Origin: an uncultured Rikenellaceae bacterium
GTDB lineage: Bacteria; Bacteroidota; Bacteroidia; Bacteroidales; VadinHA17
Reading direction: 5' to 3'
Length of the DNA stretch: 64,000 nt
Assembly (NCBI GenBank): GCA_964633505.1
Contig: CAZWHC010000013.1
Location: 11,685-75,684 of the forward strand
Part shown: piece by piece, positions 1 through 64,000 of the stretch
How the letters are laid out: every line of letters starts with the position of its first letter
How positions within the stretch are numbered: position 1 is the first letter of the stretch
The notes under the pieces: model-generated
What the model was told of the DNA's origin: nothing
What the model saw: only the letters and a program-made list of their open reading frames with translations
Databases searched by the model: none
Translations under genes and position numbers: made by a program

Positions 1-1793
1 AGCATTTTATCGAGATCGACAACGCTTTTTTTCCATTTCTCAACAAGCCGTATTACATCGCCTGCTGTGAATTCGTTAACAGACTTGTTTTCTTCCTCCT
101 CGATACGCTCCCATGCCCATGCCCATTCCCAGTCATAGTATGACCTGTGCATATTTGTGAATGCAGTGGCGACGCCATCAACAGTGTGTATTTTTCCCGA
201 TTCGATATCATCGAGAAGCTCGCTGACTGCCTGCTTGGGAGCTATGAGCCCTGCCAGATCGACCCATTCGCCTTTTCCCATCGGCTGATCGGGTCTCAAC
301 CTGTCCTGAAGTTCCCTGTTTGTTGTGAAATCAATGTTCTCAAGCCTTTTGATAAGGGAGTTGCCCAGGAATTTATCAATACCCATTTTATAAAGTTCAA
401 GTCCTCGTTCAAGAGAAGGCCCTTTGATTATCATGTTGTTATATGAATATGACCCTGATTCTGATCCCGAAACAGCCTTCAGCCTTCGTAACAGATCCCT
501 CCCTTCAAACATCTTCCTTATAGTATAGGGACTCAGAAGGTTGAAATTCACCTGGTCGTGTTTCAAAGGATCTTTTCTCTTGTCCCTGACTGGCCATTTC
601 TGGGCATCACGTATAGTCCCGACGCTCCTGAGGTTGATACCCGGCACCAGGATGCTTTCATCATTGCTTTCGATAAGGTATGAAAAAGGAAGCGAAGAGG
701 TATCCATGTTTTTATAATGACGCCCCATAACAAGTGTGTATGGGCCTATGCGTGCCGGCCACAGGACGTAGGAATCACTCGTTGTCTTCGAGCCTCTTTC
801 CATTATTCCCTGGTGTATCGGCCCCAGCTTGTACATATGATTGCTCTGGTTCGATCCGCTTCCGGCATTCATGAATGAGAAGATACCGGCAATGAGCAGT
901 GTCGATTTATGATGCGTTACAGTATAAGGCCCTGCGAAAATTGAACACGCCTCGCCGTGATAACCTCCGCAGTTCGCAAAGAACAATGAGTTCTCAGCCG
1001 AATAGTGTTTTCCGAGCACACAACCCTGACCGACAAAGCATTTGTCAATAAGCGTCGATTCGGTTACACTTGATCCTGAACATACTATGAAATGCTCCAT
1101 GATGACACCGGGACCAATAAGAACGGGATCCTCACTGCAACTGTTGACTGATCCTTCATTAAGGCTTATGGCTCCTTCAACATGACTGAACGGACCTATC
1201 CTTACGTTCCTGATATGACGGCAGCTTGTAATCCTTGATCCGGCTCCGATCACACCAGCAGATGAAGATATTGCTGAGGAGTAATCATTTATCATCTGCT
1301 CCATCCTCCTGATGGCTTTTATACGATGCCTGTAGAGCGCCATTATATATGCCTGATGTGCCGATAGCTGATCCCAAATTCTTATCGACCTGCCTCCTGT
1401 TTCGTTTAATACAGCGACCTCGGTTCCGTTTCCGAATGAAGAGATCCCTTCTGTATTTATCTTGCCGCAATTTTTTATAACAACATCATCTTCGATAATA
1501 TAATTTGCTATATAATCGCCGATATTGCTGATATGAACATCCGATCCGATCTCACAGTTATGGATATGTGCATTTGATATGCCTGACCTGAGGCTTACTC
1601 CCGACTCATCGGTACGGGTATTGTTGAATGTACCCAGCTTAATATCACCCGAAAAAATAACATTGTGACACCTGGAGGGATCGAAGCCTTCTTTCACAAA
1701 AATCCTGCTCCATTCATCACAGGAACAACCATTTAATTGCAGTTTACTTATCTCTTCCTGATTGAGCTTCCTGAATTCTTCTGAAGGATTCAT
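1..1793 (-). CDS. Partial CDS (C-terminus beyond window edge): DUF4954-like protein with beta-helix-like repeats
   Basis: Absent from the ORF track because it has no stop in the window. Reverse translation from the ATG (cat at 1791-1793) reads MNPSEEFRKLNQEEISKLQLNGCSCDEWSRIFVKEGF... with no stop down to position 1. The DUF4954 name is from memory of Bacteroidetes glmS neighbours. Confidence 0.7.
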   Translation of the reverse strand, partial: MNPSEEFRKLNQEEISKLQLNGCSCDEWSRIFVKEGFDPSRCHNVIFSGDIKLGTFNNTRTDESGVSLRSGISNAHIHNCEIGSDVHISNIGDYIANYIIEDDVVIKNCGKINTEGISSFGNGTEVAVLNETGGRSIRIWDQLSAHQAYIMALYRHRIKAIRRMEQMINDYSSAISSSAGVIGAGSRITSCRHIRNVRIGPFSHVEGAISLNEGSVNSCSEDPVLIGPGVIMEHFIVCSGSSVTESTLIDKCFVGQGCVLGKHYSAENSLFFANCGGYHGEACSIFAGPYTVTHHKSTLLIAGIFSFMNAGSGSNQSNHMYKLGPIHQGIMERGSKTTSDSYVLWPARIGPYTLVMGRHYKNMDTSSLPFSYLIESNDESILVPGINLRSVGTIRDAQKWPVRDKRKDPLKHDQVNFNLLSPYTIRKMFEGRDLLRRLKAVSGSESGSYSYNNMIIKGPSLERGLELYKMGIDKFLGNSLIKRLENIDFTTNRELQDRLRPDQPMGKGEWVDLAGLIAPKQAVSELLDDIESGKIHTVDGVATAFTNMHRSYYDWEWAWAWERIEEEENKSVNEFTAGDVIRLVEKWKKSVVDLDKM

Positions 1794-1804
1794 ACCGGTG
1801 TTAT

Positions 1805-3640
1805 TTATTCAACTGTAACTGATTTGGCAAGGTTTCTGGGTTGATCTACATTGCAGCCTCTGAGGACAGCTATATGATATGACAGAAGCTGAAGGGGGAT
1901 TACAGCCAGTACAGCCGAGAATGCAGGCAGCGTCTCAGGCACTTCGAGAACAAAGTCGGCCATCCTTTTTATCAGCTCATCGCCTTCTGTAACAATGGCA
2001 ATCACATTACCCTTGCGTGCTTTTATCTCCTGAATATTGCTTATTATTTTCTCGTATGTATCATCTTTCGTGGCTACAACCACCACCGGCATATTCTCAT
2101 CAATAAGTGCAATTGGTCCGTGCTTCATCTCGGCTGCGGGATATCCTTCAGCATGTATGTAGGAGATCTCCTTCAGTTTAAGAGCTCCTTCGAGAGCCAC
2201 GGGAAAAAGGAAACCCCTGCCAAGATACAGGGCATTCCGGGTTTGCTGGTATTTGGTTGCAAGTTCAAATACCTGGTCATTCATTTTAAGGGCCTTTTCA
2301 ATTTTTGAAGGTATTGAAACAAGTTCGTCGATAAGAAGTTTGTATTTCTCAGGCGAAATGATGCCTTTCAGGAAACCTATCTCAAAAGCCATCATTGCAA
2401 GTACTGTCACCTGTGTTGTGAAAGCCTTTGTTGATGCAACTCCTATTTCAGGTCCGGCATGGGTATATACGCCAGCATTGGTTTCACGCGGGATGCTGGA
2501 GCCAACCACATTGCAGATGCCAAGCACTATTGCGCCCTTTTCCTTTGCAAGTTTTACGGCAGCAAGAGTATCTGCTGTTTCGCCGCTCTGGCTGATGGCT
2601 ATTACGATATCTCCCTTTTTTATTATCGGATCCCTGTACCGGAACTCCGAAGCATATTCGACCTCGACAGGTATTCTTGTATATTCCTCAAAAAGATATT
2701 CTCCAAGTAAACCTGCATGCCATGATGTGCCGCAGGCGACAATTATTATCCTTTCCGATTGCGATATCGTCTCAAGGACGCTGTGCAGGCCCCCGAGCAT
2801 TATACCACTATGGTCGGGAAGAACTCTTCCCCTGAAGGTATCATGGATTGCCCTGGGCTGTTCATTGATCTCCTTGAGCATAAAATGGGCGAAACCCTCC
2901 TTGTCGATCTCCCCGATTTTCAGGTCGACCTGTTTTACCTCTGGTTCCCTTCTTCCGGGCCTTATATTTTTCAGGATAAGCTCATCCCTTTTTACAATGG
3001 CAATATCATCATCCTTAAGGTAAATAACTCTCTGGGTATGTTCTACAATGGGTGTGGCATCAGATGCTATAAAATTCTCTCCTTCCCCCACTCCGATTAC
3101 AAGTGGACTGCCCTTGCGTGCGGCAAAAAGCTTATCTGTCTCCTTTGTACAGATTATGACAAGGCCATAGGCGCCCTCGACCCTGTTCAGAGCCAGTGAT
3201 ATTGCCTGTTCAGCCGTAAGATCCCCTTCAAGATACAAATGTTCAATCAGGTTGGCCAGGACTTCAGTGTCGGTCTGGCTGGTGAATTCGATTCCCCGGC
3301 TTTGAAGATGTTTTTTTATAAGGGCATAATTTTCGATAATGCCGTTGTGTACAACGACAAAATTACCTTTATAGGAAACCTGGGGATGGGCATTCAGCTC
3401 ATTGGGCTCACCATGTGTGGCCCATCTTGTATGCCCCATACCAACAGAGCCGTTGAAATCAGTCTGATTCACCATCTCCTCAAGGTCAGTAACCCTGCCT
3501 TTGCATTTGAATATCTTCGTTTCTCCGTTAACAATGGCAAGGCCTGCCGAGTCATAACCCCTGTATTCGAGCCGTTTCAGGCCCTTGATCACTATCTCGC
3601 GGGCTGGTTTTGTTCCAATATATCCTACAATTCCACACAT
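1805..3640 (-). CDS. glmS: Glutamine--fructose-6-phosphate aminotransferase (isomerizing)
   Basis: 611 aa with N-terminal MCGIVGYIG (Ntn amidotransferase Cys), tandem SIS-type region and C-terminal ...LAKSVTVE. Confidence 0.97.
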   Translation of the reverse strand: MCGIVGYIGTKPAREIVIKGLKRLEYRGYDSAGLAIVNGETKIFKCKGRVTDLEEMVNQTDFNGSVGMGHTRWATHGEPNELNAHPQVSYKGNFVVVHNGIIENYALIKKHLQSRGIEFTSQTDTEVLANLIEHLYLEGDLTAEQAISLALNRVEGAYGLVIICTKETDKLFAARKGSPLVIGVGEGENFIASDATPIVEHTQRVIYLKDDDIAIVKRDELILKNIRPGRREPEVKQVDLKIGEIDKEGFAHFMLKEINEQPRAIHDTFRGRVLPDHSGIMLGGLHSVLETISQSERIIIVACGTSWHAGLLGEYLFEEYTRIPVEVEYASEFRYRDPIIKKGDIVIAISQSGETADTLAAVKLAKEKGAIVLGICNVVGSSIPRETNAGVYTHAGPEIGVASTKAFTTQVTVLAMMAFEIGFLKGIISPEKYKLLIDELVSIPSKIEKALKMNDQVFELATKYQQTRNALYLGRGFLFPVALEGALKLKEISYIHAEGYPAAEMKHGPIALIDENMPVVVVATKDDTYEKIISNIQEIKARKGNVIAIVTEGDELIKRMADFVLEVPETLPAFSAVLAVIPLQLLSYHIAVLRGCNVDQPRNLAKSVTVE

Positions 3641-3750
3641 AACCGGATTATATAAAAGTTAATAAAACGTCCTGATAAAATCAGGCCATATCATAGGTAA
3701 GAAAACGTATAAAGAAACGCAATTATTGCTGATACACAGAAAGAAGATGA

Positions 3751-4557
3751 TCAGGAAAGCAAGGTGTCATAAAAGTCGTTATAGGCATCTATATATTTCG
3801 ATTCATCCTGGAACTCAAGCACAGGTTTATTAATCGACCTGATATGCTTCTGCAGCTCGCTGTTTATCTCCTCGCTGCCTACAATCACTGCATCAGAATA
3901 TTTAATTGCAAGTTTTGAGACATTAACAAAATCGGGGGTTTTGACAAGCTTAAGGCTTTCCCCGTCAATACCGTCAAACCTCAGTTTATCGGCGAATGTC
4001 GGACGGAAGGGTGTTTTGAAATCGTTGTTATATACCGAGTAAACAATCTTATAATTATGGAACAAAGGATCATCATTGTAGATATTCCTGAGATAAACAG
4101 GAACAAGAGCAGCCATCCAGCCGTGACAATGAACAATATCGGGAGCCCACCTCAGTTTTTTTACAGTCTCAATGACACCCCTGGCAAAGAAGAGCGCCCT
4201 CTCATCATTGTCTTCAAACTCCTTGCCCCCGGCATCGGCCACAGTATGCTTGCGCTGAAAATAATCTTCATTGTCAATGAAGTAGACCTGCATGCGGGCC
4301 GACTGAATTGAGGCTACCTTAATGATGAGCGGATGGTCGGTGTCGTCGATGATGAGATTCATCCCTGAAAGCCTTATCACCTCATGAAGCTGATTCCTCC
4401 TTTCATTGATACTGCCGTAACGTGGCATGAAAGTCCTTATCTCCTTCCCTTTATCCTGAATACCCTGAGGAAGATACCTGCCAATTTTTGACAACTTAGT
4501 TTCACCAAGATAGGGAGTGATTTCCTGAGAAATGAATAATACCTTTTTGCTTTCCAT
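3751..4557 (-). CDS. Short glycogen/starch synthase-like protein (GT5 N-terminal half only)
   Basis: 268 aa: KVLFISQEITPY..., HCHGWMAALVP. It resembles only the N-terminal Rossmann half of GlgA. Confidence 0.75.
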   Translation of the reverse strand: MESKKVLFISQEITPYLGETKLSKIGRYLPQGIQDKGKEIRTFMPRYGSINERRNQLHEVIRLSGMNLIIDDTDHPLIIKVASIQSARMQVYFIDNEDYFQRKHTVADAGGKEFEDNDERALFFARGVIETVKKLRWAPDIVHCHGWMAALVPVYLRNIYNDDPLFHNYKIVYSVYNNDFKTPFRPTFADKLRFDGIDGESLKLVKTPDFVNVSKLAIKYSDAVIVGSEEINSELQKHIRSINKPVLEFQDESKYIDAYNDFYDTLLS

Positions 4558-4592
4558 TTACATGCCTGGATATACCATTCCGTAACAAGTTG

Positions 4593-4600
4593 CAAAGATA
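4593..4600 (-). promoter_or_regulatory. Bacteroidetes-type -7 box (TATCTTTG on minus strand)
   Basis: Matches TAnnTTTG, 35 nt upstream of the ATG at 4557. Confidence 0.4.
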
Positions 4601-4705
4601 ATAATAAAAAATGACATAATTGCCAACACACAAATGGCGGAAATACAGAGTTCCCTATGTTTTAAAATATTTTATTAACCGGGGCTTTTAATCCTTATTT
4701 TCATT

Positions 4706-4713
4706 TAGGTTTG
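4706..4713 (+). promoter_or_regulatory. Bacteroidetes-type -7 box (TAGGTTTG) for panC
   Basis: Matches TAnnTTTG, 17 nt upstream of the ATG at 4731. Confidence 0.45.
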
Positions 4714-4730
4714 CAGAAAATCTTTCGGAA

Positions 4731-5585
4731 ATGAAAGTCATTGCCAAAAAAGACGAACTGTCGGGGTTCATAAAGGAGGCCGGATTATCGCCCGTGGGCT
4801 TTGTTCCTACGATGGGAGCTCTCCATCAGGGACATATCTCCCTTGTTGAAAATGCTGTGTTGCAGTGCCCTCTCACCGTGGTTAGTATCTACGTGAATCC
4901 CACACAGTTCAATGATAAAAATGACCTGCGTAACTATCCCCGCTGTCTTCCCGACGATCTTAAGCTTCTTGCAGGTGCGATGCGTGAAAATGATGTTGTA
5001 TTTATTCCCGACGACAGGGAAATGTACCCTGAAGAGGATAAAAGAATATTTGATTTCGGTAACCTCGCGAATGTAATGGAGGCCCTCCACCGGCCCGGTC
5101 ATTTTAATGGCGTTGCGCAGGTAGTATCAAAGTTGTTCGATATAGTAAATCCTGATATTGCCTTTTTCGGGCAGAAGGATTTCCAGCAGGTAGCTGTCAT
5201 ACGTGAACTGGTAAGGCAGAACGGTTATAAGGTAAAGATTATAGCCTGCCCGATAGTAAGGGAGAAGGATGGACTTGCAATGAGCAGCAGGAATCAGCTC
5301 CTTGAGCCACAGATACGCTTAGATGCCCCTGTCATTTATTCTTCAATTTCCTCAGCGGCTGAAAAAATTACAGCCCTCGATATTCCATCGCTGAAGAATA
5401 AGGTTAAAAGGGATATCGAAAAAAAAGAGGGATTTAAGGTTGAATATTTTGAAATTGTGGATGACCGGGAGTTAATACCCGTTGCTTCGAGGAAAGAAAT
5501 GCAACCCGGGAAACGGTATTTTGGCTGCATCGCTGTTAAGGCGGGAAGGATACGTTTGATAGATAATATTGAAATTCCCTTGTAA
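4731..5585 (+). CDS. panC: Pantoate--beta-alanine ligase
   Basis: 284 aa with the PTMGALHQGH motif (HIGH-like) and a typical PanC layout. Confidence 0.95.
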   Translation: MKVIAKKDELSGFIKEAGLSPVGFVPTMGALHQGHISLVENAVLQCPLTVVSIYVNPTQFNDKNDLRNYPRCLPDDLKLLAGAMRENDVVFIPDDREMYPEEDKRIFDFGNLANVMEALHRPGHFNGVAQVVSKLFDIVNPDIAFFGQKDFQQVAVIRELVRQNGYKVKIIACPIVREKDGLAMSSRNQLLEPQIRLDAPVIYSSISSAAEKITALDIPSLKNKVKRDIEKKEGFKVEYFEIVDDRELIPVASRKEMQPGKRYFGCIAVKAGRIRLIDNIEIPL

Positions 5586-5602
5586 TCAATCAAAAGGATA
5601 GC

Positions 5603-5610
5603 TAAATTTG
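5603..5610 (+). promoter_or_regulatory. Bacteroidetes-type -7 box (TAAATTTG) ahead of panD
   Basis: Matches TAnnTTTG, 24 nt upstream of the ATG at 5635. It overlaps the TTG used as start in the ORF track, which argues for the internal ATG. Confidence 0.4.
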
Positions 5611-5634
5611 CGGCTTGAAAATAACGGTATCAGG

Positions 5635-5985
5635 ATGCTAATAGAAATACTCAAATCGAAGATCCACCAGGTGACTGTCACAGAGGCTAACCTGAATTAT
5701 GTCGGAAGCGTAACTATCGATGAGGATCTGATGGATGCATCAGGGATTATTGAAAACGAAAAAGTACAGGTTCTTGACATCAATAACGGAGAACGTCTCG
5801 AAACCTACGTCATAAAAGGGAAAAGAGGTTCGGGTGAGATCTGCATGAACGGTCCGGCAGCAAGGAAAGTTGCAGTCGGCGATGTAATCATAATTATGTC
5901 ATTTGCATCTCTCGATTTCGAGGAGGCAAAATCATTCAGACCCTCAATCATTTTCCCCGATACAAACACAAATAAGCTCATATAG
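5635..5985 (+). CDS. panD: Aspartate 1-decarboxylase
   Basis: [29 protein letters not shown] contains the Gly-Ser self-processing site. Start moved from the track TTG at 5608 to the ATG at 5635. Confidence 0.93.
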
Positions 5986-7002
5986 TTGAAGAAAGGTATT
6001 AAACAAACCATACAATTTCTTATCTTTCTTGCAGCAGGCATTTTTCTTCTCTGGATAGCTTTCAGGAATGTGGAATTCGACAGGCTTCTTCAGGGTTTGA
6101 AAAATGCAGACTACAAATGGGTTGTGCTTTCACTTGTATTCGCATCGCTTGCCTACCTGAGCAGAGCCCGCCGATGGGTAATTCTTGTACATCCGCTCGG
6201 TTATAAGCCTTCATTCTCATCCACATTTTATGCCCTGATGACAGGTTACATGGCAAACCTGGCCCTTCCGAGGATAGGAGAAATAACACGTTGCGTGGCT
6301 CTGGGCAAAAAGGAAAAGGTCCCCGTCGACCAGCTTATCGGAACTGTAGTCATCGAAAGGACTGTCGACCTGGTTGCACTGTTGTCAATACTTGCCGGAC
6401 TGATTATTGCAAGGGGAGAACAGGTAAACCAGTTCCTGAAGGTAAGCATCTTCATCCCTCTGAGAGAGAAAGTATTTTCAGCTTTCGGGGCTGCCTGGGT
6501 ATTATGGGTACTCCTTGCAGTGATTTTCCTTATTTCTTTGTTCCTCCTGGTCCGCTACAGAAAGCAACTGCGGAAAAACAAGCTTTTCGCAAAGTTCTTT
6601 GATCTTGCAAGAGGTATTATCAACGGCCTTAAGACAATAACAAGCCTGAATCATAAATGGGAATTTATTTTCCATACAATATTTATCTGGATTAATTATA
6701 CCCTCATGACCTGGGTCGTTGTATTTGCAATTGATCCTACATCCCATCTCACTCTGGGCGATGGCGTGTTTCTGCTTGTAATAGGCGGACTTGCAATGTC
6801 GGCACCGGTTCAGAGCGGATTGGGAGCCTTTCATTATATAATCTCCCGCGGACTGGCATTTGTTGAAGGTGTGAAAATTGAAGACGGTCTCGTTTATGCT
6901 TTTCTTACCCATGAGTCTCAGATGCTTTTCGTGATCATCGTGGGCGCAATATCCTTCTTCATGATCTTCAGGAAAAACAGTGAAAAATCCTCTTCTTCCT
7001 GA
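5986..7002 (+). CDS. Lysylphosphatidylglycerol-synthase-TM-like (flippase-like) membrane protein
   Basis: 338 aa, multi-pass membrane protein with RARRW and PRIGEITR motifs typical of the LPG_synthase_TM family. TTG start directly after the panD stop, with no in-frame ATG nearby. Confidence 0.7.
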   Translation: MKKGIKQTIQFLIFLAAGIFLLWIAFRNVEFDRLLQGLKNADYKWVVLSLVFASLAYLSRARRWVILVHPLGYKPSFSSTFYALMTGYMANLALPRIGEITRCVALGKKEKVPVDQLIGTVVIERTVDLVALLSILAGLIIARGEQVNQFLKVSIFIPLREKVFSAFGAAWVLWVLLAVIFLISLFLLVRYRKQLRKNKLFAKFFDLARGIINGLKTITSLNHKWEFIFHTIFIWINYTLMTWVVVFAIDPTSHLTLGDGVFLLVIGGLAMSAPVQSGLGAFHYIISRGLAFVEGVKIEDGLVYAFLTHESQMLFVIIVGAISFFMIFRKNSEKSSSS

Positions 7003-7139
7003 CCTCCCTCTTTGCGATCTTTGCAGATCACTCTGCGCCCTTTGCGGTTAAATATTTATTCCCCAAATTCAATTTCATGGCCAAAAAGAAATAACCCCGC
7101 TTCCACCAACTATTTCCAAAATAGATTTAAATTTAAATC

Positions 7140-8501
7140 ATGGCAAAATCCAAAACTGTCTTCGTCTGCCAGAACTGCGGGGCCGAATCTCCGAAATGGA
7201 TCGGAAGGTGCCCTTCATGCAAGGAATGGAATACATATCATGAGGAGATAATCCCTGCCGCTTCTCCGCGTGAAAGCGCCTGGATCTCTGATCGTGAACA
7301 TAAAAAACCTGAACTTCTTCACGAAATAAAGACCGACGAACACCACCGTCTTGGAACAGGGATCGCGGAACTCGACAGGATTCTGGGCGGAGGAATGGTT
7401 GCCGGATCGCTAATACTGCTCGGCGGTGAGCCAGGAGTTGGCAAATCCACACTCGCCCTTCAGCTTGCTCTGGCAATGAACAACAAAAGTATCCTTTACG
7501 TCTCGGGCGAAGAGAGCGGGGAACAGATAGGGCTTAGGGCAAAACGGCTTGGTAAATCAAATCCTTCATGCTATATCTTCAGCGAAACAGATCTTGAAAA
7601 TATTCTTGTCCAGGCTGAGAACCTCAGGCCCGGATTAATAATAATTGATTCGATTCAGACTATCCATTCAGGTATTCTGGAATCATCGGCCGGATCAGTG
7701 TCACAGGTGCGTGAGTGTGCAGCCGGTTTGCTCAAATTCTCAAAGATAACAGGCATACCTGTCTTTTTGATCGGTCATATCACAAAGGACGGAACACTTG
7801 CCGGACCCAAGGTCCTGGAGCATATTGTCGATGTGGTACTGTATTTCGAGGGCGACAACAATTACATTTACCGTTTACTCAGGTCTGTTAAGAACAGGTT
7901 TGGCTCGACCTCTGAACTTGCAATATTTGAAATGGTTGAAAACGGGCTGAGAGAGGTGGCGAACCCTTCGGAAATGTTCATTAACCAGCATGATGAACCA
8001 CTGAGTGGTATTACCATTGCCGCAACTATCGATGGACTGAGGCCCTTTTTAATTGAAACACAGGCTCTTGTAAGCAGCGCTGTTTATGGCACACCCCAGC
8101 GCAGCTCAACCGGATTCGATATCCGGCGTCTTAACATGCTGCTGGCAGTCCTCGAGAAAAGAGCCGGTTTCAGGCTTGGAGTCAAGGATGTATTTCTGAA
8201 TATAGCCGGTGGGATCAAAGTTGTTGATCCCGCTATTGATCTTGCAATAATTGCATCTGTGCTCTCTTCAAACCTCGATATACCAGTCGGAAAAAATGTC
8301 TGCTTCACAGGTGAGGTCGGCCTTTCGGGCGAGATCAGGCCTGTTTCGAGAATCGAGCAGAGGATAAGGGAAGCATCAAAGATGGGATTCGAAAAAATAT
8401 ATATATCAAAATTCCACAGGAACATTTCAATAAAAGGAACTGGAATCGACGTCATTCAGGTCGGCAAGGTCGAATCGCTTGTACGCTCCCTCTTCAGCTG
8501 A
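7140..8501 (+). CDS. radA: DNA repair protein RadA/Sms
   Basis: 453 aa with an N-terminal CxxC...CxxC zinc ribbon, Walker A GEPGVGKST, the KNRFG motif and a Lon-like C-terminal domain. Confidence 0.95.
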   Translation: MAKSKTVFVCQNCGAESPKWIGRCPSCKEWNTYHEEIIPAASPRESAWISDREHKKPELLHEIKTDEHHRLGTGIAELDRILGGGMVAGSLILLGGEPGVGKSTLALQLALAMNNKSILYVSGEESGEQIGLRAKRLGKSNPSCYIFSETDLENILVQAENLRPGLIIIDSIQTIHSGILESSAGSVSQVRECAAGLLKFSKITGIPVFLIGHITKDGTLAGPKVLEHIVDVVLYFEGDNNYIYRLLRSVKNRFGSTSELAIFEMVENGLREVANPSEMFINQHDEPLSGITIAATIDGLRPFLIETQALVSSAVYGTPQRSSTGFDIRRLNMLLAVLEKRAGFRLGVKDVFLNIAGGIKVVDPAIDLAIIASVLSSNLDIPVGKNVCFTGEVGLSGEIRPVSRIEQRIREASKMGFEKIYISKFHRNISIKGTGIDVIQVGKVESLVRSLFS

Positions 8502-8525
8502 CTCCTTGCTTGCGCTCCGCAAAAC

Positions 8526-8578
8526 AACCCACCCCTGCCCCCACGCTGGTGCGTGGCAGGCTCTCCCGGGAGGGGATC
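8526..8578 (+). repeat. G/C-rich palindromic repeat, long variant (copy A)
   Basis: aacccacccctgccccc...ggcaggctctcccgggaggggatc. It shares the ACCCACCCCT head and the GGCAGGCTCTCC-NN-GGAGGGGA tail with copies at 56696-56749 and 57207-57267. Confidence 0.75.
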
Positions 8579-8579
8579 A

Positions 8580-8614
8580 CAACCTGCAACTTGCAACCTG
8601 CAACTTGCAACTTC
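8580..8614. repeat. Heptamer tandem repeat (CAACYTG) x5
   Basis: caacctg caacttg caacctg caacttg caacttc, ending exactly at the PBP1A stop codon (cta at 8615-8617). Confidence 0.9.
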
Positions 8615-10966
8615 CTAGTACTTCTCCCTTATATAGCTCCCCCTTCTTGAGCTTTCCTTTTTGACCTTATCGCAATCGGTTTCAATATTGAAACCCGAAG
8701 GACGTTCGAATTCGTCAGATTCCATAATACCGAACTGGGGATCGTTGTAAACCTTCCGCATGAAGATCCCGAAAACCGGAAGGGCCATCTGGGCCCCCTG
8801 CCCCTCGCTCAGCGTCTCAAAATGGATTGACTGGTCCTCCCATCCGCTCCAGACTCCTCCCACAAGGTTCGGAGTAACGCCCATAAACCATCCGTTTGCA
8901 TGATTCTGTGTTGTACCGGTTTTGCCTCCAACCTGGTTAAGAAGCATATAGGGTTCCCTTCTGAGCCTGTTACCCGATCCTATAAGTACAACACCCTGAA
9001 GAAGGTCAAGCATAAGATATGCCTGTTCCTCACTGAGGACCTCTTCTATTTTAGGTGTGAACCTCGAAATCACATTGCCGTTTTTATCTTCTATGCGGGT
9101 CACATACATGGGCCGGGTATAGACTCCCTTGTTGGCGAAAGTACCATAAGCGCCGACCATCTCCTCAAGTTTGATATCAGATGTGCCAAGGAAAATAGAA
9201 GGGACAGGATCGATAAAACTCCTTATTCCCATTTTCTTCATCAGATCGGTTACAGCCGACGGTCTGAACTGCTGCATGAGCCATGCGGAGATATAGTTTT
9301 CTGACTGGGCCAGTCCCCATTTTAATGTAACCATTTTACCATGATATTCCTTCGGGCCTGAGCTTCTCGGGATCCATGGAACGGAGTCGCCCGGCAAATC
9401 GAACGAACGTGGGATGTTCTCCACTTCATCGCACGGGGTATAGCCATTCTGCATGGCTATTGTATAAAGGAAGGGCTTTATCGTGCTGCCGACCTGTTTA
9501 CGCTGCTGCGTCACGGCATCCCATTTGAAATACCTGAAATCCGGTCCTCCCACATATGCTTTTACATATCCTGTATGGGGATCCTCGACAAGGAAAGCCG
9601 ACCTAACAAAATATTTATAATATCTGACTGAGTCGTACGGCGTCATCAATGTATCCACCTCCCCCTTCCATGAGAAGACCCTCATGGGAACCTTTGTATT
9701 GAAGGCAAGCATTATTGAATCCATAGGAACTCCGCGCGCCTTCATCCTTATATATCTGTCGCTGTCGATGATTGATCTCATCAGAAGCTCATCAACCTCT
9801 TTCTTTGTTATGTCGTTCGAATAAGGAGGATTTCTGAATGTTTTTGCACGCTTGTAAAAATCGGGCTGGACTTCTTTCGACAGGTGTTCTGTTACAGCCT
9901 CCTCGGCATATTGCTGCATTTTCGAGTTTAAGGTTGTATATATCTTCAATCCGTCCTTGTAGATATCATAATTTGTCCCGTCGGGTTTCCTGTTCTTGTT
10001 ACACCAGCCGTAAAGGGCATTGTTCTGCCACTCCCACAATGCATCCTCATATGATGCCTGTTGCTGATACCTTGCCGGGTCAGGCTCCGGCCTTCTCATT
10101 ATATTTCTTAGATATTCACGAAGGTATGTAGCCGGACCGGTATTATGATCCTCCATTTTAAGGTCGAGAACCATCGGAAGCTGTTTTACAGAATCGGCAT
10201 AATCGGGCTTGATATACCCGTATTTTGCCATCTGTGAAATTACTATGTTCCTCCTTTTCAGCATCCTTTCGGGGTATTTCACCGGATTGAACGCGCTGGA
10301 ATTCTTGAGCATGCCTACAAGAACGGCAGCTTCCTCTATAAGGAGCGAGTCGGGCGTTGTGTTGAAATATACCCTTGCAGCTGATCTTATTCCTATTGCC
10401 TGGTAGAGGAAGTCGTATTTATTAAGGTACATGGCAATAATTTCCTCTTTTGTATAGCTCCTCTCCAGTTTGGCCGCTGTCTGCCATTCCTTGAATTTTG
10501 AGACGCCAAGCCTTATTTTTCTGACGATGGCAGATACCTGCGCAGTGTCGCGGGGATAAAGCTGCTTTGCAAGCTGCTGGGTGATTGTGCTTCCTCCTCC
10601 TGTATTCTGTCCGAGAAGTATTGTACGGACGAGGGCTCGTCCAAGGCCCCTTACATCTATTCCCGAATGCCTGTGGTACCTGATGTCTTCGGTTGCAACA
10701 AGGGCATTGACTAGGTATGGCGAAAGTTGCTCATAATCAGTCCAGGTCCGGTTTTCGATGCTTATCTTTCCAAGCAGTACGCCGTCTTCGGAATAAACCT
10801 CGGCTGCAAGATTATATTCAGGATTCTCAAGTTCACTGAATGAGGGCATCGGACCAAGCCTTCCCTGTGAAATGAGTATGAACAGCAAAGCTACTATAAC
10901 AAAGGGAAGGGAAAACAATGACCAGAACCAGATCACGTATTTTTTGTTTGATGAATTGGCTTTCAT
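8615..10966 (-). CDS. mrcA: Bifunctional penicillin-binding protein 1A (transglycosylase/transpeptidase)
   Basis: 783 aa with an N-terminal TM anchor, GT51 motifs EDIRYHRHSGID and GGSTITQQLAK, and the transpeptidase motif STIKP. Confidence 0.9.
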   Translation of the reverse strand: MKANSSNKKYVIWFWSLFSLPFVIVALLFILISQGRLGPMPSFSELENPEYNLAAEVYSEDGVLLGKISIENRTWTDYEQLSPYLVNALVATEDIRYHRHSGIDVRGLGRALVRTILLGQNTGGGSTITQQLAKQLYPRDTAQVSAIVRKIRLGVSKFKEWQTAAKLERSYTKEEIIAMYLNKYDFLYQAIGIRSAARVYFNTTPDSLLIEEAAVLVGMLKNSSAFNPVKYPERMLKRRNIVISQMAKYGYIKPDYADSVKQLPMVLDLKMEDHNTGPATYLREYLRNIMRRPEPDPARYQQQASYEDALWEWQNNALYGWCNKNRKPDGTNYDIYKDGLKIYTTLNSKMQQYAEEAVTEHLSKEVQPDFYKRAKTFRNPPYSNDITKKEVDELLMRSIIDSDRYIRMKARGVPMDSIMLAFNTKVPMRVFSWKGEVDTLMTPYDSVRYYKYFVRSAFLVEDPHTGYVKAYVGGPDFRYFKWDAVTQQRKQVGSTIKPFLYTIAMQNGYTPCDEVENIPRSFDLPGDSVPWIPRSSGPKEYHGKMVTLKWGLAQSENYISAWLMQQFRPSAVTDLMKKMGIRSFIDPVPSIFLGTSDIKLEEMVGAYGTFANKGVYTRPMYVTRIEDKNGNVISRFTPKIEEVLSEEQAYLMLDLLQGVVLIGSGNRLRREPYMLLNQVGGKTGTTQNHANGWFMGVTPNLVGGVWSGWEDQSIHFETLSEGQGAQMALPVFGIFMRKVYNDPQFGIMESDEFERPSGFNIETDCDKVKKESSRRGSYIREKY

Positions 10967-11087
10967 TCGATTCCGGAATTTGGCCCAAAAATAGTAATTA
11001 ATAAAGAATCTTAATGGTTTATTTTGAAGATTGGAACCTAAATGATTTACTTTGCCGTGTTTTTATTTTGTGAAAAATCCATTTGAT

Positions 11088-13394
11088 ATGATCGAAAACC
11101 TTGTTATTGTTGAGTCGCCGGCAAAAGCAAAAACCATTGAGAAATACCTTGGCAAGGATTTCAGGGTAGTTTCAAGTTTCGGCCATATCCGCGATCTGAA
11201 AAAGAAAAACCTGGGGATTGACATAGACAATGATTTTGCACCCGAATACGAAATCCCTAAAGAAAAGGCAAAAGTTGTAGGAGAACTTAAGAAGGCAGCT
11301 TCAGAATCTAAGAATATCTGGATAGCATCTGATGAGGACCGTGAAGGGGAAGCCATTGCCTGGCATCTTGTTAATGTACTTAACCTCGACCTCTCCACAA
11401 CAAAAAGGATTGTATTCCACGAAATTACGAAAGATGCAATCACAAATGCCATATTGAGTCCCAGGCAGGTCGACATGAACCTTGTCAATTCCCAGCAGGC
11501 CCGCCGTATACTCGACAGGATTGTCGGTTTTGAAATATCACCGGTTTTATGGAAAAAGGTCCAGCCCGCTCTCTCCGCCGGCAGGGTACAGTCGGTTGCC
11601 GTAAGGCTTATTGTTGAAAGGGAACGGGAAATCATTGCATTCACGACCGAATCATCATTCAGGGTAACAGGCATTTTTGTCACTGATAATTTGTCGTCCC
11701 CGACCAACATGTTAAGGGCCGAGGCTGCGAAGAGATTCCCGGGCGAAAAGGATGCCCTGGCATTCCTCGAGCTATGCCGTTCAGCCCAGTTCAGCATTGC
11801 CGGCATCACTGTAAAACCCGGAACCCGTTCGCCCGCACCTCCTTTTACAACTTCAACGCTTCAGCAGGAAGCTTACCGCAAACTCGGCTTTTCGGTATCG
11901 CAGACAATGACAGTGGCACAGAAGCTTTATGAGGCCGGGAAAATAACATATATGCGTACCGATTCGACAAATCTGTCAAAGCTGGCATTGTCGAAATCAA
12001 GGGAAGTAATCGTTTCCTCTTTCGGGGAGAAATATTCTAAGACCAGGCAGTTCAAAACAAAATCGAAAGGTGCACAGGAAGCCCACGAAGCAATAAGGCC
12101 GGCTTATCTTGAATCATCTACAACTACTGGTAACCAGAACGAGAAAAAGCTTTATGAGCTCATCTGGAAACGGACAATTGCATCGCAGATGGCCGATGCT
12201 GAAGTGGAAAGGACCACTATCGGTATTGCCATGAACAATTCACCCGTTACTTTCTCCGCTGTCGGTGAGGTGATAAAATTCGACGGTTTCCTTAAGGTTT
12301 ATACCGAATCGAGCGATGCTGAAAACGGCGATGAGGAAAAATCAATAATCCCTCCGGTTAAAAAAGGAATGCCTCTTTTCTGCGACAGCATAACAGCAAC
12401 ACAGAAATACACCTCACCACCACCAAGATATACCGAAGCCAGCCTTGTCAAGAAGCTTGAGGAGCTCGGGATCGGCAGGCCTTCAACATATGCACCCACC
12501 ATTTCAACAATCCAGAACAGGGGCTATGTGATGAGAGAGGACAGGCCAGGTGAGAAAAGGCAGTTGAAAGTCATTGCCCTGTCGAAGGGAAAGATCACTT
12601 CGACAACCAAAACCGAAGCTGCCGGTAAAGAAAAATCGAAATTATTCCCCCAGGATATTGGCATGATTGTGAACGATTTCCTCGTTGAGAACTTCCCCGA
12701 GATTGTTGACTATAATTTCACCGCTGAAGTTGAGGAACAGTTTGACCTTATCGCTGAAGGAGATATTAAATGGACTGGCATGCTGAAAAAGTTCTATGCA
12801 CCTTTCCACAAGACCGTCGAAAATACTCTCGAGAAAAAGACAAGAAAAACAGCAGTAAGGATACTTGGAACTGATCCTTCATCAGGAGAACAGGTCTCAG
12901 TCAGGATGGGCAGGTTTGGTCCGGTAGCCCAGATTGGTGAGCAGTCGGAAGAAAGCAAACCCAGGTTTGCAAGCCTTGGCAAAAACCAGCTTATTGAAAC
13001 TATAACACTTGATGAAGCGCTTAACCTTTTCCGTTTGCCAAGATCACTGGGAGTCCATGAAGGAGAAGAGCTTGTGGTTGGAACCGGCAGGTTCGGCCCA
13101 TATGTGAGATATATGAGCAAGTTCTATTCCCTGAAGAAGGGAGTAGATGATCCTTATTCAGTAACAATTGAGAGAGCCCTGGAAATAATCAGGGAAAAGG
13201 GTGAGAGCGATAAGAAAAAGGTGATTAAGGATTTTGGAGCGATAAAGGTGCTTAACGGCCGTTTCGGGCCATATCTTACAAGGGACAAGAACAACTACAG
13301 GCTCCCGAAAGGATCAAAGGCTGAAGAACTTACAGAAGAAGACTGCATAAGGATTATCGAGAACAGCGAAAAAACAAAAAAACATAAAGAGTGA
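11088..13394 (+). CDS. topA: DNA topoisomerase I
   Basis: TOPRIM N-terminus MIENLVIVESPAKAKTIEKYLG, with C-terminal repeated GRFGPY/GRFGPV motifs. Start moved from the track TTG at 11052 to the ATG at 11088. Confidence 0.95.
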   Translation: MIENLVIVESPAKAKTIEKYLGKDFRVVSSFGHIRDLKKKNLGIDIDNDFAPEYEIPKEKAKVVGELKKAASESKNIWIASDEDREGEAIAWHLVNVLNLDLSTTKRIVFHEITKDAITNAILSPRQVDMNLVNSQQARRILDRIVGFEISPVLWKKVQPALSAGRVQSVAVRLIVEREREIIAFTTESSFRVTGIFVTDNLSSPTNMLRAEAAKRFPGEKDALAFLELCRSAQFSIAGITVKPGTRSPAPPFTTSTLQQEAYRKLGFSVSQTMTVAQKLYEAGKITYMRTDSTNLSKLALSKSREVIVSSFGEKYSKTRQFKTKSKGAQEAHEAIRPAYLESSTTTGNQNEKKLYELIWKRTIASQMADAEVERTTIGIAMNNSPVTFSAVGEVIKFDGFLKVYTESSDAENGDEEKSIIPPVKKGMPLFCDSITATQKYTSPPPRYTEASLVKKLEELGIGRPSTYAPTISTIQNRGYVMREDRPGEKRQLKVIALSKGKITSTTKTEAAGKEKSKLFPQDIGMIVNDFLVENFPEIVDYNFTAEVEEQFDLIAEGDIKWTGMLKKFYAPFHKTVENTLEKKTRKTAVRILGTDPSSGEQVSVRMGRFGPVAQIGEQSEESKPRFASLGKNQLIETITLDEALNLFRLPRSLGVHEGEELVVGTGRFGPYVRYMSKFYSLKKGVDDPYSVTIERALEIIREKGESDKKKVIKDFGAIKVLNGRFGPYLTRDKNNYRLPKGSKAEELTEEDCIRIIENSEKTKKHKE

Positions 13395-13397
13395 ATC

Positions 13398-14567
13398 ATG
13401 CTTGATCTGAATGACTATTTCAATCCTGTAAGCATTGAGAGGCCTTATTTTCAAAGTCTGTCGGGCAATGCCGGCTTCCCGCATAACATTTTCATCCATA
13501 CCGAAAACAACCCTCTCAGGGATATAAGCGGATTCAAGGTAGCCATATTAGGTGTTCCCGACGGAAGAAATTCGCTCAGCAACGGTTCATCGGATGCCCC
13601 CGATTCAATAAGGCGGCAGCTGTATTCACTGGGAAGGATCCCGGGCAAGACCAGAATCATTGACCTTGGTAATATGAAACAGGGCTCTTCTTTTGGCGAC
13701 ACTCTGGCCGGACTTGCAGATATCCTTGGAACATTATTAAGGGAAAATGTGTTCCCTGTTATAATAGGGGGAAGCAGCGCGCTTGTAAGTTCAATCGACA
13801 GGTCATTATCAAATCTAAGGGAGAGCTATACTCTCATTGCCGTGGATCCGAGGATTGATTATAACAGCTCGCCCGACATCCCGGGTTCATTCAGTTATCT
13901 TAACAGTATTTCGGCAAGCAGTAAAAGCAGATTAAAACACTATATAAATATAGGGTATCAAACTTATCTTAATGATCAGCAGGTACTAAACCGTTTTATA
14001 AGACGCAATTCGGAGCTAATAAGAATTGGTGATGTAAGGCAGGCGATTTATCTTACCGAGCCGTTGTTCAGGGACTCCCATGCCGCCGTCTTCGATATTT
14101 CGGCTGTCAGACAGTCGGATGCCCCGGGTACTGCCCTCCCCTCACCGAATGGCTTTTACGGCGAAGAGATCTGCCTTCTCTCAAGATATGCGGGTATTTC
14201 GGACAACCTGAAGATCTTTGGTCTTTTTGATGTCGATCCCGCCTTTGACAACAGGGATCAGACCTCGGGGCTCGCTGCCCAGGTAATCTGGTTTTTCCTT
14301 GAAGGCTTTTCACAGAAGCAATATGAGGCGCCTGCCCTTAGTGAGAATAACTCAGGACGCTTCGTGAAATATCATGTCAGGGTAACCGACCTTGATGACG
14401 ATCTTATCTTCGTAAAAAGCAACCTCACCGAAAGATGGTGGCTGGAACTCACCGATGCCGAAAACAAATGTGTTTACATCTCCTGCTCGCACGACGACTA
14501 CCTCAAGGCAAACAGGAATGAAGTACCCGACAGATGGGTAAAAGCTTCCGACAGATTAAAGTCGTGA
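13398..14567 (+). CDS. Arginase/ureohydrolase-fold protein with degenerate metal-binding motifs (formimidoylglutamase-like)
   Basis: 389 aa. The positions of GGDHS, DAHxD and SxDxDxxDP read IIGGSSA, VDPRID and FDISAVRQSDAPG. Confidence 0.65.
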   Translation: MLDLNDYFNPVSIERPYFQSLSGNAGFPHNIFIHTENNPLRDISGFKVAILGVPDGRNSLSNGSSDAPDSIRRQLYSLGRIPGKTRIIDLGNMKQGSSFGDTLAGLADILGTLLRENVFPVIIGGSSALVSSIDRSLSNLRESYTLIAVDPRIDYNSSPDIPGSFSYLNSISASSKSRLKHYINIGYQTYLNDQQVLNRFIRRNSELIRIGDVRQAIYLTEPLFRDSHAAVFDISAVRQSDAPGTALPSPNGFYGEEICLLSRYAGISDNLKIFGLFDVDPAFDNRDQTSGLAAQVIWFFLEGFSQKQYEAPALSENNSGRFVKYHVRVTDLDDDLIFVKSNLTERWWLELTDAENKCVYISCSHDDYLKANRNEVPDRWVKASDRLKS

Positions 14568-14716
14568 TTTTTCAAACAATTTAACTTTTTTTCCGTTTTA
14601 TATAATATTTGGAATATTCTTTGTGGATAAGTGAACTGGAATGTTCAAAAAATTCCATCAACAGATTGCCGGTTTGCATACTTTTAAGTTTTTTAATTAT
14701 TTTAGGAGTTCTATTA

Positions 14717-15688
14717 ATGGGCTTATTCCTATATATTAAACACGTGAAAAAACTCTACAGTGCAGCTATTATCATCGTATTATCGGTATACACCTGTTTC
14801 TCCCAGCAGGATCCCATCACCAGTAATTATATGTTCAACATGCTTACATATAATCCGGGTTATGCCGGAACATCGGGGATGATATGCGCAACAGCACTTA
14901 ACCGCCAGCAGTGGCTGGGATTTAAGGGAGGTCCCTCAACCACACTATTCAATATAAGCGCCCCGGTTTCTCCATTTAATATAAACAGCGGGGTCGGCCT
15001 TATGGTGGAAAACGATAATGTAGGATTTGATAAGGATGTAAATATCAAGCTTATCTATTCCTATATTGCTGAGGTAGGTCCGGGAAAACTCGGGATAGGC
15101 ATTAATGCCGGGATGTTCAATATGACACTCGATCCCAAATGGTATATTCCCGACGGGGGAGATTTCACTCCACCCTCCGGCGACCCGCTGATCCCTGAAT
15201 CTAAAGAAAGCGCCGTTGCCTTTGATGCCGGGCTCGGGGTATTTTTTACAACTGACAAATACTATGCCGGTTTATCAGTTACACATATTAATCAGCCTAA
15301 GATAAAATTCACAAAAGGAGAAACATATTTAAGCCGGCATTACTATTTCACAGCAGGTTACGTGCTTCAGCTGCCCAATCCTGCACTTGAACTGTTACCT
15401 TCATTTTATGCCATGAGCGATGGAAAAGCTCTACAATTTTCTGCAACTTCTTTAGTAAGATACAATAAAAAGGCATGGGGGGGCGTTTCTTACAGACCCG
15501 GAGATGCACTGGTCGGAATTGTTGGGATAGAGTTATTCAACGGTATAAGAGTAGGATATGCATACGATTTCCCAACTTCGGATATCAGGAAAAGCACAAG
15601 CGGGTCGCATGAATTTTTGGTGAATTATTGTTTTAGCCTCGGTACGGGTAAAAGCCCGATGAGATACAAAAGCATAAGGTTTTTATAA
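14717..15688 (+). CDS. porP: Type IX secretion system membrane protein PorP/SprF family
   Basis: CFSQQDPITSNYMFNMLTYNPGYAG is the family-typical N-terminus after a signal peptide. The start is ambiguous (ATG 14717 or GTG 14744), and the track start at 14609 looks like an over-extension. Confidence 0.85.
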   Translation: MGLFLYIKHVKKLYSAAIIIVLSVYTCFSQQDPITSNYMFNMLTYNPGYAGTSGMICATALNRQQWLGFKGGPSTTLFNISAPVSPFNINSGVGLMVENDNVGFDKDVNIKLIYSYIAEVGPGKLGIGINAGMFNMTLDPKWYIPDGGDFTPPSGDPLIPESKESAVAFDAGLGVFFTTDKYYAGLSVTHINQPKIKFTKGETYLSRHYYFTAGYVLQLPNPALELLPSFYAMSDGKALQFSATSLVRYNKKAWGGVSYRPGDALVGIVGIELFNGIRVGYAYDFPTSDIRKSTSGSHEFLVNYCFSLGTGKSPMRYKSIRFL

Positions 15689-15734
15689 AATGAAATTTAA
15701 ACTTCTTACTTGCAATACAAAATTCTGAAGAATT

Positions 15735-17081
15735 ATGAAAAAGGTAATCCTTTCGGCTCTGGTCGTTATTGTTTTTTTGAGTGGCTGTAAGACTTCAAAC
15801 ACTGGAGAACTTACCGGAGTCCCCGGCAGAAAGAACTTTTTTGAACCGGAACCTTTTGAAATGGCATTTATCCCTGCAGGAAGCTTCACGATGGGTCCCA
15901 GCGACCAGGATGCATTTTTTGCACAGAACACTATTTCAAAAGTAGTCACTGTGGAGGCATTCTGGATGGACCAGACAGAAATAACAAATAACAAATACCG
16001 TCAGTTTGTTTATTATGTCCGCGACTCCATACTAAGAACAAAGCTTGGAGACGCACAGGTCCCCGATCGTGAATATTTCGTTACTGACCAGGACGGCAAT
16101 CCCGTTGAACCTCATGTTCTGAACTGGAACGAGAGGATAGATCCTGAAGAGGAGACAACTGCCGCTGTCCTTGAAGAAATGTTCTACCCTCCTGAGGAGA
16201 GATTCAACGGCAAAAAACAGATCGATGTCAGAAAACTTAATTATACCTATTTCTGGGTCGACTACCAGCAGGCAGCAAAAGCCAAATATGTTAACGATTA
16301 TGCAAATAACACCTGGAAATACGTCGGACAGGTCATCGACCGCAACGGAAACGTAACACCTGTAAAAGACCGTTCGTCGTTCATCAGGCACGATACAATA
16401 AATATATATCCCGATACATTGTGCTGGATAAGGGATTTCACATATTCCTTCAACGATCCCCAGGCCGATCTTTATTTCTGGCATCCTTCCTTTGATGATT
16501 ATCCGGTTGTGGGTGTTTCATGGCCGCAGGCAAATGCTTTCAGCCGCTGGAGAACCGATTATATGAATACCGCCCTTCGCCAGAACGGTGTTGCAGATGT
16601 CCAGGCCTACAGGCTTCCGCTCGAAACTGAATGGGAATATGCCGCCAGGGGAGGTCTCGACCTTTCGATGTACCCCTGGGGAGGACCCTATACACGCAAT
16701 TACCAGGGATGCTTCCTGGCCAACTTCAAGCCTCTTCGCGGAAATTATATTGACGACGGCACAGTTTATACAGCCAAGGTCGGCTCATATGAACCAAATG
16801 AATACGGATTGTTCGATATGTCGGGTAACGTTGCTGAATGGACACTCTGCGCATACCATCCTTCTGCATACATTTTCCAGCACGACCTTAATCCGAACTA
16901 TGAATATAATGCAAGACCAAACGATCCACCCGTGCTGAAGCGCAAAGTCATCAGGGGCGGTTCATGGAAGGATATAGCTTATTTCCTCCAGACCAGCTCA
17001 AGGGATTATGAATACCAGGATTCTGTAAAATCCTTTATCGGTTTCCGTAATGTCAGATCCTATATCGGAGTAAACCAATAA
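15735..17081 (+). CDS. gldK: Gliding motility / T9SS lipoprotein GldK (PorK)
   Basis: 448 aa with lipoprotein signal ...VFLSGC, an FGE-sulfatase (SUMF1)-like domain and RGGSW near the C-terminus. Confidence 0.92.
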   Translation: MKKVILSALVVIVFLSGCKTSNTGELTGVPGRKNFFEPEPFEMAFIPAGSFTMGPSDQDAFFAQNTISKVVTVEAFWMDQTEITNNKYRQFVYYVRDSILRTKLGDAQVPDREYFVTDQDGNPVEPHVLNWNERIDPEEETTAAVLEEMFYPPEERFNGKKQIDVRKLNYTYFWVDYQQAAKAKYVNDYANNTWKYVGQVIDRNGNVTPVKDRSSFIRHDTINIYPDTLCWIRDFTYSFNDPQADLYFWHPSFDDYPVVGVSWPQANAFSRWRTDYMNTALRQNGVADVQAYRLPLETEWEYAARGGLDLSMYPWGGPYTRNYQGCFLANFKPLRGNYIDDGTVYTAKVGSYEPNEYGLFDMSGNVAEWTLCAYHPSAYIFQHDLNPNYEYNARPNDPPVLKRKVIRGGSWKDIAYFLQTSSRDYEYQDSVKSFIGFRNVRSYIGVNQ

Positions 17082-17130
17082 GAAATAAAAGAACACGCAG
17101 ATTTAAAATAACTTTAAAATTAACAGGTAT

Positions 17131-18003
17131 ATGAACCTAGCAGAAATAGTTCAATCAAGCGGATGGAAGAATTTCATGGCCAAATTATATGGTATCGGTG
17201 CTTCTGTCGTAATCGTTGGCGCATTGTTTAAAATTCAGCACTGGCAGGGCGCAGGCTTTATGCTTACTGTTGGTTTGTTCACTGAAGCGATAATATTCTT
17301 CTTTTCAGCATTTGAACCACTACATGAAGAGGTCGACTGGACTCTTGTATATCCCGAACTTGCCGGCATCGATAACGATGAACCGGGTGCCGTACAGGGC
17401 GGCGGTAAATATGCGGGAAGCATTTCGGGAGGAGGCGCAGGAGGAGGTTCCCTTGCACTGTCGAGGTTCGATGAGCTGCTTGAAAAAGCCGACATCACAC
17501 CCGAATTGTTCCAGAGACTCGGTGTCGGGATGAAAAAACTGGGCGACGCTACATCAAATATAAGCGCTATGGGCGACGTCTCTGCGGCGTCGGCAAAATA
17601 TATGAACACTATCAACTCAGCAAATGATTCACTCGGAAAACTTTCCGATACCTATCAGGCGACTGCAAGAATAATAAATGACTCAAATTCGGGATACGGC
17701 AAAATGGCCGAATCAATATCCGTCATCGAATCAGGTGGTAAATCGTACCAGCAGCAACTTGAGGTTCTGAATAAAAACCTCTCCGCCCTCAATGCAGTAT
17801 ATGAGCTTCAGAGGAAAGGCGTTGACGATCATATGAAAGAATCTGATAACCTTCAGAAAGGGATCCAGAACCTGATGAAAGATCTTAATGAATCGGCAGG
17901 TGATGCTAAAAAATATCGTGAACAGATCGCCCGGCTTAACGACAATCTTACAGCATTAAATAACGTTTATGGCAATATGCTTGCTGCAATGAATGTTAAG
18001 TAA
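17131..18003 (+). CDS. gldL: Gliding motility / T9SS protein GldL (PorL)
   Basis: 290 aa with two N-terminal TM helices (KLYGIGASVVIVGALFKIQHW...) and a coiled-coil-like C-terminus. Confidence 0.92.
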   Translation: MNLAEIVQSSGWKNFMAKLYGIGASVVIVGALFKIQHWQGAGFMLTVGLFTEAIIFFFSAFEPLHEEVDWTLVYPELAGIDNDEPGAVQGGGKYAGSISGGGAGGGSLALSRFDELLEKADITPELFQRLGVGMKKLGDATSNISAMGDVSAASAKYMNTINSANDSLGKLSDTYQATARIINDSNSGYGKMAESISVIESGGKSYQQQLEVLNKNLSALNAVYELQRKGVDDHMKESDNLQKGIQNLMKDLNESAGDAKKYREQIARLNDNLTALNNVYGNMLAAMNVK

Positions 18004-18037
18004 CATTACGTTTTAATAAAAATAAAATTCCCGAAAA

Positions 18038-19636
18038 ATGGCTCACGAGAGGCTATCACCACGGCAAAAGATGATCGGTATGATGTATCTGATTCTTACC
18101 GCCATGCTTGCACTTAACGTGTCAAAGGAGGCTGTGGAAGCATTTAAGAAAGTTGATAAAAGCCTGACGACAACCCTGGCAAACTATGTGATAAAGAATA
18201 ATCTTATTTATTCGGAATTTGACAGGGCCGCTGCCGAGAATCCGACAAAAGCAGGGAAATTCAAGACAACTGCCTATGAACTCAAAAGCAGGGCAGACGA
18301 AGTTTTCAATTACATCCAGGACCTGAAAAAGGAGATCATAATAACTGCTGAAGGACCCGAAACCACGGCTATCCAGGGCGATGAAATAATTATCGACGAA
18401 GTAAAAAAGATCGATGAAAACAATGTCCCCTCCCAGATCCTTATAGGCGCCAATTATAATGGAAAGGCAAGCACTCTGAAGGCTCTCCTTAACGATTACA
18501 GGGAATACCTCATATCAACTCTCGACGGTAAAAACCCGACAGCAGAGGAAGCTATCCGTATTAGCCTCAATACCGACGACGGCCGCGATCCCGACGGACA
18601 ACCTTCAAAATGGGAAACAGTCACTTTTCATACTCTTCCTCTTGTTGCTGTAGAAACGATATTGTCAAAAATGCAGGTCGACGTCAGGAATGCTGAAACT
18701 GAAGTACTAAACCATCTTTATACACAGATCGATGCAGGCGCTTTCAAGGTGAACAAAATCATCCCGACAGTAGTCCCTACTTCAAGCTATGTCACAGCCG
18801 GAAGCGATTATGAAGCAAAAGTATTCATTGCCGCCATCGACTCGACCCAGTCGCCTGTTGTTACAGTCAACGGCACCACGCTTCCTGTCGATGAATCAGG
18901 AAGGGGAGTTTATAAGGTACGCGCCTCCTCAACAGGCCCAAAAAAATGGGGTGGTGTCATCTCACTTAAAAATCCTTCGGGAGCAGTAGTTGAGTATCCT
19001 TTCGAATCGGCTTATTACGTAGGCGAACCTAATGTGGTTGTCTCCCCTACTGCCATGAACGTGATGTACAAAGGGATATGGAATCCGATAGATGTATCCG
19101 TTCCCGGCGTTAGCCCCGATAAAATAAAAATAAAAGTCAATAACGGAACCGTTTCAAACGATAAGGTAAAGAATTCCAAAGGTGTGGCCTTTAAAGGCAA
19201 CTGGTCAGTAAACCCGACAGCTATCGGACAGAATGTACAGATAATTGTAACTGTCACCGATGCTTCAGGAAAAGCAACACCCTATGCCCCGGTGGAATTC
19301 AGGGTTAAACCTGTTCCGGCTCCTGTTGCGGTTTTTGCAGGTAAAAACACAGGCTCAATCCCGAAGAATACAGCAGCTGCACAGGCAGGAGTTTTCGCCT
19401 CAATGCCCGACTTTGAATTTGATCTTGTATATAAAATAACAGGATTCACTATTCTGTATACCGAAAAAGGATCAGACTTCGAGGAAAAGAGTACAAGCAG
19501 TGCACTGACACCTAAACAGAAGGATCTTATAAACAGGCTTACCCGAGGCAAAAACCTTTTCATAAAGGATATCAAATGCCTTGCTCCCGACGGGAGAACT
19601 ATGGAACTGAACCCGATTATTTTGAAAATAGACTAG
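18038..19636 (+). CDS. gldM: Gliding motility / T9SS protein GldM (PorM)
   Basis: 532 aa with N-terminal SPRQKMIGMMYLILTAMLALNVS (a single TM). Gene order is K-L-M-N. Confidence 0.9.
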   Translation: MAHERLSPRQKMIGMMYLILTAMLALNVSKEAVEAFKKVDKSLTTTLANYVIKNNLIYSEFDRAAAENPTKAGKFKTTAYELKSRADEVFNYIQDLKKEIIITAEGPETTAIQGDEIIIDEVKKIDENNVPSQILIGANYNGKASTLKALLNDYREYLISTLDGKNPTAEEAIRISLNTDDGRDPDGQPSKWETVTFHTLPLVAVETILSKMQVDVRNAETEVLNHLYTQIDAGAFKVNKIIPTVVPTSSYVTAGSDYEAKVFIAAIDSTQSPVVTVNGTTLPVDESGRGVYKVRASSTGPKKWGGVISLKNPSGAVVEYPFESAYYVGEPNVVVSPTAMNVMYKGIWNPIDVSVPGVSPDKIKIKVNNGTVSNDKVKNSKGVAFKGNWSVNPTAIGQNVQIIVTVTDASGKATPYAPVEFRVKPVPAPVAVFAGKNTGSIPKNTAAAQAGVFASMPDFEFDLVYKITGFTILYTEKGSDFEEKSTSSALTPKQKDLINRLTRGKNLFIKDIKCLAPDGRTMELNPIILKID

Positions 19637-19654
19637 ATAATAAAACATAAGAAA

Positions 19655-20479
19655 ATGAATAAGAAGATCTTTTTTGGACTTATCATTCTTGCAGTTGGAG
19701 CATTGGCAAATGCACAGTCGTTCGGCGATATTTACCAGAAATCGATGCCCGATAACAAGAAGATAAATTATCCATACCTTCGCGAGGCTGATGTAATTTG
19801 GTCGAAAAAAATATGGCGCCTGATCGATCTGAGAGAAAAGATCAACCAGCCACTCTATTATCCGACAAAACCAACCCAGGATGGCAGAAAAAGCCTTATA
19901 AGCATACTGCTTGATGAAATCAGGTCGGGACGTGTAAGCGCATTTTCGCCCCTTGATACGAATATGCCTACCACCTATGCCGATATTGAATCAAATATGG
20001 GCGCAGGAACAAAGGTGGAATCAATACAGCTCGACGCCGAGGGAAATACAAGGGACTCCACAATAGTAATGTCGGCCAAACCCGAAGAAGTAAAGCAGTT
20101 CCTTATCTATGAGGAATGGTTCTTCGATAAGAAACTTTCGCGACTCGATGTAAGGATCATAGGAATACAGCCATTCTGGATGGGATATGACCAGCAGATG
20201 GGCAGGGCCCTTAGAAAACCTCTCTTCTGGATCAAATTTGATGACGTGCGCGATGCCCTCGCAAAGAATGAAGTATACCTGGCCAGCAATGATGCTCAGA
20301 GAATATCATTTGATGATCTTTTCATGCAGAGAAAATTCGGAAGCACGATCTGGGGTGAATCAAATGTCTATGACGATCGTATGATAGCAGATTATACCGT
20401 TGGTAAATATACTCTCTACGAAGCTGAAAAGATCAAGAGCGAGCTTTTCAACATGGAACATGACCTCTGGGAATATTAA
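19655..20479 (+). CDS. gldN: Gliding motility / T9SS protein GldN (PorN)
   Basis: 274 aa with a signal peptide. It is the last gene of the porPKLMN order. Confidence 0.88.
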
Positions 20480-20526
20480 CAGATAACTTATAACAGGAAC
20501 AGTCTGTAAAGAAAAGTCTTTATCTT

Positions 20527-20571
20527 AACCGCAAAGCAAGCCACCTGAGCGAACTTTGCGGTTATTTTTTT
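20527..20571 (+). terminator. Intrinsic terminator after gldN
   Basis: 10-bp stem aaccgcaaag/ctttgcggtt followed by attttttt. Confidence 0.75.
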
Positions 20572-20576
20572 GAAGT

Positions 20577-21662
20577 TTACTGGAACTTATCGCCTGTAGT
20601 GTTCCTGACGTCCTCGAGGTAATTTTTTATATTCTGTTCTTCCTCCTTTTTAACAATAAGGATGACGTCGTCTGAATCAACTACAATATAATCTTTCAAA
20701 CCCTGCACAACGGCTATCTTTCCAGGAGCTATATTGAATATATTCCCTTTGCAGTCGTATGAGAAGATCTCACCCCTGACCCTTGAGTTTCCCTTTGAGT
20801 CAGGCGCCGAATGCTCATGAAGGGAGCTCCATGTTCCGAGATCCGACCAGCCGATATCGGTACACATTACATACACATTATCGGCTTTCTCCATAATTCC
20901 GTAGTCGATTGATATATTTCTGCATTCAGCATAGGTCCTGCCTATAAAGCTTGCCTCCTGTTTAGTGCCGTAAAAATCCTTCCCTTCCTCAAATGCAGAG
21001 AACATATCCGGCAGATGTTTCTCAAAAGCCTTCATTATTGCTTTTATGTTCCAGATAAAAATACCGGCATTCCAGAAAAAATCGCCGCTTTCGAGAAAGA
21101 CCTTTGCAAGTTCAATATCCGGTTTTTCGGTAAAAGTTTTCACTTTCAACAGATTTTCAAAACCGCTTACTTTCTTTTTCCTGTCCGACTGTATGTATCC
21201 ATAGCCGGTCTCGGGCCTGTCGGGTTTTATCCCAAGAGTCAGAAGGGCATCATTCTTCGAGGCAAATTCAAAACACTGCTTTATTACATCAGTGAACTTT
21301 TCTTCTTTTATTATAAGGTGATCGGCAGGCGTCACGGCAATGACGGCATCAGGATTGTCCTTCATGATCCTGAATGTACCATATGCAAGACAAGGGGCCG
21401 TATTACGCCTGAAAGGCTCGGCAAGCACATTTTCGGGATTTATATCGAGCTGACTGATAACAAGGTTCTTATGCAAAGCGCTTGTCACAATGAAAATATT
21501 CTCCTTGCGGCAAATTGTGCTGAATCTCCTGTATGTCTGCTGAATCAATGTCTCTCCGGTACCCAGAATATCAAGGAACTGTTTCGGGCGCTCCAGCCGG
21601 CTCAAAGGCCAGAAACGGCTGCCTACTCCTCCAGCCATTATAATTACATACCTGTTATCCAT
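20577..21662 (-). CDS. manC: Mannose-1-phosphate guanylyltransferase
   Basis: 361 aa with the nucleotidyltransferase motif MAGGVGSRFWPLSR. Confidence 0.88.
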   Translation of the reverse strand: MDNRYVIIMAGGVGSRFWPLSRLERPKQFLDILGTGETLIQQTYRRFSTICRKENIFIVTSALHKNLVISQLDINPENVLAEPFRRNTAPCLAYGTFRIMKDNPDAVIAVTPADHLIIKEEKFTDVIKQCFEFASKNDALLTLGIKPDRPETGYGYIQSDRKKKVSGFENLLKVKTFTEKPDIELAKVFLESGDFFWNAGIFIWNIKAIMKAFEKHLPDMFSAFEEGKDFYGTKQEASFIGRTYAECRNISIDYGIMEKADNVYVMCTDIGWSDLGTWSSLHEHSAPDSKGNSRVRGEIFSYDCKGNIFNIAPGKIAVVQGLKDYIVVDSDDVILIVKKEEEQNIKNYLEDVRNTTGDKFQ

Positions 21663-21691
21663 TTATGCTGTTTTATCAGATTAAAGTAATG

Positions 21692-21699
21692 CAAATATA
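21692..21699 (-). promoter_or_regulatory. Bacteroidetes-type -7 box (TATATTTG on minus strand) for manC
   Basis: Matches TAnnTTTG, 29 nt upstream of the ATG at 21662. Confidence 0.4.
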
Positions 21700-21784
21700 T
21701 AATTTATTTGTCCAAACCCGCTTTGAACATATGTGCAGTAATTAACATAAATATTTGTAATTTTAAGCCCGTTAAAACTCAGGC

Positions 21785-22528
21785 ATGTTAAGATTTTTGA
21801 CCCAGCTGGGTAATTATTTCCTGCTTCTCAAAAAGGTGTTTTCCTTACCTGAAAAGCCTTCGGTCTATTATAAACAGACCATGCATGAAATGGTTTTTCT
21901 CGGGCTTAATTCGGTCGGGATAATAACAATAATCTCATTCTTCATGGGAGCCGTTATTACACTGCAGACAGCATATAACACCGAAAACCCGATCTACCCG
22001 ACATATCTCATCGGACTTGGCTGCCGCGACTCAATACTTCTTGAATTCTCATCCACGATAACTGCCCTTATCCTGGCCGGCAAAGTGGGATCAAATATTG
22101 CTTCAGAAATAGGTACAATGAGAGTCACGGAACAGATCGACGCACTTGAGATAATGGGCGTCAACTCGGCCTCATACCTCATCCTGCCGAAAATAATCGC
22201 AACCCTGCTCTTTAATCCTGTTCTTACCCTTATCAGCATATCAGTTGGTATATTCGGCGGCTGGATCGCCGGAACATCAGCAGGAGTAATAACCTCGCAA
22301 GACTATGTTTATGGCATACAATATGCTTTTATACCCTATTATGTTACATATGCCATCATAAAGACATTGTTCTTTGCATTCATAATTACAAGCGTATCGG
22401 CTTTCCAGGGTTACAATGTCGAGGGAGGATCGCTTGAGGTCGGAAGGGCCAGCACAAAGGCAGTGGTATTCAGCAGTGTGCTCATATTGCTTTTCAATGT
22501 TATCCTAACTCAACTGCTGCTGTCATGA
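21785..22528 (+). CDS. mlaE: MlaE-family ABC transporter permease
   Basis: 247 aa multi-pass permease. A 4-nt ATGA overlap links it to the downstream ATPase. Confidence 0.8.
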   Translation: MLRFLTQLGNYFLLLKKVFSLPEKPSVYYKQTMHEMVFLGLNSVGIITIISFFMGAVITLQTAYNTENPIYPTYLIGLGCRDSILLEFSSTITALILAGKVGSNIASEIGTMRVTEQIDALEIMGVNSASYLILPKIIATLLFNPVLTLISISVGIFGGWIAGTSAGVITSQDYVYGIQYAFIPYYVTYAIIKTLFFAFIITSVSAFQGYNVEGGSLEVGRASTKAVVFSSVLILLFNVILTQLLLS

Positions 22529-23298
22529 TAAGGGTCAGTAATCTGAATAAGGCATTTAACGGGAAATCGGTACTGAGAGATATCTCTGTTACCTTTGAAC
22601 CGGGAAAAACGAATCTTATTATCGGCAGGAGCGGTTCGGGGAAAACTGTTCTCCTTAAATCGATAGTGGGATTACACGATATCGACGACGGAGAAGTATG
22701 GTACGATGATGTTCTGTTCAACAGGCTCGACTTCACAGGCAAGAAGGAAATAAGAAAGGAAATGGGAATGCTTTTTCAGGGAAGCGCCCTGTTCGATTCC
22801 CTTACTGTGGAACAGAATGTCAGATTCCCTCTTGACATGTTCACCGACAAGAGCTATGAAGAAAAGAGAGATCGTGTCGACTTCTGTCTTAAAAGGGTCA
22901 ATATACTTAATGCGAACAACCTTCTGCCTTCCGAATTATCGGGAGGGATGAAAAAGAGGGTGGCCATAGCACGGGCAATAGCACTGAATCCGAAATACCT
23001 GTTCTGTGATGAGCCCAACTCGGGCCTCGATCCGCTGACAGCAATCCTTATCGACGATCTTATAAAAGAGATCACAGAAGAGTATTCCATGACAACAATT
23101 GTCAACACCCATGATATGAATTCGGTGATGAAAATCGGGGAAAAGATAATCTTCCTCAGCGACGGCGTAATATGCTGGGAAGGGAACAATAAGGAGATAC
23201 TCAGTTCCGACAATAAAACGCTGAATGACTTTGTTTTTGCAAATGCCCTTGCCCGCCAGCTCAGGACTACCCTCAGCGGGAATCGCCCCGTAAACTAG
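22525..23298 (+). CDS. mlaF: MlaF-like ABC transporter ATP-binding protein
   Basis: Walker A GRSGSGKTV, signature LSGGMKKRVAIARA and Walker B LFCDEPNSGLD. Confidence 0.8.
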   Translation: MIRVSNLNKAFNGKSVLRDISVTFEPGKTNLIIGRSGSGKTVLLKSIVGLHDIDDGEVWYDDVLFNRLDFTGKKEIRKEMGMLFQGSALFDSLTVEQNVRFPLDMFTDKSYEEKRDRVDFCLKRVNILNANNLLPSELSGGMKKRVAIARAIALNPKYLFCDEPNSGLDPLTAILIDDLIKEITEEYSMTTIVNTHDMNSVMKIGEKIIFLSDGVICWEGNNKEILSSDNKTLNDFVFANALARQLRTTLSGNRPVN

Positions 23299-23477
23299 TC
23301 TACTTCTTCATAATCGACATACTCGCCAACCTCCTTGGAGACACCCTTCTGCTTCGTATTCCTTTCCTTTTCACGTCTCTCCTCCTTTTCTGCCTCGTCA
23401 GCAAAAAAATTAACAAATGATTTGCCTAACAGATAAATAATTGTGGCAACTAAAACGACACGAATAAGCAAAACCAT
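23295..23477 (-). CDS. Small membrane protein, DUF4834-like
   Basis: One N-terminal TM helix, a charged Glu/Lys-rich tract and a C-terminal GEYVDYEEVD. Start moved to the internal ATG (MVLLIRVV...) so it does not overlap the upstream gene. Confidence 0.55.
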   Translation of the reverse strand: MVLLIRVVLVATIIYLLGKSFVNFFADEAEKEERREKERNTKQKGVSKEVGEYVDYEEVD

Positions 23478-23514
23478 TATATCCCAATAATTTAAAGTTA
23501 ATATTTCAATCCAT

Positions 23515-24939
23515 TCATCTCTCCCGCTCCCCGTTACCAAATACAAGATTCAGACCAAACCTTGTCTGTAATGTATTCCAGTTCGAAGGAAGTGCGAAAC
23601 TATCTCCGCTGACCCCGGCCCGCTTCCACGACAAGGGGATCCTGTCGACAAGGAAGTAAAGCTGGAATACCGATAACCTCCCGTAAAGGCCAAGCCCTAT
23701 ATTACTGTAATCGTGGTTGCATGCAGTGTAACAGAGGCTGGCGCCGAATGAATTTTTCAGGTTCACATTTGTTGAAAGGGTGACAGCCTGCCTTAAATGC
23801 ATGCTGGTAATCCTGCTGTACGACAGAAGCCCGAAGGAAAATTTGTCGTTCAGGATATATTTACCTCCCATTATAAATCCGACCGGAAATTTTGTAGTGA
23901 ACCTTTTCTCTTCATCCGCCACAACGAATGCCTGTTTGAGAGAATCGGCAAGACTGCCGGCAAGATCGTCAATGCTCGCCCTGCCTTCCTGAACATCTTT
24001 GAAATCCAACCCGTTAAGGTCGATATCCCCGACAGCCTCAAGATTTGTAAGATCGCTTTTCCATTTGATGAATCCAACATCGGTTATTGCAGCTGAGAGT
24101 ATGATATTGTCGGTAAGTGAATATTCAGCACCCAGGTCAATACCAAAGCCCACATTCTTCATGTTAGCGAAAAATGATCCTCCTTCAATATCCTCGACAT
24201 CAAAATCGGAAATGTTGTTATTCTCATCCTTTACAACACGAACAGGTCCGCTGAAATCGAGCGCCATATTGGCCTCAAGAGTATTACTATTGGCATTGTT
24301 CACTCTCAGGTTCATGCTGTAATTCTGTAAATTTCCGGCAGTTATGCCGAAAAGGACCTTTGCCCTGGCTCCGAACCTGAGCCTGGGTGTAATCTCCCCT
24401 GAAGTACCGAAACCTACTTCCCTGTAGTACTTATATTCCATCTCCATATTCGACAGATCGAATGTCTGCCCTTCAAACTGCTCATTCCCTAAGAATGCCA
24501 GCCTGAAATAATCGCGCGGAAGAACAATGTCGGCATCTGCATTATCTGTTATATCGAGAAAAATATAGAATCCGTTTTTGAGTGTGAGTCCAAGCCCCAG
24601 GAGCTGTACCGATGCCTTTGGTTCAATGTAGTTCAGGTCGTTGATCTTACCAAGGAATCCTTCTGCATCAAAATCAGAACTCAGAAATGCAAGATTGTTT
24701 TTATTTATCTCCATTCCCTTTCTAAAAAGATCTGAAAAACTCAGAAAGTTGTTTGTCACATTAACATTGATCCCTGAAAGGGCGGGCAGCCCCACATATA
24801 TGGAATTAGTTTGCCTCAGTGCAGGGTTCAGAAGATGACTCTGGGGAAGGTTCATAAAATACAGGACCTGGCTGTTCTGAGCCGCGCTGCCGGTAACGAT
24901 AAGAGAAAACAGTAATGCAACAAATAATCTCGGTTTCAT
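23515..24939 (-). CDS. Putative outer-membrane beta-barrel protein (function unknown)
   Basis: 474 aa with signal peptide MKPRLFVALLFSLIVTGSAAQ, alternating beta-strand-like pattern and a terminal strand FGLNLVFG. Confidence 0.6.
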   Translation of the reverse strand: MKPRLFVALLFSLIVTGSAAQNSQVLYFMNLPQSHLLNPALRQTNSIYVGLPALSGINVNVTNNFLSFSDLFRKGMEINKNNLAFLSSDFDAEGFLGKINDLNYIEPKASVQLLGLGLTLKNGFYIFLDITDNADADIVLPRDYFRLAFLGNEQFEGQTFDLSNMEMEYKYYREVGFGTSGEITPRLRFGARAKVLFGITAGNLQNYSMNLRVNNANSNTLEANMALDFSGPVRVVKDENNNISDFDVEDIEGGSFFANMKNVGFGIDLGAEYSLTDNIILSAAITDVGFIKWKSDLTNLEAVGDIDLNGLDFKDVQEGRASIDDLAGSLADSLKQAFVVADEEKRFTTKFPVGFIMGGKYILNDKFSFGLLSYSRITSMHLRQAVTLSTNVNLKNSFGASLCYTACNHDYSNIGLGLYGRLSVFQLYFLVDRIPLSWKRAGVSGDSFALPSNWNTLQTRFGLNLVFGNGERER

Positions 24940-24950
24940 GGCTGTCTGAA

Positions 24951-27701
24951 TTAATTTGGAGCTGTCTCCAGTTTATAATTATATAAGAACCTGTCTGTTC
25001 CTCCGACTATAAGATTCCAGTCGTCAGCAGTCCCGAGCTTGCCTATTGAAAACATTGATGCACCCCTCAGCGGAAATCCTTTCATTATTTCACCCTTGCT
25101 GTCGATAAGATAAATAAGGTTCTTATTGACATCAAAAACGCCAATTTTCCTGTCGTGCGATGAAAAGATGAAATTTATAGGCCCCCCCAGTTTTTCCGAA
25201 CTGAAATCTTTCGAAAACATTTCCTTAAGATTGTTATCGTAAAGATAAAGGTTGCCTTTGTCAATGAAAACATATTCGCCAAATCCGTCGCCATCTACGT
25301 CAAAAAAATCGAAAGAGTGGTCAAAGGAGAACTTCCTGAAGCTGAATTTCCTGACATCCCCGTTGAAAGAAATTGTCTGCAATGTCCCGTCGGGTGATGT
25401 GCATACCAGGGCCGGATCAGATCCCTGGACAAGCCTCAGGGCCGATCCTGCAGCTCTTGTGACTGCATCTCCGGGTCTCATCCTTTCCTTTCCCGAACGG
25501 TCGAGAAAATATATTGAGCTCTCATCTGCAACAACTATGAAATCCTTTCCTGAGACCTTGAAATAACCTGCTTCCGAAACAACGGTACCGGCGGTTCTGA
25601 AAGGCTCCCAGCCTTTCACCACATTGCCTGACTTGTCATATTCATAAACCGACTTATCCTCTCCGGCAATGACAAGTCTGTAGTTTCGGTTATTATCATA
25701 GTCAAAAAGGGCTACAGAGTTTGTTGCCGGCGATCTTAGCCTTACAGGATATCTGTCGACATAGTTACCGTTCCTGTCAATAAGATGAAGGTAGTTTCTG
25801 CCAGAAAACAGAAGCTGGTATTTGCCGTTACGGTAATAGTCGACCATATATACGGTGCCAAAAATTCTTTCCTGAATCGGAGCCTTCCACAAAACCCTTC
25901 CGGCCGTGTTTATAAGATAAATATTGTTCCTGATGTCCTGTATGAATATCTCCTTCGACCCCGTATTGTGATTTGTGAAAAAGAAAGGTTTTATTGCAGC
26001 TGTGGTATCGAGAAGCGTTTCCCATTCTGTGACGGACTGTTCCCTGGCTTCCTCCCTGTAACCAACCGACAGGTTGTTATAGGTCATACCGTTTATGGAT
26101 GCAAGCTGAAAACCAACAGATTCTATCTTATCGAGCGAAGCCCTGTTTTCCTTCAGAGCTTCAACAGTCTTTTTATCAAGAAATTCAGCAAGATATTCGA
26201 GACATCCCGATGGAACACAGTAAAAGAGAAAACCTGTCCTGCTCGGAATTGTCTTTTCAAATTCACGGTAATAAATATCATTTGCAAGGGTCTTGTTAAG
26301 CATATTATCGTAAAGGAACCTTGTAAGTGTTGCAAATGAATTTCCTGTCACAAGATAATTGTCATAAAAAGTAAAACACGAATCAATGAAGCCTGAAGCA
26401 AAACCTGGCATTAGTACTGATCCCAGACCATTGAACCCTTCCGTATAAACAGGGATGCTTGTCTGGTCATCGGGCCGGAAATAACTTATCCGGGGATAAG
26501 CACCAAGATGTTTCAACATTATATTTTCACACTGCATCCGGTTCTTCAGTTCATATATCAGCAGTGAATTCCTGTCTGCAGGATTTCCCCTTATGTCGAT
26601 ATACGCCCTGGTAATCTCATCCCCTATATACTCTGAAAGTTCACCTGCAAGGTTCAATAATTTCAGACCTGACCCCCTTCCGGTCATTCCCGTAATGTTT
26701 CCGGGAACGAATACTGAGGTCTTGAAAAGAGAGGTGGCGGAAGGCAGGATCTTGAAGCTGTGAAATTCAGAAGGCTGCACCCCGCCATAAACCATTGATC
26801 TGGATGATGAATCGGTTATTTCGCTGTATCCGCTTATTGAAAATCCTTTTTCGTTCAGGAAGAAATCCCCTCCGGCACATCCTGACATTTCCCCTATCCG
26901 TGAGCCCGGTGAATTTTCACCATTATCAAAGAATGTTCCGGTGATATCCCTGAGGTTGTCAAAGACGATGAACAGCTTGTCGGCCTTCTTCCCGGCTGAA
27001 AGAAATATCCTTGAAAAACCCGGAAGGTTCCTTATATCCCTGCCTGTGCCTGGTTGCGACAGGGCTCTCGCCAGGATTTCCTCCGAGGTGCTTCCTGTTA
27101 AAAGGCCCGAGGTAATCGTTACAAACAGGGTGTCGTTCCGGTCTGTAACTTTGTATGGAAGAAAAAGGATCCTCTTTCCTGCAGTCCTTTTTTCCATCAG
27201 GCCGGTAAGCCCTGCCGCATTAAATGATTCCTTTAACTGCCTCATGCCTGTCTCCGAGGGAACAGCTTTCGAGAAGAATGGAACAAGGCCTCCCTCTCCG
27301 GAAGGATGAAAAGATATAACGGCACTGCCTTCCAGCATTATCTTTTTATACCCCGGCCTGTTTATCTGATCGGCAATAAACTGAAGACTTGTGCTGAAGC
27401 GTTCAAGCTGTTTAACCTTTTTAAGTTCCCCCGGCAGACCATTTCCCGTTGTCAAAGTATTGATAAGGCTTCTGAGGTCGAATGTTTCAATAACGATTGC
27501 AGCGTCAGTTCCGATTACGCTGTAGGGATCTGTGATCATATCCTTTCTGTTCCTGCTCAGAAAATAACCCAGCAGGATGACACCTGTAAAAAGAATAAGG
27601 ACCGATACTATTGCCTTACGACTTATCACTAAAAATAACTTACTGTTGCTTATGCCAAATTTAAGAAAAAGAGGTGAAAATTCTGGCACGTATTTTGTCA
27701 C
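24951..27701 (-). CDS. Large membrane-anchored hypothetical protein with C-terminal beta-propeller-like repeats
   Basis: 916 aa with an N-terminal TM (AIVSVLILFTGVILLGYFL). The C-terminal third has repeated NGxY...D/FG-GAP-like units (DVDGDGFGEYVF, IDRNGNYV, YDKSGNVV, LDRSGKE, IDSKGEI). Confidence 0.65.
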   Translation of the reverse strand: MTKYVPEFSPLFLKFGISNSKLFLVISRKAIVSVLILFTGVILLGYFLSRNRKDMITDPYSVIGTDAAIVIETFDLRSLINTLTTGNGLPGELKKVKQLERFSTSLQFIADQINRPGYKKIMLEGSAVISFHPSGEGGLVPFFSKAVPSETGMRQLKESFNAAGLTGLMEKRTAGKRILFLPYKVTDRNDTLFVTITSGLLTGSTSEEILARALSQPGTGRDIRNLPGFSRIFLSAGKKADKLFIVFDNLRDITGTFFDNGENSPGSRIGEMSGCAGGDFFLNEKGFSISGYSEITDSSSRSMVYGGVQPSEFHSFKILPSATSLFKTSVFVPGNITGMTGRGSGLKLLNLAGELSEYIGDEITRAYIDIRGNPADRNSLLIYELKNRMQCENIMLKHLGAYPRISYFRPDDQTSIPVYTEGFNGLGSVLMPGFASGFIDSCFTFYDNYLVTGNSFATLTRFLYDNMLNKTLANDIYYREFEKTIPSRTGFLFYCVPSGCLEYLAEFLDKKTVEALKENRASLDKIESVGFQLASINGMTYNNLSVGYREEAREQSVTEWETLLDTTAAIKPFFFTNHNTGSKEIFIQDIRNNIYLINTAGRVLWKAPIQERIFGTVYMVDYYRNGKYQLLFSGRNYLHLIDRNGNYVDRYPVRLRSPATNSVALFDYDNNRNYRLVIAGEDKSVYEYDKSGNVVKGWEPFRTAGTVVSEAGYFKVSGKDFIVVADESSIYFLDRSGKERMRPGDAVTRAAGSALRLVQGSDPALVCTSPDGTLQTISFNGDVRKFSFRKFSFDHSFDFFDVDGDGFGEYVFIDKGNLYLYDNNLKEMFSKDFSSEKLGGPINFIFSSHDRKIGVFDVNKNLIYLIDSKGEIMKGFPLRGASMFSIGKLGTADDWNLIVGGTDRFLYNYKLETAPN

Positions 27702-27749
27702 TGGTTAATTACACAGGCAATCTCAAACATATACTTGATCCTTCAAGTC

Positions 27750-27780
27750 AGCCAGGTCAAAAGCCTGGCTTTCATTTTTT
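27750..27780. terminator. Hairpin between trpS stop and downstream gene (orientation ambiguous)
   Basis: agccagg-tcaaaag-cctggct. The T-run (ttcatttttt) lies on the plus strand, although both flanking genes are on the minus strand. Confidence 0.35.
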
Positions 27781-27781
27781 A

Positions 27782-28771
27782 TCAGAAAGTCCTGTATCCG
27801 ATTATTTCCCTCACTTCCCTTACTGTAAGCGAAGCGCTTTCCCTGGCTTTTTCACCACCTTCCCTTACAACTTTGGCCAGATACTGATTGTCAGCAAGTA
27901 TATCTATAATTCTTTCCCTTATCGGATCGGTCACTTTTATAATATCCTCTGCAAGTTGCTTTTTCAGATCGCCGTAACGGATCTCACATGAAGCATGCTT
28001 TTCTGTGAAATAATTAACAGTGGAATTATCCGAGACGACCTTCATTATGGTGAAAAGATTTTTTACGGGTTCAGAAGGCTCCTGTCCTTTTTCTGAAGGG
28101 CCGGCATCGGTTACGGCGCCCATAACCTTTTTCCTTATCACAGCAGGCGAATCGGCAAGGAATATCCCGTTACCTTCGCTTTTCCCCATCTTGCCGGTAC
28201 CGTCGAGACCGGGTATTTTGATAAGCTCATTGCCAAAATTGTACGCGTCGGGCTCGGGGAAGTAATTCACTTCATAAATAGTATTGAACCGCCGTGCAAA
28301 CCTCCTGGTCATCTCAAGATGCTGCTCCTGATCCTTGCCGACAGGAACTTTGTTTGCCTTGTGAATGATTATATCGGCAGCCATAAGAACAGGATATGTA
28401 AGAAGCCCGGCATTTATATTATCGGGATGTTTCCTTATCTTTTCCTTGAACGAAGCAGTCCTCTCAAGTTCACCCACATATGCATTCATATTGAGTAGAA
28501 GATAAAGCTCACTTACTTCCGGAACATCGCTTTGAATAAATACTGTTGCCGATTCCGGATCAATGCCGCAGGCAAGATATTCCGCGAGCACCTGCTTTAT
28601 GTTTCCATGAAGGTCATCGGGATGAGGATGAGTTGTAAGTGCATGATAATCTGCAATAAAGAAAAAACATTTGTTTTCCTTCTGCATTTTAAGGAAATTC
28701 TTTACAGCTCCGAAATAGTTTCCCAGATGCAGATTTCCCGTCGACCTTATCCCGCTCACAACAGTATCCAT
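27782..28771 (-). CDS. trpS: Tryptophan--tRNA ligase
   Basis: TGNLHLGNY (HIGH-like) and KMGKS (KMSKS). Start moved to the ATG at 28771 (MDTVVSGIRSTG) because the track start at 28798 lies inside the predicted -7 box. Confidence 0.95.
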   Translation of the reverse strand: MDTVVSGIRSTGNLHLGNYFGAVKNFLKMQKENKCFFFIADYHALTTHPHPDDLHGNIKQVLAEYLACGIDPESATVFIQSDVPEVSELYLLLNMNAYVGELERTASFKEKIRKHPDNINAGLLTYPVLMAADIIIHKANKVPVGKDQEQHLEMTRRFARRFNTIYEVNYFPEPDAYNFGNELIKIPGLDGTGKMGKSEGNGIFLADSPAVIRKKVMGAVTDAGPSEKGQEPSEPVKNLFTIMKVVSDNSTVNYFTEKHASCEIRYGDLKKQLAEDIIKVTDPIRERIIDILADNQYLAKVVREGGEKARESASLTVREVREIIGYRTF

Positions 28772-28795
28772 AGTAATCCTCAATAAAATTTCACG

Positions 28796-28803
28796 CAAAA
28801 TTA
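28796..28803 (-). promoter_or_regulatory. Bacteroidetes-type -7 box (TAATTTTG on minus strand) for trpS
   Basis: Matches TAnnTTTG, 24 nt upstream of the ATG at 28771. Confidence 0.45.
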
Positions 28804-28822
28804 AATCTTTTTCTGAAAATAG

Positions 28823-28830
28823 TACCTTTG
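28823..28830 (+). promoter_or_regulatory. Bacteroidetes-type -7 box (TACCTTTG) for rbfA
   Basis: Matches TAnnTTTG, 22 nt upstream of the ATG at 28853. Confidence 0.45.
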
Positions 28831-28852
28831 CCAGATCACAATACCAAAGGCC

Positions 28853-29191
28853 ATGGAATCAACGCGACAGAAAAAAGTATCCCGGCTCATTCAGAAGGAG
28901 ATGGCCGACATCTTTCTTAAAAAAGCCGGTGAATTTGCACACGGAAAAATGATTTCGGTGACTAAGGTAAGGATAAGTCCCGATCTTTCGTTCGCAAAGG
29001 TTTACCTGAGCATATATCCTTCGGCAGGGCAGGATGAGATCCTGAAGGAAATTCAGGAACATGCCCCGAAGATCAGGTTCGAAATGGGCCAGAAGGTAAG
29101 AAGACAACTCAGGATAGTTCCTGAGATTGCCTTTTTCATTGACGACAGCCTCGATTATATTGACAATATCGACAGGCTCCTGAAAAAGTGA
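28853..29191 (+). CDS. rbfA: Ribosome-binding factor A
   Basis: 112 aa: RQKKVSRLIQKEMADIF... and ...VPEIAFFIDDS, typical of RbfA. Confidence 0.9.
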   Translation: MESTRQKKVSRLIQKEMADIFLKKAGEFAHGKMISVTKVRISPDLSFAKVYLSIYPSAGQDEILKEIQEHAPKIRFEMGQKVRRQLRIVPEIAFFIDDSLDYIDNIDRLLKK

Positions 29192-29195
29192 ACCT

Positions 29196-30005
29196 ATGCA
29201 GTATGATCCTATAAAAAAGAAGGTAGGCCGGCTTTTTTCAGGCTCGGTGTTCATGAGAAAGGCATTTTATTTCTGCCTCGACCTGCTTCTCCTGCGTGCC
29301 TGGCATGTACGTAAAGCTCTGAAACGGATAGCCCGTAAAAATCCATTCAAAGCCTTTATGCTTGACGCTGGCGCCGGATTCGGCCAGTATACCTGGCGGA
29401 TGAGCCGGATGAATAAGAACTGGCTTATAAAAGCAGTTGATATTGATCCCGACCATACATCCGGTAACAGTACCTTTTTTGCAATGGCAGGGCTGTCGGG
29501 AAGAGTGACCTGCGAAACAGCCGATCTGACCCTGCTCACGGAAAAGGAGACATATGACTTTATACTGTCGGTTGATGTTATGGAACATATAAGGGAGGAC
29601 GAACTCGTTTTCACGAATTTCTTCAAGGCGCTGAAGCCGGGAGGCGTGCTTCTTATCTCAACACCATCCGACAAGGGAGGATCGGACGTTCATCATGAAG
29701 GCGAACTTTCATTCATCGATGAACATGTAAGGGATGGATACAGCATCGATGATATTACAGGAAAGCTTTCACGGGCCGGATTCAGGAATATCAGGGCCCG
29801 TTATACCTATGGCATCCCGGGAAGCATCTCATGGCGCCTGTCGATGAAATACCCTGTAAAAATGCTGAATTCATCAGCCGCCTTTTACCTTATCCTTCCT
29901 TTTTATTACCTTGTGATCTTTCCTTTTGCCTTAATTCTCAATAGTTTTGATCTAATACTGACGCATAAATCAGGGACCGGGCTACTGGTTTCAGCAGATA
30001 AATAA
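29196..30005 (+). CDS. Class I SAM-dependent methyltransferase with C-terminal hydrophobic helices
   Basis: Motif I LDAGAGFGQY, plus GGVLLISTP. The last roughly 50 aa are hydrophobic. Confidence 0.75.
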   Translation: MQYDPIKKKVGRLFSGSVFMRKAFYFCLDLLLLRAWHVRKALKRIARKNPFKAFMLDAGAGFGQYTWRMSRMNKNWLIKAVDIDPDHTSGNSTFFAMAGLSGRVTCETADLTLLTEKETYDFILSVDVMEHIREDELVFTNFFKALKPGGVLLISTPSDKGGSDVHHEGELSFIDEHVRDGYSIDDITGKLSRAGFRNIRARYTYGIPGSISWRLSMKYPVKMLNSSAAFYLILPFYYLVIFPFALILNSFDLILTHKSGTGLLVSADK

Positions 30006-30007
30006 AA

Positions 30008-31231
30008 GTGAAGCTATCCCTATATATTGCTCGCAGGTATCTCTTCGCCAAAAAATCGAGGAACGCCATTAACGTGATCTCATCGGTTTCAGTGGCAGGT
30101 GTTGCCGTGGGGACCATGGCTCTTGTCATCGTCCTTTCGGTATTCAACGGCCTCGAATCGCTGGTCCGCTCGATTTTCAACACATTTGATCCCGACCTGA
30201 AGATTACGGCTGCGGCAGGTAAAACCTTTGTCTGCGACAGTGCAAGGCTTACTCTTCTTTCGAAGGTTAACGGCGTTGAATGTTATTCCCTCTGTGTCGA
30301 AGAGAATGCACTTCTTAAATATGGCGAGAAACAATATATCGCAACTATAAAGGGGGTCGACGACCGTTACAACGAAGTTACGGGGATCGACAGTTCCATG
30401 TGGGACGGAGAATTTCTTCTGAGATCTGAACAGGGAAGACCGTATGCAATCCCCGGGATCGGAATTGCTAATTTCCTCGGACTGAGGGTAAATTTCATAA
30501 CACCACTGAACATCTATGTGCCTAAAAGGACCGGTGATGTCGACCTGAATCCCGAAAGCGCCTTCATCAGGAATTATATTTTTCCATCGGGGATCTACCA
30601 GGTCGAACAGGAATATGATTCGAAATATGTTTTCATGCCCCTCGGATTTGCACGCGAGCTCCTGGAATATAAATCGGAGGTAACCTCGCTGGAGGTCAAA
30701 TTCGCCGCAGGGGCAAGGGAAACAGCCGTTCAGAAAGATGTGATGAAAATTTTCGGAAAGGATTTTATAGTTCAAAACAAATATGAACAACAGGAGATAT
30801 TTTATAAGGTAATGAAGTCGGAGAGACTGGCCATATTCCTCATCCTCACCCTTATACTCGTTATAGCATCGTTCAGCATAATAGGTTCGCTTACAATGCT
30901 TATTATCGAAAAAGAGAGGGATGTTGAAATTCTAAGGAGCCTCGGGGCAGATAATGACCTGATAAAGAAAATCTTTATTTTTGAAGGATGGCTGATATCT
31001 ATTCTCGGAGCTGCTGCAGGAATAATCCTTGGATTTTTAATTTGCTGGATTCAGCAGACTTTTGGGATAATAAGGCTCAGAGGCGAATCACTGGTAATGG
31101 ATGCTTATCCTGTCGTAATGAAAATCAAGGATTTCCTCATTGTTCCCGCCACAGTTCTTCTTATCGGGTACTGGGCAGCATGGTACCCTGTCAGGTTCCT
31201 GTCAAAGAAATATCTTTCCGATAACAAATGA
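30008..31231 (+). CDS. LolC/LolE-family (FtsX-like) ABC transporter permease
   Basis: 407 aa with GTG start and N-terminus MKLSLYIARRYLFAKK. One TM, a large periplasmic domain, then three C-terminal TMs. Confidence 0.85.
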   Translation: MKLSLYIARRYLFAKKSRNAINVISSVSVAGVAVGTMALVIVLSVFNGLESLVRSIFNTFDPDLKITAAAGKTFVCDSARLTLLSKVNGVECYSLCVEENALLKYGEKQYIATIKGVDDRYNEVTGIDSSMWDGEFLLRSEQGRPYAIPGIGIANFLGLRVNFITPLNIYVPKRTGDVDLNPESAFIRNYIFPSGIYQVEQEYDSKYVFMPLGFARELLEYKSEVTSLEVKFAAGARETAVQKDVMKIFGKDFIVQNKYEQQEIFYKVMKSERLAIFLILTLILVIASFSIIGSLTMLIIEKERDVEILRSLGADNDLIKKIFIFEGWLISILGAAAGIILGFLICWIQQTFGIIRLRGESLVMDAYPVVMKIKDFLIVPATVLLIGYWAAWYPVRFLSKKYLSDNK

Positions 31232-32022
31232 TAACAGAAATGAGATTGTCGCTCCGGAATATATTACCCCTGATTCTTGCCTTTACAATAGTTTACGGCT
31301 CATGTACCGGACGTAAAAGCAAAGCAGAACACAGGGATCTTATTCCTGAAAATGATCTTGTGGAGATACTTAGGGATGTTCATCTGACCGACGGACTGTT
31401 ATCGATGCCCGGCATTAACTATAAATATTCCTTCGGCGACTCAATTTCTTCCTATATAGATGTCATCGAAAGTCATGGTTATACAAAACAGCAGATGGAC
31501 AGGACCATGCGCTTCTATTTTGTAAAAAGGCCAAAGAAACTTGTAAGTGTTTACGACAGGGTTCTGGGCAGCCTCAGTGCTCTTGAATCGAGGATAGATA
31601 AGGAAATTCCGGGCTTCAGATCGAATGCCCAGAATCTTTGGACCGGAAAGGATTATTACTCCTTTCCTGATCCTTTCGGGAAAGATCCTGAACCCCTCGA
31701 TATCCCGTTGGTCTACCTTGAATCATATAACATCAGATTCACCATGACGCTCTTCCCCGACGACTGCACCGGCAACCCCCGCCCCGACCTTTACCTTTCC
31801 CATACCGACTCCCTGGGAAATGAGAAGAAGATATATTTTTCTGCCCTGCCCTATATTAAGGACGGATACCCTCACTCCTATACTATCCATTCAACAAATA
31901 AGCTCCCTCCGCCTGTCAGGTTAAGAGGCTGGTTCATAAACCAGGATGAAAGTTCCACGGAGAGGGAACACAACTATACTGTTTCAAACATTCTCCTTTC
32001 GCGAAACAGACTTGAAAGATGA
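31228..32022 (+). CDS. Lipoprotein, DUF4296-like N-terminus
   Basis: 264 aa with a lipobox-like ...IVYGSC and the motif DLVEILRDVHLTDG. ATGA overlap with the upstream permease gene. Confidence 0.55.
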   Translation: MITEMRLSLRNILPLILAFTIVYGSCTGRKSKAEHRDLIPENDLVEILRDVHLTDGLLSMPGINYKYSFGDSISSYIDVIESHGYTKQQMDRTMRFYFVKRPKKLVSVYDRVLGSLSALESRIDKEIPGFRSNAQNLWTGKDYYSFPDPFGKDPEPLDIPLVYLESYNIRFTMTLFPDDCTGNPRPDLYLSHTDSLGNEKKIYFSALPYIKDGYPHSYTIHSTNKLPPPVRLRGWFINQDESSTEREHNYTVSNILLSRNRLER

Positions 32023-33200
32023 GGCATTTTTCAGCTCAATATGTGTTTACAAATGAAGGAACTCCCCTGAAGCGTGGCATCGTATCGGTTTCCGATGACG
32101 GGACTATTACCGGAATACACGATTCGGGAGGTGACCTCGCAGAACAGAGATCAGTGGAATTTCATAACGGAATTATAATCCCCGGATTTGTAAACTGTCA
32201 TTGCCATCTCGAGCTTTCACATATGAGGAATGTCATCCCGCAGGGAGTAGGCCTTTCAGAATTCCTCAGAATATTCCGCGATTCAAGGATCTCGCCCCTT
32301 GATAAAATAAGCGGATCAGCAAAAGCTGCCGACGAGGAGATGTACCATGGGGGAACGCAACTCTGTGCCGATATTTGCAATACCAGCCATACTTTCGGAG
32401 TAAAAAAACAGAGCAGGATCAGATATTTAAACCTTCTTGAGGTATTCGGAATCGACAGCAAAAAAGCTGTCAAACGGCTTGATGAGATAAAAAGCCTTGC
32501 CGCTGAAGCTGATGAGACAGGATTGAAATATTCGATCGTGCCTCATGCGGTTTATTCAATATCGCTGCGACTTTTCAGACTGCTTCGTGCCGTTACGGCA
32601 TCAAACAGGGTCACTTCCGTACATTTCATGGAGACCCCGGCAGAGAAAATGCTTCTTGAAAAATTTGAAGGCCCCCTGATGGATTCTTACAGTGAATCCG
32701 AACTTGTCGATTCAGGAAAGAACCCCGATCTTGTAAGGGATCACGCAACAGCTGTCCTCGAATATATAACCCCTTCGGGAAACCTTATTCTTGTACATAA
32801 TACATTTGCTGATAAGAATACAATCGACAGTCTTAAAGAGCGAAATAACATTTTCTGGTGCCTCTGTCCGAAAGCAAATCTTTATATAGAGGATCAACTG
32901 CCTCCCCTAAAGCTTCTGATGAATTCTTACTGCACGATTGTGATCGGGACCGACAGTTATGCATCAAATGACAAACTCGATATACTCGATGAGATAAGGA
33001 CATTGCAGGAACATTTCCCTTCAGTATCCCTTGAAGATCTGATAAGGTTTGCTACAATAAACGGAGCTGAAGCACTCGGTGAACAGGAAATGTACGGTTC
33101 GATAAAAACCGGCAAAAAGCCCGGACTTCTTTTGCTTAAAGACCTTGATATCGCCAATTTCAGGCTTCTTCCGGGTACCTTTGTCCGCAGGCTGGTCTGA
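32019..33200 (+). CDS. Amidohydrolase-family metal-dependent hydrolase
   Basis: 393 aa with the HxH motif VNCHCHLELSHM. ATGA overlap with the upstream gene. Confidence 0.75.
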   Translation: MRHFSAQYVFTNEGTPLKRGIVSVSDDGTITGIHDSGGDLAEQRSVEFHNGIIIPGFVNCHCHLELSHMRNVIPQGVGLSEFLRIFRDSRISPLDKISGSAKAADEEMYHGGTQLCADICNTSHTFGVKKQSRIRYLNLLEVFGIDSKKAVKRLDEIKSLAAEADETGLKYSIVPHAVYSISLRLFRLLRAVTASNRVTSVHFMETPAEKMLLEKFEGPLMDSYSESELVDSGKNPDLVRDHATAVLEYITPSGNLILVHNTFADKNTIDSLKERNNIFWCLCPKANLYIEDQLPPLKLLMNSYCTIVIGTDSYASNDKLDILDEIRTLQEHFPSVSLEDLIRFATINGAEALGEQEMYGSIKTGKKPGLLLLKDLDIANFRLLPGTFVRRLV

Positions 33201-33228
33201 CATTCTTTTCAAACTATCTAATATGTTC

Positions 33229-33236
33229 TAATTTTG
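33229..33236 (+). promoter_or_regulatory. Bacteroidetes-type -7 box (TAATTTTG) for the radical SAM gene
   Basis: Matches TAnnTTTG, 22 nt upstream of the ATG at 33259. Confidence 0.45.
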
Positions 33237-33258
33237 CGGTGTTTCTTATTAATTACTG

Positions 33259-34041
33259 ATGTCAACATTTCTTTTCGATAAAATTATATTCGGACCCGTC
33301 AGGAGCAGAAGACTGGGCGTTTCGTTGGGTATCAACCTGCTTCCTGCAACAAGAAAAGTCTGCAACTTCAACTGCATCTATTGCGAATGCGGGTGGACAA
33401 ATCAACCGGATAGCGTGAGAAGCCCGTTCCCCCGTCGTGAGGAGGTAAGCACAGCCCTTGATAAGAAACTTGCTCAGATGAAGGCCGGCAATCAACATCC
33501 CGATGTAATAACCTTTGCAGGAAACGGAGAACCAACACTTCATCCTTCATTTCCCGAAATAGTCGACGATACTATTGAGCTCAGGGACAAGTACTTCCCC
33601 GATACAAAGATTGCAGTTCTTTCAAATTCAACAACTATAACCGTACCCCGGATAAGGGAGGCCCTTCTTAAAGTCGATCAGAACATTCTCAAGCTTGACT
33701 CAGGTTTCGACCTTACAGTCAGAGTCCATAACCAGCCCAGGGTCAACTTCAAGGTCGCCGAGCTGATCGGGAACCTTAAACAGCTCAAAGGCAGCCTGAT
33801 AATACAGACACTTTTTCTCAGGGGTGAATATAACGGCAGGGTGATCGACAACACAACACCCGAAGAACTCGAAGCATGGCTTAAAGCCGTTGCTCTGATC
33901 AAACCCTCAGAGGTTATGATCTATACAATTTCAAGGGATACGCCCGAAGGAGGCCGACTTGCCAAAGTGCCGGTTTCCGAACTGAAGCGTATTGCCGCCA
34001 TGGTAAACGGCCTGGGAATAAAAACCAGCGTATCGGGCTGA
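33259..34041 (+). CDS. Radical SAM protein
   Basis: 260 aa: GPVRSRRLGVSLGINLLP...CNFNCIYCECG (CxxxCxxC cluster motif). Confidence 0.85.
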   Translation: MSTFLFDKIIFGPVRSRRLGVSLGINLLPATRKVCNFNCIYCECGWTNQPDSVRSPFPRREEVSTALDKKLAQMKAGNQHPDVITFAGNGEPTLHPSFPEIVDDTIELRDKYFPDTKIAVLSNSTTITVPRIREALLKVDQNILKLDSGFDLTVRVHNQPRVNFKVAELIGNLKQLKGSLIIQTLFLRGEYNGRVIDNTTPEELEAWLKAVALIKPSEVMIYTISRDTPEGGRLAKVPVSELKRIAAMVNGLGIKTSVSG

Positions 34042-34043
34042 CA

Positions 34044-35135
34044 TTGAATGCCGGAAAGAATATACTGATATGTCCTCTCGAATGGGGTCTCGGTCATGCC
34101 GGAAGAATGATACCACTTGCCCGCATGCTGCAGGCTGATGACAATACTGTTTACATCGGTACAGGAAAAGAACACCGGCAATTCCTTAGCGAAGAACTCA
34201 AAGGTGTGAAGTTCATCGATTTCGGGGGATTCAGGCCCTCCTATTCAGCCGTTCTGCCTCAGTATATTGCATTATTTTTTCAGATACCTGTTCTTTTCTT
34301 CCACATCCTTAAAGAACACATCCGGCTTGGCACGATAATAAAAAAGTACAACATCGATGTTGTGATAAGCGATAACAGGTTTGGTCTCTGGAACCGGAAT
34401 GTGAAAAGCGTATATGTCACCCATCAGATAAGGATACCCTTCCCTGCCGGATTCCGTTTTCTCGAATGGGCCGGGATATACTTCCACAGGTTCTTCATTA
34501 AAAAATACGATCTGTGCTTCATACCCGATCTTCCCGGTGAAATGAACCTGACGGGCCGGCTGTCACATTCTGTCAGACTCCCGGGAAATGCAAGGTTCAT
34601 AGGTATACTCTCGAGGTTCTCTTTTACAGGCGAAGATGAAGGAAGCAGCAGTATTTCTGCTCACAACACACTTATACTCTCTGGTCCCGAACCCCAGAGA
34701 AGCATTCTCAGGAATATTATTACGAAGCTTCAGGTACACGATTCAATTCCTCTCGTGGTGCTTGAAGGGAGGCCTGGATTAGCAGATGAGGATAATGGTT
34801 TGGGAAATATAATCTCCTGCAACAATCTCCCGGCAGTCGAAATGAAAAGGATAATACAAGACAGCACAGGTATTATTGCCCGGGCCGGATATACATCCAT
34901 TATGGAGCTTGTAAGCATGAACTGCAGCGCCCTGCTTGTTCCGACACCGGGTCAGACCGAACAGGAATATCTTGCCGGCCGGCTCTCTGAGAAAGGCTGG
35001 TTTACCGCGATTAGGCAGAATGACCTTAAAAGAGGTTTTTCGCTTCCTCAGAAAAATGCAGTATGGAGCAGCGATATCCCGGGAAAAAGCAGGATTCTTT
35101 TAAAAAGCGCCCTCAGGGAGCTGTCAGATAAGTAA
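34044..35135 (+). CDS. GT-B glycosyltransferase (MurG/UDP-glycosyltransferase-like)
   Basis: 363 aa with an N-terminal glycine-rich WGLGHAGR. TTG start directly after the upstream stop, with no in-frame ATG before the conserved N-terminus. Confidence 0.7.
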   Translation: MNAGKNILICPLEWGLGHAGRMIPLARMLQADDNTVYIGTGKEHRQFLSEELKGVKFIDFGGFRPSYSAVLPQYIALFFQIPVLFFHILKEHIRLGTIIKKYNIDVVISDNRFGLWNRNVKSVYVTHQIRIPFPAGFRFLEWAGIYFHRFFIKKYDLCFIPDLPGEMNLTGRLSHSVRLPGNARFIGILSRFSFTGEDEGSSSISAHNTLILSGPEPQRSILRNIITKLQVHDSIPLVVLEGRPGLADEDNGLGNIISCNNLPAVEMKRIIQDSTGIIARAGYTSIMELVSMNCSALLVPTPGQTEQEYLAGRLSEKGWFTAIRQNDLKRGFSLPQKNAVWSSDIPGKSRILLKSALRELSDK

Positions 35136-35756
35136 AATAAAAAGGCTTATTCCAAGGAAACCTGTTGCAAATCCCGCCCAAACCTGCGAAGGTTCGTGGG
35201 CATTCAGCCTCAGCCGTGAAGCCAGTATCACCCCGCTTGCAAGTATGATGGCGGCCAGATACCATAACAGGTCGGCCTGCATCTTAAACGACAGGATCAG
35301 TATTGTTGCAGTAAGGGCGCCTGCCCCTGCCGAATGTATTGAAATTTTCCACCAGAAATTTATCATCGACAGGATGATTGCAACAACTGAAGTTGCAAAG
35401 ATGAACGATTTCAGAAAGAAAGGTATCTGAAACCTGAAAATTATAAATGATGTCGTACAGTAAAGAATGGCGGTTGTAAGGAGAGGCATCACCCTCTCAT
35501 TCCTGTCGTCGATGCTGTAAGATGATATCAGCTTCCTGTATCTGAAAAACATAAGCAACCCGGCAGGGATCAACACATTGTTAATTACAATCACGAGAAG
35601 CAGGAGTTCCTTTATCTCAACAGGGAGATATCTTATTAAGGTCGGAGCTGTCAGAAGAAAGACAAGTCCGTAAAGTGGCATTAAAAGAGGATGAAAGATC
35701 ACAGAAACCAGCCAGGCCAGCTTTTCGTATATATTTGTCTCCCTCTGGTTATCCAT
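35124..35756 (-). CDS. PAP2-superfamily-like integral membrane protein
   Basis: 210 aa with about 6 TMs. SIHSAG and SRLRLNAHEPSQV resemble PAP2 motifs PSGH and SRxxxxxHxxxD/Q. Confidence 0.55.
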   Translation of the reverse strand: MDNQRETNIYEKLAWLVSVIFHPLLMPLYGLVFLLTAPTLIRYLPVEIKELLLLVIVINNVLIPAGLLMFFRYRKLISSYSIDDRNERVMPLLTTAILYCTTSFIIFRFQIPFFLKSFIFATSVVAIILSMINFWWKISIHSAGAGALTATILILSFKMQADLLWYLAAIILASGVILASRLRLNAHEPSQVWAGFATGFLGISLFILLI

Positions 35757-37223
35757 TCATATCTCCCTTCTTAATCTCGCGACCGGAATATTTAGCTGTT
35801 CACGGTATTTGGCCACGGTCCTGCGGGCAATCTGGTATCCCTTCTCCTGCAGGATCTCGGTAAGACGCTCATCTGTCAGCGGTCTCCTCTTCTCTTCATT
35901 TTCAATACAATCCTGAAGTATTCTCTTTATCTCGCGTGTCGATACTTCTTCGCCGGTATCGGTCTGGAGCCCTTCCGAGAAGAAAAATTTCAGCGGGAAA
36001 ATCCCGAAATGAGTCTGAATGTATTTGCTGTTTGCCACTCTTGAGACTGTCGATATATCAAGGCCGGTCATTTCCGCCACATCTTTGAGTATCATGGGCT
36101 TCAGCTTTGTTTCATCGCCATCGGCGAAATAATCGCGCTGATATTCGAGTATGGCATTCATTGTAAGCAGAAGCGTGTTCTGCCTTTGCCTGATGGCATC
36201 GATGAACCATTTGGCCGAATCGATTTTCTGCTTCACAAATATTATGGCATCCTTCATCTCCTTCTTCTGATCCTTGTTCCGTATATACGACTGGAGCATC
36301 TCATTGTATCCGGGATTAAGCCTCAGTTCGGGGAGGTTCCTCGAATTGAGGTGAAGGTCGAAGCCGTCTTCTGAAAGTTCGAGAATAAAATCAGGTATTA
36401 TTTGCTGTGAGGTCTTTGTAAAGGAATCACTGTAAAAGCTTCCGGGCTTCGGATTCAGTTTCAGCACTTCATCGATTGCCTGCTTAAGGTCACTTTCGCT
36501 GATTCCCATCCTGGCGGTTATCTTGTCGTAATGCCTTTTAGAGAACTCATCAAAATACTGGTCTACAACTATATAAGCATTTCTTACGGAAGGCAGTGTC
36601 CGGTCTTTTATTGCAAGCTGTATTAAAAGTGATTCCCGTAATGTACGTGCCCCAACGCCCGGAGGATCGAGGTCCTGAATAATATGAAGCACCTCTTCGA
36701 GTTCGGCCTCATCGGTGGATATGTTCTGAAGAAATGCCAGGTCGTCGACTATATTGGGCAGATCCCTTCTCAGATAGCCATCCTCGTCGATATTCCCGAG
36801 GATATATTCTCCTAGGATCTTTTGTTTTTCAGTGAGGTCTCTGAGGCTGAGCTGATCCTGAAGATGTTCATGGAAAGAGGAACCCGCCGAAAACGGGATA
36901 TCGTTCTTCTTTTCATCATCACGGCTGTAATTGTTTGTCTGGAGACGATATTCAGGGATTTCATCCTCTTGTATATAATCGTCGAGGGTAAACTCCTCCT
37001 GATCCTTGTCAGGCTCCTCAAATTGTTCTTCATCCTGTTCCTCGTTGCTGTTAAGAATATCCTCCTCCTGATCGGGGCCTTCCTCAAGGGCAGGATTCTC
37101 TTCGAGTTCCTTTTTTATTCGCTGTTCTATCTGCAACGTAGGGACCTCCAGCAGCTTTATCATTTGTATCTGCTGAGGCGACAGCTTCTGAAGCAATTTT
37201 TGTTGTAGTTTTTGCTTTAACAT
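35757..37223 (-). CDS. rpoN: RNA polymerase sigma-54 factor
   Basis: 488 aa with a Gln/Leu-rich N-terminus, an acidic region and the RpoN box ARRTVAKYREQLNIP. Confidence 0.95.
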   Translation of the reverse strand: MLKQKLQQKLLQKLSPQQIQMIKLLEVPTLQIEQRIKKELEENPALEEGPDQEEDILNSNEEQDEEQFEEPDKDQEEFTLDDYIQEDEIPEYRLQTNNYSRDDEKKNDIPFSAGSSFHEHLQDQLSLRDLTEKQKILGEYILGNIDEDGYLRRDLPNIVDDLAFLQNISTDEAELEEVLHIIQDLDPPGVGARTLRESLLIQLAIKDRTLPSVRNAYIVVDQYFDEFSKRHYDKITARMGISESDLKQAIDEVLKLNPKPGSFYSDSFTKTSQQIIPDFILELSEDGFDLHLNSRNLPELRLNPGYNEMLQSYIRNKDQKKEMKDAIIFVKQKIDSAKWFIDAIRQRQNTLLLTMNAILEYQRDYFADGDETKLKPMILKDVAEMTGLDISTVSRVANSKYIQTHFGIFPLKFFFSEGLQTDTGEEVSTREIKRILQDCIENEEKRRPLTDERLTEILQEKGYQIARRTVAKYREQLNIPVARLRREI

Positions 37224-37257
37224 TCCCCTATAACGCTTTTCGGGCCCTTAAATGTAT

Positions 37258-38658
37258 TTAAAATTCAGCATTTTTTGGTGTTCTTGGGAACGGGATAACA
37301 TCCCTGATGTTCGACATCCCGGTCATAAAGAGGATAAGGCGTTCAAACCCAAGGCCGAATCCGCTGTGGGGGGCGGTTCCGAATTTCCTGGTTTCAAGAT
37401 ACCACCAGAGATCCTTAATGGGGATATTCAATTCATTTATACGGTTGAGAAGCCTGTCGTGATCTTCCTCGCGCTGCGACCCGCCTATAATCTCGCCTAT
37501 TCCCGGGAAAAGGACATCCATTGCCCTTACAGTCTTCCCGTCGTTGTTCTGCTTCATATAAAAGGCTTTGATCTCTTTCGGGTAATCTGTAAGTATAACA
37601 GGCCGTTTAAAATGATCTTCCACAAGGTATCTTTCATGTTCAGCCTGCAGATCCCTGCCCCATCCAACAGGATATTCCCATTTTTTATCAGCAGCTGTCA
37701 GGATGCTTACTGCTTCGGTATAGGTTATCCTTACAAAATCGTTTGAAACAACAAATTTAAGCCTTTCAAGAAGATCCTTGTCAATCATATTGTTAAGGAA
37801 ACCAAGGTCGTCGCTGCAGTTTTCAAGGGCATAACGGATAAGGTATTTCACAAACTCCTCTGCAAGGTTCATGTTATCCTCCAGATCATAAAATGCCATT
37901 TCCGGCTCTATCATCCAGAATTCTGCAAGGTGCCTCGGGGTATTCGAATTTTCAGCCCTGAAGGTAGGACCGAAGGTATATATCTCTCCGAGTGAAAGGG
38001 CGCCCAGTTCACCTTCAAGCTGCCCCGAGACTGTCAGGTTTGTGACCTTGCCAAAGAAATCGCGGCTGTAATCTATTTCAGCGGTTTCGGTAAGAGGCGG
38101 ATTTTTAATATCGAGTGTTGTAACATGGAACATCTCTCCGGCGCCTTCGGCGTCGCTTCCAGTTATAATGGGAGTATGAAGGTAATAGAATCCCTTGTCG
38201 TTGAAATATTTGTGAATTGCATATGCCATGGCATGCCTTATTCTGAAGACAGCGCCGAAAGTATTAGTCCTGAACCGCAGATGTGCATGCTCCCTGAGGA
38301 ATTCCATGGAATGACCTTTCTTCTGCAGGGGATAGGAATCAGCATCACATTTGCCGTATATTTCAATTGATGAAGCATTGATCTCAACATTCTGACCCTG
38401 TCCCTGCGACTCGACCAGCCTGCCGGTGACAGCCATGCAGGTTCCTGTTGTAATATCCTTCAGAAGGTTTTCATCAAATGTTGAGTTTTCGGCAACAATC
38501 TGAATGTTGTTAATTGTCGATCCGTCATTCAGGGCAATGAAGGATATATTTTTATTACCCCTTCGTGTCCTTACCCATCCCTTAACGAGTACATCTTCAC
38601 CGGTAACCGGAGCAGCAAGCAGTTCTTTAATTTTTTCCCTTTTCATCATTAATTTCAA
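37258..38658 (-). CDS. asnS: Asparagine--tRNA ligase
   Basis: 466 aa with an OB-fold N-terminus and class II motifs (FRAENSNT..., GFGLGFERL). Confidence 0.95.
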
Positions 38659-38677
38659 TTGTCTCGGAATAATGCCG

Positions 38678-38685
38678 CAAAAGTA
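38678..38685 (-). promoter_or_regulatory. Bacteroidetes-type -7 box (TACTTTTG on minus strand) for asnS-rpoN
   Basis: Matches TAnnTTTG, 19 nt upstream of the ATG at 38658. Confidence 0.45.
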
Positions 38686-38829
38686 ATAAAATGTTAACCT
38701 TTAACTTCCATTGCATCACCATTATTTTTACTGCCGTCATTTCAAATAGTCAGATAATTTGAAGCTTACAATAATATTTTAAATTTAAAACAGTTTTTAA
38801 TTAAGCGTCATTATGTAGTAAAAACTGAA

Positions 38830-38837
38830 TAACTTTG
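38830..38837 (+). promoter_or_regulatory. Bacteroidetes-type -7 box (TAACTTTG) for the usp gene
   Basis: Matches TAnnTTTG, 28 nt upstream of the ATG at 38866. Confidence 0.4.
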
Positions 38838-38865
38838 GATAAATAACCGTTAAGCGTAAATCATT

Positions 38866-39720
38866 ATGGAAGAGAAACAAAAACTTATTGTTGTACCATG
38901 GGATTTCACACCTGTTGCAGAATCGGCTCTTGCACATGCTGTTAAGATTGGCAGGATGGTCGGAGAAAGCATTTGCCTTTTACATATAGTCGACACCACT
39001 ATCAAGCCAAAGGCAGAGGGTGAAAAGAAGGCTCTGCTAAAGCATGTGGCAGAAGAGAGCAGCAGAAAATATGATTTTGCAGTCTCTGCCAAGGTATTAC
39101 GGGGATCGATATTCACTTCGATTGCGGAATTTGTAAATGACAACGAGGCAAGCCTGGTGGTTATGGGTACGCATGGCATGGTCGGCATGCAGAAGCTTAC
39201 AGGAAGCTGGGCCCTCAAGGTTATTGTCAAATCAAAGGCTCCGTTTATTGTGGTTCAGGAACCTCCTGCCGATCAGGAGAGATATCATAATATTGTATTT
39301 CCGATCGACTTCAGGGTTGAAAACAAGGAAAAAATGGGGATGGCGATCTTCATGGGCAAGTATTTCGATTCCAAAATTCATATTCTGAGAACGGCAACAA
39401 ACGATAAGAGTCTGAAGACAAAAATAAACAGGAACCTGAACTTTGCCGTTAAGTATCTGATCCAAAATAATGTGGAATATGAAATCCATGAAATTCCCCA
39501 TGGAAAGATGGCCCAGCAGACAATCGATTTCGCCCAGAAGACGAAAGCCGATCTTATCCTCATAGTGACAACAAAGAATATAACCCTTGCCGATTATATG
39601 CTCGGGGCTTCAGAACAGTACATTATTGCTAACAGCTCCAAAATTCCCGTCTGCTGCGTGAATCCGCGATCATCATTTGCCAGCTCATCGCAGTTCATGG
39701 GAGGCTGGGGAGGAGTATAA
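38866..39720 (+). CDS. Universal stress protein (tandem Usp domains)
   Basis: 284 aa with two Usp-like halves (…LLHIVD… / …LVVMGTHG…; …IHILR… / …LILIVTT…). Confidence 0.8.
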   Translation: MEEKQKLIVVPWDFTPVAESALAHAVKIGRMVGESICLLHIVDTTIKPKAEGEKKALLKHVAEESSRKYDFAVSAKVLRGSIFTSIAEFVNDNEASLVVMGTHGMVGMQKLTGSWALKVIVKSKAPFIVVQEPPADQERYHNIVFPIDFRVENKEKMGMAIFMGKYFDSKIHILRTATNDKSLKTKINRNLNFAVKYLIQNNVEYEIHEIPHGKMAQQTIDFAQKTKADLILIVTTKNITLADYMLGASEQYIIANSSKIPVCCVNPRSSFASSSQFMGGWGGV

Positions 39721-39726
39721 GGCCAG

Positions 39727-40614
39727 TTACTTTTGCGGCTCGTTACCCTTTGCAAGGGATACCAGGCCTCCTATTACCCCAAGGTTCATTGAGTCGAGTG
39801 CTGAGCTTGGCACAATGACCATTGAACCTTTTTCCTTCAGTCCTTCGTACAGCATATTCATCCCTCTCAGATGAAGTGCTATGGGATTATCTGCATATTC
39901 CTTGCTTGCCATCGCAAATTTCTCTGCTATCTCAGTCTCGGCAGTACCCAGTATTACCCTTGCTTTCCTTTCCCTTTCAGCCTGTGCCTGTTTGCTCATT
40001 GCATCGGCAAGCGCCTGCGGAATGATAATGTCGCGGATACCTACCGTCTGACAGGTAATCCCCCAGGGATTTGTATTTGAATCGAGTGTTTTCTGAAGAT
40101 CTTCGGCAATCTTTTCCCTTTCCTGAAGCAGGTCTGCAAGTTCATGCTTCCCGATAATATCCCGAAGATCAGTCTGGGCGATGAACGAGATAGCCTTTAC
40201 ATATTCCTGTACTTCAAGGGCAGCCTTTTCGACGTCCCATACTGTCCAGTAAACGACGGCATCGACATTTACAGGAACGGTATCCTTTGTAAGTGTCTGC
40301 TCGGCCCTGAATTCGGTGACCCTTACACGCTGATCGATATACGAGCTGATCTGGTCGAGTATCGGGATTATAAAGAAAAGACCCGGGCCTTTCAGTCCGC
40401 TGTATTTACCCATTCTCAGGACAACAGCTTTTTCCCACTGGTCAGCTATCCTTATTGAGCTTCCAATAAGGAGTGAGATAATTATCAGGCCAACCATAAC
40501 CGGAATACCGATAATTTCCAAATAATAAAACAATGCCGTAATGGCAAGAAGGATCACCACAACTGTGGTTGCAACAACGTTGGTTGAACTTGATGTATCT
40601 GCTGAAGTTCTCAT
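39727..40614 (-). CDS. SPFH/band 7 (slipin/stomatin-like) membrane protein
   Basis: 295 aa with N-terminal TM helices followed by IRIADQWEKAVVLRMGKY...GPGLFFIIP, typical of the family. Confidence 0.88.
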   Translation of the reverse strand: MRTSADTSSSTNVVATTVVVILLAITALFYYLEIIGIPVMVGLIIISLLIGSSIRIADQWEKAVVLRMGKYSGLKGPGLFFIIPILDQISSYIDQRVRVTEFRAEQTLTKDTVPVNVDAVVYWTVWDVEKAALEVQEYVKAISFIAQTDLRDIIGKHELADLLQEREKIAEDLQKTLDSNTNPWGITCQTVGIRDIIIPQALADAMSKQAQAERERKARVILGTAETEIAEKFAMASKEYADNPIALHLRGMNMLYEGLKEKGSMVIVPSSALDSMNLGVIGGLVSLAKGNEPQK

Positions 40615-40985
40615 TTTTTTGAGTGTTTTTGAATTTCACTAATTATTTCTTCTGGCGAAAAACCGTAACTGAATGCTATTGTCAGGAATTCATTACAGAT
40701 GCTTTTAAGCTTCTTCTCCTTCTCCTTTTCGGTGATGGTGATTGTGGTTTTGCTGATGAAAGTACCTGTTCCCTGCTGGGTCTCAAGTATTTTCTGGATT
40801 TCGAGCTCATTATAAGCTTTCGTGACAGTATTAAGATTGACTGCCAGTTCAACGGCCAGGGCGCGGACAGTTGGGAGCTGTTCCCCGGCCTTGAGGTTCC
40901 CTGATGCAATCCCGAATTTTATCTGGTCGATTATCTGCCTGTAATAAGGGATGCCTGCCTTAGGATCCAGTACGAATTTGATCAT
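40611..40985 (-). CDS. Short GntR-family (YtrA-like) transcriptional regulator
   Basis: 124 aa: PYYRQIIDQIKFGIASGNLKAGEQLPTVRALAVELAVNLNTVTKAY (winged HTH). 4-nt overlap with the SPFH gene. Confidence 0.88.
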   Translation of the reverse strand: MIKFVLDPKAGIPYYRQIIDQIKFGIASGNLKAGEQLPTVRALAVELAVNLNTVTKAYNELEIQKILETQQGTGTFISKTTITITEKEKEKKLKSICNEFLTIAFSYGFSPEEIISEIQKHSKK

Positions 40986-40996
40986 TGGTACATTTT

Positions 40997-41068
40997 ATTA
41001 GTTGAATGGTTTAATGGTTTAATGGTTTAATAGTTGAATGGTTTAATAGTTGAATGGTTTATTATTGT
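40997..41068. repeat. Octamer tandem repeat array (AATGGTTT / AATAGTTG) x9
   Basis: attagttg aatggttt x3 aatagttg aatggttt aatagttg aatggttt attattgt. It begins 12 nt upstream of the gntR start codon. Confidence 0.9.
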
Positions 41069-41189
41069 TTTAGTGTATCATAAATATATTGCTATATTTT
41101 ATTATATCTATATTGTTATAGTATTATAGTACAATATTACAATGTTATTTTGACAAATGCAAATTTTTTTTCATTAATCTCTCTGAATA

Positions 41190-42848
41190 TCAGGAGACCT
41201 TACGGGGCTTTACAAGATAAGTGGCGCCTATTGCGACCGCCAGTGCGAAAATAAAAGTCGTAAGCCTTGCAGGAACTCCCTTTTGAGTAAAGGCAGAACA
41301 GATGATTGCTATTTTTTTATCATCATCCTTTATACCTGCGCCAGTCTTTATCGCCGACTCGAACCTTGTCTTGCTGACGAACCTTTTCCCTTCAAGTGTT
41401 GCCAGCATCCCGCTTTCCTGCCCGGTTATGACATTCTGGCTTACAAGCAGACCTGATTTTTCAGCTGTCACTCTGTAATGCTGCTCGAATCCGCCGCTGA
41501 TCCAGACAATAGTAAAAAGCATCCCGGCAATAACAGTAATTATTGCTGCCCTCCCGTGAAATCTTTTCCAGAACAAAGAAAAAAGTATTACAACTGAAAA
41601 GGTACAGCCTATACCTGCCCAAACATAGCTCACAATTGTAAAAATCAGATTCGATGGTGAAAAGTATGAAAGCGCAAGGGCGATAACTGCGACAAGAGCG
41701 GTGGTTATCCTGTGACGCTTTAAAGTCGTGGCAGCAGCATTTTCGCCATCCTCCCCTGTTTTTTTAAGGACACTTTCTGAAAGCTCAGTTGCAGAAAGAA
41801 TGAGCAGCGAATCGGCAGTAGAGATCATTGCGGCTATTGCCCCGGTTATCAGCAGCGCTGCCAGCCCGGGATGAAATAATTTAAGTATAACCTGTGGCAT
41901 TACGTATTCAGGATCAGAAAGACCTGTCGGACCGAATATTGCAAGTCCGATCCATCCTATCATCAGAGCCCCGGTATAAGCAATAAGAGTCCATAATATC
42001 CCAATGTTACGTGCTTTCCTCGCCTGTCTCTCATTTTTAATCGCCATGAACCTGACGCTCAGCTGGGGCTGGCCTCCGAGGTATCCGAAGAACCAGCTGA
42101 AACCACCTGCTATTAACAGCCCTGCCCCGAATCCCTGTGCTGCACCAGTCAGGGATGTATAGGTTCCCCCTGTCTTTATAAGTGCTTCTGAAATGCCCGA
42201 CGCGTACAGATCAGAATGGTTCATCAGGTAAAATACTCCGGCAACTGGACCAATTATAAGGGTGATTATCATAAGAATGGCCTGGATCACATCAGTATAA
42301 ACCACACTGCGGAAACCGCCGTATACGGTGTAGGGAATTATCACTGCGGCAGTTATGAGAGCACCTATCCATGGTTCGATGCCAAATAGCGTATGAAGCG
42401 TTTTCCCTCCTCCGAGGAACTGTGCCCCGACATAAAAGAAAAAGAAAAACACTATGACCAGGCTCGAGATGATCCTGAGTGTACGTCCGCTCCCGCCATG
42501 TTTTGCAGCAAGATATTCGGTGAATGTAGACACATTGTATTTTTCAGCTTCGTCCCTCAGTCGCCAGGCAAGAACCGCCCATGCAGTAACAATACCCGTC
42601 ACACATCCCACGGCGGTCCATATCTCGGTGAGTCCCATGGCATAAGCAGCTCCGGGCAGGCCCAGAAGGGCCCACGAAGATTCTCCGGTCGCCCTCTCCG
42701 ATAGCGCCGCAGCCCATCCTGGTAGTGTTCGTCCGGCTATCGCGAAATCTTTTCCTGTCTTTACTTTTCTTCCCTGGTATACCCCCCATAAGACAAGCAG
42801 TGTAATGTAGGTAACCATTACGGCTAAAAAGGTGAACTTATCTTCCAT
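41190..42848 (-). CDS. Sodium:solute symporter family transporter
   Basis: 552 aa polytopic membrane protein with an SSF-like N-terminal region (...GRKVKTGKDFAIAGRTLPGW...). Confidence 0.85.
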   Translation of the reverse strand: MEDKFTFLAVMVTYITLLVLWGVYQGRKVKTGKDFAIAGRTLPGWAAALSERATGESSWALLGLPGAAYAMGLTEIWTAVGCVTGIVTAWAVLAWRLRDEAEKYNVSTFTEYLAAKHGGSGRTLRIISSLVIVFFFFFYVGAQFLGGGKTLHTLFGIEPWIGALITAAVIIPYTVYGGFRSVVYTDVIQAILMIITLIIGPVAGVFYLMNHSDLYASGISEALIKTGGTYTSLTGAAQGFGAGLLIAGGFSWFFGYLGGQPQLSVRFMAIKNERQARKARNIGILWTLIAYTGALMIGWIGLAIFGPTGLSDPEYVMPQVILKLFHPGLAALLITGAIAAMISTADSLLILSATELSESVLKKTGEDGENAAATTLKRHRITTALVAVIALALSYFSPSNLIFTIVSYVWAGIGCTFSVVILFSLFWKRFHGRAAIITVIAGMLFTIVWISGGFEQHYRVTAEKSGLLVSQNVITGQESGMLATLEGKRFVSKTRFESAIKTGAGIKDDDKKIAIICSAFTQKGVPARLTTFIFALAVAIGATYLVKPRKVS

Positions 42849-42943
42849 TGTTTAAAAGGTTTGGCTCTATAAATATAGCAATTTTGAAAAACCGCCTCTT
42901 TACATTATCTTCGTAAGCATCACAATTATCATGGATCAGCCAT

Positions 42944-43861
42944 ATGTCGATTGTAGTTCAGGGTGTTACAAAATTCTACGGCGAACAGAAAGCTCTCGAT
43001 AACGTATCTTTTGAAATTAAGACCGGCGAGGTCGTGGGATTTCTCGGTCCGAACGGCGCCGGCAAGTCGACAATGATGAAGATAATTACCGGCTTCATAC
43101 CACCCGCATCCGGCAATGTTTTCGTTAACGGCACACCGGTCACCGATGAATCGATGGACATAAGAAGGTCGATAGGATATCTTCCCGAGAACAATCCTCT
43201 TTATCCCGAGATGTATGTAAGGGAATACCTGTCGTTTTGTGCATCGTTGTATAAAACAGGCAGGCCTGTTAAGCAACAGGTCGACGGCATAATAGAAATG
43301 ACAGGGCTTGGAAGGGAGCAAAAAAAGAAAATCGGGTCGCTGTCAAAGGGATACCGTCAGCGTGTCGGACTTGCCCAGGCCCTGATCCACGATCCTGAAG
43401 TACTCATACTTGACGAGGCAACAACAGGGCTCGACCCTAACCAGATTATCGAGATCCGCAATCTGATCCGCGACGCCGGTAAGGAAAAGACAGTGATGCT
43501 CTCAACCCATATTATGCAGGAAGTTGAAGCCATCTGCAGCCGGGTGATAATAATCGATAAGGGTGTTATAATTGCCGACGAAAACAAAAAAGATATTTAC
43601 TCCAGGATAAAAAATGCCTTACAGGAGATCCTTGTGGAGTTCGACAGGGAACCGGGAGATGATCTTCTGGAGAAGATGACTTTTGCAGGATCCGTAAGAA
43701 GGCTAAGGCCTAACACACTGGTCATCGAATCGCGCGGCGATGAGGATATACGTCCGGCCATCTTCTCATTTGCCGTAAACAACAATCTTACAGTGCTTTC
43801 GCTTCAAAAGAAAGAAAACAATCTCGAAGAGGTATTCAGGATACTCACAAACATTCAGTGA
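42944..43861 (+). CDS. gldA: Gliding-motility-associated ABC transporter ATP-binding protein GldA-like
   Basis: 305 aa with Walker A GPNGAGKST, signature LSKGYRQRVGLAQAL and Walker B LILDEATTGLD. The N-terminus recalls F. johnsoniae GldA, from memory. Confidence 0.65.
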   Translation: MSIVVQGVTKFYGEQKALDNVSFEIKTGEVVGFLGPNGAGKSTMMKIITGFIPPASGNVFVNGTPVTDESMDIRRSIGYLPENNPLYPEMYVREYLSFCASLYKTGRPVKQQVDGIIEMTGLGREQKKKIGSLSKGYRQRVGLAQALIHDPEVLILDEATTGLDPNQIIEIRNLIRDAGKEKTVMLSTHIMQEVEAICSRVIIIDKGVIIADENKKDIYSRIKNALQEILVEFDREPGDDLLEKMTFAGSVRRLRPNTLVIESRGDEDIRPAIFSFAVNNNLTVLSLQKKENNLEEVFRILTNIQ

Positions 43862-44054
43862 CAAATCCTGCCCTTGGGGGCTGATTGTTAATCCTGCCTG
43901 TATTTCTTGTATTTTATGCAATTATTTGTTTTCTTTGCCGGTCGAAATCTGGTGGAAAGATTTGAGCTTATTGCAACCACGGGAAAAAATGCTAAAATGC
44001 CATTGATTCCTTTTTTACAATTATCCAATCCTTCCGCTATTTGTTATTTGAAAA

Positions 44055-44547
44055 GATTAAGGGCTAAAGCCCGGCCGATTGTTTCATGCTGCCACGGCCT
44101 GAAGGCCGTGGTTAGGAAATCAGACCGGTTTGCAGCTTTGTTCATTGAAATAATCCGGTTACGAGTTAACCATCAGGTTTATTCCCTGGTGTTCGAATTT
44201 CTATCCTTGGACTGAAGGTGACTCAGATTTTCGGGTTAGCACCCGGTGCTGAAGTAGCTTCAGACCTTAAGGTTTACCCCCCTGGCCCCCCTGAAGGGGG
44301 GATTAAGGAAAACCTGGTAATCAACAGCCTGTTTGAGGAGTTGCAACATACTGGCAAATACAGGGCAGCAGCATGCAACAGTTGAGACAGATGCGTGAAC
44401 CATGGCCTTCAGGCCAGGGTCAGGGAAATGAAGTGAAAAGGACCACCAGCAATCCGGGTACAAAAGATTGCTGAGGATTATGCTTTTACCACGGCCTTCA
44501 GGCCGTGGCAAAACAACGGTAACAAAAAAGGACTTTAGTCCTTAATA
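44055..44547. repeat. Hairpin-dense non-coding unit bounded by about 60-bp imperfect inverted repeats (MITE/BIME-like or structured RNA)
   Basis: Left arm 44055-44114 and the reverse complement of 44486-44547 share attaaggRctaaagYcc plus an identical 23-mer tgccacggcctgaaggccgtggt. The interior has at least 6 further perfect hairpins. Confidence 0.55.
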
Positions 44548-44602
44548 TTATAAAAGTGAATTAATTGTACAGAATCAAAAACAACTATCAAATACTCAAT
44601 TT

Positions 44603-45949
44603 ATGGGCTATTTATTCACATCCGAATCAGTTTCAGAAGGGCATCCCGACAAGGTTGCCGATCAGATATCAGATGCTTTGCTCGATGAATTCCTGAAATG
44701 GGATCCGGAGTCAAAGGTCGCATGCGAGACATTTGTCACGACAGGGCTTGTTCTCTGCGGCGGTGAGGTACGTACAGAAGGCTGGGTCGACGTTCAGGAG
44801 ACTGCCCGGAGGGTCATAAGGAACATTGGATATACAAAAGCTGAATACAGGTTCGACTGCGATTCGTGCGGTGTCATTTCCACCATTCACGAACAATCGA
44901 GCGATATCAGGCAGGGCGTCGACCGCGAGAAACCCGAAGAACAGGGAGCCGGCGATCAGGGGATGATGTTCGGATATGCATGCCGTGAGATGGAGAATTA
45001 CATGCCTCTCAGCATCGAACTGTCACATATCCTCCTTCAGGAACTTGCAGCAATAAGACGCGAAGGGAAATATATGAAATATCTGCGTCCCGACAGCAAA
45101 TCGCAGGTCACCGTCGAATATGACGATAACAACAAGCCGCTTCGCATCGATACCATTGTTATCAGCACACAGCATGATGAATTTGTTCTTCCCGCCGACG
45201 GCTCAAAAAAGGCAGAAAAAGCAGCCGAAAAGGAGATGCAGGAAAAGATCAGGGAAGACCTCCGGAAATATCTTATCCCAAGGGTGAAAAAGACTCTTCC
45301 CGAAAGAATCATGAAACTCTTTAAAGAGGATACAAATCTGCTTGTCAACCCTACGGGTAAATTTGTTATTGGCGGACCTCACGGAGATACAGGTCTTACC
45401 GGGAGGAAGATAATCGTCGATACATATGGAGGACACGGAGCACACGGCGGCGGTGCATTCTCAGGCAAGGATTCATCAAAGGTCGACAGGTCGGCGGCTT
45501 ATGCTGCCCGCCATATTGCCAAGAACCTTGTGGCAGCCGGAGTCTGCGACCAGGCTCTCATCCAGGTAGCTTATGCAATCGGTGTTGCCCAGCCTGTAGG
45601 GATCTTTGTAAATACTTACGGCAGTTCAAAGGTAAAGGGCCCTAATGGGAATATCCTTAGCGACAGTGAGATAGGCGCCAAAATTAAGGGTCTCTTCGAT
45701 CTTCGCCCATATGCGATAGTAAACAGGTTCGGTCTTAAGAACCCGGTTTTCTCACCGACTGCTTCGTATGGTCATTTCGGACGCGATTACAGGGTCGAAG
45801 AGGTTGAAGTTTATTACGAGGTCCCCGGATCAAAGCCACGGCCATTAAACAACAACGGCAAGAAAGCCTGGAAGAAAAAGGTCGAATTCTTTGCCTGGGA
45901 AAAACTTGATTATGTGGAGAAGATAAAGAAGACGTTTAATTTAGAATAA
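44603..45949 (+). CDS. metK: S-adenosylmethionine synthase
   Basis: 448 aa: [33 protein letters not shown]. There is a C-terminal insertion/extension relative to the E. coli-type length. Confidence 0.96.
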
Positions 45950-46058
45950 GGCATTCGGCGTACGGCATGCGGCGTGCGGCTAAAGGTACGGGGTATGTGG
46001 TGAGGGGTGCGAGGAAAAATATGCCCCGAACCGCGTACCGCGGACCCCGTACCGCCTA
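45950..46058. repeat. GG-phased heptads followed by CC-phased heptads (palindromic block) between convergent metK and metF
   Basis: 10 heptads start with GG (ggcattc ggcgtac ggcatgc ggcgtgc ggctaaa ggtacgg ggtatgt ggtgagg ggtgcga ggaaaaa), then 5 heptads start with CC (ccccgaa ccgcgta ccgcgga ccccgta ccgccta). ggtacgggg at 45985-45993 pairs with ccccgtacc at 46045-46053. Confidence 0.8.
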
Positions 46059-47009
46059 GAAAGCTTCCTTCACAATCCTTGCGACGTTGTCTGAACGTCC
46101 GAGTGTATAATAATGTATGCCCGGCACACCGGCTTTAATGAGTTCTTTTGACTGTAATACCGCCCATTCAATACCCACCTCGCGAGCATCCTTGTCGGTT
46201 TTGCACTTCTGAAGCGACATTACAAGATCGTGAGGCATGTCAATGTGAAAGGTCTGGGGAAGGAGATTGATGTCGTTAAGGGCCGATATTGGCTTTATAC
46301 CTGCAATAATTGGTACATCGATGCCTGTATTCCTGCACTCTTCAACAAACCTGAAGAATTTCGAATTGTCGAAAAACATCTGGGTTACAATATAGCTTGC
46401 CCCTGTATCAACTTTATGTTTAAGGTTTTCAAGGTCAACCTGCCTGTTGGGCGCTTCAAAATGCTTTTCGGGATATCCGGCGACTCCTATACAGAAATTT
46501 GAAGGCGCCATATCTTCGAGCGACTCCTCAAGATATTTCCCGTTATTCATGTTGATAATCTGCTGAACCAGCTCCCAGGTATGTGAATGCCCGTCCTTTT
46601 CAGGAATGAAGGTACGGCTCCCGCGCTGGGGATCACCACGTAATGCAAGCACATCATCTATCCCCAGGAAGTTCATCTCGATAAGAACATTCTCTGTCTC
46701 TTCCTTTGTGAAACCGCCGCACAGCACATGAGGTACCACCGGAATATTGTACTTGTACTTCACGGCTGCCGCCAGAGCGATCGTGCCCGGACGTTTTCGC
46801 ACCACGCGCTTCTCAAGAAGGCCGTCGGGACGTTCGCGATATACAGTTTCGTTGCGGTGCGAAGTGAAGTTAATGTATGCAGGGCTGAACTCAACCAGCC
46901 TGTCGATGGTTGCATAAACTTTTTCTATGCTGTGCCCCTTGAGAGGCGGGAGCAGCTCAAATGTAAACAGAGGTCCTTTTGCGGCTCTGATCCTGTCAAT
47001 AACGCTCAT
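46056..47009 (-). CDS. metF: Methylenetetrahydrofolate reductase
   Basis: MSVIDRIRAAKGPLFTFELLPPLKG... is typical of MetF. Start moved to the internal ATG at 47009 so it no longer overlaps the metH stop at 47020. Confidence 0.92.
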   Translation of the reverse strand: MSVIDRIRAAKGPLFTFELLPPLKGHSIEKVYATIDRLVEFSPAYINFTSHRNETVYRERPDGLLEKRVVRKRPGTIALAAAVKYKYNIPVVPHVLCGGFTKEETENVLIEMNFLGIDDVLALRGDPQRGSRTFIPEKDGHSHTWELVQQIINMNNGKYLEESLEDMAPSNFCIGVAGYPEKHFEAPNRQVDLENLKHKVDTGASYIVTQMFFDNSKFFRFVEECRNTGIDVPIIAGIKPISALNDINLLPQTFHIDMPHDLVMSLQKCKTDKDAREVGIEWAVLQSKELIKAGVPGIHYYTLGRSDNVARIVKEAF

Positions 47010-47019
47010 AAAATCATCA

Positions 47020-50000
47020 TCATAAATTCGGGGCAAGCCAGCGGCCTGCTTCCTCAACACTCATTTTCTTCCTCGACGCGTAATCCTTAAGCTGATCTTC
47101 CCCTATCTTGCCGATATTGAAATAGACTGAGGCCGGATGTGAAAAGATATATCCGCTTACCGCTGCCGGGGGAGTCATTGCATAATTCACTGTCAGACCC
47201 GCCCCCGTCAGTCTCTCTGCATCAAGGAGGTCAAAGATAATACGTTTTTCCGTATGATCGGGACAGGCAGGATAACCTGGCGCCGGCCTGATGCCTGTAT
47301 ACTTTATCTTCAAAAGGTCTTCAACAGCGAGATTCTCATCCTTTGCAAAGCCCCAGAATTTTTTCCTGACCTGTTCATGAAGATATTCAGCAGCAGCTTC
47401 GGCAATACGGTCGCTGAGCATCCTTATCATTATCATCGAATAATCATCGTCCCTGTATTCCGCCGCGGCTTCGGCATTTACCGGCGCTGTTACCACAAAG
47501 GCTCCGATATGATCGGCAACACCTGCTGATTCGGGAGCAATATAATCGGCAAGGCAAAGATTATGAATACCTTTTTCCTTCTGCTCCTGGTTTCTGAGGA
47601 ACCTGAATACACCAAGCGTCTGACTGTTGTTCTTTCCCGAAAGGATTTTTACATCATCCCCTGCCGATACTGCATTGAACAGGCCCAGAACGCCGTTTGA
47701 TGTGATTATTTTCTTCTCAATTATCACATCAAGGTATTTTTGTGCATCATCGAAAAGCTTCCTTGCCTCCTCACCCTTCACGGGATCATCAAATATACCA
47801 GGATATTTCCCGTTAAGCTTCCATGCATAAAAGAAGAATGTCCAGTCGATATATCTCCTGAGAATATTCAGATCGAATTCCTTTATCAGATGTAATCCCG
47901 GCTTTTCGGGATGGACAATTCTCACCGATTTCCAGTCGGTGTAGAATTTGTTTTTCCGGGCCTCCTCAAGCGGGATAAGCTTTCTGTCGGGCTTCCGGGA
48001 ATTATGATCGTCGAGTATCTTTTTGTATTTATCCCTTACCGATTCTGCATAAACAGTGTGGTTTTCATGAAGAAGCGATGAGAGGACGCCTGCTGCTTTT
48101 GATGCATCCTTTACATGAACGACTGTATTTGAATAAGCCGGAGCTATTTTTACAGCTGCATGGACCTCCGAAGTTGTTGCTCCCCCTATAAGCAGAGGTA
48201 TCTGAACCTTCCTCCGCTGCATCTCCGAAGCAACGTGTACCATCTCCTCGAGCGACGGTGTTATTAGCCCGCTTAGCCCTATAAAGCCTGCATTTTCGGA
48301 TATAGCCGTATCGATGATCTTATCGGCCGGTACCATCACGCCAAGGTCGACAACCTCGTAATTGTTGCATGACAGAACCACGCCGACAATATTCTTACCT
48401 ATGTCGTGAACGTCACCTTTAACTGTTGCAAGGAGTATCTTTCCTGCGCTTTTCTTCTTTTCACCTGCGCTTTCCTTTTCTATATATGGCGAAAGAACTG
48501 CAACTGCCTTCTTCATAACGCGGGCGCTTTTTACAACCTGCGGAAGGAACATCTTTCCCGATCCGAAAAGGTCGCCTACCTCATTCATTCCGCCCATCAG
48601 CGGGCCCTCTATCAATTCAATCGACCGTGAAAACATAGGACGGGCCTCTTCCACATCTTTCTCAATGAATTCATCAAGCCCGCGTCTCAATGAATATTTT
48701 ATACGTTCCAGAACCGGCAATGAGCGCCATTCATCCGCTTTTTCCTCCTTTTTTCCTTCGCTTTTCAGCCCTTCGGCAAATTTTACGAGGCGTTCGGTGG
48801 CATCTTTTCTCCTGTTGAGAACCACATCCTCGGTAAGATGAAGAAGGTCGGGCTGTATCTCACTGTAAACCTGCAGCATTCCAGGGTTTACAATGCCCAT
48901 ATCGAGGCCTGCTCCAATGGCATGATAAAGGAAAACCGAGTGCATTGCCTCGCGAACCTTATCTGTCCCCCGGAATGAAAACGACAGGTTGCTAATACCT
49001 CCGCTGACTTTTGCAAACGGAAGGTTTTTCTTTATCCATTCAACCGCTTTTATGAAATTAACTGCATAATTATTATGTTCCTCGATTCCGGTTGCTATCG
49101 CAAGCACATTGGGGTCAAAGATTATATCCTCGGGCGGGAATCCTGCCTTTTCTGTCAAAAGGCGGTACGACCGTTCTGCTACTGCTATTCTCTTTTCATA
49201 TGTATCAGCCTGTCCGTTCTCATCGAAAAGCATGACCACGGCTGCGGCTCCGTATTTCCTTATCTTAAGTGCATGTTCAAGGAATACATCCTCCCCCTCC
49301 TTGAGGCTTATCGAGTTGACAATCGATTTACCCTGAATACATTTAAGGGCCGATTCGATCACACTCCATTTCGAAGAATCGATCATTAGGGGAAGTTTCG
49401 CAATATCGGGTTCCGACATTATGAGGTTCACAAACCTCACCATTGCCTTTTCCGAATCGAGCATAGCCTCATCCATACATATGTCGATGACCTGTGCTCC
49501 TCCTTCCACCTGGTTTCGGGCTATGGCAAGGGCCTCATCGTATTTCTCTTCCCTGATAAGACGGGCAAATTTTATCGATCCTGAAACATTTGTCCTTTCC
49601 CCAATATTAACGAAGTTTGTCTCGGGGGTTATAATAAGGGGTTCCAGGCCGCTGAGCCGGGTATATCTTGTTATTTCGGGTATGACACGCGGCTTATGGT
49701 TCTTTGCCTTTTCTGAGATCTTCCTTATATGGTCGGGTGTGGTTCCGCAACATCCTCCAATAATGTTTACCCACCCTTCCTTCATGAAATCTTCGGCAAT
49801 TGAAGCCATGTATCCGGCCGACTGGTCATATTCGCCGAACTGGTTAGGCAGTCCGGCATTGGGATGTGCCGATACGCTGAACCGGGCTTTGGCTGAAAGT
49901 TCCTGAATATACGGCCGGAGCTGCTCAGCGCCAAGTGCACAGTTAAGACCTATGCTGAAAAGAGGAAAATGTGAAACTGAAACCAGGAATGCTTCAAGGG

Positions 50001-50666
50001 TCTGCCCTGTAAGCGTTCTTCCGCTGGCATCGGTTATAGTACCTGATACCATTACGGGAAGGCGGATTCCCTTCTCTTCAAAGACGCTTTCGATAGCAAA
50101 AAGCGCTGCCTTGCAATTAAGGACGTCAAATATCGTTTCGACAAGCAGAATATGTACGCCTCCGTCAATCAGTCCGCGGGCCTGTTCAGCATAGGCTGCG
50201 GCAAGCTGATCGAATGTAACCTGCCTTGCCCCGGGATCATTCACATCGGCCGACATTGAGGCAGTGCGGTTCGTGGGCCCGAGTGTTCCGACTATGAAAT
50301 GGCTTTCAGGGCTGTTTGTTCCTTCAAATTCAGTAATGGCTTTACCGGCAAGAAGGGCCGACTGGTAGTTAATCTCATAAACCAGCTCTTCCATTCCATA
50401 GTCAGCCATCGATACCCTGTTGGAATTGAAGGTGTTTGTGGTGATCAGGTCGGCGCCTGCCTCAAGGTAGCCTTTGTGAATTCCAAGGATCACACCGGGT
50501 TGTGTGATCGACAGCAGATCGTTGTTCCCCTTTAGGGTCCGCGGATGTTCCCTGAATCTGTCGCCGCGGTAATCCTCCTCCTTCAGCTTATGCTTCTGGA
50601 TCATGGTACCCATGGCTCCGTCGAGAACGAGAATGCGCTGCCGGATTATTTCATTCAGTAAATTTT

Positions 50667-50670
<4 letters not shown>
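47020..50670 (-). CDS. metH: Cobalamin-dependent methionine synthase
   Basis: 1216 aa with homocysteine- and pterin-binding barrels, the B12-binding DxHxxG motif (GDVHDIGKN) and a C-terminal AdoMet activation domain. Confidence 0.97.
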
Positions 50671-53179
<2,509 letters not shown>

Positions 53180-53357
53180 TTATTAATGTTTTAAGGATTT
53201 ACTTAATTTAAATCCCGTAAAAGGAAAATTTCTGATTTAAAAAATGGCTGGAGTTATGGCGGAATACATTTTACCGGCGCATGCACATAGGCATGAGCGG
53301 TATTTGAAGTATTTCCCTGATCTGACAGAATGTTCTCATTGTTTTCCGTGTTTATTT

Positions 53358-53480
53358 TTATCATCTCCCGAACAATCGGGATTAGGTTTTGGCACCTTAA
53401 TCCGTCATCCTGCATTTTTCATTCTGCCGGATTGGTTGCCAGGGTTTCACTGAGCCTAATCTCTCCGCCCTTCTTAATAA
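53358..53480 (-). promoter_or_regulatory. SAM-I (S-box) riboswitch aptamer
   Basis: The minus strand reads UUAUUAAGAAGGGCGGAGAGAUUAGGCUCAGUGAAACCCUGGCAACCAAUCCGGCAG...AAGGUGCCAAAACC...GGGAGAUGAUAA. P1 is UUAUUA/UGAUAA. The GGAGxGA...GGCxC...GAAxCC...GGCAACC and AAGGUGCCAA blocks match the SAM-I consensus. Confidence 0.85.
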
Positions 53481-53523
53481 AAATCAAACACCCTTTATGG
53501 AAGGAATATTTGATTTGTGAGTG

Positions 53524-53554
53524 CAAATGTAGGAATGATTTTGAAATATGCAAA
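53524..53554 (-). promoter_or_regulatory. Bacteroidetes sigma-A promoter (-33 TTTG, 19-nt spacer, -7 TACATTTG) driving the SAM-I leader and met operon
   Basis: On the minus strand: TTTG (53554-53551), a 19-nt spacer, then TACATTTG (53531-53524), about 45 nt upstream of riboswitch P1. Confidence 0.6.
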
Positions 53555-53601
53555 AAAATGTTGACAGTCAATTAGCAATGCCCGTGTAAGGTTTTTTCCC
53601 T

Positions 53602-53609
53602 TACTTTTG
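53602..53609 (+). promoter_or_regulatory. Bacteroidetes-type -7 box (TACTTTTG) for cysS
   Basis: Matches TAnnTTTG, 19 nt upstream of the ATG at 53629. Confidence 0.45.
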
Positions 53610-53628
53610 TCGTGTAATTCATCATTCC

Positions 53629-55098
53629 ATGAAGAATAACTTCACAATCTACAATAGTCTTTCACGGCAGAAAGAGATTTTCAAACCCCTGAATCCGCCA
53701 TTTGCAGGTATTTATGTCTGCGGACCTACAGTTTACAGCAATGCTCATCTCGGGCATGCCAGGCCGGCAATAACATTTGACCTGCTTTACCGCTACCTGC
53801 TTCATCTGGGCTATAAGGTCAGATATGTAAGGAACATAACAGATGTCGGGCATCTCGAAAATGATGCTGATGAAGGCGAGGACAAGATTGAGAAGACAGC
53901 ACGGCTTGAGCATCTGGAACCGATGGAGGTGGTTCAGAATTATATGAACACCTTCCACAGGAACATGGATCAGCTCAACACCCTCAAACCATCAATAGAA
54001 CCGAGGGCTTCGGGACATATCATTGAACAACAGGAGTTTATAAGGCTTCTTCTCGATAAAGGCTATGCCTATGAGGTGAACGGATCTGTATATTTTGATG
54101 TGCTGCTTTACAATCAGACATATAAATACGGGAAACTGTCGGGACGTATTCTTGAAGATCTTCAGACAAATACAAGGGAACTGGAGGGGCAGGAAGAAAA
54201 AAGAAATCCCTTTGATTTTGCTCTTTGGAAAAAAGCCTCACCGGGTCATCTTATGAAATGGCCATCGCAATGGAGCGACGGTTATCCGGGATGGCATCTC
54301 GAATGTTCAGCGATGAGCATTAAATATCTTGGAGAAGTTTTTGATATCCATGGAGGAGGGATGGACCTGCAGTTCCCGCATCACGAGTGTGAAATTGCAC
54401 AGTCGACCGGAGCCCTTGGACATGAGTCGGTAAGATACTGGATGCACAATAACATGATCACCATAAACGGTCAGAAGATGGCGCGGTCGCTTGGTAATTT
54501 CATTACTCTCGACCAGCTGTTCAGCGGTGATCATCCCATGCTTGAACAGGCATACAGCCCGATGACAATCAGGTTCTTTATCCTGCAGGCTCATTACAGG
54601 AGCACTGTCGATTTCTCCAATGAGGCTCTGCAGGCGGCAGAAAAAGGATTGCAGAGGCTCTTCAAGGGATTGGAGACACTTGCAAAGCTTAAACCCTGCG
54701 AAAGCTCGACTGTCGATATAAACGATCTTAAGAAGAAATGCTATGACGCAATCGATGATGATCTGAACAGTCCGGTATTGCTGTCATATCTGTTTGAAGG
54801 AGTGAAATATATAAACCAGGTTAATGACGGCACCGAAAAGCTTAATGCTGATGATCTGGAGTCGCTTAAAAACCTGCTTCACACTTTTGTTTTTGATATT
54901 CTTGGTCTTGATGCAGGATCAGAAAGCGGCGGTGATGAAAAGCTTACGGCAGAGCTTATGAATATTATAATCGGCCTCCGTCAGGACGCCAGGGTTAAAA
55001 AAGACTTTGCCACATCCGACAAGATAAGGGATGAGCTTAAAAAAGCAGGTGTCATCCTGAAGGATAAGAAGGAAGGTGTTGAATGGGAAAAAGAATAA
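53629..55098 (+). CDS. cysS: Cysteine--tRNA ligase
   Basis: 489 aa with HIGH (NAHLGHA) and a KMSKS variant (KMARS). Confidence 0.96.
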
Positions 55099-55102
55099 AA
55101 AC

Positions 55103-55164
55103 AGGGGCCAGGGGTGGTTTGGATTTGATCCCCTCCCGGGAGGGGTAAGGGGTGGGTTGGATTT
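55103..55164 (-). repeat. G/C-rich palindromic repeat (copy C: short variant plus truncated unit) filling the cysS-ispG intergenic space
   Basis: The reverse complement of 55127-55164 is aaatccaacccaccccttacccctcccgggaggggatc, 38/38 identical to 57167-57204. It contains the 16-nt perfect palindrome cccctcccgggagggg and the run GGGAGGGGTAAGGGGTGGG (55138-55156). Confidence 0.85.
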
Positions 55165-55165
55165 C

Positions 55166-57115
55166 TCAGGATGGCTTTTTGCCAATATCTTCCTCAATAA
55201 TCCTCAGCAGCTCTTTCGCAGCCTCCTTCTGATTTACATTTTTCAGCACAGGCTCCATGCCCCTGTAAATATGAACCTTATCGGGTCCGGCACCAACATA
55301 TCCATAATCAGATCCGGCCATTTCACCTGGTCCGTTCACTATGCATCCCATTATTGCGATCCTGATACCGCTTAAGTGACTCGTCATCTGCTTCACTTCC
55401 TTTACTGCATCCTGAAGGTCGAATTTTGTTCGTCCGCATGTTGGGCATGACAGATATGTTACTCTTGTTATCCTGGCCTCAGTAGACTGCAAAAGTGAGA
55501 ATGCAAGTTCTCTGAGTTTTTCACCATGAACCGTACCTTTATTGCTTATACAAACACCGTCTGCCTGTTTTGTTATGAAGTATTTACCGAGTATTGATCC
55601 GATATCTATGGCAAGCTTTTCAGGATCATTTTCACTGAAAACAGGATTAAGTATAGTTGTGCCAGTATTTTTACGAATTACGAATTTCTCATATGGGTTG
55701 AAAGTGGAAATTGTAACATTTGTTACTTTCCCGTTTTCATCAAGGAAAGTTTCCTTTTCGGCAGTAAAGACTTCCGGTTTGTAAGGTTTCAGATGATTTT
55801 TAAATTCAAGTCTTTCTGAAGGCTCTTTAATCCGTCCATCTGGTCCTGCAATTGCGCGAAGGATTTCTTTTGCCACTGGTATCTCATTTTCCGGCGCTTC
55901 CGAGAGTGAGACCCTGATTGTATCACCTATACCTTCTGAAAGAAGAGCTCCTATCCCTGCAGCCGATCTCATCCTCCCGTCTTCCCCTTCTCCTGCTTCA
56001 GTGACACCAAGATGCAGCGGATATGCAAATCCTCCTGCAGTCATCATGTCGGCTAAAAGACGGGTAGCTTTTATCATCACTGCGGTATCCGACGATTTCA
56101 TCGAAAGTACTAGTGAATGGAAGTTCTCAGCTCTGAGAATCTTTATGAACTCCATTGCCGAAACAGCCATTCCTTCAGGTGTATTACCATACCTGGTCAT
56201 AATCCTGTCGGAAAGTGATCCGTGATTTACACCGATCCGGACAGCTGTCCCATTTGCAGTGCATATTTTGAGTAACGGAACAATTCTGGCATGAATCCTT
56301 TCAAGTTCTTCAGCATATTCCTTATCTGTGAATTCGGTTAAGGTGAAAGAGGCCCTCTTATCAACATAGTTCCCCGGATTTATCCTTATCTTTTCTACTA
56401 TTCCGGCAGCAACTTCGGCAACAGCGGGATTGAAATGGATATCTGCAATAAGAGGAGTATTAAACCCTGCCTTTCGAAGTTCATATTTAATATTTGCAAG
56501 GTTTTCCGCTTCCTTTACGCCCTGGGCTGTAATCCTGACAAAGTCGGCCCCGGCCTCGATTATCCTTATGCATTGTGCTACTGTTGCCCTGGTATCAAGG
56601 GTGTTTGTGTTTGTCATCGACTGGATCCTTACAGGATAGTCGCCTCCAAGAGGAACCGAACCTATAAATACTGGAGTGGAGATGTACCTTCTTAAGTTCC
56701 CCTCCCTGGAGAGCCTGCCCTGCTCCAGCGGGGGGTCAGGGGTGGGTCTCTTCCTCTCTACCCAATCCTCAATTACACTTAAAACATTCCACATATTCTT
56801 TTTAACTTCCAAATCATCAAATCTCAGGAAGCTAACTCCGAGCTTTTCAAGTTCCCTTTGCCTTTCTTCATCGTAGTCATACCTGTAAGTATGTGAGTCT
56901 CCATCAATCTCGATAGCAAGACTCAACTCCTTGCAATAAAAATCGACAATATAATTGCCAATTGGAATTTGCCGGTCAAAATCAAAACCAAGGATTTTCT
57001 TTTGCTTCAATTCATTCCATAGAAGAACTTCTGAAAGGGTCATGTTTTTTCGTAATTGCCTTGCAAGCTCTTTTAATTCAGGATTATATGGGATGATCGT
57101 ATGCTTTTTAGGCAT
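55166..57115 (-). CDS. ispG: Fusion ORF: N-terminal DUF559 endonuclease-like domain, repeat-encoded linker, then 4-hydroxy-3-methylbut-2-en-1-yl diphosphate synthase (IspG/GcpE, long form)
   Basis: 649 aa. Residues 1-120 are DUF559-like (YNPELKELARQLRKNMTLSEVLLWNELK...YIVDFYC...LAIEIDGDSH...FLRFDDLEV). Residues 123-141, RPTPDPPLEQGRLSREGNL, are a translated repeat. From residue 142 the sequence is IspG-like (RRYISTPVFIGSVPLGGDYPVRIQSMTNT...CPTCGRT). Confidence 0.85.
   Translation of the reverse strand: MPKKHTIIPYNPELKELARQLRKNMTLSEVLLWNELKQKKILGFDFDRQIPIGNYIVDFYCKELSLAIEIDGDSHTYRYDYDEERQRELEKLGVSFLRFDDLEVKKNMWNVLSVIEDWVERKRPTPDPPLEQGRLSREGNLRRYISTPVFIGSVPLGGDYPVRIQSMTNTNTLDTRATVAQCIRIIEAGADFVRITAQGVKEAENLANIKYELRKAGFNTPLIADIHFNPAVAEVAAGIVEKIRINPGNYVDKRASFTLTEFTDKEYAEELERIHARIVPLLKICTANGTAVRIGVNHGSLSDRIMTRYGNTPEGMAVSAMEFIKILRAENFHSLVLSMKSSDTAVMIKATRLLADMMTAGGFAYPLHLGVTEAGEGEDGRMRSAAGIGALLSEGIGDTIRVSLSEAPENEIPVAKEILRAIAGPDGRIKEPSERLEFKNHLKPYKPEVFTAEKETFLDENGKVTNVTISTFNPYEKFVIRKNTGTTILNPVFSENDPEKLAIDIGSILGKYFITKQADGVCISNKGTVHGEKLRELAFSLLQSTEARITRVTYLSCPTCGRTKFDLQDAVKEVKQMTSHLSGIRIAIMGCIVNGPGEMAGSDYGYVGAGPDKVHIYRGMEPVLKNVNQKEAAKELLRIIEEDIGKKPS
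56696..56749 (-). repeat. G/C-rich palindromic repeat, long variant (copy D), lying inside the fusion ORF
   Basis: The reverse complement reads acccacccctgaccccccgctggagcagggcaggctctccagggaggggaa, about 50/55 identical to copy B2 at 57207-57267 in inverted orientation. Confidence 0.85.
56765..57115 (-). other. DUF559 (Vsr-like endonuclease fold) domain-coding segment of the fusion ORF
   Basis: Motifs as listed for the fusion ORF. This length is that of a stand-alone DUF559 protein. Confidence 0.8.
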
Positions 57116-57166
57116 TGTGTAACTCTTTTAATCAAATTATTAGTTGTTGATGGGAGCAAGTTTTTA

Positions 57167-57306
57167 AAATCCAACCCACCCCTTACCCCTCCCGGGAGGG
57201 GATCTGAAAACCAACCCACCCCTAGCCCCCCGATGGAGCAGGGCAGGCTCTCCAAGGAGGGGAATTTGAAAGAAACCCACCCCTGGCCCCTCCAGGGAGG
57301 GGAACC
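57167..57306 (+). repeat. Block of three G/C-rich palindromic repeat units (B1 short, B2 long, B3 short)
   Basis: B1 is 57167-57204, B2 is 57207-57267 and B3 is 57270-57306. Each begins A-rich plus ACCCACCCCT and ends CC-NGG-GAGGGGA. Confidence 0.85.
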
Positions 57307-57331
57307 CTCTCAATGGTCATCTGTCCTCTTT

Positions 57332-57408
57332 CCCTGAGCCCTGAGCCCTGAGCCCTGTGCCCTGTGCCCTGAGCCCTGTGCCCTGAGCCCTGTGCCCTGA
57401 GCCCTGAG
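57332..57408. repeat. Heptamer tandem repeat (CCCTGWG) x11
   Basis: ccctgag x3, ccctgtg x2, ccctgag, ccctgtg, ccctgag, ccctgtg, ccctgag x2. A 12th degenerate unit, cccttca, contains the rnr stop codon (tca at 57413-57415). Confidence 0.9.
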
Positions 57409-57412
57409 CCCT

Positions 57413-59542
57413 TCAGGCAAACCTATAATCAAGCTGTTTTTTCTGAAGGTCTGCTTTGACGACCTCAACCTTCACCCTGTCGCCCAGAGTATATACCTTT
57501 CCCCTTGAACGGCCCCTGATGCAGTAGTTTTCCTCATCATATTCATAATAATCATCGCCCAGATCCCTTACGCTTACCATCCCTTCGCATTGATTCTCAA
57601 TGATCTCGACATAGATACCCCATTCAGTGACTCCTGAGATCACACCTTCGAAGACCTGGCCGGTCCTTTCGCTCATAAACTCCACCTGTTTATATTTTAC
57701 AGATGCTCTTTCGGCCTCATTTGCAAGCCTTTCCATCTTTGAGGAGTGCTCACAAAGCTTTTCATATTTTTCCTGGGTCCCGGGATTTTCCCTGCTCAGG
57801 TATGAAGTAAGCAGCCGGTGTACCATCATATCGGGGTAGCGGCGTATAGGAGATGTAAAGTGGGTATAATATTTAAATGCAAGTCCATAGTGCCCTATAT
57901 TTTTCGTTGAGTAGATTGCCTTGGCCATTGATCTCAGGGCGATAGTCTCGATTATATTCTGCTCGCTCCTGCCTGCAACCTCCTTCATGAGCTTGTTCAT
58001 GGCGCGGGGCAGGCTGTTTGCATCATCAGGAAGCTTATAGCCGAACCTTGTTATGAACTGTCTGAAGTTCCCGATCTTTTCAGGATCGGGTTTATCGTGT
58101 ATCCTGTAAACGAATGTTTTCCCTTTCAGGTTCCGTGTCACGAACTCAGCCACCTTCCTGTTTGCCAGAAGCATGAACTCTTCAATAAGCTGGTTGGAGG
58201 TTCCCATTTCGCGAAACTTTATTCCAACAGGCCTGCCGTTTTCATCAAGGTCAAATTTTACTTCCTCCCTCTCAAAGGAAAATGCGCCCATCCCGAACCG
58301 TTTTGTCCTGAGCTGCTGTGCAAGACTATGCAGAGGAAGCAGTAATTCTTTCATATCGCCTTCGCCGGTGTCGATTACCTTTTGGGCATCACCGTATGAA
58401 AACCTCCTGTCGGAATTAATAATTGTCTTCCCAAACCATTCATTCAGCACTTCTGCCCTTTCATTCAGTTCAAATACCGCAGAATATGTAAGTTTATCTT
58501 CCGACGGATTAAGGGAACAGATATGGTTCGACAATCTTTCGGGGAGCATCGGGACTACCCTGTCGACAAGATAAACTGATGTTGCCCTTTGCCTTGCCTC
58601 ATTTTCAACAACCGAACCCTGACGGACATAATGTGTTACGTCGGCGATATGAACTCCAACCTCGAAATTTCCGTTTTCGAGCTGTCTCATTGAAAGAGCG
58701 TCGTCGAAATCCTTCGCATCTTCAGGATCGATGGTGAATGTCGGGATATCGCGGAAATCCCTTCTTTCCTTAATATCAGCCTCTGTTATTTCACCATTAA
58801 TCCTTTCGGCATCCTTTTCAACCTCTTCATCGAACTTGTAGGGAAGCTCAAATTCTGCGAGGATGGCATGGATCTCTGTTTCATGCATCCCCGGGTCTCC
58901 AAGGACGTCAATGATCTCCGCAACAGGATTTTTTGATCCCCGGCTCCAGTCCACTACCTTTGCAACTGCTTTCTGCCCCTGTCTAGCACCGTTCAGCTTT
59001 GAGGAAGGGATGAACAGATCGAACGGCATATTTTTGTTATCGGGGATAAGAAAAGCGAAGTTGGGCATTATCTCAACGGTACCGACGAAAGATGTCCTCC
59101 AGCGTTCGATTATCTCTACAACTTCACCCTCGGGCCTTGCGCCTTTTCTTTTTGCAAACAGCCAGACTTTAACCTTATCGCCATGAAGTGCAGTATTGAG
59201 ATTCTTCGAAGAAACGAAGATATCATCATCACTTTCATCCGATTTTATGAAACCATAACCCATTCGTGTCATATCGACGGTTCCGGTTATATAAACCTTG
59301 GCCGGCGCCTTTGAACGGTATTTACCCTGATAGACTTCGACAATCTCGCCCTTCGCGGCAAGTTCCCTCAGTGCATTGGATACCATTCTCCTTTCAGACG
59401 AATCGTTAAAATTTAACCTTTTGGAGATTTGCTTATAATTAAATGTCTGCTGGGGATTCCCCGACAATACAGACATAATCTGGCCTGTTATCGCATCATC
59501 CGGCACTCCCTGCCGTTTTTTTCCTTTACCCTTCGAACTCAT
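57413..59542 (-). CDS. rnr: Ribonuclease R
   Basis: RNB catalytic domain, N-terminal winged-helix/cold-shock region and C-terminal S1 domain (…GVISGVTEWGIYVEI…). Start moved to the ATG at 59542 (MSSKGKGKKRQG); the track TTG start at 59614 abuts the divergent gene. Confidence 0.92.
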   Translation of the reverse strand: MSSKGKGKKRQGVPDDAITGQIMSVLSGNPQQTFNYKQISKRLNFNDSSERRMVSNALRELAAKGEIVEVYQGKYRSKAPAKVYITGTVDMTRMGYGFIKSDESDDDIFVSSKNLNTALHGDKVKVWLFAKRKGARPEGEVVEIIERWRTSFVGTVEIMPNFAFLIPDNKNMPFDLFIPSSKLNGARQGQKAVAKVVDWSRGSKNPVAEIIDVLGDPGMHETEIHAILAEFELPYKFDEEVEKDAERINGEITEADIKERRDFRDIPTFTIDPEDAKDFDDALSMRQLENGNFEVGVHIADVTHYVRQGSVVENEARQRATSVYLVDRVVPMLPERLSNHICSLNPSEDKLTYSAVFELNERAEVLNEWFGKTIINSDRRFSYGDAQKVIDTGEGDMKELLLPLHSLAQQLRTKRFGMGAFSFEREEVKFDLDENGRPVGIKFREMGTSNQLIEEFMLLANRKVAEFVTRNLKGKTFVYRIHDKPDPEKIGNFRQFITRFGYKLPDDANSLPRAMNKLMKEVAGRSEQNIIETIALRSMAKAIYSTKNIGHYGLAFKYYTHFTSPIRRYPDMMVHRLLTSYLSRENPGTQEKYEKLCEHSSKMERLANEAERASVKYKQVEFMSERTGQVFEGVISGVTEWGIYVEIIENQCEGMVSVRDLGDDYYEYDEENYCIRGRSRGKVYTLGDRVKVEVVKADLQKKQLDYRFA

Positions 59543-59587
59543 GATTCCGGTTTTTGCGAAGTTAGGAAAAGGATAATGAAAAAACAG

Positions 59588-59595
59588 TACATTTG
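59588..59595 (+). promoter_or_regulatory. Bacteroidetes-type -7 box (TACATTTG) for the PqqD-like operon
   Basis: Matches TAnnTTTG, 18 nt upstream of the ATG at 59614. Confidence 0.45.
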
Positions 59596-59613
59596 ATACA
59601 TAATTGAAATTCA

Positions 59614-59901
59614 ATGGCAGATCTCAGTTCGGTATTCACCCATTCACGCAATATTGTTACCAGGAAAACCGGGAATGAATATGTTCTTGTTCCGGTAGCG
59701 AATAACATTGCCGACATGAATAGTGTTTACACTCTCAATGAAACGGCGGCGTTTATCTGGGAACATCTCGACGGGAAGAAAAGTTTGAGGGAAATCGTTG
59801 ATTATCTGATCGAAGAATATGATATCGATTTTGATTCGGCGTCAGCAGATATGTCGGAATTCATTGACAATATGACTAAATACCTCATCATCAACAAATA
59901 A
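59614..59901 (+). CDS. PqqD-family protein (RiPP recognition element-like peptide chaperone)
   Basis: 95 aa: ...GNEYVLVPV...SVYTLNETAAFIWEHLDGKKSLREIVDYLIEEYDIDFDSASADMSEFIDNM fits the PqqD pattern (LN.t...iW..ldG..s..ei...l..eYdv....a..D...Fi). Confidence 0.8.
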   Translation: MADLSSVFTHSRNIVTRKTGNEYVLVPVANNIADMNSVYTLNETAAFIWEHLDGKKSLREIVDYLIEEYDIDFDSASADMSEFIDNMTKYLIINK

Positions 59902-60027
59902 TATAATATTTACAGTAAAAATGCGTTAATTCTTCAGAGTGATAAACAAAAGTAGAACATTATTCTCTGAAGAGTGCAGAATTTATATAGTCACAGTCAA
60001 AGCAGCGTAGGATTCTACTCTCTGTTA

Positions 60028-60936
60028 ATGGAAAAACAACAGATGAGCAGTATGAGAAGTTATAATCTGAATATAGCCGGGTATAATATAAGGTTGGAAT
60101 CTGCCGACGACGGACCCGATCTGGTCCCTTCGCAGCGGTTCAGGAAGAATATTGTCAGAAGTCCTCTTTATGATGTATGCATAAAGGTTCATCATGGAGG
60201 CCTGAGACCGGATGATGAGGCTGAAAGACTGTTTGTCGCTCCCTATATCGTTGAGATAAACGGATACAAGATCACCCGCAGTGACAATTTCTGGAGCGTA
60301 TACAAGCAAAACGGCGATTTACTTCTGGTAACTAATTTCCCTGATTCGCCCGGGAAAAAGGCTATCCTGAAGTTTTCCCTGTCGCTCAGGGAATGGGATC
60401 TCTGGATTGAAAATGCAGGCTATGAGACTGATCCCCTTGAATATCCCCTCGACGGACTTATTCTCTACTATCTCACTGCGATAAATGCCAACCTTATGAT
60501 ACATGCCTCAGGTGTTTTCTACAACGGACGGGGTTATTTATTCAGCGGGATGTCGGGTAAGGGTAAAACTACAATGGCCACTCTCTGGGATAACATAGGC
60601 GCCCAGGTAATACATGACGACAGGCTCATTATAAGGGATAACGAAGGAATTTTCAGGATGCACAATACCCCGGTTTACAGGAACGATATACCCCGCAGCG
60701 CTTCTATCGACAGGATTTTCCTTATTGAACATGGGAAGGAAAACAGGATCACACCTTTAAGGGAAGCCGCTGCTGTTTCAAATGTTGTGGCAAACTGCAT
60801 CCAGCATAATTACAGTCCCGATATGATAGCCAGGTTTCTCGGGTCTGTTTCACTGATGTGCTCGAAGGTGCCTGTTGCCAGGCTCACCTTCAGACCCGAC
60901 AGGAGCATCATTGAATATATTCTCAGGAATGAATAG
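60028..60936 (+). CDS. HprK-related P-loop kinase-like protein
   Basis: HASGVFYNGRGYLFSGMSGKGKTTMATLW...VIHDDRLII parallels the HPr kinase C-terminal domain (GxSGxGKS/T P-loop followed by ADD). The N-terminal 170 aa or so are unassigned. Start taken at the ATG at 60028; the track GTG at 59974 is possible. Confidence 0.72.
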   Translation: MEKQQMSSMRSYNLNIAGYNIRLESADDGPDLVPSQRFRKNIVRSPLYDVCIKVHHGGLRPDDEAERLFVAPYIVEINGYKITRSDNFWSVYKQNGDLLLVTNFPDSPGKKAILKFSLSLREWDLWIENAGYETDPLEYPLDGLILYYLTAINANLMIHASGVFYNGRGYLFSGMSGKGKTTMATLWDNIGAQVIHDDRLIIRDNEGIFRMHNTPVYRNDIPRSASIDRIFLIEHGKENRITPLREAAAVSNVVANCIQHNYSPDMIARFLGSVSLMCSKVPVARLTFRPDRSIIEYILRNE

Positions 60937-61381
60937 CCGCCTGGCTCATACTCTCCTGAAAGATGTTGGATTCAGCCTGCTGGCTGAAGGCACTACTATC
61001 AGGATCAGAGCCGATGGTTATAGCATGTATCCCCGTATAAAACCCGGATCTGTAATTTATATAGAGCCGGTAAATGAAAACTCATTGCCATCGACTGGCG
61101 ATATTGCAGCCTTGAAAAAGGATTCGGGATTCATTGTACACCGTATAGTCCGCATCTTTGAGGATGGGGGAAAGAAATTTGTAGTTACCCGCGGCGACAG
61201 CGGGATGGAAGAAGATGATCCTGAACCTGTAAGCAACATTGCCGGAAGAGTAGTGAAAGTTGAAATGCCTTCTGGAAAAGCCCTTACAGAAAAAGCGCTG
61301 AATAAAAATCCAAATTATACCCTGAACCGGTTATTGCTAAGGATTATTTTGCAAATTAGCAGATTGAAAAGGATTCTTTGA
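60929..61381 (+). CDS. S26B (SipW/Sec11/archaeal-type, Ser-His) signal-peptidase-like protease with no evident N-terminal TM anchor
   Basis: ADGYSMYP (Ser nucleophile), GDIAAL...FIVHRIV (His where bacterial SPase I has Lys) and TRGDSGMEEDDPEPV. The start ATG at 60929 overlaps the upstream stop (ATGAATAG). Confidence 0.7.
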   Translation: MNSRLAHTLLKDVGFSLLAEGTTIRIRADGYSMYPRIKPGSVIYIEPVNENSLPSTGDIAALKKDSGFIVHRIVRIFEDGGKKFVVTRGDSGMEEDDPEPVSNIAGRVVKVEMPSGKALTEKALNKNPNYTLNRLLLRIILQISRLKRIL

Positions 61382-61505
61382 GGACGCTTTAATAATTCCT
61401 TTGAGATCTTCGTGCCGGCCTTTATGTAATTTGCGGTAAAATTCTTTTATCGCAAATGGCACAAAGTACAACACAAAGTAACGCAAAGGAGGGGATGCAA
61501 ATTCT

Positions 61506-63284
61506 ATGAAAGGAAAAATCTTACTTTTCCGTAAAGCCCTAAATCTTGTGTGGCAGAGTGCTCCGGGCTGGGCGACTGTTAATATAATTATTTCATTCCT
61601 GCAGGGTTTTTTCCCCCTTTTCCTCATCTGGCTCATAAAACTTCTTATTGATGTAATAACAGGATCGGTTACGGAGGGAGGATCGCCCGGCAGGATAGTC
61701 CCCCTGGCAGTCGGAGTGGTCATCATCTACTTTCTTGATGAGATTTCATCATCGGCTGGCTATTATGTGAGAAGAAACCAGTCGGTACGTCTCGAGGAAT
61801 ATATGTACGGGCTGCTTCATTCAAAATCGGTGAGGCTCGACCTTATTAATTTTGAGCATCCGGGCTATTACGATTCCCTTTCAAGAGCTGTTTCTGAAGC
61901 GCCATGGCGCCCCAACAGTATTCTTGACAACCTTATATCAATGTTCCGGGGTATCATATCCCTTATCCTTATGGCCGGAATACTTCTTACGCTCCACTGG
62001 GGAGTTACCTTACTTCTTGTGGCGGTTAATATCCCGGGGATATGGCTGAGACTGCATTATGCTGATATCCTTTACAACTTTCAGAAAGAACAGACTCCGG
62101 AAGCAAGAAAATCGGCATATTTCAACTGGCTTCTGACAGGCGACAGGCCTTCAAGGGAAATCAGGCTGTTTGGCCTTGGCGACTATTTCATCTCACTGTT
62201 TAAGAAATCGTATAAAAAACAAAAAGCAGAAGAGCTGAATATTCTGAAGAAAAGGACAATGATTGAAGTTGCAACCGATCTGTTCAAAGCATTGTCGTTC
62301 CTTGTACTTCTTCTGGTTGTCGCCAGGCAGACTGTAAGAGGTGAGCTTACCCTTGGTCAGATGGCTATGTTCATTCTTGCATTCCGCCAGGGAATGTCGT
62401 ATATCAGGGATGTTTTCAATTCTCTGGGAGGACTTTATGAAGACGGATTATTCATTGGCGATGTTTTCAGCTTCCTCGGGTTAAAGGAGAACGTTACCGC
62501 TTTCGCACCTGTAACAAAACCTGAAGGACTAAAATCGAAAATTGAAGCTGACTGTCTTTCATTTACTTATCCGGGAAATCAGAAGCCTTCACTGAAAGAG
62601 GTGTCGTTTGAAATAAAAAAGGGAGAGGTGATAGCGCTTGTAGGTCCTAACGGTGCAGGCAAAAGCACACTGGTAAGGCTCCTGACAAGGCTCTATGATC
62701 CTGATTCCGGACAAATTAAACTTGATGGAAGGAATATCCGTTCAATGGAACCCCCGGATTACAGGAAACTATTCTCTGTCGTCTTTCAGGATTTTATGTT
62801 ATATAACCTGTCGGCCGTAGAAAACATAAGATTGGGGAATATTGAAACTGATAAAAATATCATTCCGGTAAGAAAGGCGGCCGGCTCTGCAGGTGTAGAT
62901 GATTTACTGAATAATCTTCCTAAAGGTTATGATACTGTAATAGGTCCGCTATTTGATGAAAGTCGTGATCTGAGCTGGGGTGAATGGCAGAAGATTGCGC
63001 TGGCAAGGGCTCTTTACAGGGAAGCCCCCGTTCTTATCCTCGATGAGCCTTCGAGTTCCCTCGATGCTGATACTGAATATGAAGTTTTCAGCCGTTTCAG
63101 GGAGATAGTCAGGGGGAGGACTGCAATAATTATAACCCACCGCTTTACAAATGTCACACTGGCCGACAGGATAATAGTGCTTGAAGACGGGTCGGTTGTC
63201 GAATCCGGATCTCATGAGGAGCTTATGCAAAAGCATGGTAAGTACCATGAGATGTACAGAAAACAAAGCAGCCGGTTTGCCTGA
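61506..63284 (+). CDS. ABC exporter, fused permease/ATPase (type I exporter fold)
   Basis: 592 aa with a 6-TM N-terminal half, Walker A GPNGAGKST, signature LSWGEWQKIALARAL and Walker B LILDEPSS. There is no N-terminal C39 peptidase domain. Confidence 0.9.
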   Translation: MKGKILLFRKALNLVWQSAPGWATVNIIISFLQGFFPLFLIWLIKLLIDVITGSVTEGGSPGRIVPLAVGVVIIYFLDEISSSAGYYVRRNQSVRLEEYMYGLLHSKSVRLDLINFEHPGYYDSLSRAVSEAPWRPNSILDNLISMFRGIISLILMAGILLTLHWGVTLLLVAVNIPGIWLRLHYADILYNFQKEQTPEARKSAYFNWLLTGDRPSREIRLFGLGDYFISLFKKSYKKQKAEELNILKKRTMIEVATDLFKALSFLVLLLVVARQTVRGELTLGQMAMFILAFRQGMSYIRDVFNSLGGLYEDGLFIGDVFSFLGLKENVTAFAPVTKPEGLKSKIEADCLSFTYPGNQKPSLKEVSFEIKKGEVIALVGPNGAGKSTLVRLLTRLYDPDSGQIKLDGRNIRSMEPPDYRKLFSVVFQDFMLYNLSAVENIRLGNIETDKNIIPVRKAAGSAGVDDLLNNLPKGYDTVIGPLFDESRDLSWGEWQKIALARALYREAPVLILDEPSSSLDADTEYEVFSRFREIVRGRTAIIITHRFTNVTLADRIIVLEDGSVVESGSHEELMQKHGKYHEMYRKQSSRFA

Positions 63285-63518
63285 TGTATGAATTTCATAG
63301 ATCTTTTTAGCAAAGCCTGACCCTCCTGACTAAATAATCATACTTTTCTGAAATATTTTGCAAAAAAGTGGCAGTTTTTGCAAAAAAATATATGTTGATG
63401 TCAGAAAAAATATGTTGTAATTTTTATTGTTTTTTTTCAACAAAATATTTTGTAAATTCAGTTAGATTTCCTAATTTTAAGGTAGTTGAGTCAAGGGCTG
63501 CGATAAAGACTTAAAATT

Positions 63519-63728
63519 ATGAACAGGCAAAACAGAGATAATCTGAAATATCGGATTCTAAGGTTGGCCAGTTTAAAAAGCACAGGTTCACCGGGAGATC
63601 TGGCTTTCAGGTTCGGGATCAGTAAAAGATCGGTTAAGCGTATTGTAAGTGAGATCCGTTATGAAGGTTGTGACCTTCGTTACAGTCAGGCTGACGGATC
63701 ATATATTATGAAGCATGAATTTGATTAG
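63519..63728 (+). CDS. Small HTH-domain protein (HTH_11/DeoR-N-like)
   Basis: 69 aa: GSPGDLAFRFGISKRSVKRIVSEIRYEGCDL follows the helix-turn-helix pattern. Confidence 0.6.
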   Translation: MNRQNRDNLKYRILRLASLKSTGSPGDLAFRFGISKRSVKRIVSEIRYEGCDLRYSQADGSYIMKHEFD

Positions 63729-63824
63729 GGCATAAGGTTGTTTTTCAATCTTTTCAGGCACGTCTCGCTGTCCTTTCCTGTGCTTGAATTATCTCGCGGA
63801 AGCGGATGGGTCGCCCTGACCCGT

Positions 63825-63864
63825 GTCTCCGGGGAGTGCTGATTATCCCCGGGGACTTTTTTTT
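63825..63864 (+). terminator. Strong intrinsic terminator
   Basis: 11-bp stem gtctccgggga/tccccggggac (one G-U pair), 10-nt loop, followed by T8 (63857-63864). Confidence 0.85.
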
Positions 63865-64000
63865 GCGCCGGATGATGATCATGCTCAGGGCCCCAGATGG
63901 AAGCTGACATGCAATAACTCCGTTATTCAAGGTGGATTGGCAGGTTGCATTACGCCATGTCAAAACTCCGCCCTTCAGGACAGAGTCCCGCACTGGATGA

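Follow-up and report, generated by a model that had tools for sequence, protein, structure and literature searches.

A probable lineage-specific insertion of REP-like palindromic repeats into the metK leader, 3' of a SAM-II long-loop aptamer, in a bacterium of the Bacteroidales, and the link of these repeats to IS200-like Y1 transposase genes

Described repeat systems and the metK locus

Hairpins of single-stranded DNA are recognized both by TnpA(REP)/RAYT and by the TnpA of IS200/IS605. Repeats associated with such enzymes include the REP, BIME and REPIN sequences, short extragenic palindromes that lie between genes as singles, inverted pairs and mosaic clusters (PMC2817692, PMC3116915, PMC3337134, PMC6006769). 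A classical REP is a single palindrome of 20-40 nt with a GTAG/CGTC tag at its foot, and there are usually more than 100 REPs per genome. In the REPtrons of Proteobacteria (RAYT, TnpA_REP), a single-domain Y1/HUH gene lies between inverted repeat copies, each transposase lineage has its own stem, the stems show compensatory changes, and the transposases are low in copy number with divergent paralogs. The TnpA(Y1) proteins of subclass 1.2 are IS200-related, carry the motif Y---Q--HH, are about 148 aa long and occur at low copy, for the most part only in Cyanobacteria and Bacteroidetes (Quentin et al. 2018, PMC6006769). For this subclass the table of the same survey gives 'no' under REP, and its members are generally without IS200-type terminal structures (PMC6006769). 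The usual host group of the SAM-II long-loop riboswitch family includes Bacteroidales (Weinberg et al. 2010, PMC2864571); SAM-II is not mentioned in the TaRTLEt paper.

The window analyzed here is a stretch of 64,000 nucleotides from an uncultured Rikenellaceae bacterium, a member of the Bacteroidales. Positions 43862-44602 are the gap between an ABC-transporter ATPase gene and metK. This gap contains a SAM-II long-loop aptamer followed by a set of palindromic repeats (44057-44545) which, on the comparisons given below, is most probably a lineage-specific insertion of a REP-like palindromic mosaic into the metK 5' leader. Two aspects raise the locus above the routine: the link of the repeats to a Y1 clade, apparently undescribed, and the series of insertions found in a SAM-II long-loop leader.

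The native leader and its riboswitch

The native features of the region are the following.

42944-43861: ABC-transporter ATPase gene (Pfam ABC_tran)
43930-43937, + strand: candidate Bacteroidetes-type -7 promoter box (TTTCTTTG) from a pattern scan; the block is kept in congeners
43946-44005, + strand: SAM-II long-loop aptamer (RF01726), Rfam 48.6 bits, E 5.5e-8
44006-44056, + strand: native leader after the aptamer; C-rich, G-poor, unstructured, conserved in the genus
44546-44602, + strand: rest of the native leader, AT-rich, ending at the metK start codon
44603-45949, + strand: metK (S-adenosylmethionine synthetase), intact, with all three Pfam S-AdoMet_synt domains

An earlier sequence-only reading saw no credible ORF in the gap and no recognizable SAM-I element for metK. 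The first point stands, as neither the 102-aa nor the 83-aa ORF of the gap has a Pfam match. The premise that metK is without a SAM element was mistaken. An Rfam scan of the gap, which that reading had suggested as a check, found RF01726 inside it, at 43946-44005 and on the strand of metK. The match runs end to end (model positions 1-60), lies above the gathering score of 44 and is the only copy in the genome, as metK is the only metK. The SAM-I element noted in the neighborhood does exist and was placed by Rfam at 53355-53483.

Comparison within the genus supported the assignment. An Rfam scan of 18 congener metK loci found the aptamer upstream of the gene in every one, with scores of 44.3-60.4 bits that were all above threshold, and the order ABC-ATPase, aptamer, metK was retained in 19 loci from other species. 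The full-length match above the gathering score, the position 5' of metK and the Bacteroidales host are as expected of the SAM-II long-loop family (RF01726, PMC2864571). By sequence, then, 43946-44005 is a SAM-II long-loop riboswitch for metK, for which a response to SAM is predicted. It differs in the distance from aptamer to start codon, which is not about 65 nt here but 597 nt, owing to the repeat insertion.

The box TTTCTTTG, the sole TnnnTTTG in the gap, lies 9 nt 5' of the aptamer and is a candidate promoter element, its function judged from the pattern and its position. Downstream of the aptamer, the leader 44006-44056 contains three conserved blocks (ATTCC..T-run, CAATCAACCAATCTTCC and ATTTGTT). 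In the 11 insertion-free relatives the first 45 nt after the aptamer have a C:G ratio of 130:39, and RNAalifold on these 11 leaders recovered the aptamer stems only, with no conserved hairpin, terminator or anti-terminator between aptamer and ATG. This part of the leader may serve as the expression platform. On the other side of the insert, the block TGAATTAAT within 44546-44602 aligns with the pre-ATG region of the congeners. A scan of the gap for sigma-70 promoters and terminators, uninformative in a Bacteroidales host, gave no terminator-like site on the + strand and one weak site on the - strand, located on the small hairpin of the right-hand repeat.

The aptamer-to-ATG distance is 61-66 nt in 11 congeners compared to 597 nt here, and only window positions ~43896-44050, comprising the promoter region, the aptamer and the C-rich spacer, are conserved in congeners. 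The insert is absent from 18 orthologous metK leaders. Its 375-nt interior was searched for in 211 other species of the genus and was absent from them save for one 40-nt hairpin module (the C6 hairpin described below). At the site of the insert, 3' of the conserved ATTTGTT block and 5' of the ATG, seven congeners carry a different, AT-rich inverted-repeat element, and all seven retain the aptamer above the Rfam threshold. A metagenome scan for other strains of the species found no match to a 22-mer of the leader; a 26-mer of metK matched only a different Bacteroidales contig (L157), and no contig of the same species was found. We also considered that the insert might be host DNA trapped between two copies of an insertion sequence, but the interior shows no homology to any congener leader and no outer halves remain, which led us to reject this reading.

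Since the only -7 box precedes the aptamer, the + strand shows no terminator-like site and the single metK is intact, read-through is probable. On these sequence features the insert is probably co-transcribed with metK, and it would then lie within the metK 5' UTR of a transcript that starts at the promoter preceding the riboswitch. The tolerance of insertions at this site suggests that the riboswitch does not work through masking of the start codon. We hypothesize that it acts on transcription, either at the aptamer or immediately 3' of it and perhaps through Rho-dependent attenuation in the C-rich spacer, and that this is why an insert farther downstream could be tolerated. If this is true, the riboswitch works at a distance and not by occlusion of the start site, and this genome together with the seven congeners amounts to a natural experiment in which a SAM-II long-loop riboswitch tolerates insertions of 50-535 nt before the start codon. 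The insertion-tolerant site is narrow, lies between the SAM-II long-loop aptamer, which is intact, and the start codon, and so constrains the mechanism of a poorly studied Bacteroidetes riboswitch; the natural leader variants are ready-made for testing it.

The insert and its repeat family

The insert begins 51 nt 3' of the aptamer and ends 57 nt 5' of the metK start codon. Both of its ends are hairpin doublets, units of about 60 nt that consist of a TTAA-like flank, a small hairpin GGRC-TAAA-GYCC, a linker of 16-24 nt and a GC-rich stem of 8-12 bp closed by a TGAA loop. A census of GC-rich hairpins with TGAA, TTCA, TAAA or TTTA loops in this genome gave 10 left-type (L) and 10 right-type (R) units of like architecture, and a covariance model, R1, was built from these 20 copies. 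With the scores of this model, the parts of the insert are as follows.

44057-44117, + strand: left hairpin-doublet unit L; R1 56.9 bits, E 1e-14
44118-44268, no strand: interior filler with small hairpins at 44232-44245 and 44249-44263; no match in the genome or in 211 congeners, no protein remnant
44269-44310, + strand: C6 hairpin TTTACCCCCCTGGCCCCCC-TGAA-GGGGGGATTAA, a single unit from a second repeat family; about 10 loci in the genome
44311-44393, no strand: interior filler; no match in the genome or in 211 congeners
44394-44465, - strand: degenerate extra R copy (CCATGGCC-TTCA-GGCCAGGG); R1 19 bits, E 6e-4
44483-44545, - strand: right hairpin-doublet unit R, the inverse of L; R1 67.2 bits, E 1e-17

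All of the hairpins listed in the sequence-only reading were found in place. Unit L reads TTAA, GGGC-TAAA-GCCC (44061-44072), a 19-nt linker and CCACGGCC-TGAA-GGCCGTGG (44092-44111). Unit R reads CCACGGCC-TTCA-GGCCGTGG (44489-44508), a linker, GGAC-TTTA-GTCC and TTAA, with the small hairpin extending to AAGGAC-TTTA-GTCCTT at 44528-44543. The 23-mer reported as common to the two termini is a perfect inverted repeat: arms 44090-44112 and 44488-44510 are complementary at 23 of 23 positions, and the outer arms (44047-44072 and 44530-44555) at 81%. At the junctions, ...AAGATTAA/GGGCTAAAGCCC is found near 44060 on the left and GGACTTTAGTCC/TTAATATT near 44543 on the right.

Between the two units lie the small filler hairpins CGGGT-TAGC-ACCCG (44232-44245) and CTGAAG-TAG-CTTCAG (44249-44263), followed by CCCCCC-TGAA-GGGGGG at 44286-44301. 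The latter belongs to the C6 family (TTTACCCCCCnnCCCCCC-TGAA-GGGGGG), which occupies about 10 loci in the genome, mostly as inverted pairs, and has matches in congeners as well. A PhotoRC-I match on the C6 hairpin (18 bits against a gathering score of 45) is sub-threshold and was taken as chance. The degenerate R copy, which contains the hairpin TGGCC-TTCA-GGCCA at 44403-44416, is located 89 nt upstream of the true R unit, and a direct repeat (D3) is 84% identical at the same 89-nt spacing. A further hairpin, CAGCAATC-(11 nt)-GATTGCTG, spans 44448-44474. About 235 nt of the interior are without a recognizable source. Neither six-frame translation of the insert against the rest of the genome nor tblastn of the Y1 proteins described below against the insert revealed a coding remnant, and the former gave no match at all. 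In BIME terms the insert is therefore a palindromic mosaic.

A search of the genome with R1 found 22-23 units in 13 clusters, all 13 of them intergenic; the termini of the metK insert recur at 12 unrelated intergenic clusters. The layout of the insert (L, degenerate tandem R half-copies, R) is repeated at C10:114075-114400, C11:26575-26952, C2:99957-100307 and C13:76146-76878, although the interiors of the clusters that share this layout are otherwise unrelated. When the 20 units are aligned, only the small hairpin and the TGAA loop are invariant; no GTAG/CGTC tag is. This Bacteroidales genus has the doublet at low copy number and in intergenic DNA only. The doublet resembles REP and BIME elements in being a short, intergenic palindrome that occurs as singles, inverted pairs and mosaic clusters. 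Unlike a REP, it has two hairpins in about 60 nt, shows no evident tag at the foot of the palindrome and is present in only about 22 copies here and 0-53 in each of 60 congeners, 39 of them carriers. Its clusters also depart from the REP/BIME pattern in having interiors of 230-700 nt and tandem degenerate half-copies.

The sequence-only reading had proposed that the unit could be a REP/BIME- or MITE-like element. The first half of this proposal is supported, as the termini are dispersed doublets of the kind that flanks Y1 genes. The second half does not, as the suggested count of genomic copies showed the whole unit of about 490 bp to be single copy. A classical MITE would be a deletion derivative of a DDE-type insertion sequence with terminal inverted repeats of about 60 bp and a TTAA target-site duplication, and the length of about 490 bp, the inverted termini, the TTAA at both junctions (AAGATTAA/GGGC ... 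GTCC/TTAATATT) and the presence in this species but not in others all fit that description. Besides being single copy, however, the unit has a unique interior, and where its termini recur in other clusters, the interiors are unrelated and consist of tandem degenerate R copies. TTAA is itself palindromic and adjoins only about a quarter of the units, so that there is no consistent duplication, and the termini are hairpins common to the flanks of Y1 (HUH) genes and not to DDE transposases. We consider a MITE very unlikely.

The same reading had pointed to a double change between the small hairpins, GGGC/GCCC in L and GGAC/GTCC in R, as a sign of selection on structure. The double change is present and hairpins are indeed selected, but across the family and not in a metK RNA. 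The two forms are a family-wide dimorphism, two standard variants of the small hairpin: genome-wide, all 26 occurrences are paired (17 G:C, 9 A:T and 0 mixed). These 26 came from a search anchored on the 12-mer in which mixed forms were allowed and the long stem was not selected on, and for that reason the test avoids circularity in the count of pairs. Of the 26 small hairpins, 19 had a perfect TGAA hairpin with a stem of 8 bp or more 17-25 nt downstream, compared to 7 of 2000 random 60-mers, and the long hairpins so recovered had four unrelated stems (CCGTTGGC, CCnnGGCC, CTCCGCCT and GCCGTCAGC). The pair counts on the 20-unit alignment were 93% paired, with double changes in 11 of 15 pairs; since being a hairpin was how these units had been chosen, there is some circularity in these figures.

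Folded as RNA, positions 44050-44550 (501 nt) reach -200 kcal/mol, compared to -150.6 ± 6.5 kcal/mol for 100 dinucleotide-preserving shuffles, none of which was as good (z = -7.55). The predicted structure is a single domain that spans the whole insert and is closed by pairing of L with R, so that a transcribed insert could form one large stem-loop. This stability, the location in the 5' UTR of a riboswitch-controlled gene and the double change between the L and R small hairpins are what could be said for a dedicated, selected cis-regulatory RNA or ncRNA of metK. Such an RNA might be a second sensor, or the large structured leader or ncRNA that the earlier reading had put forward as its other possibility. 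This reading is largely refuted, as the unit is missing both from the 211 other species searched within the genus and from the 18 orthologous leaders, and in 11 congeners the aptamer lies about 65 nt from the ATG. The termini, moreover, recur at the 12 unrelated clusters and around transposase genes, the supposedly compensatory variants are two family-wide alleles, a bona fide SAM riboswitch is already present upstream, and Rfam at a permissive threshold (43700-44800) matched no family within the insert. A dedicated metK RNA is scarcely credible on this evidence. A false lead is thereby removed: the hairpins are not a new sensor for metK, which has its riboswitch.

REPs of E. coli block 3'-5' exonucleases. 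By analogy, the repeat might have been co-opted, with the closed L:R stem-loop stabilizing or insulating metK mRNA, or tuning its expression, and with host selection keeping it in place; the probable transcription of the insert, its very stable structure and the effects of enterobacterial REP elements on mRNA stability and termination (PMC3733652, PMC2817692) would all suit such a role. Against this, the insert occurs in one species only, its congeners manage without it, and a 5' UTR is the wrong place for REP protection against 3' exonucleases. Co-option is therefore unlikely, and we regard the metK insert as an ordinary selfish or neutral repeat insertion.

Doublets at Y1 transposase genes

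By sequence and position, the doublet family is linked to IS200-like Y1 (HUH) transposase genes. A 144-aa ORF at C2:400342-400773 (Pfam Y1_Tnp, 1e-26) is bracketed by an R and an L unit (C2:400289-400943), and a second paralog at C13:75705-76130, 44% identical to the C2 copy, has the same layout of R unit, gene and L unit. The C13 gene starts 21 nt past the end of the window and its units have CTCCGCCT stems, with its R unit reaching into the window:

63960-64000, - strand: R-type unit cut by the window end; R1 40.7 bits at C13:75644-75706, abutting the stop codon of the C13 Y1 gene

Both genes, C2 and C13, end in a TAA stop codon that forms the loop of the small hairpin. The C2 protein scored 66.6 bits on NCBIfam transpos_IS200 (cutoff 55) but only 25.4 bits on REP_Tyr_transpos, for which the cutoff is 80. 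In contrast to RAYTs, therefore, the Y1 protein here is IS200-like (class 1) and falls outside the RAYT clade. Four Y1 paralogs of 144-157 aa, 26-44% identical to the first paralog, share the HUH motif (E/D)H(L/I/M)H and a tyrosine motif of the form YIxNQxxHH (YIGNQDKHH, YIKNQEEHH, YILNQQDHH and YINNQEIHH). In this motif, in length, low copy number, mutual divergence and Bacteroidales host they are like subclass 1.2, and they fit that subclass on motif, length and taxon, though not by placement in the authors' tree.

The association extends beyond this genome. We collected 80 homologous Y1 loci from named assemblies of Bacteroidales, Chitinophagaceae, Ignavibacteria, Acidobacteriota, Marinimicrobia and others. 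At 18 of the 80 the gene start directly follows the end of a minus-strand unit, and a plus-strand unit starts at the stop codon; some 10 further loci have only one of the two units, and at one locus (L071) the orientation is reversed. Of 38 loci, 7 have the Y1 stop codon precisely inside the loop of the small hairpin, and in many more it misses the loop by no more than a few nucleotides. The conserved hairpin doublets that flank genes of this clade, at no fewer than 18 loci from several phyla, set it apart from subclass 1.2 as described.

Among 30 congener loci, the class of the long stem tracks the lineage of the Y1 protein. The Y1 copies nearest to the C13 copy have stems of the CTCCGCCT class, copies 57-65% identical to it have CCACGGCT or CCCCGGGC stems, and copies of the C2 type have CCGTYGGC stems. 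Stems that co-vary with the transposase lineage are the signature expected if the enzyme reads DNA hairpins. At least four units were found in 17 of 22 congeners with a close Y1 gene compared to 6 of 38 without one, a comparison among kin genomes whose counts are not independent.

These features bring the system close to the REPtrons. A single-domain Y1/HUH gene lies between inverted repeat copies, the transposase lineages each have their own stem with compensatory changes, and the transposases are low in copy number with divergent paralogs. The fit to IS200/IS605 elements and their PATEs is less complete. The Y1 HUH transposase, the subterminal hairpins and a gene locus of about 650-700 bp are shared, but the flanking hairpin units are inverted here and there is no tnpB, and doublet-flanked copies that are only 44% identical are a poor fit to an actively copying insertion sequence. 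Nor do the dispersed L...R units look like PATEs, which would be internally deleted copies of the R...L gene locus. The small hairpins of an L...R unit are on the outside, opposite to their arrangement at the gene locus, which argues that L...R is not a simple deletion derivative of that locus.

We propose that the Y1 enzyme recognizes the doublets as single-stranded DNA hairpins and that the hairpins are retained for this reason, a recognition that would also explain the compensatory changes in the stems. The insert could then have been placed or built at metK by Y1 machinery acting in trans. Such mobilization is hypothetical here, because no Y1 gene of this genome is flanked by GGCC-type stems, the type found in the metK insert; stems resembling them do occur beside Y1 genes in congeners such as L133 and L135.

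In the literature on REPINs and RAYTs in Bacteroidota after 2018 we found nothing relevant, and as far as the literature examined shows, conserved doublets linked to Y1 genes seem to be undescribed. The repeats described here are a REP-like system in Bacteroidales tied to an IS200-like Y1 clade that the main survey lists without repeats (PMC6006769). Tentatively, and as a joint proposal that we put forward with some doubt, the doublet may be the unrecognized cognate repeat of subclass 1.2 Y1 transposases and the inserts of this genome and seven congeners a natural experiment on the SAM-II long-loop riboswitch. If this is true, a REPtron-like system extends across Bacteroidota, Acidobacteriota, Ignavibacteriota and others, the stop codon of the Y1 gene is built into the repeat, and clusters grow by tandem half-copies. 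The genome also holds a truncated Y1 fragment with an in-frame stop (C7:34531-34614), and this fragment too abuts an R unit (C7:34481-34537).

Y1 transposase genes and their flanking repeats

A second IS200-like Y1 (HUH) transposase gene begins 21 nt past the end of the window, and further paralogs of the first gene (C2:400342-400773) are found on other contigs of the genome:

C13:75705-76130, minus strand, second IS200-like Y1 gene
C6:188168-188584, Y1 paralog with a YIxNQxxHH motif
C3:162726-163139, Y1 paralog with a YIxNQxxHH motif

The C13 gene is bounded by hairpin doublet units of the family that forms the inverted ends of the metK leader insert: an L unit precedes the start codon, and an R unit lies at the stop codon (locus C13:75644-76878; window 63960-64000 and on). 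It is followed by a 730-bp cluster composed of an L unit, three degenerate R copies and an R unit. The C6 and C3 paralogs are 26-31% identical to the first paralog, and the inverted repeats around them differ from the doublet units. Palindromes of the AAACCGCTCCGCGGTA type flank the C6 gene, while the C3 gene lies between GAGCGTCATAGACGCGACCTGTTTGTAG and its inverse, with GTAG at the end.

In some congeners, doublet units were also seen as regular tandem arrays, with five copies at a 780-bp period, six at 271 bp and eight at 88 bp (G060:C11:46155-49337, L137 and L147).

A second family of hairpin repeats

The metK insert also carries, at window 44269-44310, a copy of a second hairpin repeat family of the form TTTACCCCCCnnCCCCCC-T(G/A)AA-GGGGGG. 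Other copies in this genome are:

C3:278376
C3:358016/358059
C5:191137/191172
C5:210432/210471
C8:14806/14842
C8:21662/21722

Most are inverted pairs separated by 35-60 nt, an arrangement that resembles REPINs. The family is present in congeners as well.

Elements and aptamers in metK leaders

Seven congener metK leaders (L012, L013, L014, L024, L026, L027 and L029) contain an AT-rich inverted-repeat element of 50-130 nt, built of AAGTACT/AAGTGCC heptads and placed in all seven at the same spot, between the conserved ATTTGTT block and the metK ATG. This spot appears to be either a hot spot for insertions or a place that tolerates them. A few pieces of the element occur elsewhere in the genome under study (e.g., C7:186125). 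Farther upstream, in the congeners L013, L014, L015, L017, L019 and L023, the DNA that separates the ABC gene from the riboswitch promoter is occupied by GC-rich heptamer arrays, such as GGCGTGA and GGTCGTGCA repeats, and by the same small hairpins in clusters (GGGACTTTAGTCCC, GGGCTAAAGCCC, CCGTTGGCTTCAGCCAACGG).

Within the SAM-II aptamer, position 43968 of the window is T, compared to G in 18/18 congeners (CTTATTGC vs CTGATTGC), which changes the closing pair of the inner helix from U-G to U-U. The aptamer score (48.6 bits) is still inside the range of the genus (44.3-60.4). A SAM-II-like aptamer was also identified by eye about 110 nt upstream of metK in another Bacteroidales organism (metagenome contig Ga0129307_1000051; L157:10380-10548), followed, as in the genus, by a C-rich, G-poor spacer.

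Follow-up and report, generated by a model that had tools for sequence, protein, structure and literature searches.

IspG (GcpE) is an indispensable enzyme of the MEP pathway. In the genome of an uncultured Rikenellaceae bacterium (assembly GCA_964633505.1) it is encoded by the larger part of an open reading frame (ORF) of 649 amino acids (aa), the beginning of which encodes a nuclease-like domain of the DUF559 family. The locus raises the question of how such a cell makes its IspG: as a fusion with this domain, from a start codon inside the ORF, or from a gene whose actual structure is obscured by an assembly error. We analyzed a window of 64,000 nucleotides of contig CAZWHC010000013.1, to which all positions below refer (Table 1), together with related loci. 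In the literature that we searched, no description of an in-frame DUF559-IspG arrangement was found. We consider it likely that the locus is a genuine fusion of a DUF559 gene with ispG through a translated repeat, and that the fused cassette was inverted afterwards.

Table 1 Features of the DUF559-ispG locus, with positions in the window
Feature	Position	Strand	Remarks
cysS	53629..55098	(+)	convergent with DUF559-ispG here; upstream and co-directional in relatives
Partial copy of the repeat family	55103-55120		
38-nt repeat copy	55127..55164	(.)	just 3' of the ispG stop; one arm of the inverted repeat around the cassette
DUF559-linker-IspG ORF, 649 aa	55166..57115	(-)	ATG 57113-57115, stop 55166-55168
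IspG (GcpE) moiety, residues 142-649	55169..56692	(-)	Pfam, TIGR00612, conserved [4Fe-4S] cysteines
54-nt palindromic repeat copy (linker), residues ~123-141	56694..56747	(-)	read as RPTPDPPLEQGRLSREGNL
DUF559 domain, residues 14-116	56768..57076	(-)	Pfam PF04480; Vsr-like PD-(D/E)xK nuclease fold
In-frame ATG, M108	56792..56794	(-)	last helix of DUF559; possible internal start
In-frame TTG, L102	56810..56812	(-)	last helix of DUF559; possible internal start
Second 38-nt arm	57167..57204	(.)	51 nt 5' of the ATG of DUF559
Inverted partner of the linker repeat	57214..57267	(.)	91% complementary over 54 nt; 5' of the DUF559 ATG
Additional copy of the repeat family	57274..57303	(.)	upstream of the cassette
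rnr (RNase R)	57413..59614	(-)	upstream and co-directional with the cassette here; convergent with ispG in relatives

The two domains and the linker

The frame of the ORF opens just four codons 5' of M1. A preliminary description of this DNA, made from the sequence alone, had placed a complete DUF559 domain at the beginning of the ORF, and the Pfam match confirms it (E 1.6e-29, 102.4 bits with a gathering cut-off of 20.6). The domain also matches PDB entry 3hrl_A (E 7e-15). Residues D58, E69, D71 and H75 of the D..ExDG..H pattern are intact (IVDFYCKELSLAIEIDGDSH is present), and an alignment of 87 homologues shows no variation in the D, E, D, G and H columns. The Pfam families found in the 649-aa protein are DUF559, MTES_1575 (both of restriction-endonuclease-like folds) and GcpE, and nothing else; in particular, the Pfam scan reveals no intein or Hint domain at DUF559-IspG.

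The IspG part matches Pfam GcpE (PF04551) with residues 148-642 (E 1.6e-117), covering profile positions 3-343 of 343. It scores 415 bits with TIGR00612, the cut-off of which is 280; its shorter middle insert keeps the scores with two long Bacteroidetes-type IspG equivalog models under their cut-offs. The cluster cysteines C557, C560 and C591, as well as E598, are invariant in an alignment of 118 IspG sequences, in which the 649-aa protein is represented by its 99.5%-identical variant P0001. The AlphaFold model consists of two folded domains and a disordered linker between them: the pLDDT is ~77-90 for the DUF559 domain, with a dip at residues 75-79, high for the IspG moiety, and below 50 for linker residues 125-140.

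The in-frame passage through a repeat copy into IspG, also claimed in the preliminary description, is real as well. The linker copy takes the place of the stop codon of DUF559 and of the first few codons of ispG with its ATG, and it has no stop codon in the fused frame. Position 7 of the NCBIfam IspG profile PRK02048 aligns to residue 142, thus the native IspG N-terminus would fall within the repeat. The predicted mRNA fold of the linker is no better than that of shuffled sequences (z = 0.67), an Rfam scan of positions 54900-57600 gave no intron and one sub-threshold chance match only, and a scan for sigma-70 promoters and terminators gave nothing better than shuffles, with a sigma-70 model that does not represent Bacteroidetes promoters.

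The genome, with a completeness of 98%, has a single copy of ispG. IspH, Dxr and the rest of the MEP pathway are present as well, and an HMG-CoA reductase was looked for in the genome and not found. From these three observations we infer that the fused 649-aa protein is probably active as the sole IspG of the cell.

The locus in related genomes

The preliminary description allowed for a consensus error, i.e., a missed stop codon or an indel in the GC-rich repeat that joins two genes. The repeat does contain homopolymer runs of C and G, and one long-read metagenome-assembled genome (MAG), G003, is frameshifted at the equivalent locus. We nevertheless regard such an error as extremely unlikely, since native ispG start codons are missing in every frame of the locus and the same frame is found in three independent assemblies of the species as well as in homologues. 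The two further assemblies of the species contain the same ORF with a DNA identity of 99.4% (L036, from JGI) and 99.8% without gaps (L083, GCA_035915055.1). NCBI and Logan each hold a record of the identical protein, too.

In other assemblies (from JGI, ENA, NCBI and Logan) at least 36 distinct DUF559-IspG proteins were found, 31 with DUF559 of class A and five of class B; their identity is 58-94%. The same architecture in that many distinct homologues is more than chance. One locus, L077, was left out of the comparison, being masked with N.

A small DUF559 gene sits between cysS and ispG in this Bacteroidales genus, and the ancestral order, judging from the relatives, is cysS > DUF559 > ispG, convergent with rnr. 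At unfused neighbouring loci DUF559 ends with a stop codon and ispG begins with its own ATG, the native N-terminus being M x2-10 Y(I/V)SS. Such loci, which the preliminary description had named as pointing to a consensus error here, do exist, but they retain N-terminal codons that are deleted in the genome under study. Fused loci lack the native N-terminal codons of ispG, the repeat directly abuts the Y, and several of these loci have linkers without any ATG, GTG or TTG. Of ten loci without a native ispG start, nine have an open frame that reaches back to DUF559 across 1-19 repeat units; the tenth is the abovementioned G003, the frameshift of which is inside conserved ispG. Two IspG proteins of 482 aa that begin at the Met of the IQSM motif looked like unfused counter-examples without a start and were rejected: the contigs of P0097 end in repeats, and P0082 is G003 itself.

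Among the relatives, IspG bears many kinds of repeat-derived leaders. In the closest of them (87% identical) DUF559 has been lost and new canonical ATG starts have arisen. DUF559 is therefore dispensable for the function of IspG, and the fusion is not a fixed design but an unstable state. On the IspG tree, fused alleles are mixed with plain and repeat-only ones, and well-supported branches force at least 15 changes; a single ancient fusion clade was rejected because fused loci are scattered over this tree. The DUF559-IspG fusion also occurs outside this genome, as a recurrent and unstable state of the locus in the genus.

The fused DUF559 is still under purifying selection (dN/dS ~0.06): dN/dS is 0.058 at fused loci, 0.083 at adjacent unfused loci and 0.069 elsewhere. 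The identities of DUF559 and IspG co-vary (Mantel rho 0.40, p 0.001). A purely mobile DUF559 without vertical signal was rejected on this ground, and the co-divergence argues against frequent homing.

Possible starts of translation

A codon-by-codon scan from M108 to the Met of the IQSMTNT motif found no in-frame ATG, GTG or TTG, in agreement with what had been described for the part between DUF559 and this motif. The non-canonical in-frame codons are those noted before: CTG (L130), ATC (I145) and ATA (I151). The preliminary description concluded that, barring an assembly error or a non-canonical start, IspG can be made only as a fusion. This conclusion is supported in the main, but it overlooked two canonical codons inside DUF559, namely M108 and the TTG of L102.

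Translation from M108 or L102 could yield IspG with a leader of 35-41 residues and without a functional nuclease domain, with the full fusion as a minor or incidental product. The two codons lie in frame, an A-rich stretch (GTTAAAAAGAATATG) precedes M108, and leaders of similar length are present on functioning IspG of relatives. Bacteroidetes largely lack initiation led by a Shine-Dalgarno sequence, and an A-rich context favours initiation in them. However, five fused homologues (P0015, P0029, P0030, P0034 and L071) have I or L in place of M108, and L071 has no ATG at all from M1 to the IQSM Met. In addition, M108 is as frequent in free-standing DUF559 genes, so it looks like a residue of the family and not like a selected start. 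As a general explanation, M108 as a selected internal start was rejected on these two grounds, and as the chief source of IspG in this genome an internal start is unlikely. The open frame of the linker would be required equally with a start at M108 or TTG102, and for this genome we infer a start at M1.

It is highly improbable that a near-native IspG is made independently of DUF559 from one of the non-canonical codons L130, I145 and I151. All three are in frame, and I145 is 1-3 codons from the aligned native Met of relatives. Yet, if such starts sufficed, the DUF559 frame could close, whereas it stays open at nine of the ten start-less loci with very different linker lengths; besides, the lineages that lost DUF559 gained canonical ATG codons.

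The gene fusion that we prefer may have arisen as follows. A repeat-mediated rearrangement would have brought a repeat copy to the junction of DUF559 and ispG. A ribosome starting at the DUF559 ATG would then run through the disordered linker of ~20 residues into IspG and produce the two-domain protein of 649 aa. The TIM barrel of IspG presumably tolerates additions to its N-terminus, selection on the indispensable enzyme would maintain the open frame, and DUF559 may retain a function of its own. After the inversion, transcription into the cassette would be supplied by rnr.

Repeats, inversion and known systems

The repeat consists of a GC-rich palindromic hairpin and a GGGGTGGGT tail. The family is dispersed: there are 23 matches to the hairpin-plus-GGGGTGG pattern on 12 contigs of this genome (G000). 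The linker copy and its inverted partner bracket a DUF559 module of 574 bp, and inverted repeats bracket every class A DUF559 gene that we examined. Each DUF559 paralogue in the genome is bracketed by its own type of repeat. In one relative the copies are in tandem with a period of 573 nt.

A second pair of inverted repeats, the two 38-nt arms, is 100% complementary and encloses the whole cassette. In P0004 (90% identical), P0005, P0017, P0019, P0029 and P0040 the order is cysS > DUF559-ispG, convergent with rnr. In G000 and L036 it is rnr > DUF559-ispG, convergent with cysS, with the perfect 38-nt inverted repeat on both sides. The whole DUF559-ispG cassette has thus been inverted between identical 38-nt copies, after the fusion.

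Inverted repeats that flank a segment (38 nt, perfect; 54 nt, 91%) are a hallmark of programmed inversion, and the orientation of the cassette is opposite to that in the relatives. In a reversible element of this kind, a flip between the 38-nt arms would put ispG under the drive of either cysS or rnr, and a flip between the 54-nt copies would switch it between the fused and unfused states. When the inner module is flipped in silico, an ATG-initiated ispG ORF of 564 aa and a free DUF559 ORF of 167 aa do remain. However, the antisense ATG rests on a non-conserved His codon, and by our own estimate a compatible ORF would arise by chance with a probability of ~0.1; we judged these ORFs to be probably chance rather than designed. 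The orientation is the same in all three assemblies of the species where flanks exist. A scan of metagenomes for the exact 38-mer gave only L120, a cassette-only contig of 2190 bp with 93% identity and without flanks, which is thus uninformative on orientation. A programmed reversible element is improbable on this evidence.

DUF559 domains of the same subfamily, together with their repeats, are also found in frame with ~17 other enzyme families, at N-terminal, internal and C-terminal positions. In 79 such proteins the position could be placed (60 N-terminal, 10 internal, nine C-terminal), their DUF559 domains being 50-72% identical to the one studied here; internal in-frame insertions are present in AroC, HsdR and MiaB. 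DUF559 joined to enzymes was found in Bacteroidota as well as in MAGs of Scalindua/Brocadiaceae, and similar free-standing DUF559 genes in MAGs labelled Chlorobiota, Ignavibacteriales and Marinimicrobia. It is possible, if on balance doubtful, that DUF559 and its inverted palindromic repeats form an autonomous selfish cassette of ~0.57 kb that settles in housekeeping genes, at their start, in their interior or at their end, because it can be read in frame, non-splicing and either intein-like or an "RPE with its own nuclease".

Several known systems resemble this layout in part. RPEs are short dispersed palindromic repeats within ORFs that are read as an extra peptide and leave the host enzyme intact; judging from the sequence, the repeat studied here is likewise read as a PTPxPSREGN-type peptide in IspG and many other enzymes. 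RPEs, however, are elements of non-coding size without an associated nuclease gene, whereas here the repeat carries a nuclease passenger of 120 aa bracketed by inverted copies, joins two genes and removes the start codon of the host gene. In REP/REPIN elements with RAYT genes a nuclease-type gene lies between inverted hairpin copies, and the repeat is also dispersed in the genome. The DUF559 gene is similarly flanked by inverted copies of a dispersed repeat, but DUF559 is a Vsr-like PD-(D/E)xK nuclease and not an HUH/Y1 (IS200/IS605-like) transposase. It is not a member of the REP/RAYT family, and the layout is analogous at most. We know of no mobilisation activity of DUF559 and, to our knowledge, no in-frame fusions of RAYTs to housekeeping enzymes have been reported.

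Homing endonucleases offer another comparison. Free-standing Vsr-like ones invade or fracture genes (Dassa et al. 2009, PMC2677866), I-Bth0305I is a Vsr-like homing endonuclease (PMC3239194), and the "ShiLan" HNH is an in-frame non-splicing insertion in a phage methylase (PMC11855218). The DUF559 locus shares with them a nuclease gene of the Vsr superfamily that lies in conserved enzyme genes or at their edge, a site that is occupied in some close relatives and empty in others, and hairpins 5' of the nuclease ORF. It differs in that the scans mentioned above gave neither an intron nor an intein, that the hosts are cellular housekeeping genes, not phage replication genes, and that the host gene is fused, not split. 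Finally, as in ordinary gene fusions, adjacent, co-directional and co-transcribed genes have lost a stop and a start and become one ORF with a flexible linker. Unlike in such fusions, no functional link between the partners is evident, a repeat of a mobile type forms the junction, and the event has recurred or been reverted many times in one genus with two classes of DUF559.

The translation of an essential enzyme apparently hangs here on the frame of an unrelated nuclease-like gene, which is unusual. If the selfish-cassette reading were true, replacement of the start codon would tie ispG translation to the frame of the cassette, and decay of the nuclease by frameshift or nonsense mutations would be selected against. 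For annotators, "long" IspG, CysQ, QueG, AroC and HsdR proteins may carry DUF559 passengers. The alleles on nearly identical ispG genes, whether unfused, fused, with a repeat-only leader or with DUF559 deleted, are a natural experiment in the loss and recapture of a start codon, and the series also probes how much extra sequence IspG tolerates at its N-terminus. For the large DUF559 family these loci provide a first concrete genomic behaviour: its own repeats, inversions, and in-frame residence in enzymes.

The fused reading frame and its authenticity

The preliminary description had outlined a 649-aa ORF in which a DUF559 domain runs through a palindromic repeat into IspG, and the Pfam domains, the repeat coordinates and a codon scan agree with this outline (see the table). 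The frame is open for just 4 codons 5' of its first ATG. Position 7 of PRK02048, the NCBIfam IspG model, pairs with fusion residue 142; thus the native IspG start would be expected about 6 codons earlier, within the repeat. The only canonical in-frame starts found by the codon scan are M1, TTG L102, ATG M108 and then the Met of the conserved IQSMTNT motif, so that ATG, GTG and TTG are indeed absent between the DUF559 domain and this Met. TTG L102 and ATG M108, on which the preliminary description is silent, sit within the last DUF559 helix. AlphaFold2 (alignment of 118 sequences; mean pLDDT 85.8, pTM 0.76) predicts a folded DUF559 domain (residues 12-122) and a confidently modelled IspG, joined by a linker that is disordered at residues 125-140 (pLDDT <50). 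In the 98%-complete assembly that carries the window, ispG is a single-copy gene, IspH and Dxr were found, and HMG-CoA reductase was not found.

Features of the fusion locus and of related DUF559 loci
Feature	Location	Strand	Details
DUF559-linker-IspG ORF	55166..57115	minus	649 aa
DUF559 domain	residues 14-116	minus	Pfam, E 1.6e-29
GcpE/IspG domain	residues 148-642	minus	Pfam, E 1.6e-117
54-nt palindromic repeat (linker)	56694-56747	minus	encodes residues ~123-141, RPTPDPPLEQGRLSREGNL
Perfect 38-nt inverted repeat	55127-55164 and 57167-57204		brackets the DUF559-ispG cassette exactly; copies of the linker-repeat family
Repeat-bracketed module	56694-57267		574 bp
Inner module flipped in silico	56748-57213
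ORF with antisense ATG	57101-57337	plus
Tandem heptamer array CCCTGAG/CCCTGTG	57318-57419	plus	~12-14 units; overlaps rnr 3' end and stop
Other DUF559 genes of the window's genome	L001 1300-1960; L002 1200-1960; L004 1300-2080		contigs C5, C6, C3
L037, cysS-ispG junction	2990-3080
L041, three DUF559 genes	374-5478		contig_11228, ERZ25039602
Four tandem class A cassettes	G221:C11:139066-141144		exact 573-nt period
L075, hsdR with DUF559	1632-5348		G150:C28
L076, split hsdR	504-4211		G126:C71

An assembly error could in principle have joined the two frames. The exact fusion protein, however, is recorded from both NCBI and Logan, and a 110-kb JGI metagenome contig (L036, 99.4% DNA identity) has this ORF, altered at three amino acids, among the same neighbouring genes. 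A contig of another MAG (L083, GCA_035915055.1) aligns gap-free over 2157 nt at 99.8% identity. A protein search additionally retrieved 31 fusions with the DUF559 type of the window (class A) and five whose DUF559 is of a clearly distinct type and whose repeat differs (class B, linker SPSQGDRRGSS). These homologues share 58-94% identity with the query and originate from JGI, ENA, NCBI and Logan assemblies. Such agreement leaves an assembly error practically no probability. The fusion is real and recurrent, and it is evolutionarily unstable.

The DUF559 domain is not in decay. Pairwise dN/dS (NG86, 112 ungapped codons) is 0.058 for fused, 0.083 for adjacent unfused and 0.069 for other DUF559 copies, with dS near saturation. 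The D..ExDG..H residues are intact, and 3HRL, which is named an "endonuclease-like protein", is the nearest structure solved (E 7e-15). Mean identity among the 31 fused class A proteins is 82.5% for DUF559 versus 72.7% for IspG, and the two identities co-vary (Mantel rho 0.40, p 0.001), which suggests that they have mostly been inherited together and vertically, with fusion, de-fusion and loss occurring repeatedly.

Junctions and start codons in relatives

The relatives with the fusion locus are uncultured Bacteroidales/Bacteroidia MAGs. Among 349 genomes of the family searched using the DUF559 domain, DUF559 lies directly between cysS and ispG in 20 of the 30 best class A loci. Their junctions separate these loci sharply. 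At ten of them the DUF559 gene stops after one or two repeat units and ispG has its own ATG and a native N-terminus (e.g., MAFYTSS.., MSTQQYISS.., MTIKYLTPYISS...). At nine loci, including the window, ispG has no native start codon, the repeat directly adjoins the conserved Y(I/V)S(S/T), and reading is uninterrupted from the DUF559 ATG via linkers of 1-19 repeat units. A tenth start-less locus (genome G003, same contig as protein P0082) is read from DUF559 through ..SREGSLRRYYLSSIVQIGS and loses the frame inside the conserved IspG N-terminus; an indel error is likely, since another contig of this long-read project has fragmented cysS and rnr. Start-less ispG thus stays in frame with DUF559 at nine of ten loci, as selection on an indispensable gene predicts, and the fusion reading of the preliminary description is supported both by these relatives and by the other assemblies.

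In the longest linker (L072, G216:C16; ORF of 1068 aa) about 19 tandem 21-aa units (..NPAKMIKPTPDHSQEGNPKED..), each with an in-frame ATG, form an extreme expansion of the translated repeat. The long-read locus L041 has DUF559 genes upstream of cysS, fused to ispG and downstream of ispG; its cysS and rnr are fragmented and its fusion ORF is intact.

The functional product is probably the full fusion translated from M1. An open linker frame is needed for M1 and equally for M108 or TTG102, so the comparison does not separate these starts in the window's genome. Nevertheless, it is rather improbable that IspG is made mainly from M108 or TTG102: five fused homologues have I or L in place of M108, this Met is neither commoner nor rarer in free-standing DUF559 genes, and one fused locus (L071) has no ATG whatever from M1 to the IQSM Met. 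Production of IspG from a non-canonical start in the linker is more improbable still, since, if such starts sufficed, ispG would be free to drift out of the DUF559 frame.

In a phylogeny built by maximum likelihood from the IspG cores of 118 homologues, the fused state is scattered, with at least 15 changes forced by well-supported branches. Sister IspGs may differ in the 5' module only, as do P0012 (class A fusion) and P0053 (class B repeat leader), P0007 (fusion) and P0043 (repeat-only leader), and P0006 (fusion) and P0056. The N-terminus of P0056, MGRKVDRDLNDKAKSLKDHM, matches residues 1-20 of a DUF559 of class B (P0039, MTKVDRDLIEKARALRNCM), and P0056 looks like a DUF559 deletion that has retained the donated start. 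At least 29 unfused IspGs (16 class B, 13 class A) have a short leader with one translated repeat, such as MKNNLxNxxLSPSQGDHRG.. or M..NKPTPNPSREGS... Of the two closest unfused relatives (87% identity), L038 has a clean junction after cysS (TAG GCA ATG AAA TAT), and in L037 the ATG of ispG shares bases with the stop of cysS (ATGA) and is followed within the first 22 codons by a translated repeat, whose junction with ispG (..SPSRQGNLKRYISTP) is that of the window. Given these varied leaders, fusions and clean starts, the IspG N-terminus before Y144 would tolerate almost anything. This fits the general position of the N-terminal end of strand beta-1, which would lie on the TIM-barrel face opposite the active site. 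The nuclease domain is dispensable for IspG.

Inversion of the cassette and known elements

Other fused loci with readable flanks have the order cysS(+) > DUF559-ispG(+), convergent with rnr(-), and cysS > ispG is also kept in the closest unfused relatives. In the window and L036 the order is rnr > DUF559-ispG, convergent with cysS, the reverse of what all examined relatives show, P0004 (90% identical) among them. Recombination between the 38-nt repeat copies has probably inverted the cassette recently, and transcription would now enter it from rnr. In the fusion itself the translated repeat has taken the place of the essential gene's start, probably by a repeat-mediated rearrangement. The preliminary observation is confirmed as a whole, with the use of M1 and this origin both inferred.

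The heptamer array is found between rnr and the block of repeats preceding the cassette. When the inner module is flipped in silico, ispG can still be read from the antisense ATG at 57101 as a 564-aa ORF (leader MLFRHCVTLLIKLLVVDGSKFLKSNPPLTPPGRGSENQ..) and DUF559 becomes a free 167-aa ORF. This compatibility is probably due to chance, as the ATG arises opposite a His codon that is not conserved.

The RPEs of Rickettsia are a known example of palindromic repeats that are translated (PMC10969869), and DUF559 is grouped with Vsr in the PD-(D/E)xK superfamily (PMC3424549). Vsr-like free-standing homing endonucleases invade genes in phage and metagenomic data (PMC2677866), a phage methylase is reported to carry an HNH insertion that is in frame and does not splice (PMC11855218), and predicted programmed-inversion targets are enriched in DUF559 genes (PMC9881135). 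Neither a DUF559-IspG fusion nor DUF559-specific repeats nor DUF559 residing in frame in housekeeping genes were described in the literature searched. We class the fusion as akin to phenomena already known, namely the translation of MITE-like repeats and the fusion of adjacent genes. Three other identities were rejected: a RAYT (the DUF559 fold is wrong), an intein (no Hint domain in the Pfam scan of the fusion protein) and an intron (none in the Rfam scan of the locus).

DUF559 and its repeats outside ispG

All examined class A DUF559 genes, at ispG or elsewhere and both fused and unfused, are preceded by 1-4 hairpin-plus-GGGGTGGGT repeats that end 15-70 nt before the ATG, and inverted copies at the 3' end are read as KPTPxPSREGN. 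Some 23 copies of the class A repeat are scattered through the window's genome, whose three other DUF559 genes each have their own repeat type as an inverted bracket. These brackets consist of a hairpin and a G-rich tail (TCTCCCCNGGGAGAGGGG..GGGGGTGAGGCC or CCCCCCTTTAGGGGGG..GGGGGGTGAAC), and the ORFs run into the 3' copy (..SSPSPLGEGDRRG*). The period of the four tandem cassettes in genome G221 matches the repeat-bracketed module of the window.

A protein database search with the DUF559 part alone, long proteins allowed, collected 87 proteins, in which DUF559 domains 50-72% identical are in frame with about 17 enzyme families, including CysQ, QueG, PALP enzymes, ThiE, TrpF, chorismate synthase, HsdR, MiaB-like enzymes and DNA methyltransferases. 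The motif was placed in 79 of the 87 (60 N-terminal, 10 internal, 9 C-terminal), with repeat-derived peptides at most junctions displayed. The HsdR case can be followed in two genomes of the family. In L075 a type I restriction HsdR of 1238 aa contains the domain in frame, between the repeat-derived flanks SPPLEGW.. and ..PLQRRG; in L076 the same hsdR is broken at that position into two ORFs, one of 321 aa and one of 908 aa, the latter beginning with DUF559. Internal cassettes also occur in chorismate synthase (P0160/P0155) and a MiaB-like radical-SAM methylthiotransferase (P0206), and C-terminal ones in ThiE (P0146/P0134/P0153) and TrpF (P0181), flanked by peptides of the PTPNPSxEGN or SPLLGGxxGVG type.

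That the unit is a self-protecting in-frame nuclease cassette is a tentative suggestion. Since related DUF559 domains and their repeats also occur at other loci and in other enzyme families, the ispG fusion is one case of a general habit of the DUF559-plus-repeat unit.

Follow-up and report, generated by a model that had tools for sequence, protein, structure and literature searches.

On balance, we favor the interpretation that a DUF559 nuclease gene of ~122 codons and the inverted C-rich repeats enclosing it constitute a widespread nuclease-plus-repeat module, organized like a REPIN/RAYT system but equipped with an unrelated nuclease. The representative described here is located in a 64,000-nt stretch of DNA from an uncultured Rikenellaceae bacterium (hereafter the window), where the module is fused in frame to ispG.

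The repeat-bounded unit and its nuclease domain

A repeat search of the window revealed an inverted-repeat pair (I1) with 54-nt arms at 56694-56747 and 57214-57267, which are 91% complementary and spaced by 466 nt. These arms correspond to two facing copies (D and B2) that an earlier note, made from the letters of this DNA, had described as ~90% identical, with coordinates off by 1–3 nt. As read from the sequence, the unit measures 568 bp (~570 bp in that note) and extends from 56697, where TTCCCCTCC begins, to 57264, the last base of GGAGGGGAA. The repeat core ACCCACCCCTNNCCCC (≤2 mismatches) is present in seven copies in the window (8527+, 55104-, 55142-, 56732-, 57174+, 57214+, and 57275+) vs. 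0.24 expected, and none of 100 shuffles reached seven. Members of the family are C-rich elements of 30–60 bp, composed of a box (ACCCACCCC), a 2–3-nt spacer and a palindrome (CCCCTCC-loop-GGAGGGG), often in tandem or doublet copies. Of 224 copies, 193 have an unaltered CCCTCC/GGAGGG stem, and the box is near-invariant, while the loop and the spacer vary; as the stems do not change, covariation cannot separate structural constraint from protein recognition. Folding energies of single-copy hairpins, calculated for DNA, were no better than those of shuffled sequences (z from -1.4 to +0.3), thus thermodynamic stability alone is not evidence.

Codons 1–122 of a 649-aa ORF make up the DUF559 coding segment (56750..57115, minus strand, with the ATG at 57113-57115). 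The right-end repeat of the module follows, a long form (copy D, 56694..56749, minus strand; pair I1 and translation) whose in-frame translation gives the linker PTPDPPLEQGRLSREGN; this linker joins DUF559 to the IspG (GcpE) portion of the ORF (55166..56693, minus strand; PF04551, E = 1.6e-117). Upstream of the ATG, an AT-rich 51-nt leader (57116..57166, minus strand), presumed from its sequence to be the promoter and translation-start region, extends to the innermost left-end repeat; at Bacteroidales loci the closest upstream repeat motif lies ~20 nt from the DUF559 ATG. This innermost repeat (57167..57204, plus strand) is a short form situated between the DUF559 gene start and copy B2. It consists of the box ACCCACCCC, TA and the palindrome CCCCTCCCGGGAGGGG, and forms with 55127-55164 the 38-nt, 100% complementary pair I3. 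Beyond it are the long-form partner of copy D in pair I1 (copy B2, 57207..57267, plus strand), which shares direct-repeat family D4 with 8516-8576, and a third left-end repeat of the short form (57268..57305, plus strand; direct-repeat family D3, motif match at 57275). The interval from the repeat cluster to the end of rnr is occupied by a heptamer tandem array (57332..57412, without strand; 11.6 × CCCTGAG/CCCTGTG, TRF score 134).

At the other end of the ORF, the short-form member of pair I3 (55127..55164, minus strand; perfect 38/38 partner of 57167-57204) abuts the ispG stop codon, as does the same copy in the non-inverted relative L216, where it follows the ispG stop. A truncated repeat with the box and no hairpin (55100..55126, minus strand; motif match at 55104-55119) spans from the cysS stop to this copy. 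The single solo repeat locus of the 64 kb is a long form between the convergent radA and PBP1A-like genes (8516..8576, plus strand; family D4, pair I2, ORFs), and TRF detected a heptamer array right after it (8580-8613). The two arrays are the only ones with period 7 in the window and each abuts repeat copies; a crude genome-wide test gave a weak enrichment of such arrays near repeats (6 of 370 sites vs. 5 of 1107 random positions). Rfam scanning of 54500-58000 detected no intron, the sole match being a spurious lncRNA below threshold.

DUF559 is among the commonest uncharacterized nuclease families, and Escherichia coli YcjD is one of its members. The domain between the arms (aa 14–116 of ORF 55166-57115, minus strand) matched PF04480 with 102.4 bits vs. 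a cut-off of 20.6 (E = 1.6e-29); besides this, Pfam gave only a weak PF18741 match for the DUF559 part, and no DDE, HUH or serine/tyrosine recombinase in the DUF559-IspG ORF. Orthology to YcjD was rejected, the NCBIfam equivalog PRK09767 scoring 74 bits under a cut-off of 218. The DUF559 part matches PDB entry 3hrl by sequence (E = 6e-18), and its AF2 model (pLDDT 76) gave Foldseek TM values of 0.82 to 3hrl, 0.79 to 3r3p and 0.45 to 1vsr, in line with a restriction-endonuclease-like fold and with the Vsr-like nuclease fold named in the earlier note. DUF559, Vsr and 3r3p share one PD-(D/E)XK clade (Steczkiewicz 2012, PMC3424549). D58, E69, D71, G72 and H75 do not vary among the 15 sequences of alignment A1, and dN/dS ranged from 0.04 to 0.20 over the DUF559 comparisons; these invariant catalytic-type residues and the low ratios indicate that the nuclease is in all probability functional. 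PADLOC gave no defense-family match reaching significance for DUF559.

Distribution of the module and signs of movement

For comparison, 80 DUF559 loci were fetched from other genomes (81 with the window), spanning Bacteroidales, Cytophagales, Flavobacteriales, Chitinophagales, Chlorobiota, Planctomycetota and Pseudomonadota. At these 80 loci the repeats upstream of the gene are 91 '-' vs. 16 '+' copies, while downstream there are 92 '+' vs. 12 '-' copies; repeats of the opposite orientation, if any, are almost always distal, which results in a '+- gene +-' layout. With a short-form profile we found the upstream '-' copy at 60 and the downstream '+' copy at 69 of the 81 loci, and both at 54, a count that misses the long form carried by several of the remaining loci, including the window. 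The search for other DUF559 genes with the same flanking repeats, suggested in the earlier note, thus recovered the inverted arrangement on both sides at 54 of 81 loci. Its counter-case, in which repeats would be equally dense around unrelated genes, did not hold, as repeat density is ~4.3/kb near DUF559 vs. 0.063/kb in the 3-kb flanks (~70-fold). Chance co-occurrence of the repeats and DUF559 is ruled out by the shuffle test and by the density around the 80 loci. The '+' copy overlaps the 3′ end of the DUF559 gene, and almost all homologs end in ...KPTPxPSxEGN, encoded by the right-end repeat. The genes adjoining the module fall into many unrelated groups, most of them seen at one locus each, and several MAGs carry at least two module copies.

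In metagenomes, DUF559 was present within 600 bp of 5 of 47 evaluable exact repeat matches, leaving ~89% without it. Solo copies and '+ -' doublets (REPIN-like) dominate there and '- +' doublets are rare, so the solo copies anticipated from the window proved to be common. Among 2.9 million viral contigs there were eight exact repeat matches, none of the eight near DUF559, which speaks against a viral origin of the repeats.

Paralogs within one MAG share homology limited to the stretch from TCCCCTCC through GGAGGGGA(GTTT), i.e., from outer repeat end to outer repeat end (87% over 463 nt for L058/L081, 89% over 484 nt for L014/L023, and 91% over 583 nt for L031/L072). As judged from these alignments, the repeat-gene-repeat module appears to be the unit of duplication. 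Target-site duplications, which the earlier note had suggested searching for, were absent from the ends of the L058/L081 copies and of the insert at L074. In-frame fusions were observed with ispG (window, L003, L011, L015, L012, and L017), with cysQ-like (L030, L040, L043, and L050) and with thiE-like genes (L057 and L073), and DUF559 lies in frame inside hsdR at L035, L036, L037 and L074. Pfam scans detected no Hint domain, and no intein or intron accompanies the module; the insert is translated through.

The hsdR linker provides an example of occupied and vacant states. L074 carries '++ - DUF559 ++' in frame inside hsdR, while the linker is empty in relatives at 91–95% identity: with 94.5% identical HsdR flanks a decayed solo repeat is present, and with 92.8% identical flanks nothing. 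In HsdR of L082, the decayed solo repeat at this site is read as PTPNLSQEGD. The L074 insert is 52% identical to the insert of an HsdR with 83% flank identity, yet 64% identical to DUF559 of the window, which points to independent acquisition of the inserts at one site. Two DUF559 subfamilies occupy one hsdR linker, 108 of the 120 nearest homologs of HsdR contain a DUF559 insert, and the insertions into hsdR look horizontal from these identities.

At the locus in the window, the 649-aa ORF continues past the unit edge and through IspG. An identical 649-aa protein was found in an independent Logan assembly, together with a 100% match on a 180-kb JGI contig (P0241) and a 99% copy of the fused protein in NCBI (P0242); since the same protein came from independent assemblies, an assembly artefact was ruled out. 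The DUF559-IspG fusion was present in 31 of the 120 nearest IspG homologs. The IspG part is without a start codon of its own: in comparison with L214, the position of the ancestral ATG reads AGA, 5 nt past the repeat end, and the DUF559 module gives the essential IspG its only start codon. In L214 and L215 the junction is free of repeats and reads cysS-TAG-gca-ATG-ispG (cysS-TAG gca ATG AAA TAT in L214), and this clean junction was found at 87% IspG identity; L213 has a scar with the same right junction and L216 is occupied. Hence both the empty and the occupied sites that the earlier note had proposed to look for exist, at the cysS-ispG junction as well as at the hsdR linker.

In the comparison with L216, dS is 0.39 for DUF559 and 0.41 for IspG, with a dN/dS of 0.043 for DUF559, and in the ispG-linked clade DUF559 identity correlates with IspG identity (r = 0.67). 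Given this tracking of identities and the equal dS, movement is rare in this clade. The window copy is thus best read as an old resident that co-diverges with ispG under very strong purifying selection and not as a recent insert, and in this clade the DUF559 gene may act in the interest of the host and not in its own. The selfish or homing-type element envisaged in the earlier note is therefore borne out in part: flanking repeats, empty sites and repeat-bounded paralogs agree with it, but the copy in the window (dN/dS 0.043) seems not to have moved recently.

Relative to L213, L214 and L216, the DUF559-ispG segment is inverted between cysS and rnr. Blastn against these three relatives placed the strand switch at about 55104-55145, the left break region, in which the 55100..55126 copy lies, and both break regions fall in repeat clusters. 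The conserved neighborhood comprises homoserine dehydrogenase, a Cys/Met enzyme, cysS, ispG, rnr, PqqD and ScmC, with no invertase or recombinase gene within it. The ispG-rnr spacer of the relatives carries further palindromic repeat families. Pontibacter species also differ by an inversion of the module.

Proposed mechanism and alternative explanations

According to the interpretation that we favor, the nuclease would recognize the repeats at its flanks by their conserved box and palindrome and nick there, after which host replication or repair would copy the repeats to other sites and, now and then, the whole repeat-gene-repeat unit. Most repeats would then be solo or doublet derivatives, while the nuclease gene would stay low-copy and be inherited mostly vertically. 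The right-end repeat is read in frame as ...PTPxPSxEGN in nearly all homologs and repeat-containing stretches commonly stay open in the frame of the gene; owing to this readability, the unit could persist in intergenic positions and also within genes, where it would form a linker-domain-linker insert. At the locus in the window, the module would have landed downstream of cysS, a few nt from the ispG start, giving a translational fusion in which it supplied the IspG start codon, followed by inheritance with ispG under purifying selection. An inversion with breaks in the repeat clusters has flipped DUF559-ispG between cysS and rnr. We infer that the nuclease cleaves the repeats and that this repeat-directed activity drives their spread; 'homing' and 'transposition' are likewise interpretive labels for the module.

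A related but, in our judgment, unlikely scenario is that DUF559 is a selfish homing endonuclease targeting the repeat, so that solo repeats are unoccupied targets and the gene spreads via double-strand-break repair from an occupied copy. The fold, which has its nearest matches in 3hrl (DUF559) and in the homing endonuclease I-Bth0305I (3r3p, TM 0.79; one clade with DUF559 and Vsr, PMC3424549), would suit it, as would presence and absence at identical sites of host genes that are 87–95% identical, the decayed solo repeat at the L082 hsdR site, the two subfamilies sharing one hsdR linker, and the majority of repeats having no DUF559 gene. Yet a complete repeat, and not half of a target, stands in inverted orientation on each side of the gene, the '- +' doublet expected as an empty target is rare and '+ -' common, the clean empty site of L214 is without any repeat, and Rfam found no intron, nor is there an intein. 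Long vertical persistence at a dN/dS of 0.04 also differs from the usual cycle of gain, decay and loss. We give still less credence to a model of independent neighbors, in which REP-like repeats that spread by other means (e.g., as host-selected terminators, mRNA stabilizers or insulators) gather round DUF559 as insulation or autoregulatory operators of a potentially toxic nuclease engaged in unrelated repair or defense. Exact limits of paralog homology at the outer repeat ends, modules with repeats in frame inside hsdR, the strict orientation rule and the joint near-constancy of gene and repeat sequence across phyla would all be left unexplained, and PADLOC gave no significant defense-family match. 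These points outweigh what speaks for that model, namely the location of repeats at the ends of genes and, for 8516-8576, between two convergent ones, the distance of most copies from DUF559, host-like purifying selection on DUF559, the ~38% of E. coli genomes that keep similar repeats without ycjD, and the ispG-rnr spacer as a general hot spot with other palindromic families in relatives.

The inversions could also be taken for a programmed switch, with the inverted repeats as recombination sites that flip DUF559 or DUF559-ispG on and off or swap promoters. The orientation of DUF559-ispG, opposite to that in three relatives and with breaks in repeat clusters, the Pontibacter inversion and the perfect 38/38 inverted pair 55127-55164 / 57167-57204 are compatible with this. 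However, the conserved neighborhood is without an invertase or recombinase, inversions occur between species or lineages and none within one assembly, and an essential gene flipped along with its only start codon makes no obvious switch. As empty sites, paralogs and in-frame insertions are not accounted for either, we regard a switch as very improbable.

More tentatively than the module itself, we suggest that DUF559 proteins could be the cognate nucleases of cross-phylum C-rich 'box + hairpin' repeats, possibly including boxC/YcjD. This would constitute a second, HUH-independent REPIN/RAYT-like system, the unit being a new type of mobile element that relies on a lone Vsr-like nuclease and can enter genes in frame, essential genes among them, since stretches with repeats can remain open and serve as linkers. 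In the literature on the family (COG2852, YcjD, PF04480) we found no description of a repeat association. If true, DUF559 would gain a function, with its own flanking repeat as the specific substrate, the origin of widespread C-rich palindromic repeats would be explained, as RAYTs did for REPs, and a PD-(D/E)XK-based type would be added to mobile elements. A nuclease this compact, recognizing a defined element of ~30 bp, might, in that case, be of practical interest. The in-frame behavior shows a route to domain insertions and gene fusions (DUF559-IspG, DUF559 in HsdR), and the location of breakpoints in repeat clusters suggests a further role of the repeats in promoting inversions around essential genes.

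Comparison with known systems

DUF559 genes were listed among enriched predicted targets of programmed inversion, with an odds ratio of 14.3 (Milman et al., 2023, PMC9881135). Inversions bounded by the repeats are seen in the present data as well, here with no associated invertase; that study has a table entry only and nothing on the repeat family, mobility or fusions. I-Bth0305I (EDxHD, Vsr-like fold, 3r3p) shares the fold class (Foldseek TM 0.79, E = 7e-5, at an identity of only 22%) and the presence/absence polymorphism at a fixed site of conserved host genes, whereas the DUF559 module is found outside any group I intron or intein, sits between inverted repeats and is translated as part of the host protein, with no splicing step. 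Terminal inverted repeats, a coding form and many short non-coding derivatives are also features of MITEs and their autonomous IS parents. Unlike these, the module lacks a DDE, HUH or serine/tyrosine recombinase, target-site duplications were not detected, and it terminates in hairpin-forming repeats that are often arrayed in tandem. We know of no precedent for a lone 120-aa PD-(D/E)XK nuclease as a transposase. Rickettsia palindromic elements (RPE), which Ogata and colleagues are said to have described in 2000, are reportedly inserted in frame in protein genes. The repeats studied here are likewise tolerated in frame as an extra peptide (PTPNLSQEGD in HsdR of L082; IspG, CysQ-like and ThiE-like linkers), but RPE carry no gene, while here a complete nuclease domain lies between the repeats.

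In E. coli, the ycjD ORF ends within the C-rich hairpin ACCCTCTCCCTGAAAGAGCGAGGGGG, and 154 nt beyond it an inverted copy reads hairpin, TTA and the G-rich box GGGTGAGGGG; no repeat was seen upstream of ycjD. These repeats are similar in build to those in the window and different in sequence. The family was detected in 5426 of 5426 complete genomes (median of 19 copies per genome), and ycjD at 80% coverage in 3377 (absent from ~38%), thus the repeats can persist without the gene. These C-rich palindromic repeats near ycjD are probably boxC. The copy number of the ycjD-linked family matches that of boxC (PMC2267715).

A close parallel is REPIN/RAYT (PMC3116915, PMC3337134, PMC5581495), where a low-copy nuclease gene likewise lies between inverted short GC-rich palindromic repeats. 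Most dispersed repeats of that system are solo or form inverted doublets around a short spacer, and both forms are also abundant in the metagenome contigs. Its gene is mostly vertical, conserved in position and under purifying selection; the DUF559 gene seems to share this in the ispG-linked clade, while the insertions into hsdR look horizontal. The enzyme there is an HUH/Y1 transposase of the IS200 type, and here a Vsr-like PD-(D/E)XK protein (PF04480). In further contrast to REPIN/RAYT, the repeat of the DUF559 module extends across the 3′ end of the ORF and contributes to the protein, several MAGs hold at least two module copies, the repeat is nearly unchanged across phyla, and the gene-plus-repeats unit has been duplicated and inserted in frame inside genes.

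The repeat pair and the fused DUF559-IspG gene

A repeat search of the window recovered two inverted arms of 54 nt (56694-56747 and 57214-57267) that are 91% complementary and bracket a unit of 568 bp, with TTCCCCTCC from 56697 and GGAGGGGAA up to 57264. This agrees with an earlier note on this DNA, in which two facing repeat copies, D and B2, were described as about 90% alike and as the two ends of a unit of about 570 bp. The repeat core occurs seven times in the 64-kb window vs. 0.24 copies expected by chance; six copies are clustered at 55100-57305 and a solo copy lies at 8516-8576. In the short form of the repeat (about 38 nt) the box ACCCACCCC is separated by 2-3 nt from the palindrome CCCCTCC-loop-GGAGGGG, and the long form (about 54-61 nt) has an additional internal segment. 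The loop and the box-stem spacer vary, while box and stem are near-invariant, as would be expected of a sequence-specific recognition element. Period-7 tandem arrays occur just twice in the window, each time directly beside a repeat copy (CCCTGAG x 11.6 at 57332-57412 and CAACTTG x 4.9 at 8580-8613), and heptamer arrays of other unit sequences stand beside repeat copies at many metagenome loci (e.g., contigs L091, L116, L144, L159, L161). A further, unrelated tandem array, AT-rich, lies at 40994-41061 (period 8/16, TTTAATAGTTGAATGG x 4.2).

The DUF559 domain (PF04480, E 1.6e-29) is encoded between the arms, as the earlier note had it, but its reading frame extends beyond the unit. A 649-aa ORF on the minus strand (55166-57115) starts with DUF559, runs on through arm D (56694-56749), read in frame as the linker PTPDPPLEQGRLSREGN, and continues as IspG/GcpE (E 1.6e-117). 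An identical fused protein is present in independent assemblies. The DUF559 profile matched PDB 3hrl (sequence level, E 6e-18), and the AF2 model of the DUF559 part (pLDDT 76) superposed best on 3hrl (TM 0.82) and 3r3p, the catalytic domain of the homing endonuclease I-Bth0305I (TM 0.79). The Vsr-like nuclease fold proposed earlier is thereby supported, Vsr itself being more distant (TM 0.45); VSR, DUF559 and 3r3p share one PD-(D/E)XK clade (PMC3424549). Foldseek matches of the model include several Toxoplasma/Tetrahymena mitoribosomal proteins (9i05, 9g6k, 6z1p; TMq ~0.5), which suggests that these may share a DUF559-like fold.

Residues D58, E69, D71, G72 and H75 are invariant in DUF559. Purifying selection is seen between the window and contig L216, with dN/dS of 0.043 for DUF559 (dS 0.39) and 0.090 for the IspG fused to it (dS 0.41); further DUF559 pairs gave 0.06-0.20. 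Across 16 loci linked to ispG, DUF559 and IspG identities rise and fall together in pairwise comparison (r = 0.67), with means of 78% and 81%. Judged from these sequence data, the invariant residues, the low dN/dS and this correlation indicate that the DUF559 gene is functional and, in the ispG-linked clade, an old resident inherited vertically and not a decaying parasite.

Repeats beside DUF559 genes and away from them

More than 5700 homologues of the DUF559 part were found at E < 1e-5, the best being ~75% identical and ~133 aa long. Nearly all homologues inspected carry a C-terminal ...KNKPTPxPSxEGN, which is the repeat in frame, in some cases in up to seven tandem copies. From one-genome-per-species contigs we fetched 80 loci of Bacteroidales, Cytophagales, Flavobacteriales, Chitinophagales, Chlorobiota, Scalindua/Brocadiaceae, Victivallales and Pseudomonadota. 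In these and the window, an nhmmer repeat profile counted within 300 bp of the gene 91 '-' and 16 '+' copies upstream vs. 12 '-' and 92 '+' copies downstream, so other DUF559 genes are flanked by the same repeats. Repeat density was 4.3 copies/kb near the gene vs. 0.063/kb in the outer flanks, which argues against a coincidental association, and a strict regular expression gave the same picture. The most frequent layout was '- gene +' (24 loci). Copies of opposite orientation, where present, are almost always distal ('+- gene +-'), so that the gene is flanked by inverted doublets. In Bacteroidales loci the ATG lies ~20 nt from the nearest upstream repeat motif and the downstream copy begins 5 nt past codon 122.

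Most repeats are not beside DUF559. In metagenome contigs, an exact 29-nt pattern gave at least 120 matching stretches; among the matches listed (80 loci), 11 of 91 had a DUF559 domain no more than 600 bp away, as did 5 of the 47 with enough flank to judge. Solo copies, already mentioned in the earlier note, are found both in the window and among the metagenome matches. Many of the latter are '+ spacer -' doublets with 20-30-nt spacers, and GC-rich soil contigs show a longer inverted symmetry, ccatgaACCCACCCC ... GGGGTGGGTtcatgg. In such contigs (L093-L172, e.g., L103, L108, L126, L151) '+ -' doublets are enclosed by a larger palindromic unit (ggttcatgga...gggaccatga plus the doublet), sometimes tandemly iterated. 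Among 2.9 million viral contigs the repeat pattern matched only 8 times, in no case near a DUF559. A second, related MITE-like family has the ends TTTCCCCTCCTTTTGAAGGAGGGGTGGCC ... GGCCGGGGTGGTT and forms ~200-bp inverted pairs (L004:5380-5450, L023:890-1100, L029:30-390). Doublets of a third, CTCACCCCCC..CCCCCTCTCT...AGAGAGGGGG, lie between ispG and rnr in L006 and L013.

Escherichia coli offers a lead by analogy, as ycjD (DUF559) and its C-rich repeats may fit the same pattern. The ycjD ORF terminates within a C-rich hairpin (L217, K-12 NC_000913.3 1351200-1351800), and in the direction of fabI, at a distance of 154 nt, there is an inverted copy of like build (hairpin, TTA, G-rich box). The spacer between them carries a second copy of the final ~45 nt of ycjD. 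The adjoining repeat family, present in all 5426 complete E. coli genomes with a median of 19 copies, is probably boxC, reportedly first described next to envM (fabI). The gene itself is found at >= 80% coverage in 3377 of these genomes and is missing from ~38%. About 19 repeat copies per genome fits the table in PMC2267715.

Insertion sites, paralogues and inversions

Genes neighbouring the module (DUF559 gene plus bracketing repeats) belong to many unrelated groups, most at one locus only. Paralogues within one MAG are alike only between the outer ends of the left and right repeats: L058 and L081 are 87% identical over 463 nt and unrelated past TCCCCTCC and GGAGGGGAGTTT, and likeness is limited to the module in L014/L023 and L031/L072 as well. 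Empty and occupied sites, a comparison suggested by the earlier note, were found at the cysS-ispG junction and in hsdR. At the former, L214 and L215 read cysS-TAG-gca-ATG-ispG without any repeat, whereas L216 (93% identical) is occupied, with DUF559 fused to ispG. For the closest unfused relatives, IspG identity to the window is 87%. In L213 a scar was found, consisting of a decayed box remnant and the hairpin TCCCCCTCCCGGCAGGGGAA, with DUF559 absent and the same right junction as in the window. Target-site duplications were also looked for, and none was seen at the modules examined.

In at least four phyla the module is inserted in frame into hsdR, the gene of a type I restriction subunit, within the linker that joins the HSDR_N domain to the helicase domain (L074:1966-5745, L035, L036, L037; proteins P0128-P0240). 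Among the best 120 homologues of the L074 HsdR, 108 contain the insert; the 12 without it include the closest relatives, except the insert-bearing P0121 (98-99% identical). At the nucleotide level the L074 gene reads '++ - DUF559 ++', L082 (flanks 94.5% identical) has a single decayed '+' repeat, read as PTPNLSQEGD, and L084 (flanks 92.8% identical) has none. The L074 insert resembles the window DUF559 (64% identity) more than it does the insert of an HsdR with 83% identical flanks (52%), a pattern that favours separate acquisitions at this hsdR site. One HsdR with the insert, P0182, also has a GIY-YIG domain (PF01541). Further in-frame fusions involve cysQ-like (four loci) and thiE-like (two loci) genes.

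At least 15 Bacteroidales loci have the order cysS(+), [repeats-DUF559-repeats](+), ispG(+), rnr(-), vs. cysS on the plus strand and both DUF559-ispG and rnr on the minus strand in the window. By blastn, L213 1-3563 and 5259-8596 are collinear with window 51578-55145 and 57412-60750, while L213 3551-5130 and L216 1-2161 match in reverse (56711-55130 and 57203-55104). The DUF559-ispG segment of the window (55100-57412) is therefore inverted relative to L213, L214 and L216, between the same flanking cysS and rnr. Both break regions (~55104-55145 and ~57203-57412) fall within repeat clusters, and the required '+' copies downstream of ispG are present in L216. The repeats at 55127-55164 and 57167-57204 match perfectly (38/38) in the window and their counterparts in L216 differ from each other, which suggests gene conversion. 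In Pontibacter congeners (L053 vs. L063, L051 vs. L065) the module is likewise inverted relative to homologous flanks.

The original ATG of ispG is gone in the fused lineages (AGA in the window, 5 nt past the repeat end), so IspG is made either fused to DUF559 or through unconventional initiation. Such fusions account for 31 of the 120 nearest IspG homologues, and vary in the number of in-frame repeat units (up to ~15 in L012).

Interpretation and known systems

The best-supported reading is a nuclease-plus-repeat system that would work like REPIN/RAYT with a Vsr-like PD-(D/E)XK nuclease. DUF559 would bind and nick the repeat, this activity would drive its spread, and the gene-plus-repeat unit itself would now and then be copied. 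In-frame modules may be tolerated since the frame of the gene commonly remains open across stretches that contain repeats. The selfish or homing-type cassette put forward in the earlier note is partly supported: duplicated units, empty sites and solo repeats speak for mobility, but at this locus DUF559 is apparently an old vertical resident.

Homing of DUF559 into the repeat itself would accord with the structural likeness to I-Bth0305I, with the occupied and empty sites and with the many repeats lying away from the gene; we consider it unlikely. Somewhat more doubtful is that DUF559 and the repeats are unrelated neighbours, the repeats serving in regulation or insulation: most copies do lie apart from DUF559, but module-limited paralogy, the in-frame insertion into hsdR together with the repeats and the orientation around the gene speak against it. 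A programmed inversion switch seems very improbable. Repeat-bounded inversions do occur, and DUF559 is listed among families enriched for predicted inversions (Milman et al., 2023; PMC9881135); inversion does not, however, account for paralogues and empty sites.

We found no publication in which a repeat family is tied to DUF559, YcjD or COG2852, the table entry in Milman et al. (2023) being the only trace. Compared with known systems, the nuclease-plus-repeat module is without the HUH enzyme that defines RAYT, without the transposase and target-site duplication of IS/MITE elements, and does not reside in an intron or intein as classical homing genes do, yet it has behaviour in common with all three.

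Follow-up and report, generated by a model that had tools for sequence, protein, structure and literature searches.

Gene layout and flanking sequences

The cassette considered here consists of four co-directional ORFs on the + strand of the window, i.e., of the whole 64-kb stretch of DNA that was analyzed. It encodes, in this order, a PqqD-type RRE, a kinase of predicted HprK fold, an S26B peptidase, and an MsbA-like ABC exporter. All four genes claimed in an initial annotation were located, at the same coordinates or very near them. They are preceded by a Bacteroidetes-type −7 promoter box, TACATTTG (TAnnTTTG; positions 59588–59595, + strand), read from the sequence and situated 26 nt from the PqqD ATG. 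This box, already pointed out in the initial annotation, is conserved among related loci: in 61 of 75 loci, such a box is found no more than 80 nt from the PqqD ATG (background, 0.03 per 80 nt), with the same modal spacing of 26 nt. Genes for lasso B2/C, radical SAM, YcaO, or Lan proteins do not adjoin the cassette in the window, as had been stated, nor do they in any related locus with called genes.

Downstream of the cassette, an AT-rich region with TTTTGCAAAAA palindromes (63356–63386) precedes a 69-aa winged-HTH-like ORF (63519–63728, + strand), for which only weak matches to HTH_11/HTH_Tnp_4 were obtained. Among related loci (49 loci), no other small ORF is conserved, and it lies downstream of the cassette in 36 of 53 informative ones. 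The 69-aa ORF, which contains no YxxP motif, may be a regulator; its membership in the cassette is uncertain.

Components of the cassette

Linear polyphosphorylated peptides (LPPs) are RiPPs described by Popov et al. (Nat Commun, May 2026; PMC13381572). The Paenibacillus proteins LppB (an RRE), LppK, LppS (SipW-like), LppD, and LppN (NTP_transf_5) make leader-cleaved LPPs: LppK polyphosphorylates Ser3 of the core, and LppS, in which S29, H68, and D93 are essential, cuts the leader only with LppB present (PMC13381572). The HMM definitions applied to the cassette and its relatives (TIGR02228, PqqD, TIGR02203, and NTP_transf_5) are those of that study. Sequence comparison identifies all four window proteins as homologous to LPP counterparts.

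The first gene (59614–59901, + strand) encodes a discrete 95-aa RRE, the analogue of LppB and of lasso B1. Its assignment to the PqqD family, made initially from the sequence, is supported by PF05402 (E = 1.7e-18; 67 bits, cut-off 23.4). The top PDB sequence matches are lasso B1 RREs (PbaB1 9x90_B, TbiB1, and TfuB1), and RREs encoded beside Bacteroidales SpI::ABC genes are 31–34% identical (E 1e-18 to 4e-20); 22 positions are kept across three Bacteroidales architectures. Similarity to LppB is marginal (E = 2e-4 by BLASTP; E = 1.1 for 9x8z_B in the PDB search). The window protein clusters with RREs that Popov et al. binned as “others” (PMC13381572), and the Bacteroidales RRE differs from that of Bacillota LPPs in belonging to another clade and in carrying a 5-residue insertion (LVPxxxNxAxMN).

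The second gene (60052–60936, + strand) encodes a 294-aa HprK-fold Ser-kinase-like protein of the Pfam ScmC family, assigned as the LppK analogue on the basis of homologues, motifs, and predicted fold. The previously given end, 60936, stands, whereas the start is likely 60052 rather than 60028, judging from the conserved N-terminus of homologues (MRSYNL...); 59974 is a further alternative. An N-terminal β-rich domain (residues ~1–125) is followed by a C-terminal P-loop kinase domain. The P-loop reported initially is present (Walker A, GMSGKGKT), but the accompanying “ADD signature” is actually HDD (second motif, IHDDR). The HASG, GxSGxGKT, and HDD motifs are invariant in kinase homologues; LppK has LSDE where the Bacteroidales kinase has IHDD. 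A Pfam Hpr_kinase_C search gave no match with the window kinase. The fold is predicted to be HprK/P-like: the AlphaFold2 model (pLDDT 92.5) has as its top Foldseek matches the HprK/P structures 3tqf, 1kkm, 1kkl, and 2qmh (probability 1.0, E ~2e-5), with PEPCK ranked after them. Homologues are annotated PF27840 (ScmC). NCBIfam gave weak matches to HprK_rel_B (9e-8) and ScmC (TIGR04249; 1e-6), both under cut-off, and every curated HMM cut-off exceeds the score of the window kinase. A profile of the kinase family matches LppK with E = 7.6e-18 across the kinase domain and the lasso kinases BsfK (1e-10) and PbaK (1e-8) more weakly.

The third gene (60929–61381, + strand), which shares its first 8 nt with the end of the kinase gene, encodes a 150-aa soluble S26B (SipW/Sec11-type) Ser-His-Asp peptidase analogous to LppS. 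Its class, proposed along with the overlap in the initial annotation, is borne out by TIGR02228 (55.4 bits, cut-off 51.85). Identity to LppS is 24% across 126 aa; residues S32, H71, and D90, which line up with S29, H68, and D93 of LppS, are invariant in 55 sequences. No transmembrane-grade segment was found in the peptidase, the maximum 19-residue Kyte-Doolittle hydropathy being 0.78. The AlphaFold2 model (pLDDT 82.5) predicts a LexA/signal-peptidase type of fold with an N-terminal α1 helix; structural matches include the C-terminal domains of LexA and lambda cI, SEC11A (7p2p_A), SipA, and SpsB.

The fourth gene (61506–63284, + strand) encodes a 592-aa MsbA-like half-transporter composed of TMD and NBD, the LppD analogue, with matches to ABC_membrane (E = 3.7e-14) and ABC_tran (E = 2e-33). 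In agreement with the initial description, a C39 peptidase domain is absent from the exporter, which begins directly with the membrane domain. The top NCBIfam match is TIGR02203 (MsbA; 292 bits, cut-off 602), the model by which Popov et al. defined LppD (PMC13381572). The Paludibacter SpI::ABC fusion is, in its ABC part, ~30% identical to the window exporter.

Inheritance, fusions, and candidate substrates

At least 208 Bacteroidales species encode the kinase. We mapped 80 species-representative loci, with the informative subset varying by feature: rnr is divergent and upstream of the cassette in 66/66 informative loci, and 56 of the 60 species loci informative in this respect have all four genes. 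The chromosomal position, with metK, metF, metH, hom, cysS, ispG, and rnr as neighbors, is fixed; rnr, cysS, ispG, and metH still adjoin the cassette in a lineage in which kinase and peptidase are fused. Thus, the Bacteroidales cassette is vertically inherited and syntenic among core genes, contrary to the initial impression that it looks accessory. Its gene order is common to three lineages. In 26 of 65 loci, an NTP_transf_5 gene lies immediately 3′ of the ABC gene, a linkage that persists in the kinase::peptidase lineage; sister-lineage NTP_transf_5 proteins match LppN and PbaN with E ~1e-8. The NTP_transf_5 gene (LppN/PsmN type) is ancestral and was subsequently lost in the window's sublineage.

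Rosetta-stone fusions join the components, in sister lineages as kinase::peptidase or peptidase::ABC: ScmC::S26 in more than 100 protein clusters, S26::ABC in a Paludibacter-type lineage, and PqqD, ScmC, and S26 together in a single protein (n = 1). The invariance of catalytic residues in homologues as distant as 36–40% identity indicates purifying selection.

The initial annotation had recognized no precursor, and three kinds of search agree with it. The window contains no LppA-like precursor or LppA motif, and ~90 related loci lack the motif in the 10 kb to each side; no small intergenic ORF with [YW]xxPx[LVIFAY] occurs across the 64-kb window; and a profile of the Paludibacter-type peptides has no match in the window or in rnr-linked loci. 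These peptides, found in the S26::ABC lineage, form a family of ~60 aa with a YxxPxI motif, encoded directly upstream of the RRE and adjoining the cassette in 8 of 11 informative loci. The candidates of this lineage number 1,571 clusters, most of them 30–45 nt downstream of genes for Por_Secre_tail, Big_2, or fn3 surface proteins (T9SS cargo), often with no cassette nearby. The family is a plausible substrate family in the S26::ABC lineage. Its occurrence both beside the RRE and, elsewhere, behind T9SS-cargo genes suggests trans-encoded substrates, and the substrate of the window cassette is presumably encoded in trans as well.

Proposed pathway, related systems, and alternative explanations

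In our opinion, the cassette is quite probably the Bacteroidales homologue of the LPP machinery. Gene content, homology of every component to its LPP counterpart, catalytic motifs, predicted folds, fusions, and synteny are documented above; what the substrate is, and that it is phosphorylated, cleaved, and exported, we infer from homology to the Paenibacillus system. The discrete RRE would bind the leader of a ribosomal precursor, probably via [Y/W]xxPx[I/L/V], and hand the peptide over for phosphorylation by the HprK-fold kinase at a Ser close to where leader and core meet, perhaps repeatedly. The RRE-leader complex would dock onto the N-terminal helix of the S26B peptidase, presumed to be the leader peptidase, for leader removal, and the resulting linear phosphopeptide would be pumped out by the MsbA-like exporter. 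Further decoration by an NTP_transf_5 enzyme (LppN/PsmN type) would be missing from the window's sublineage. The suggestion, made from the sequence at the outset, of a minimal pathway to a linear peptide that is phosphorylated, freed of its leader, and exported is thus well supported, such a pathway having been proven experimentally for the homologous Paenibacillus set (PMC13381572). The description of the cassette as an orphan with no recognizable core enzyme does not hold, since the HprK-like kinase is class-defining in LPPs and S26B is a dedicated leader peptidase. Since May 2026, the set has in essence belonged to an already named family, an outcome envisaged at the outset as speaking against the proposal, though the family was named from Bacillota only (PMC13381572).

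The LPP clusters (lppA-K-B-S-D-N in Paenibacillus alginolyticus; PMC13381572) share with the cassette the RRE, HprK-like kinase, and TIGR02203-like exporter families, as well as a soluble TIGR02228-type Ser/His/Asp SpI peptidase of ~150 aa with an N-terminal helix. Both lack a lasso cyclase and a B2 protease, and the NTP_transf_5 gene occurs in Bacteroidales sister lineages. LPPs were described as “restricted to the Bacillota”, with a patchy distribution (PMC13381572); their clusters are HGT-driven and embedded in capsule loci, whereas the Bacteroidales cassette is vertical and syntenic. LPP clusters encode LppA, whereas the cassette encodes no LppA in cis and lacks the YxxPxVLxHQxIxFETxxS motif. 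Further differences are the loss of LppN in the window's sublineage and the fusions of Bacteroidales relatives. New with respect to described LPPs are the Bacteroidales host, vertical inheritance among core genes, and the lack of an adjacent substrate gene. It should be noted that the missing precursor gene, the marginal LppB-likeness of the RRE, and the sub-cut-off kinase scores count against the LPP reading, as does strictly vertical inheritance among housekeeping genes, which is atypical for RiPP clusters.

Three alternatives dispute the enzymology itself. SynChlorMet (SCM) cassettes likewise pair a Pfam ScmC-family protein with a PqqD-family partner (TIGR04249/TIGR04248; PF27840), and the Pfam annotation of the kinase homologues together with weak NCBIfam matches to ScmC (1e-6) and ScmD (8e-9) would fit an SCM- or GeoRSP-type cassette with its radical SAM/SPASM enzymes encoded elsewhere and its ScmC-like protein acting as scaffold or NTPase. 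We regard this as very improbable: the scores are far under the curated cut-offs (28 vs 125 and 36 vs 100 bits), the two radical SAM/SPASM enzymes that define SCM cassettes (ScmE and ScmF) are absent from the window, no locus has such an enzyme beside the cassette (the single one encountered being unrelated to a cassette), and the kinase-like protein is closer to the proven kinase LppK and retains both Walker A and the metal-binding DD motif, which PsmK needs for its activity. The chances are slightly poorer still that the cassette is a decayed or truncated lasso cluster of the paeninodin type, non-functional or vestigial now that the B2 protease and the C cyclase have disappeared from it. Paeninodin/pseudomycoidin clusters (PadeK/PsmK; PMC6993621) do have an ABC exporter, an HprK-like kinase that phosphorylates Ser under the guidance of an RRE, and, optionally, phosphate hexosylation by an NTP_transf_5 enzyme (PsmN), and lasso B1 proteins are the closest solved structures to the RRE. 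However, these clusters carry both the cysteine protease (B2) and the lasso cyclase (C) and make macrolactams. Neither a B2 (Transglut_core3) nor an Asn-synthase-like gene was found in the window flanks or at the 17 related loci for which genes had been called and Pfam-annotated; the S26B serine peptidase takes the place of B2, as in LPPs (PMC13381572). Nor does decay agree with kinase and peptidase catalytic residues invariant in more than 50 divergent homologues and a full set kept in nearly all informative species loci. Least credible of all is an ordinary SipW-like signal peptidase next to an MsbA-type lipid or drug exporter, their clustering with PqqD and kinase being functionally meaningless. 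TIGR02228 and TIGR02203 are indeed signal peptidase I and MsbA models, but the peptidase has no transmembrane anchor, the exporter scores far under the MsbA cut-off, and the fusions, the 8-nt overlap, and the gene order kept in three lineages argue against such a reading.

A further alternative departs from the LPP reading in biological role, not mechanism: the same enzymes may constitute a lineage-wide housekeeping system, rather than a secondary-metabolite cluster, tied to cell-envelope or T9SS biology and acting in trans on dispersed substrates; it would mature and export small proteins or peptides that are conserved, or N-terminal segments of larger proteins. The fixed position among core genes, retained in the kinase::peptidase lineage, and the frequently cassette-free peptides trailing surface-protein genes favor this explanation. 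We nevertheless consider it rather unlikely, because neither the window nor any rnr-linked locus yielded a member of the candidate peptide family, and the peptide-cassette link consists of adjacency and a short motif only.

The closest described relatives of the window's RRE, peptidase, and ABC exporter are the Bacteroidales SpI::ABC fusions of SSN cluster #8, which neighbor “RRE others” and include Paludibacter propionicigenes WP_013444635.1 and Porphyromonadaceae OIP81682.1; their sole mention is in a supplementary table (Supplementary Data 1), with the precursor given as “ND”, and they were left unanalyzed (PMC13381572). Identities to the window proteins are 31–34% (RRE), 27–31% (peptidase), and ~30% (ABC exporter), and the genes follow one another as in the window (RRE, ScmC-like kinase, peptidase, ABC). 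Unlike in the window, peptidase and ABC form one polypeptide in these loci, which do not adjoin rnr and have the candidate YxxPxI peptides and T9SS-cargo genes immediately upstream. The concept of leader cleavage coupled to ABC export is also known from PCATs (bacteriocin export), which use a C39 cysteine peptidase and a double-Gly leader, whereas the window encodes a serine S26B peptidase with probable recognition via the RRE. In sister lineages, the S26::ABC fusions couple the two physically, whereas in the window two separate genes would be involved.

The cassette and its relation to linear polyphosphorylated peptides

The cassette is, in our opinion, probably a maturation and export module resembling that of the linear polyphosphorylated peptides (LPPs) of Paenibacillus, with a trans-encoded substrate and with the NTP-transferase decoration step lost; this reading draws on sequence, structure models and homology. 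ORF mapping confirmed the four co-directional forward-strand genes that the initial annotation had placed at 59588–63284. A PqqD-family gene (59614–59901; PF05402, E = 1.7e-18) is followed by a kinase-like gene, by an S26 peptidase gene (60929–61381, 150 aa) that matches TIGR02228 with 55.4 bits against a cut-off of 51.85, and by an ABC half-transporter exporter gene (61506–63284) with ABC_membrane and ABC_tran domains, for which MsbA (TIGR02203) is the best NCBIfam model. The kinase ORF does end at 60936, and the overlap of 8 nt between its stop and the peptidase start is seen in the coordinates. Its start, first put at 60028, probably lies at 60052, to judge from alignment with homologues and from independent gene calls on a near-identical contig (L001), which gives a protein of 294 aa starting MRSYNL.

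A TAnnTTTG promoter box, TACATTTG, was read from the sequence at 59588–59595, 26 nt 5′ of the PqqD ATG. Chance does not explain the box: at 61 of 75 related loci the motif lies no more than 80 nt from the PqqD ATG, most often at a distance of 26 nt, whereas the background rate is 0.03 per 80 nt. A scan for sigma-70 promoters and terminators performed no better than on shuffled sequence; the sigma-70 result is expected for Bacteroidetes. The 150-nt spacer between the PqqD and kinase genes holds a 9-bp perfect inverted repeat with a 25-nt loop (TCTTCAGAG / CTCTGAAGA, 59931–59973), possibly an attenuator or a site of processing. Rfam gave no match in 57000–64000 of the window or in L001. A defence function was rejected, there being no specific PADLOC matches.

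Profile searches supported the PqqD, S26 (TIGR02228) and ABC assignments of the initial annotation. For the kinase-like protein the local Pfam copy returned no significant match, Hpr_kinase included, and the NCBIfam matches to HprK-related kinase B and ScmC are weak and sub-threshold; its homologues are annotated with PF27840 "ScmC", a more recent Pfam family. Conserved in the protein are the motifs HASG, GxSGxGKT and IHDD, so that the signature originally given as ADD is in fact HDD; Walker A and DD motifs are invariant among homologues. An AlphaFold2 model built on a 79-sequence alignment (pLDDT 92.5, pTM 0.87) comprises a β-rich N-terminal domain and, C-terminally, a P-loop domain. In the PDB it is closest to HPr kinase/phosphorylases (3tqf, 1kkm, 1kkl, 2qmh and 1jb1; probability 1.0, E about 2e-5), and the related PEPCK fold comes next. 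The likeness to HprK/P is confined to fold and motifs, the N-terminal domain being different; a bona fide HprK/P was rejected, since the Hpr_kinase_C/Hpr_kinase_N architecture is absent and the PDB sequence match to HprK reaches only E = 0.27. Sequence searches of solved structures with the kinase profile, as with the peptidase, gave marginal matches only.

The peptidase model (pLDDT 82.5) has an N-terminal helix at residues 7–19 and matches clan-SF serine peptidases, among them the LexA C-domain, the lambda cI CTD, human SEC11A (7p2p_A), SipA and SpsB. TIGR02228 is an archaeal/ER-type signal peptidase I model. A membrane-anchored type I signal peptidase of the SipW/Sec11 kind was nevertheless rejected, as the protein has no anchor (maximal 19-residue Kyte–Doolittle hydropathy 0.78); indeed, none of the PqqD, kinase and peptidase proteins contains a hydrophobic segment of transmembrane grade. 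The ABC protein starts with its membrane domain (ABC_membrane at residues 26–295). In agreement with the initial annotation, neither Pfam nor NCBIfam detects a C39 domain in it, and the N-terminal C39 peptidase domain of PCAT bacteriocin exporters is thus absent.

The labels "orphan" and "no core enzyme" cannot be retained, and the gene set has been named since 2026 as the LPP machinery of Popov et al. (PMC13381572), a class defined only in that year and of unknown function. Its conserved genes encode a SpI/SipW-like peptidase (LppS), a discrete RRE (LppB), an HprK-like kinase (LppK), an uncharacterised NTP transferase (LppN) and an MsbA-like exporter (LppD), and the LppA precursors, of 35–200 aa, carry YxxPxVLxHQxIxFETxxS (PMC13381572). 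In Bacillus subtilis, LppK puts up to four phosphates onto core Ser3. LppS, for which S29, H68 and D93 are essential, cuts off the leader; this cleavage needs LppB, and LppS acts poorly on precursor that lacks phosphate (PMC13381572).

The HMMs matched here are the domain definitions of Popov et al. (TIGR02228, PqqD, NTP_transf_5 and TIGR02203), and proteins of the window or of its sister lineage proved homologous to every LPP component compared, using the sequences of their supplement. The peptidase, an S26B enzyme of the SpI/SipW-like type by TIGR02228, is 24% identical to LppS over 126 aa (150 versus 151 aa), and its S32, H71 and D90, invariant in 55 sequences, align with the Ser-His-Asp triad S29, H68 and D93. 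The kinase-family profile matches LppK at E = 7.6e-18, with the LppK sequence taken by OCR from Supplementary Fig. 23 of Popov et al., versus 1e-10 and 1e-8 for the lasso kinases BsfK and PbaK; fold, motifs and profile score together predict an HprK-like kinase of the LppK type. The exporter is MsbA-like, as LppD is, by the same model (TIGR02203) that Popov et al. used. The NTP_transf_5 protein of the sister lineage matches LppN and PbaN at E about 1e-8. In pairwise scores the window PqqD protein matches LppB at E = 2e-4 and the lasso RRE PbaB1 at E = 1.6e-7. Much closer to it are the RREs of two Bacteroidales SpI::ABC entries (31–34% identity, E 1e-18 to 4e-20), which are found solely in Supplementary Data 1, in SSN cluster #8, as "RRE others" with precursor "ND" (PMC13381572). 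The RREs of all three Bacteroidales architectures, that is, rnr-linked separate genes as in the window, kinase::S26 fusions and Paludibacter-type S26::ABC fusions, share 22 conserved positions (R..G.E..LVP...N.A.M....T.NET..FIWE), and Bacteroidales RREs carry a 5-residue insertion relative to LppB and PbaB1.

It should be noted that the two systems also differ. LPPs were described as "restricted to the Bacillota", with "extremely patchy phyletic patterns" indicating horizontal transfer, and often lie in capsule loci (PMC13381572), whereas the window system belongs to Bacteroidales and has a fixed position among housekeeping genes. By pairwise score its RRE is nearer to the Bacteroidales "RRE others" and to PbaB1 than to LppB, and its sublineage lacks an LppN counterpart. 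The cassette is unmentioned in a Bacteroidales RiPP-mining paper (PMC10352776), and a literature search on ScmC/SynChlorMet returned nothing relevant.

Inheritance, gene loss and fusion

Close homologues of the kinase-like protein number more than 1,100. An exhaustive profile search gave 10,337 representative clusters at E ≤ 1e-3, 193 of them at E ≤ 1e-30, and when GTDB species were scanned with one genome each, relatives turned up in 208 species, the best 80 of which are all uncultured Bacteroidales MAGs. Across these best 80 loci the order is ispG, rnr (reverse strand), PqqD, kinase, S26 and ABC, usually followed by an ORF for a 69-aa winged-HTH-like protein (63519–63728, forward strand, in the window), and kinase identity to the window falls from 92% to 55% across the mapped loci. 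The full four-gene set is present in 56 of 60 informative species loci; rnr is divergent upstream in 66/66 and the HTH-like ORF lies downstream in 36/53. In the window the cassette is flanked by genes of the core set (metK, metF, metH, hom, one for a Cys/Met PLP enzyme, cysS, ispG and rnr). The fixed synteny and these flanks contradict the impression of an accessory cluster; the cassette is therefore vertically inherited. Some loci have further genes between rnr and PqqD, which encode a 461-aa membrane protein, a GH9 cellulase and a PD-(D/E)XK protein; these are not conserved and were treated as insertions. The first of these, Gly/Ala-rich, polytopic and without a Pfam match, occupies that position (L012/L014:8155–9540) in a sublineage that has lost the ABC exporter.

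In 26 of 65 informative loci (L047:13128–14300 and 25 others) the gene that comes next after ABC encodes a 390-aa NTP_transf_5 protein (PF14907, E = 1.9e-41), LppN/PsmN-like. These loci form a more distant sublineage, with kinase identity to the window of at most 62%. No such gene was found anywhere in the 64-kb window (best tblastn E = 0.27). Its absence from the window's sublineage, set beside its retention in those 26 loci and in the fused lineage, indicates a clean, lineage-specific loss of an LppN-type gene. In a lasso context, pseudomycoidin, a kinase and NTP_transf_5 pair forms phospho-Ser and then adds a hexose (PMC6993621).

Fusions of the kinase to the S26 peptidase, of about 440 aa (P0137, P0123 and others), occur in at least 8 representative clusters and in more than 100 clusters of a follow-up search; one protein, P0138, unites PqqD, kinase and S26 in a single polypeptide. 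The kinase::S26 lineage has the order ABC, NTP_transf_5, cysS, ispG, rnr (reverse strand), PqqD, kinase::S26 and metH, and the five functions thus remain linked within the same housekeeping neighbourhood. In the third, Paludibacter-type lineage it is S26 and ABC that are fused, in a protein of about 745 aa (for example, L109:13463–15703). Such independent fusions are strong evidence, at the level of sequence, that kinase, peptidase and exporter act together, and the kinase::peptidase and peptidase::exporter combinations argue for a physical maturation–export complex.

Substrates and alternative readings

The initial annotation found no recognizable precursor at the locus, and regular expressions, tblastn, an HMM and ORF clustering all bear this out. 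The window has no LppA-like motif or homologue, and neither do the 10-kb stretches to each side of the cassette at about 90 loci. LppA expressions of strict, medium and loose stringency matched the six-frame translations, both of the window and of all loci, only in a single antisense artefact, and tblastn with two LppA sequences gave no match; an adjacent LppA with the YxxPxVLxHQxIxFETxxS leader is accordingly absent from the window and all related loci by both methods. The intergenic small ORFs of the window lack [YW]xxPx[LVIFAY], and manual listing revealed none that is precursor-like. When 3,877 small ORFs from the surroundings of the cassette at about 80 loci were clustered, only antisense shadow ORFs and the HTH-like ORF emerged, the latter being the sole conserved small ORF near the cassette; it was rejected as substrate because it lacks a YxxP motif and shows a pattern like that of HTH_11.

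Candidate precursors come from the Paludibacter-type lineage. A metagenome scan with SpI::ABC proteins recovered 16 such loci, of the order RRE, kinase and S26::ABC, and immediately 5′ of the RRE in 8 of 11 informative loci lies a conserved ORF of 58–61 aa, with a second copy at some. The cultured Paludibacter propionicigenes WB4 has such a cassette (WP_013444633 to WP_013444635), with a 60-aa peptide encoded upstream. Its consensus, MKxxIxNxxKRTYSSPxIExIxLDNEISLVLES...APEYFNNDPFK (shared motifs also given as TYxxPxIExIxLDNEISLxLES...FNNDPFK), includes a YxxPxI RRE-binding motif of lasso/LPP type and two invariant Ser. The family comprises 1,571 protein clusters and has no Pfam annotation (members at L094:6532–6714; L095:6517–6699 and 3506–3715; L108:9001–9225; L109:9001–9180 and 11979–12161; also in L111–L124). 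Most copies lie 30–45 nt downstream of genes for large Por_Secre_tail (T9SS cargo), Big_2 or fn3 proteins, often with no cassette nearby. The family was found only in the S26::ABC lineage, its HMM matching neither the window nor the loci linked to rnr (best E = 0.34). These peptides are candidates for dispersed, trans-processed precursors of Bacteroidales systems.

From the gene content, homology, motifs, folds, fusions and synteny of the cassette we infer its chemistry and the nature of its substrate. The RRE would hold the leader of a trans-encoded precursor peptide, the HprK-fold kinase would put phosphate on Ser, the soluble S26B peptidase would cut off the leader in an RRE-dependent manner, and the ABC exporter would secrete the linear phosphopeptide, decoration by an NTP transferase being absent after gene loss. 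In this respect the first guess of a phosphorylated, leader-cleaved, exported linear peptide was a good one, given the homology to LPPs. Retention of the module without a cis-encoded precursor implies trans-acting maturation, and suggests that genome-mining rules demanding an adjacent precursor would miss such modules. A homologous module in the core genome of a large uncultured Bacteroidales clade would extend the LPP family to another phylum.

Readings with a different mechanism fare poorly. A SynChlorMet (SCM) or other radical SAM system is very improbable: the ScmC/ScmD scores are far under their cut-offs (TIGR04249, 28 bits versus 125; TIGR04248, 36 versus 100), and no radical SAM gene adjoins any examined cassette with called genes, whereas SCM requires both ScmE and ScmF. 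A decayed lasso peptide cluster has an even slimmer chance, for the called genes of 17 related loci and the window neighbours include neither an Asn-synthetase-like cyclase C nor a transglutaminase-like B2 protein. Least credible is the chance company of an unrelated signal peptidase and an MsbA, against which stand both the missing transmembrane anchor of the peptidase and the independent fusions that join cassette components.

The same enzymology might instead serve a housekeeping, T9SS-linked role, an alternative that departs from the LPP-like reading in biological role and not in mechanism, and which we consider unlikely though worth keeping in mind. With similar reserve, we speculate that the Bacteroidales module is ancient, vertical and trans-acting, that its substrates are the dispersed ~60-aa YxxPxI peptides 3′ of T9SS-cargo and surface-protein genes, and that the window lineage applies the same logic to other trans-encoded peptides. 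If so, RiPP-style phosphorylation, leader cleavage and export would be tied to cell-surface and T9SS biology and not to antibiotic-like secondary metabolism. The T9SS-trailing YxxP family offers a testable route to the biological role of these phosphopeptides.

Neighbouring elements

Between the ABC gene and the HTH-like ORF lies an AT-rich spacer (63285–63520, GC about 0.34) with repeated TTTTGCAAAAA palindromes (63356–63366 and 63375–63385) and further direct repeats; these elements may serve the small HTH protein as operators. Downstream of that ORF is a GC-rich palindromic stretch (63728–63910; counterpart at L001:6349–6534), apparently conserved in 40 related loci (the window, L001 and L002 among them), as judged by a clustered antisense ORF whose cluster also holds short, unrelated-looking ORFs. 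In L001 the stretch is adjoined by an IS200/RAYT-type Y1_Tnp gene (L001:6636–7070), and such stretches may be REP/RAYT elements.

The window ispG (55166–57115, reverse strand) is inverted relative to every related locus, where it shares the strand of the cassette. A GC-rich REP-like element, GATCCCCTCCCGGGAGGGGTAAGGGGTGGGTTGGATTT, stands on both sides of the gene as perfect 38-nt inverted repeats (55127–55164 and 57167–57204), with further copies at 57206–57303 and one inside ispG (56694–56747); the orientation of ispG is consistent with a repeat-mediated inversion. A single 649-aa ORF encodes IspG (GcpE) together with a DUF559 (endonuclease-like) domain at its N-terminus, the linker containing a REP-like insertion translated as PTPDPPLEQGRLSREGNL; DUF559 is a separate gene in the related locus L005 and part of the same fusion in L006. 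Directly 3′ of the rnr stop codon, and overlapping it, the heptanucleotide CCCTGAG/CCCTGTG is repeated in tandem about 14 times (57318–57419). The first 1.8 kb of the window (1–1804) contains no ORF of at least 150 aa, no tRNA and no Rfam match at the gathering threshold. Finally, a SAM-I riboswitch (53355–53483, reverse strand) precedes the operon of the Cys/Met PLP enzyme, hom, metH and metF, and a SAM-II (long-loop) riboswitch (43946–44005, forward strand) precedes metK; thus, two SAM riboswitch classes occur in one methionine-cycle neighbourhood.
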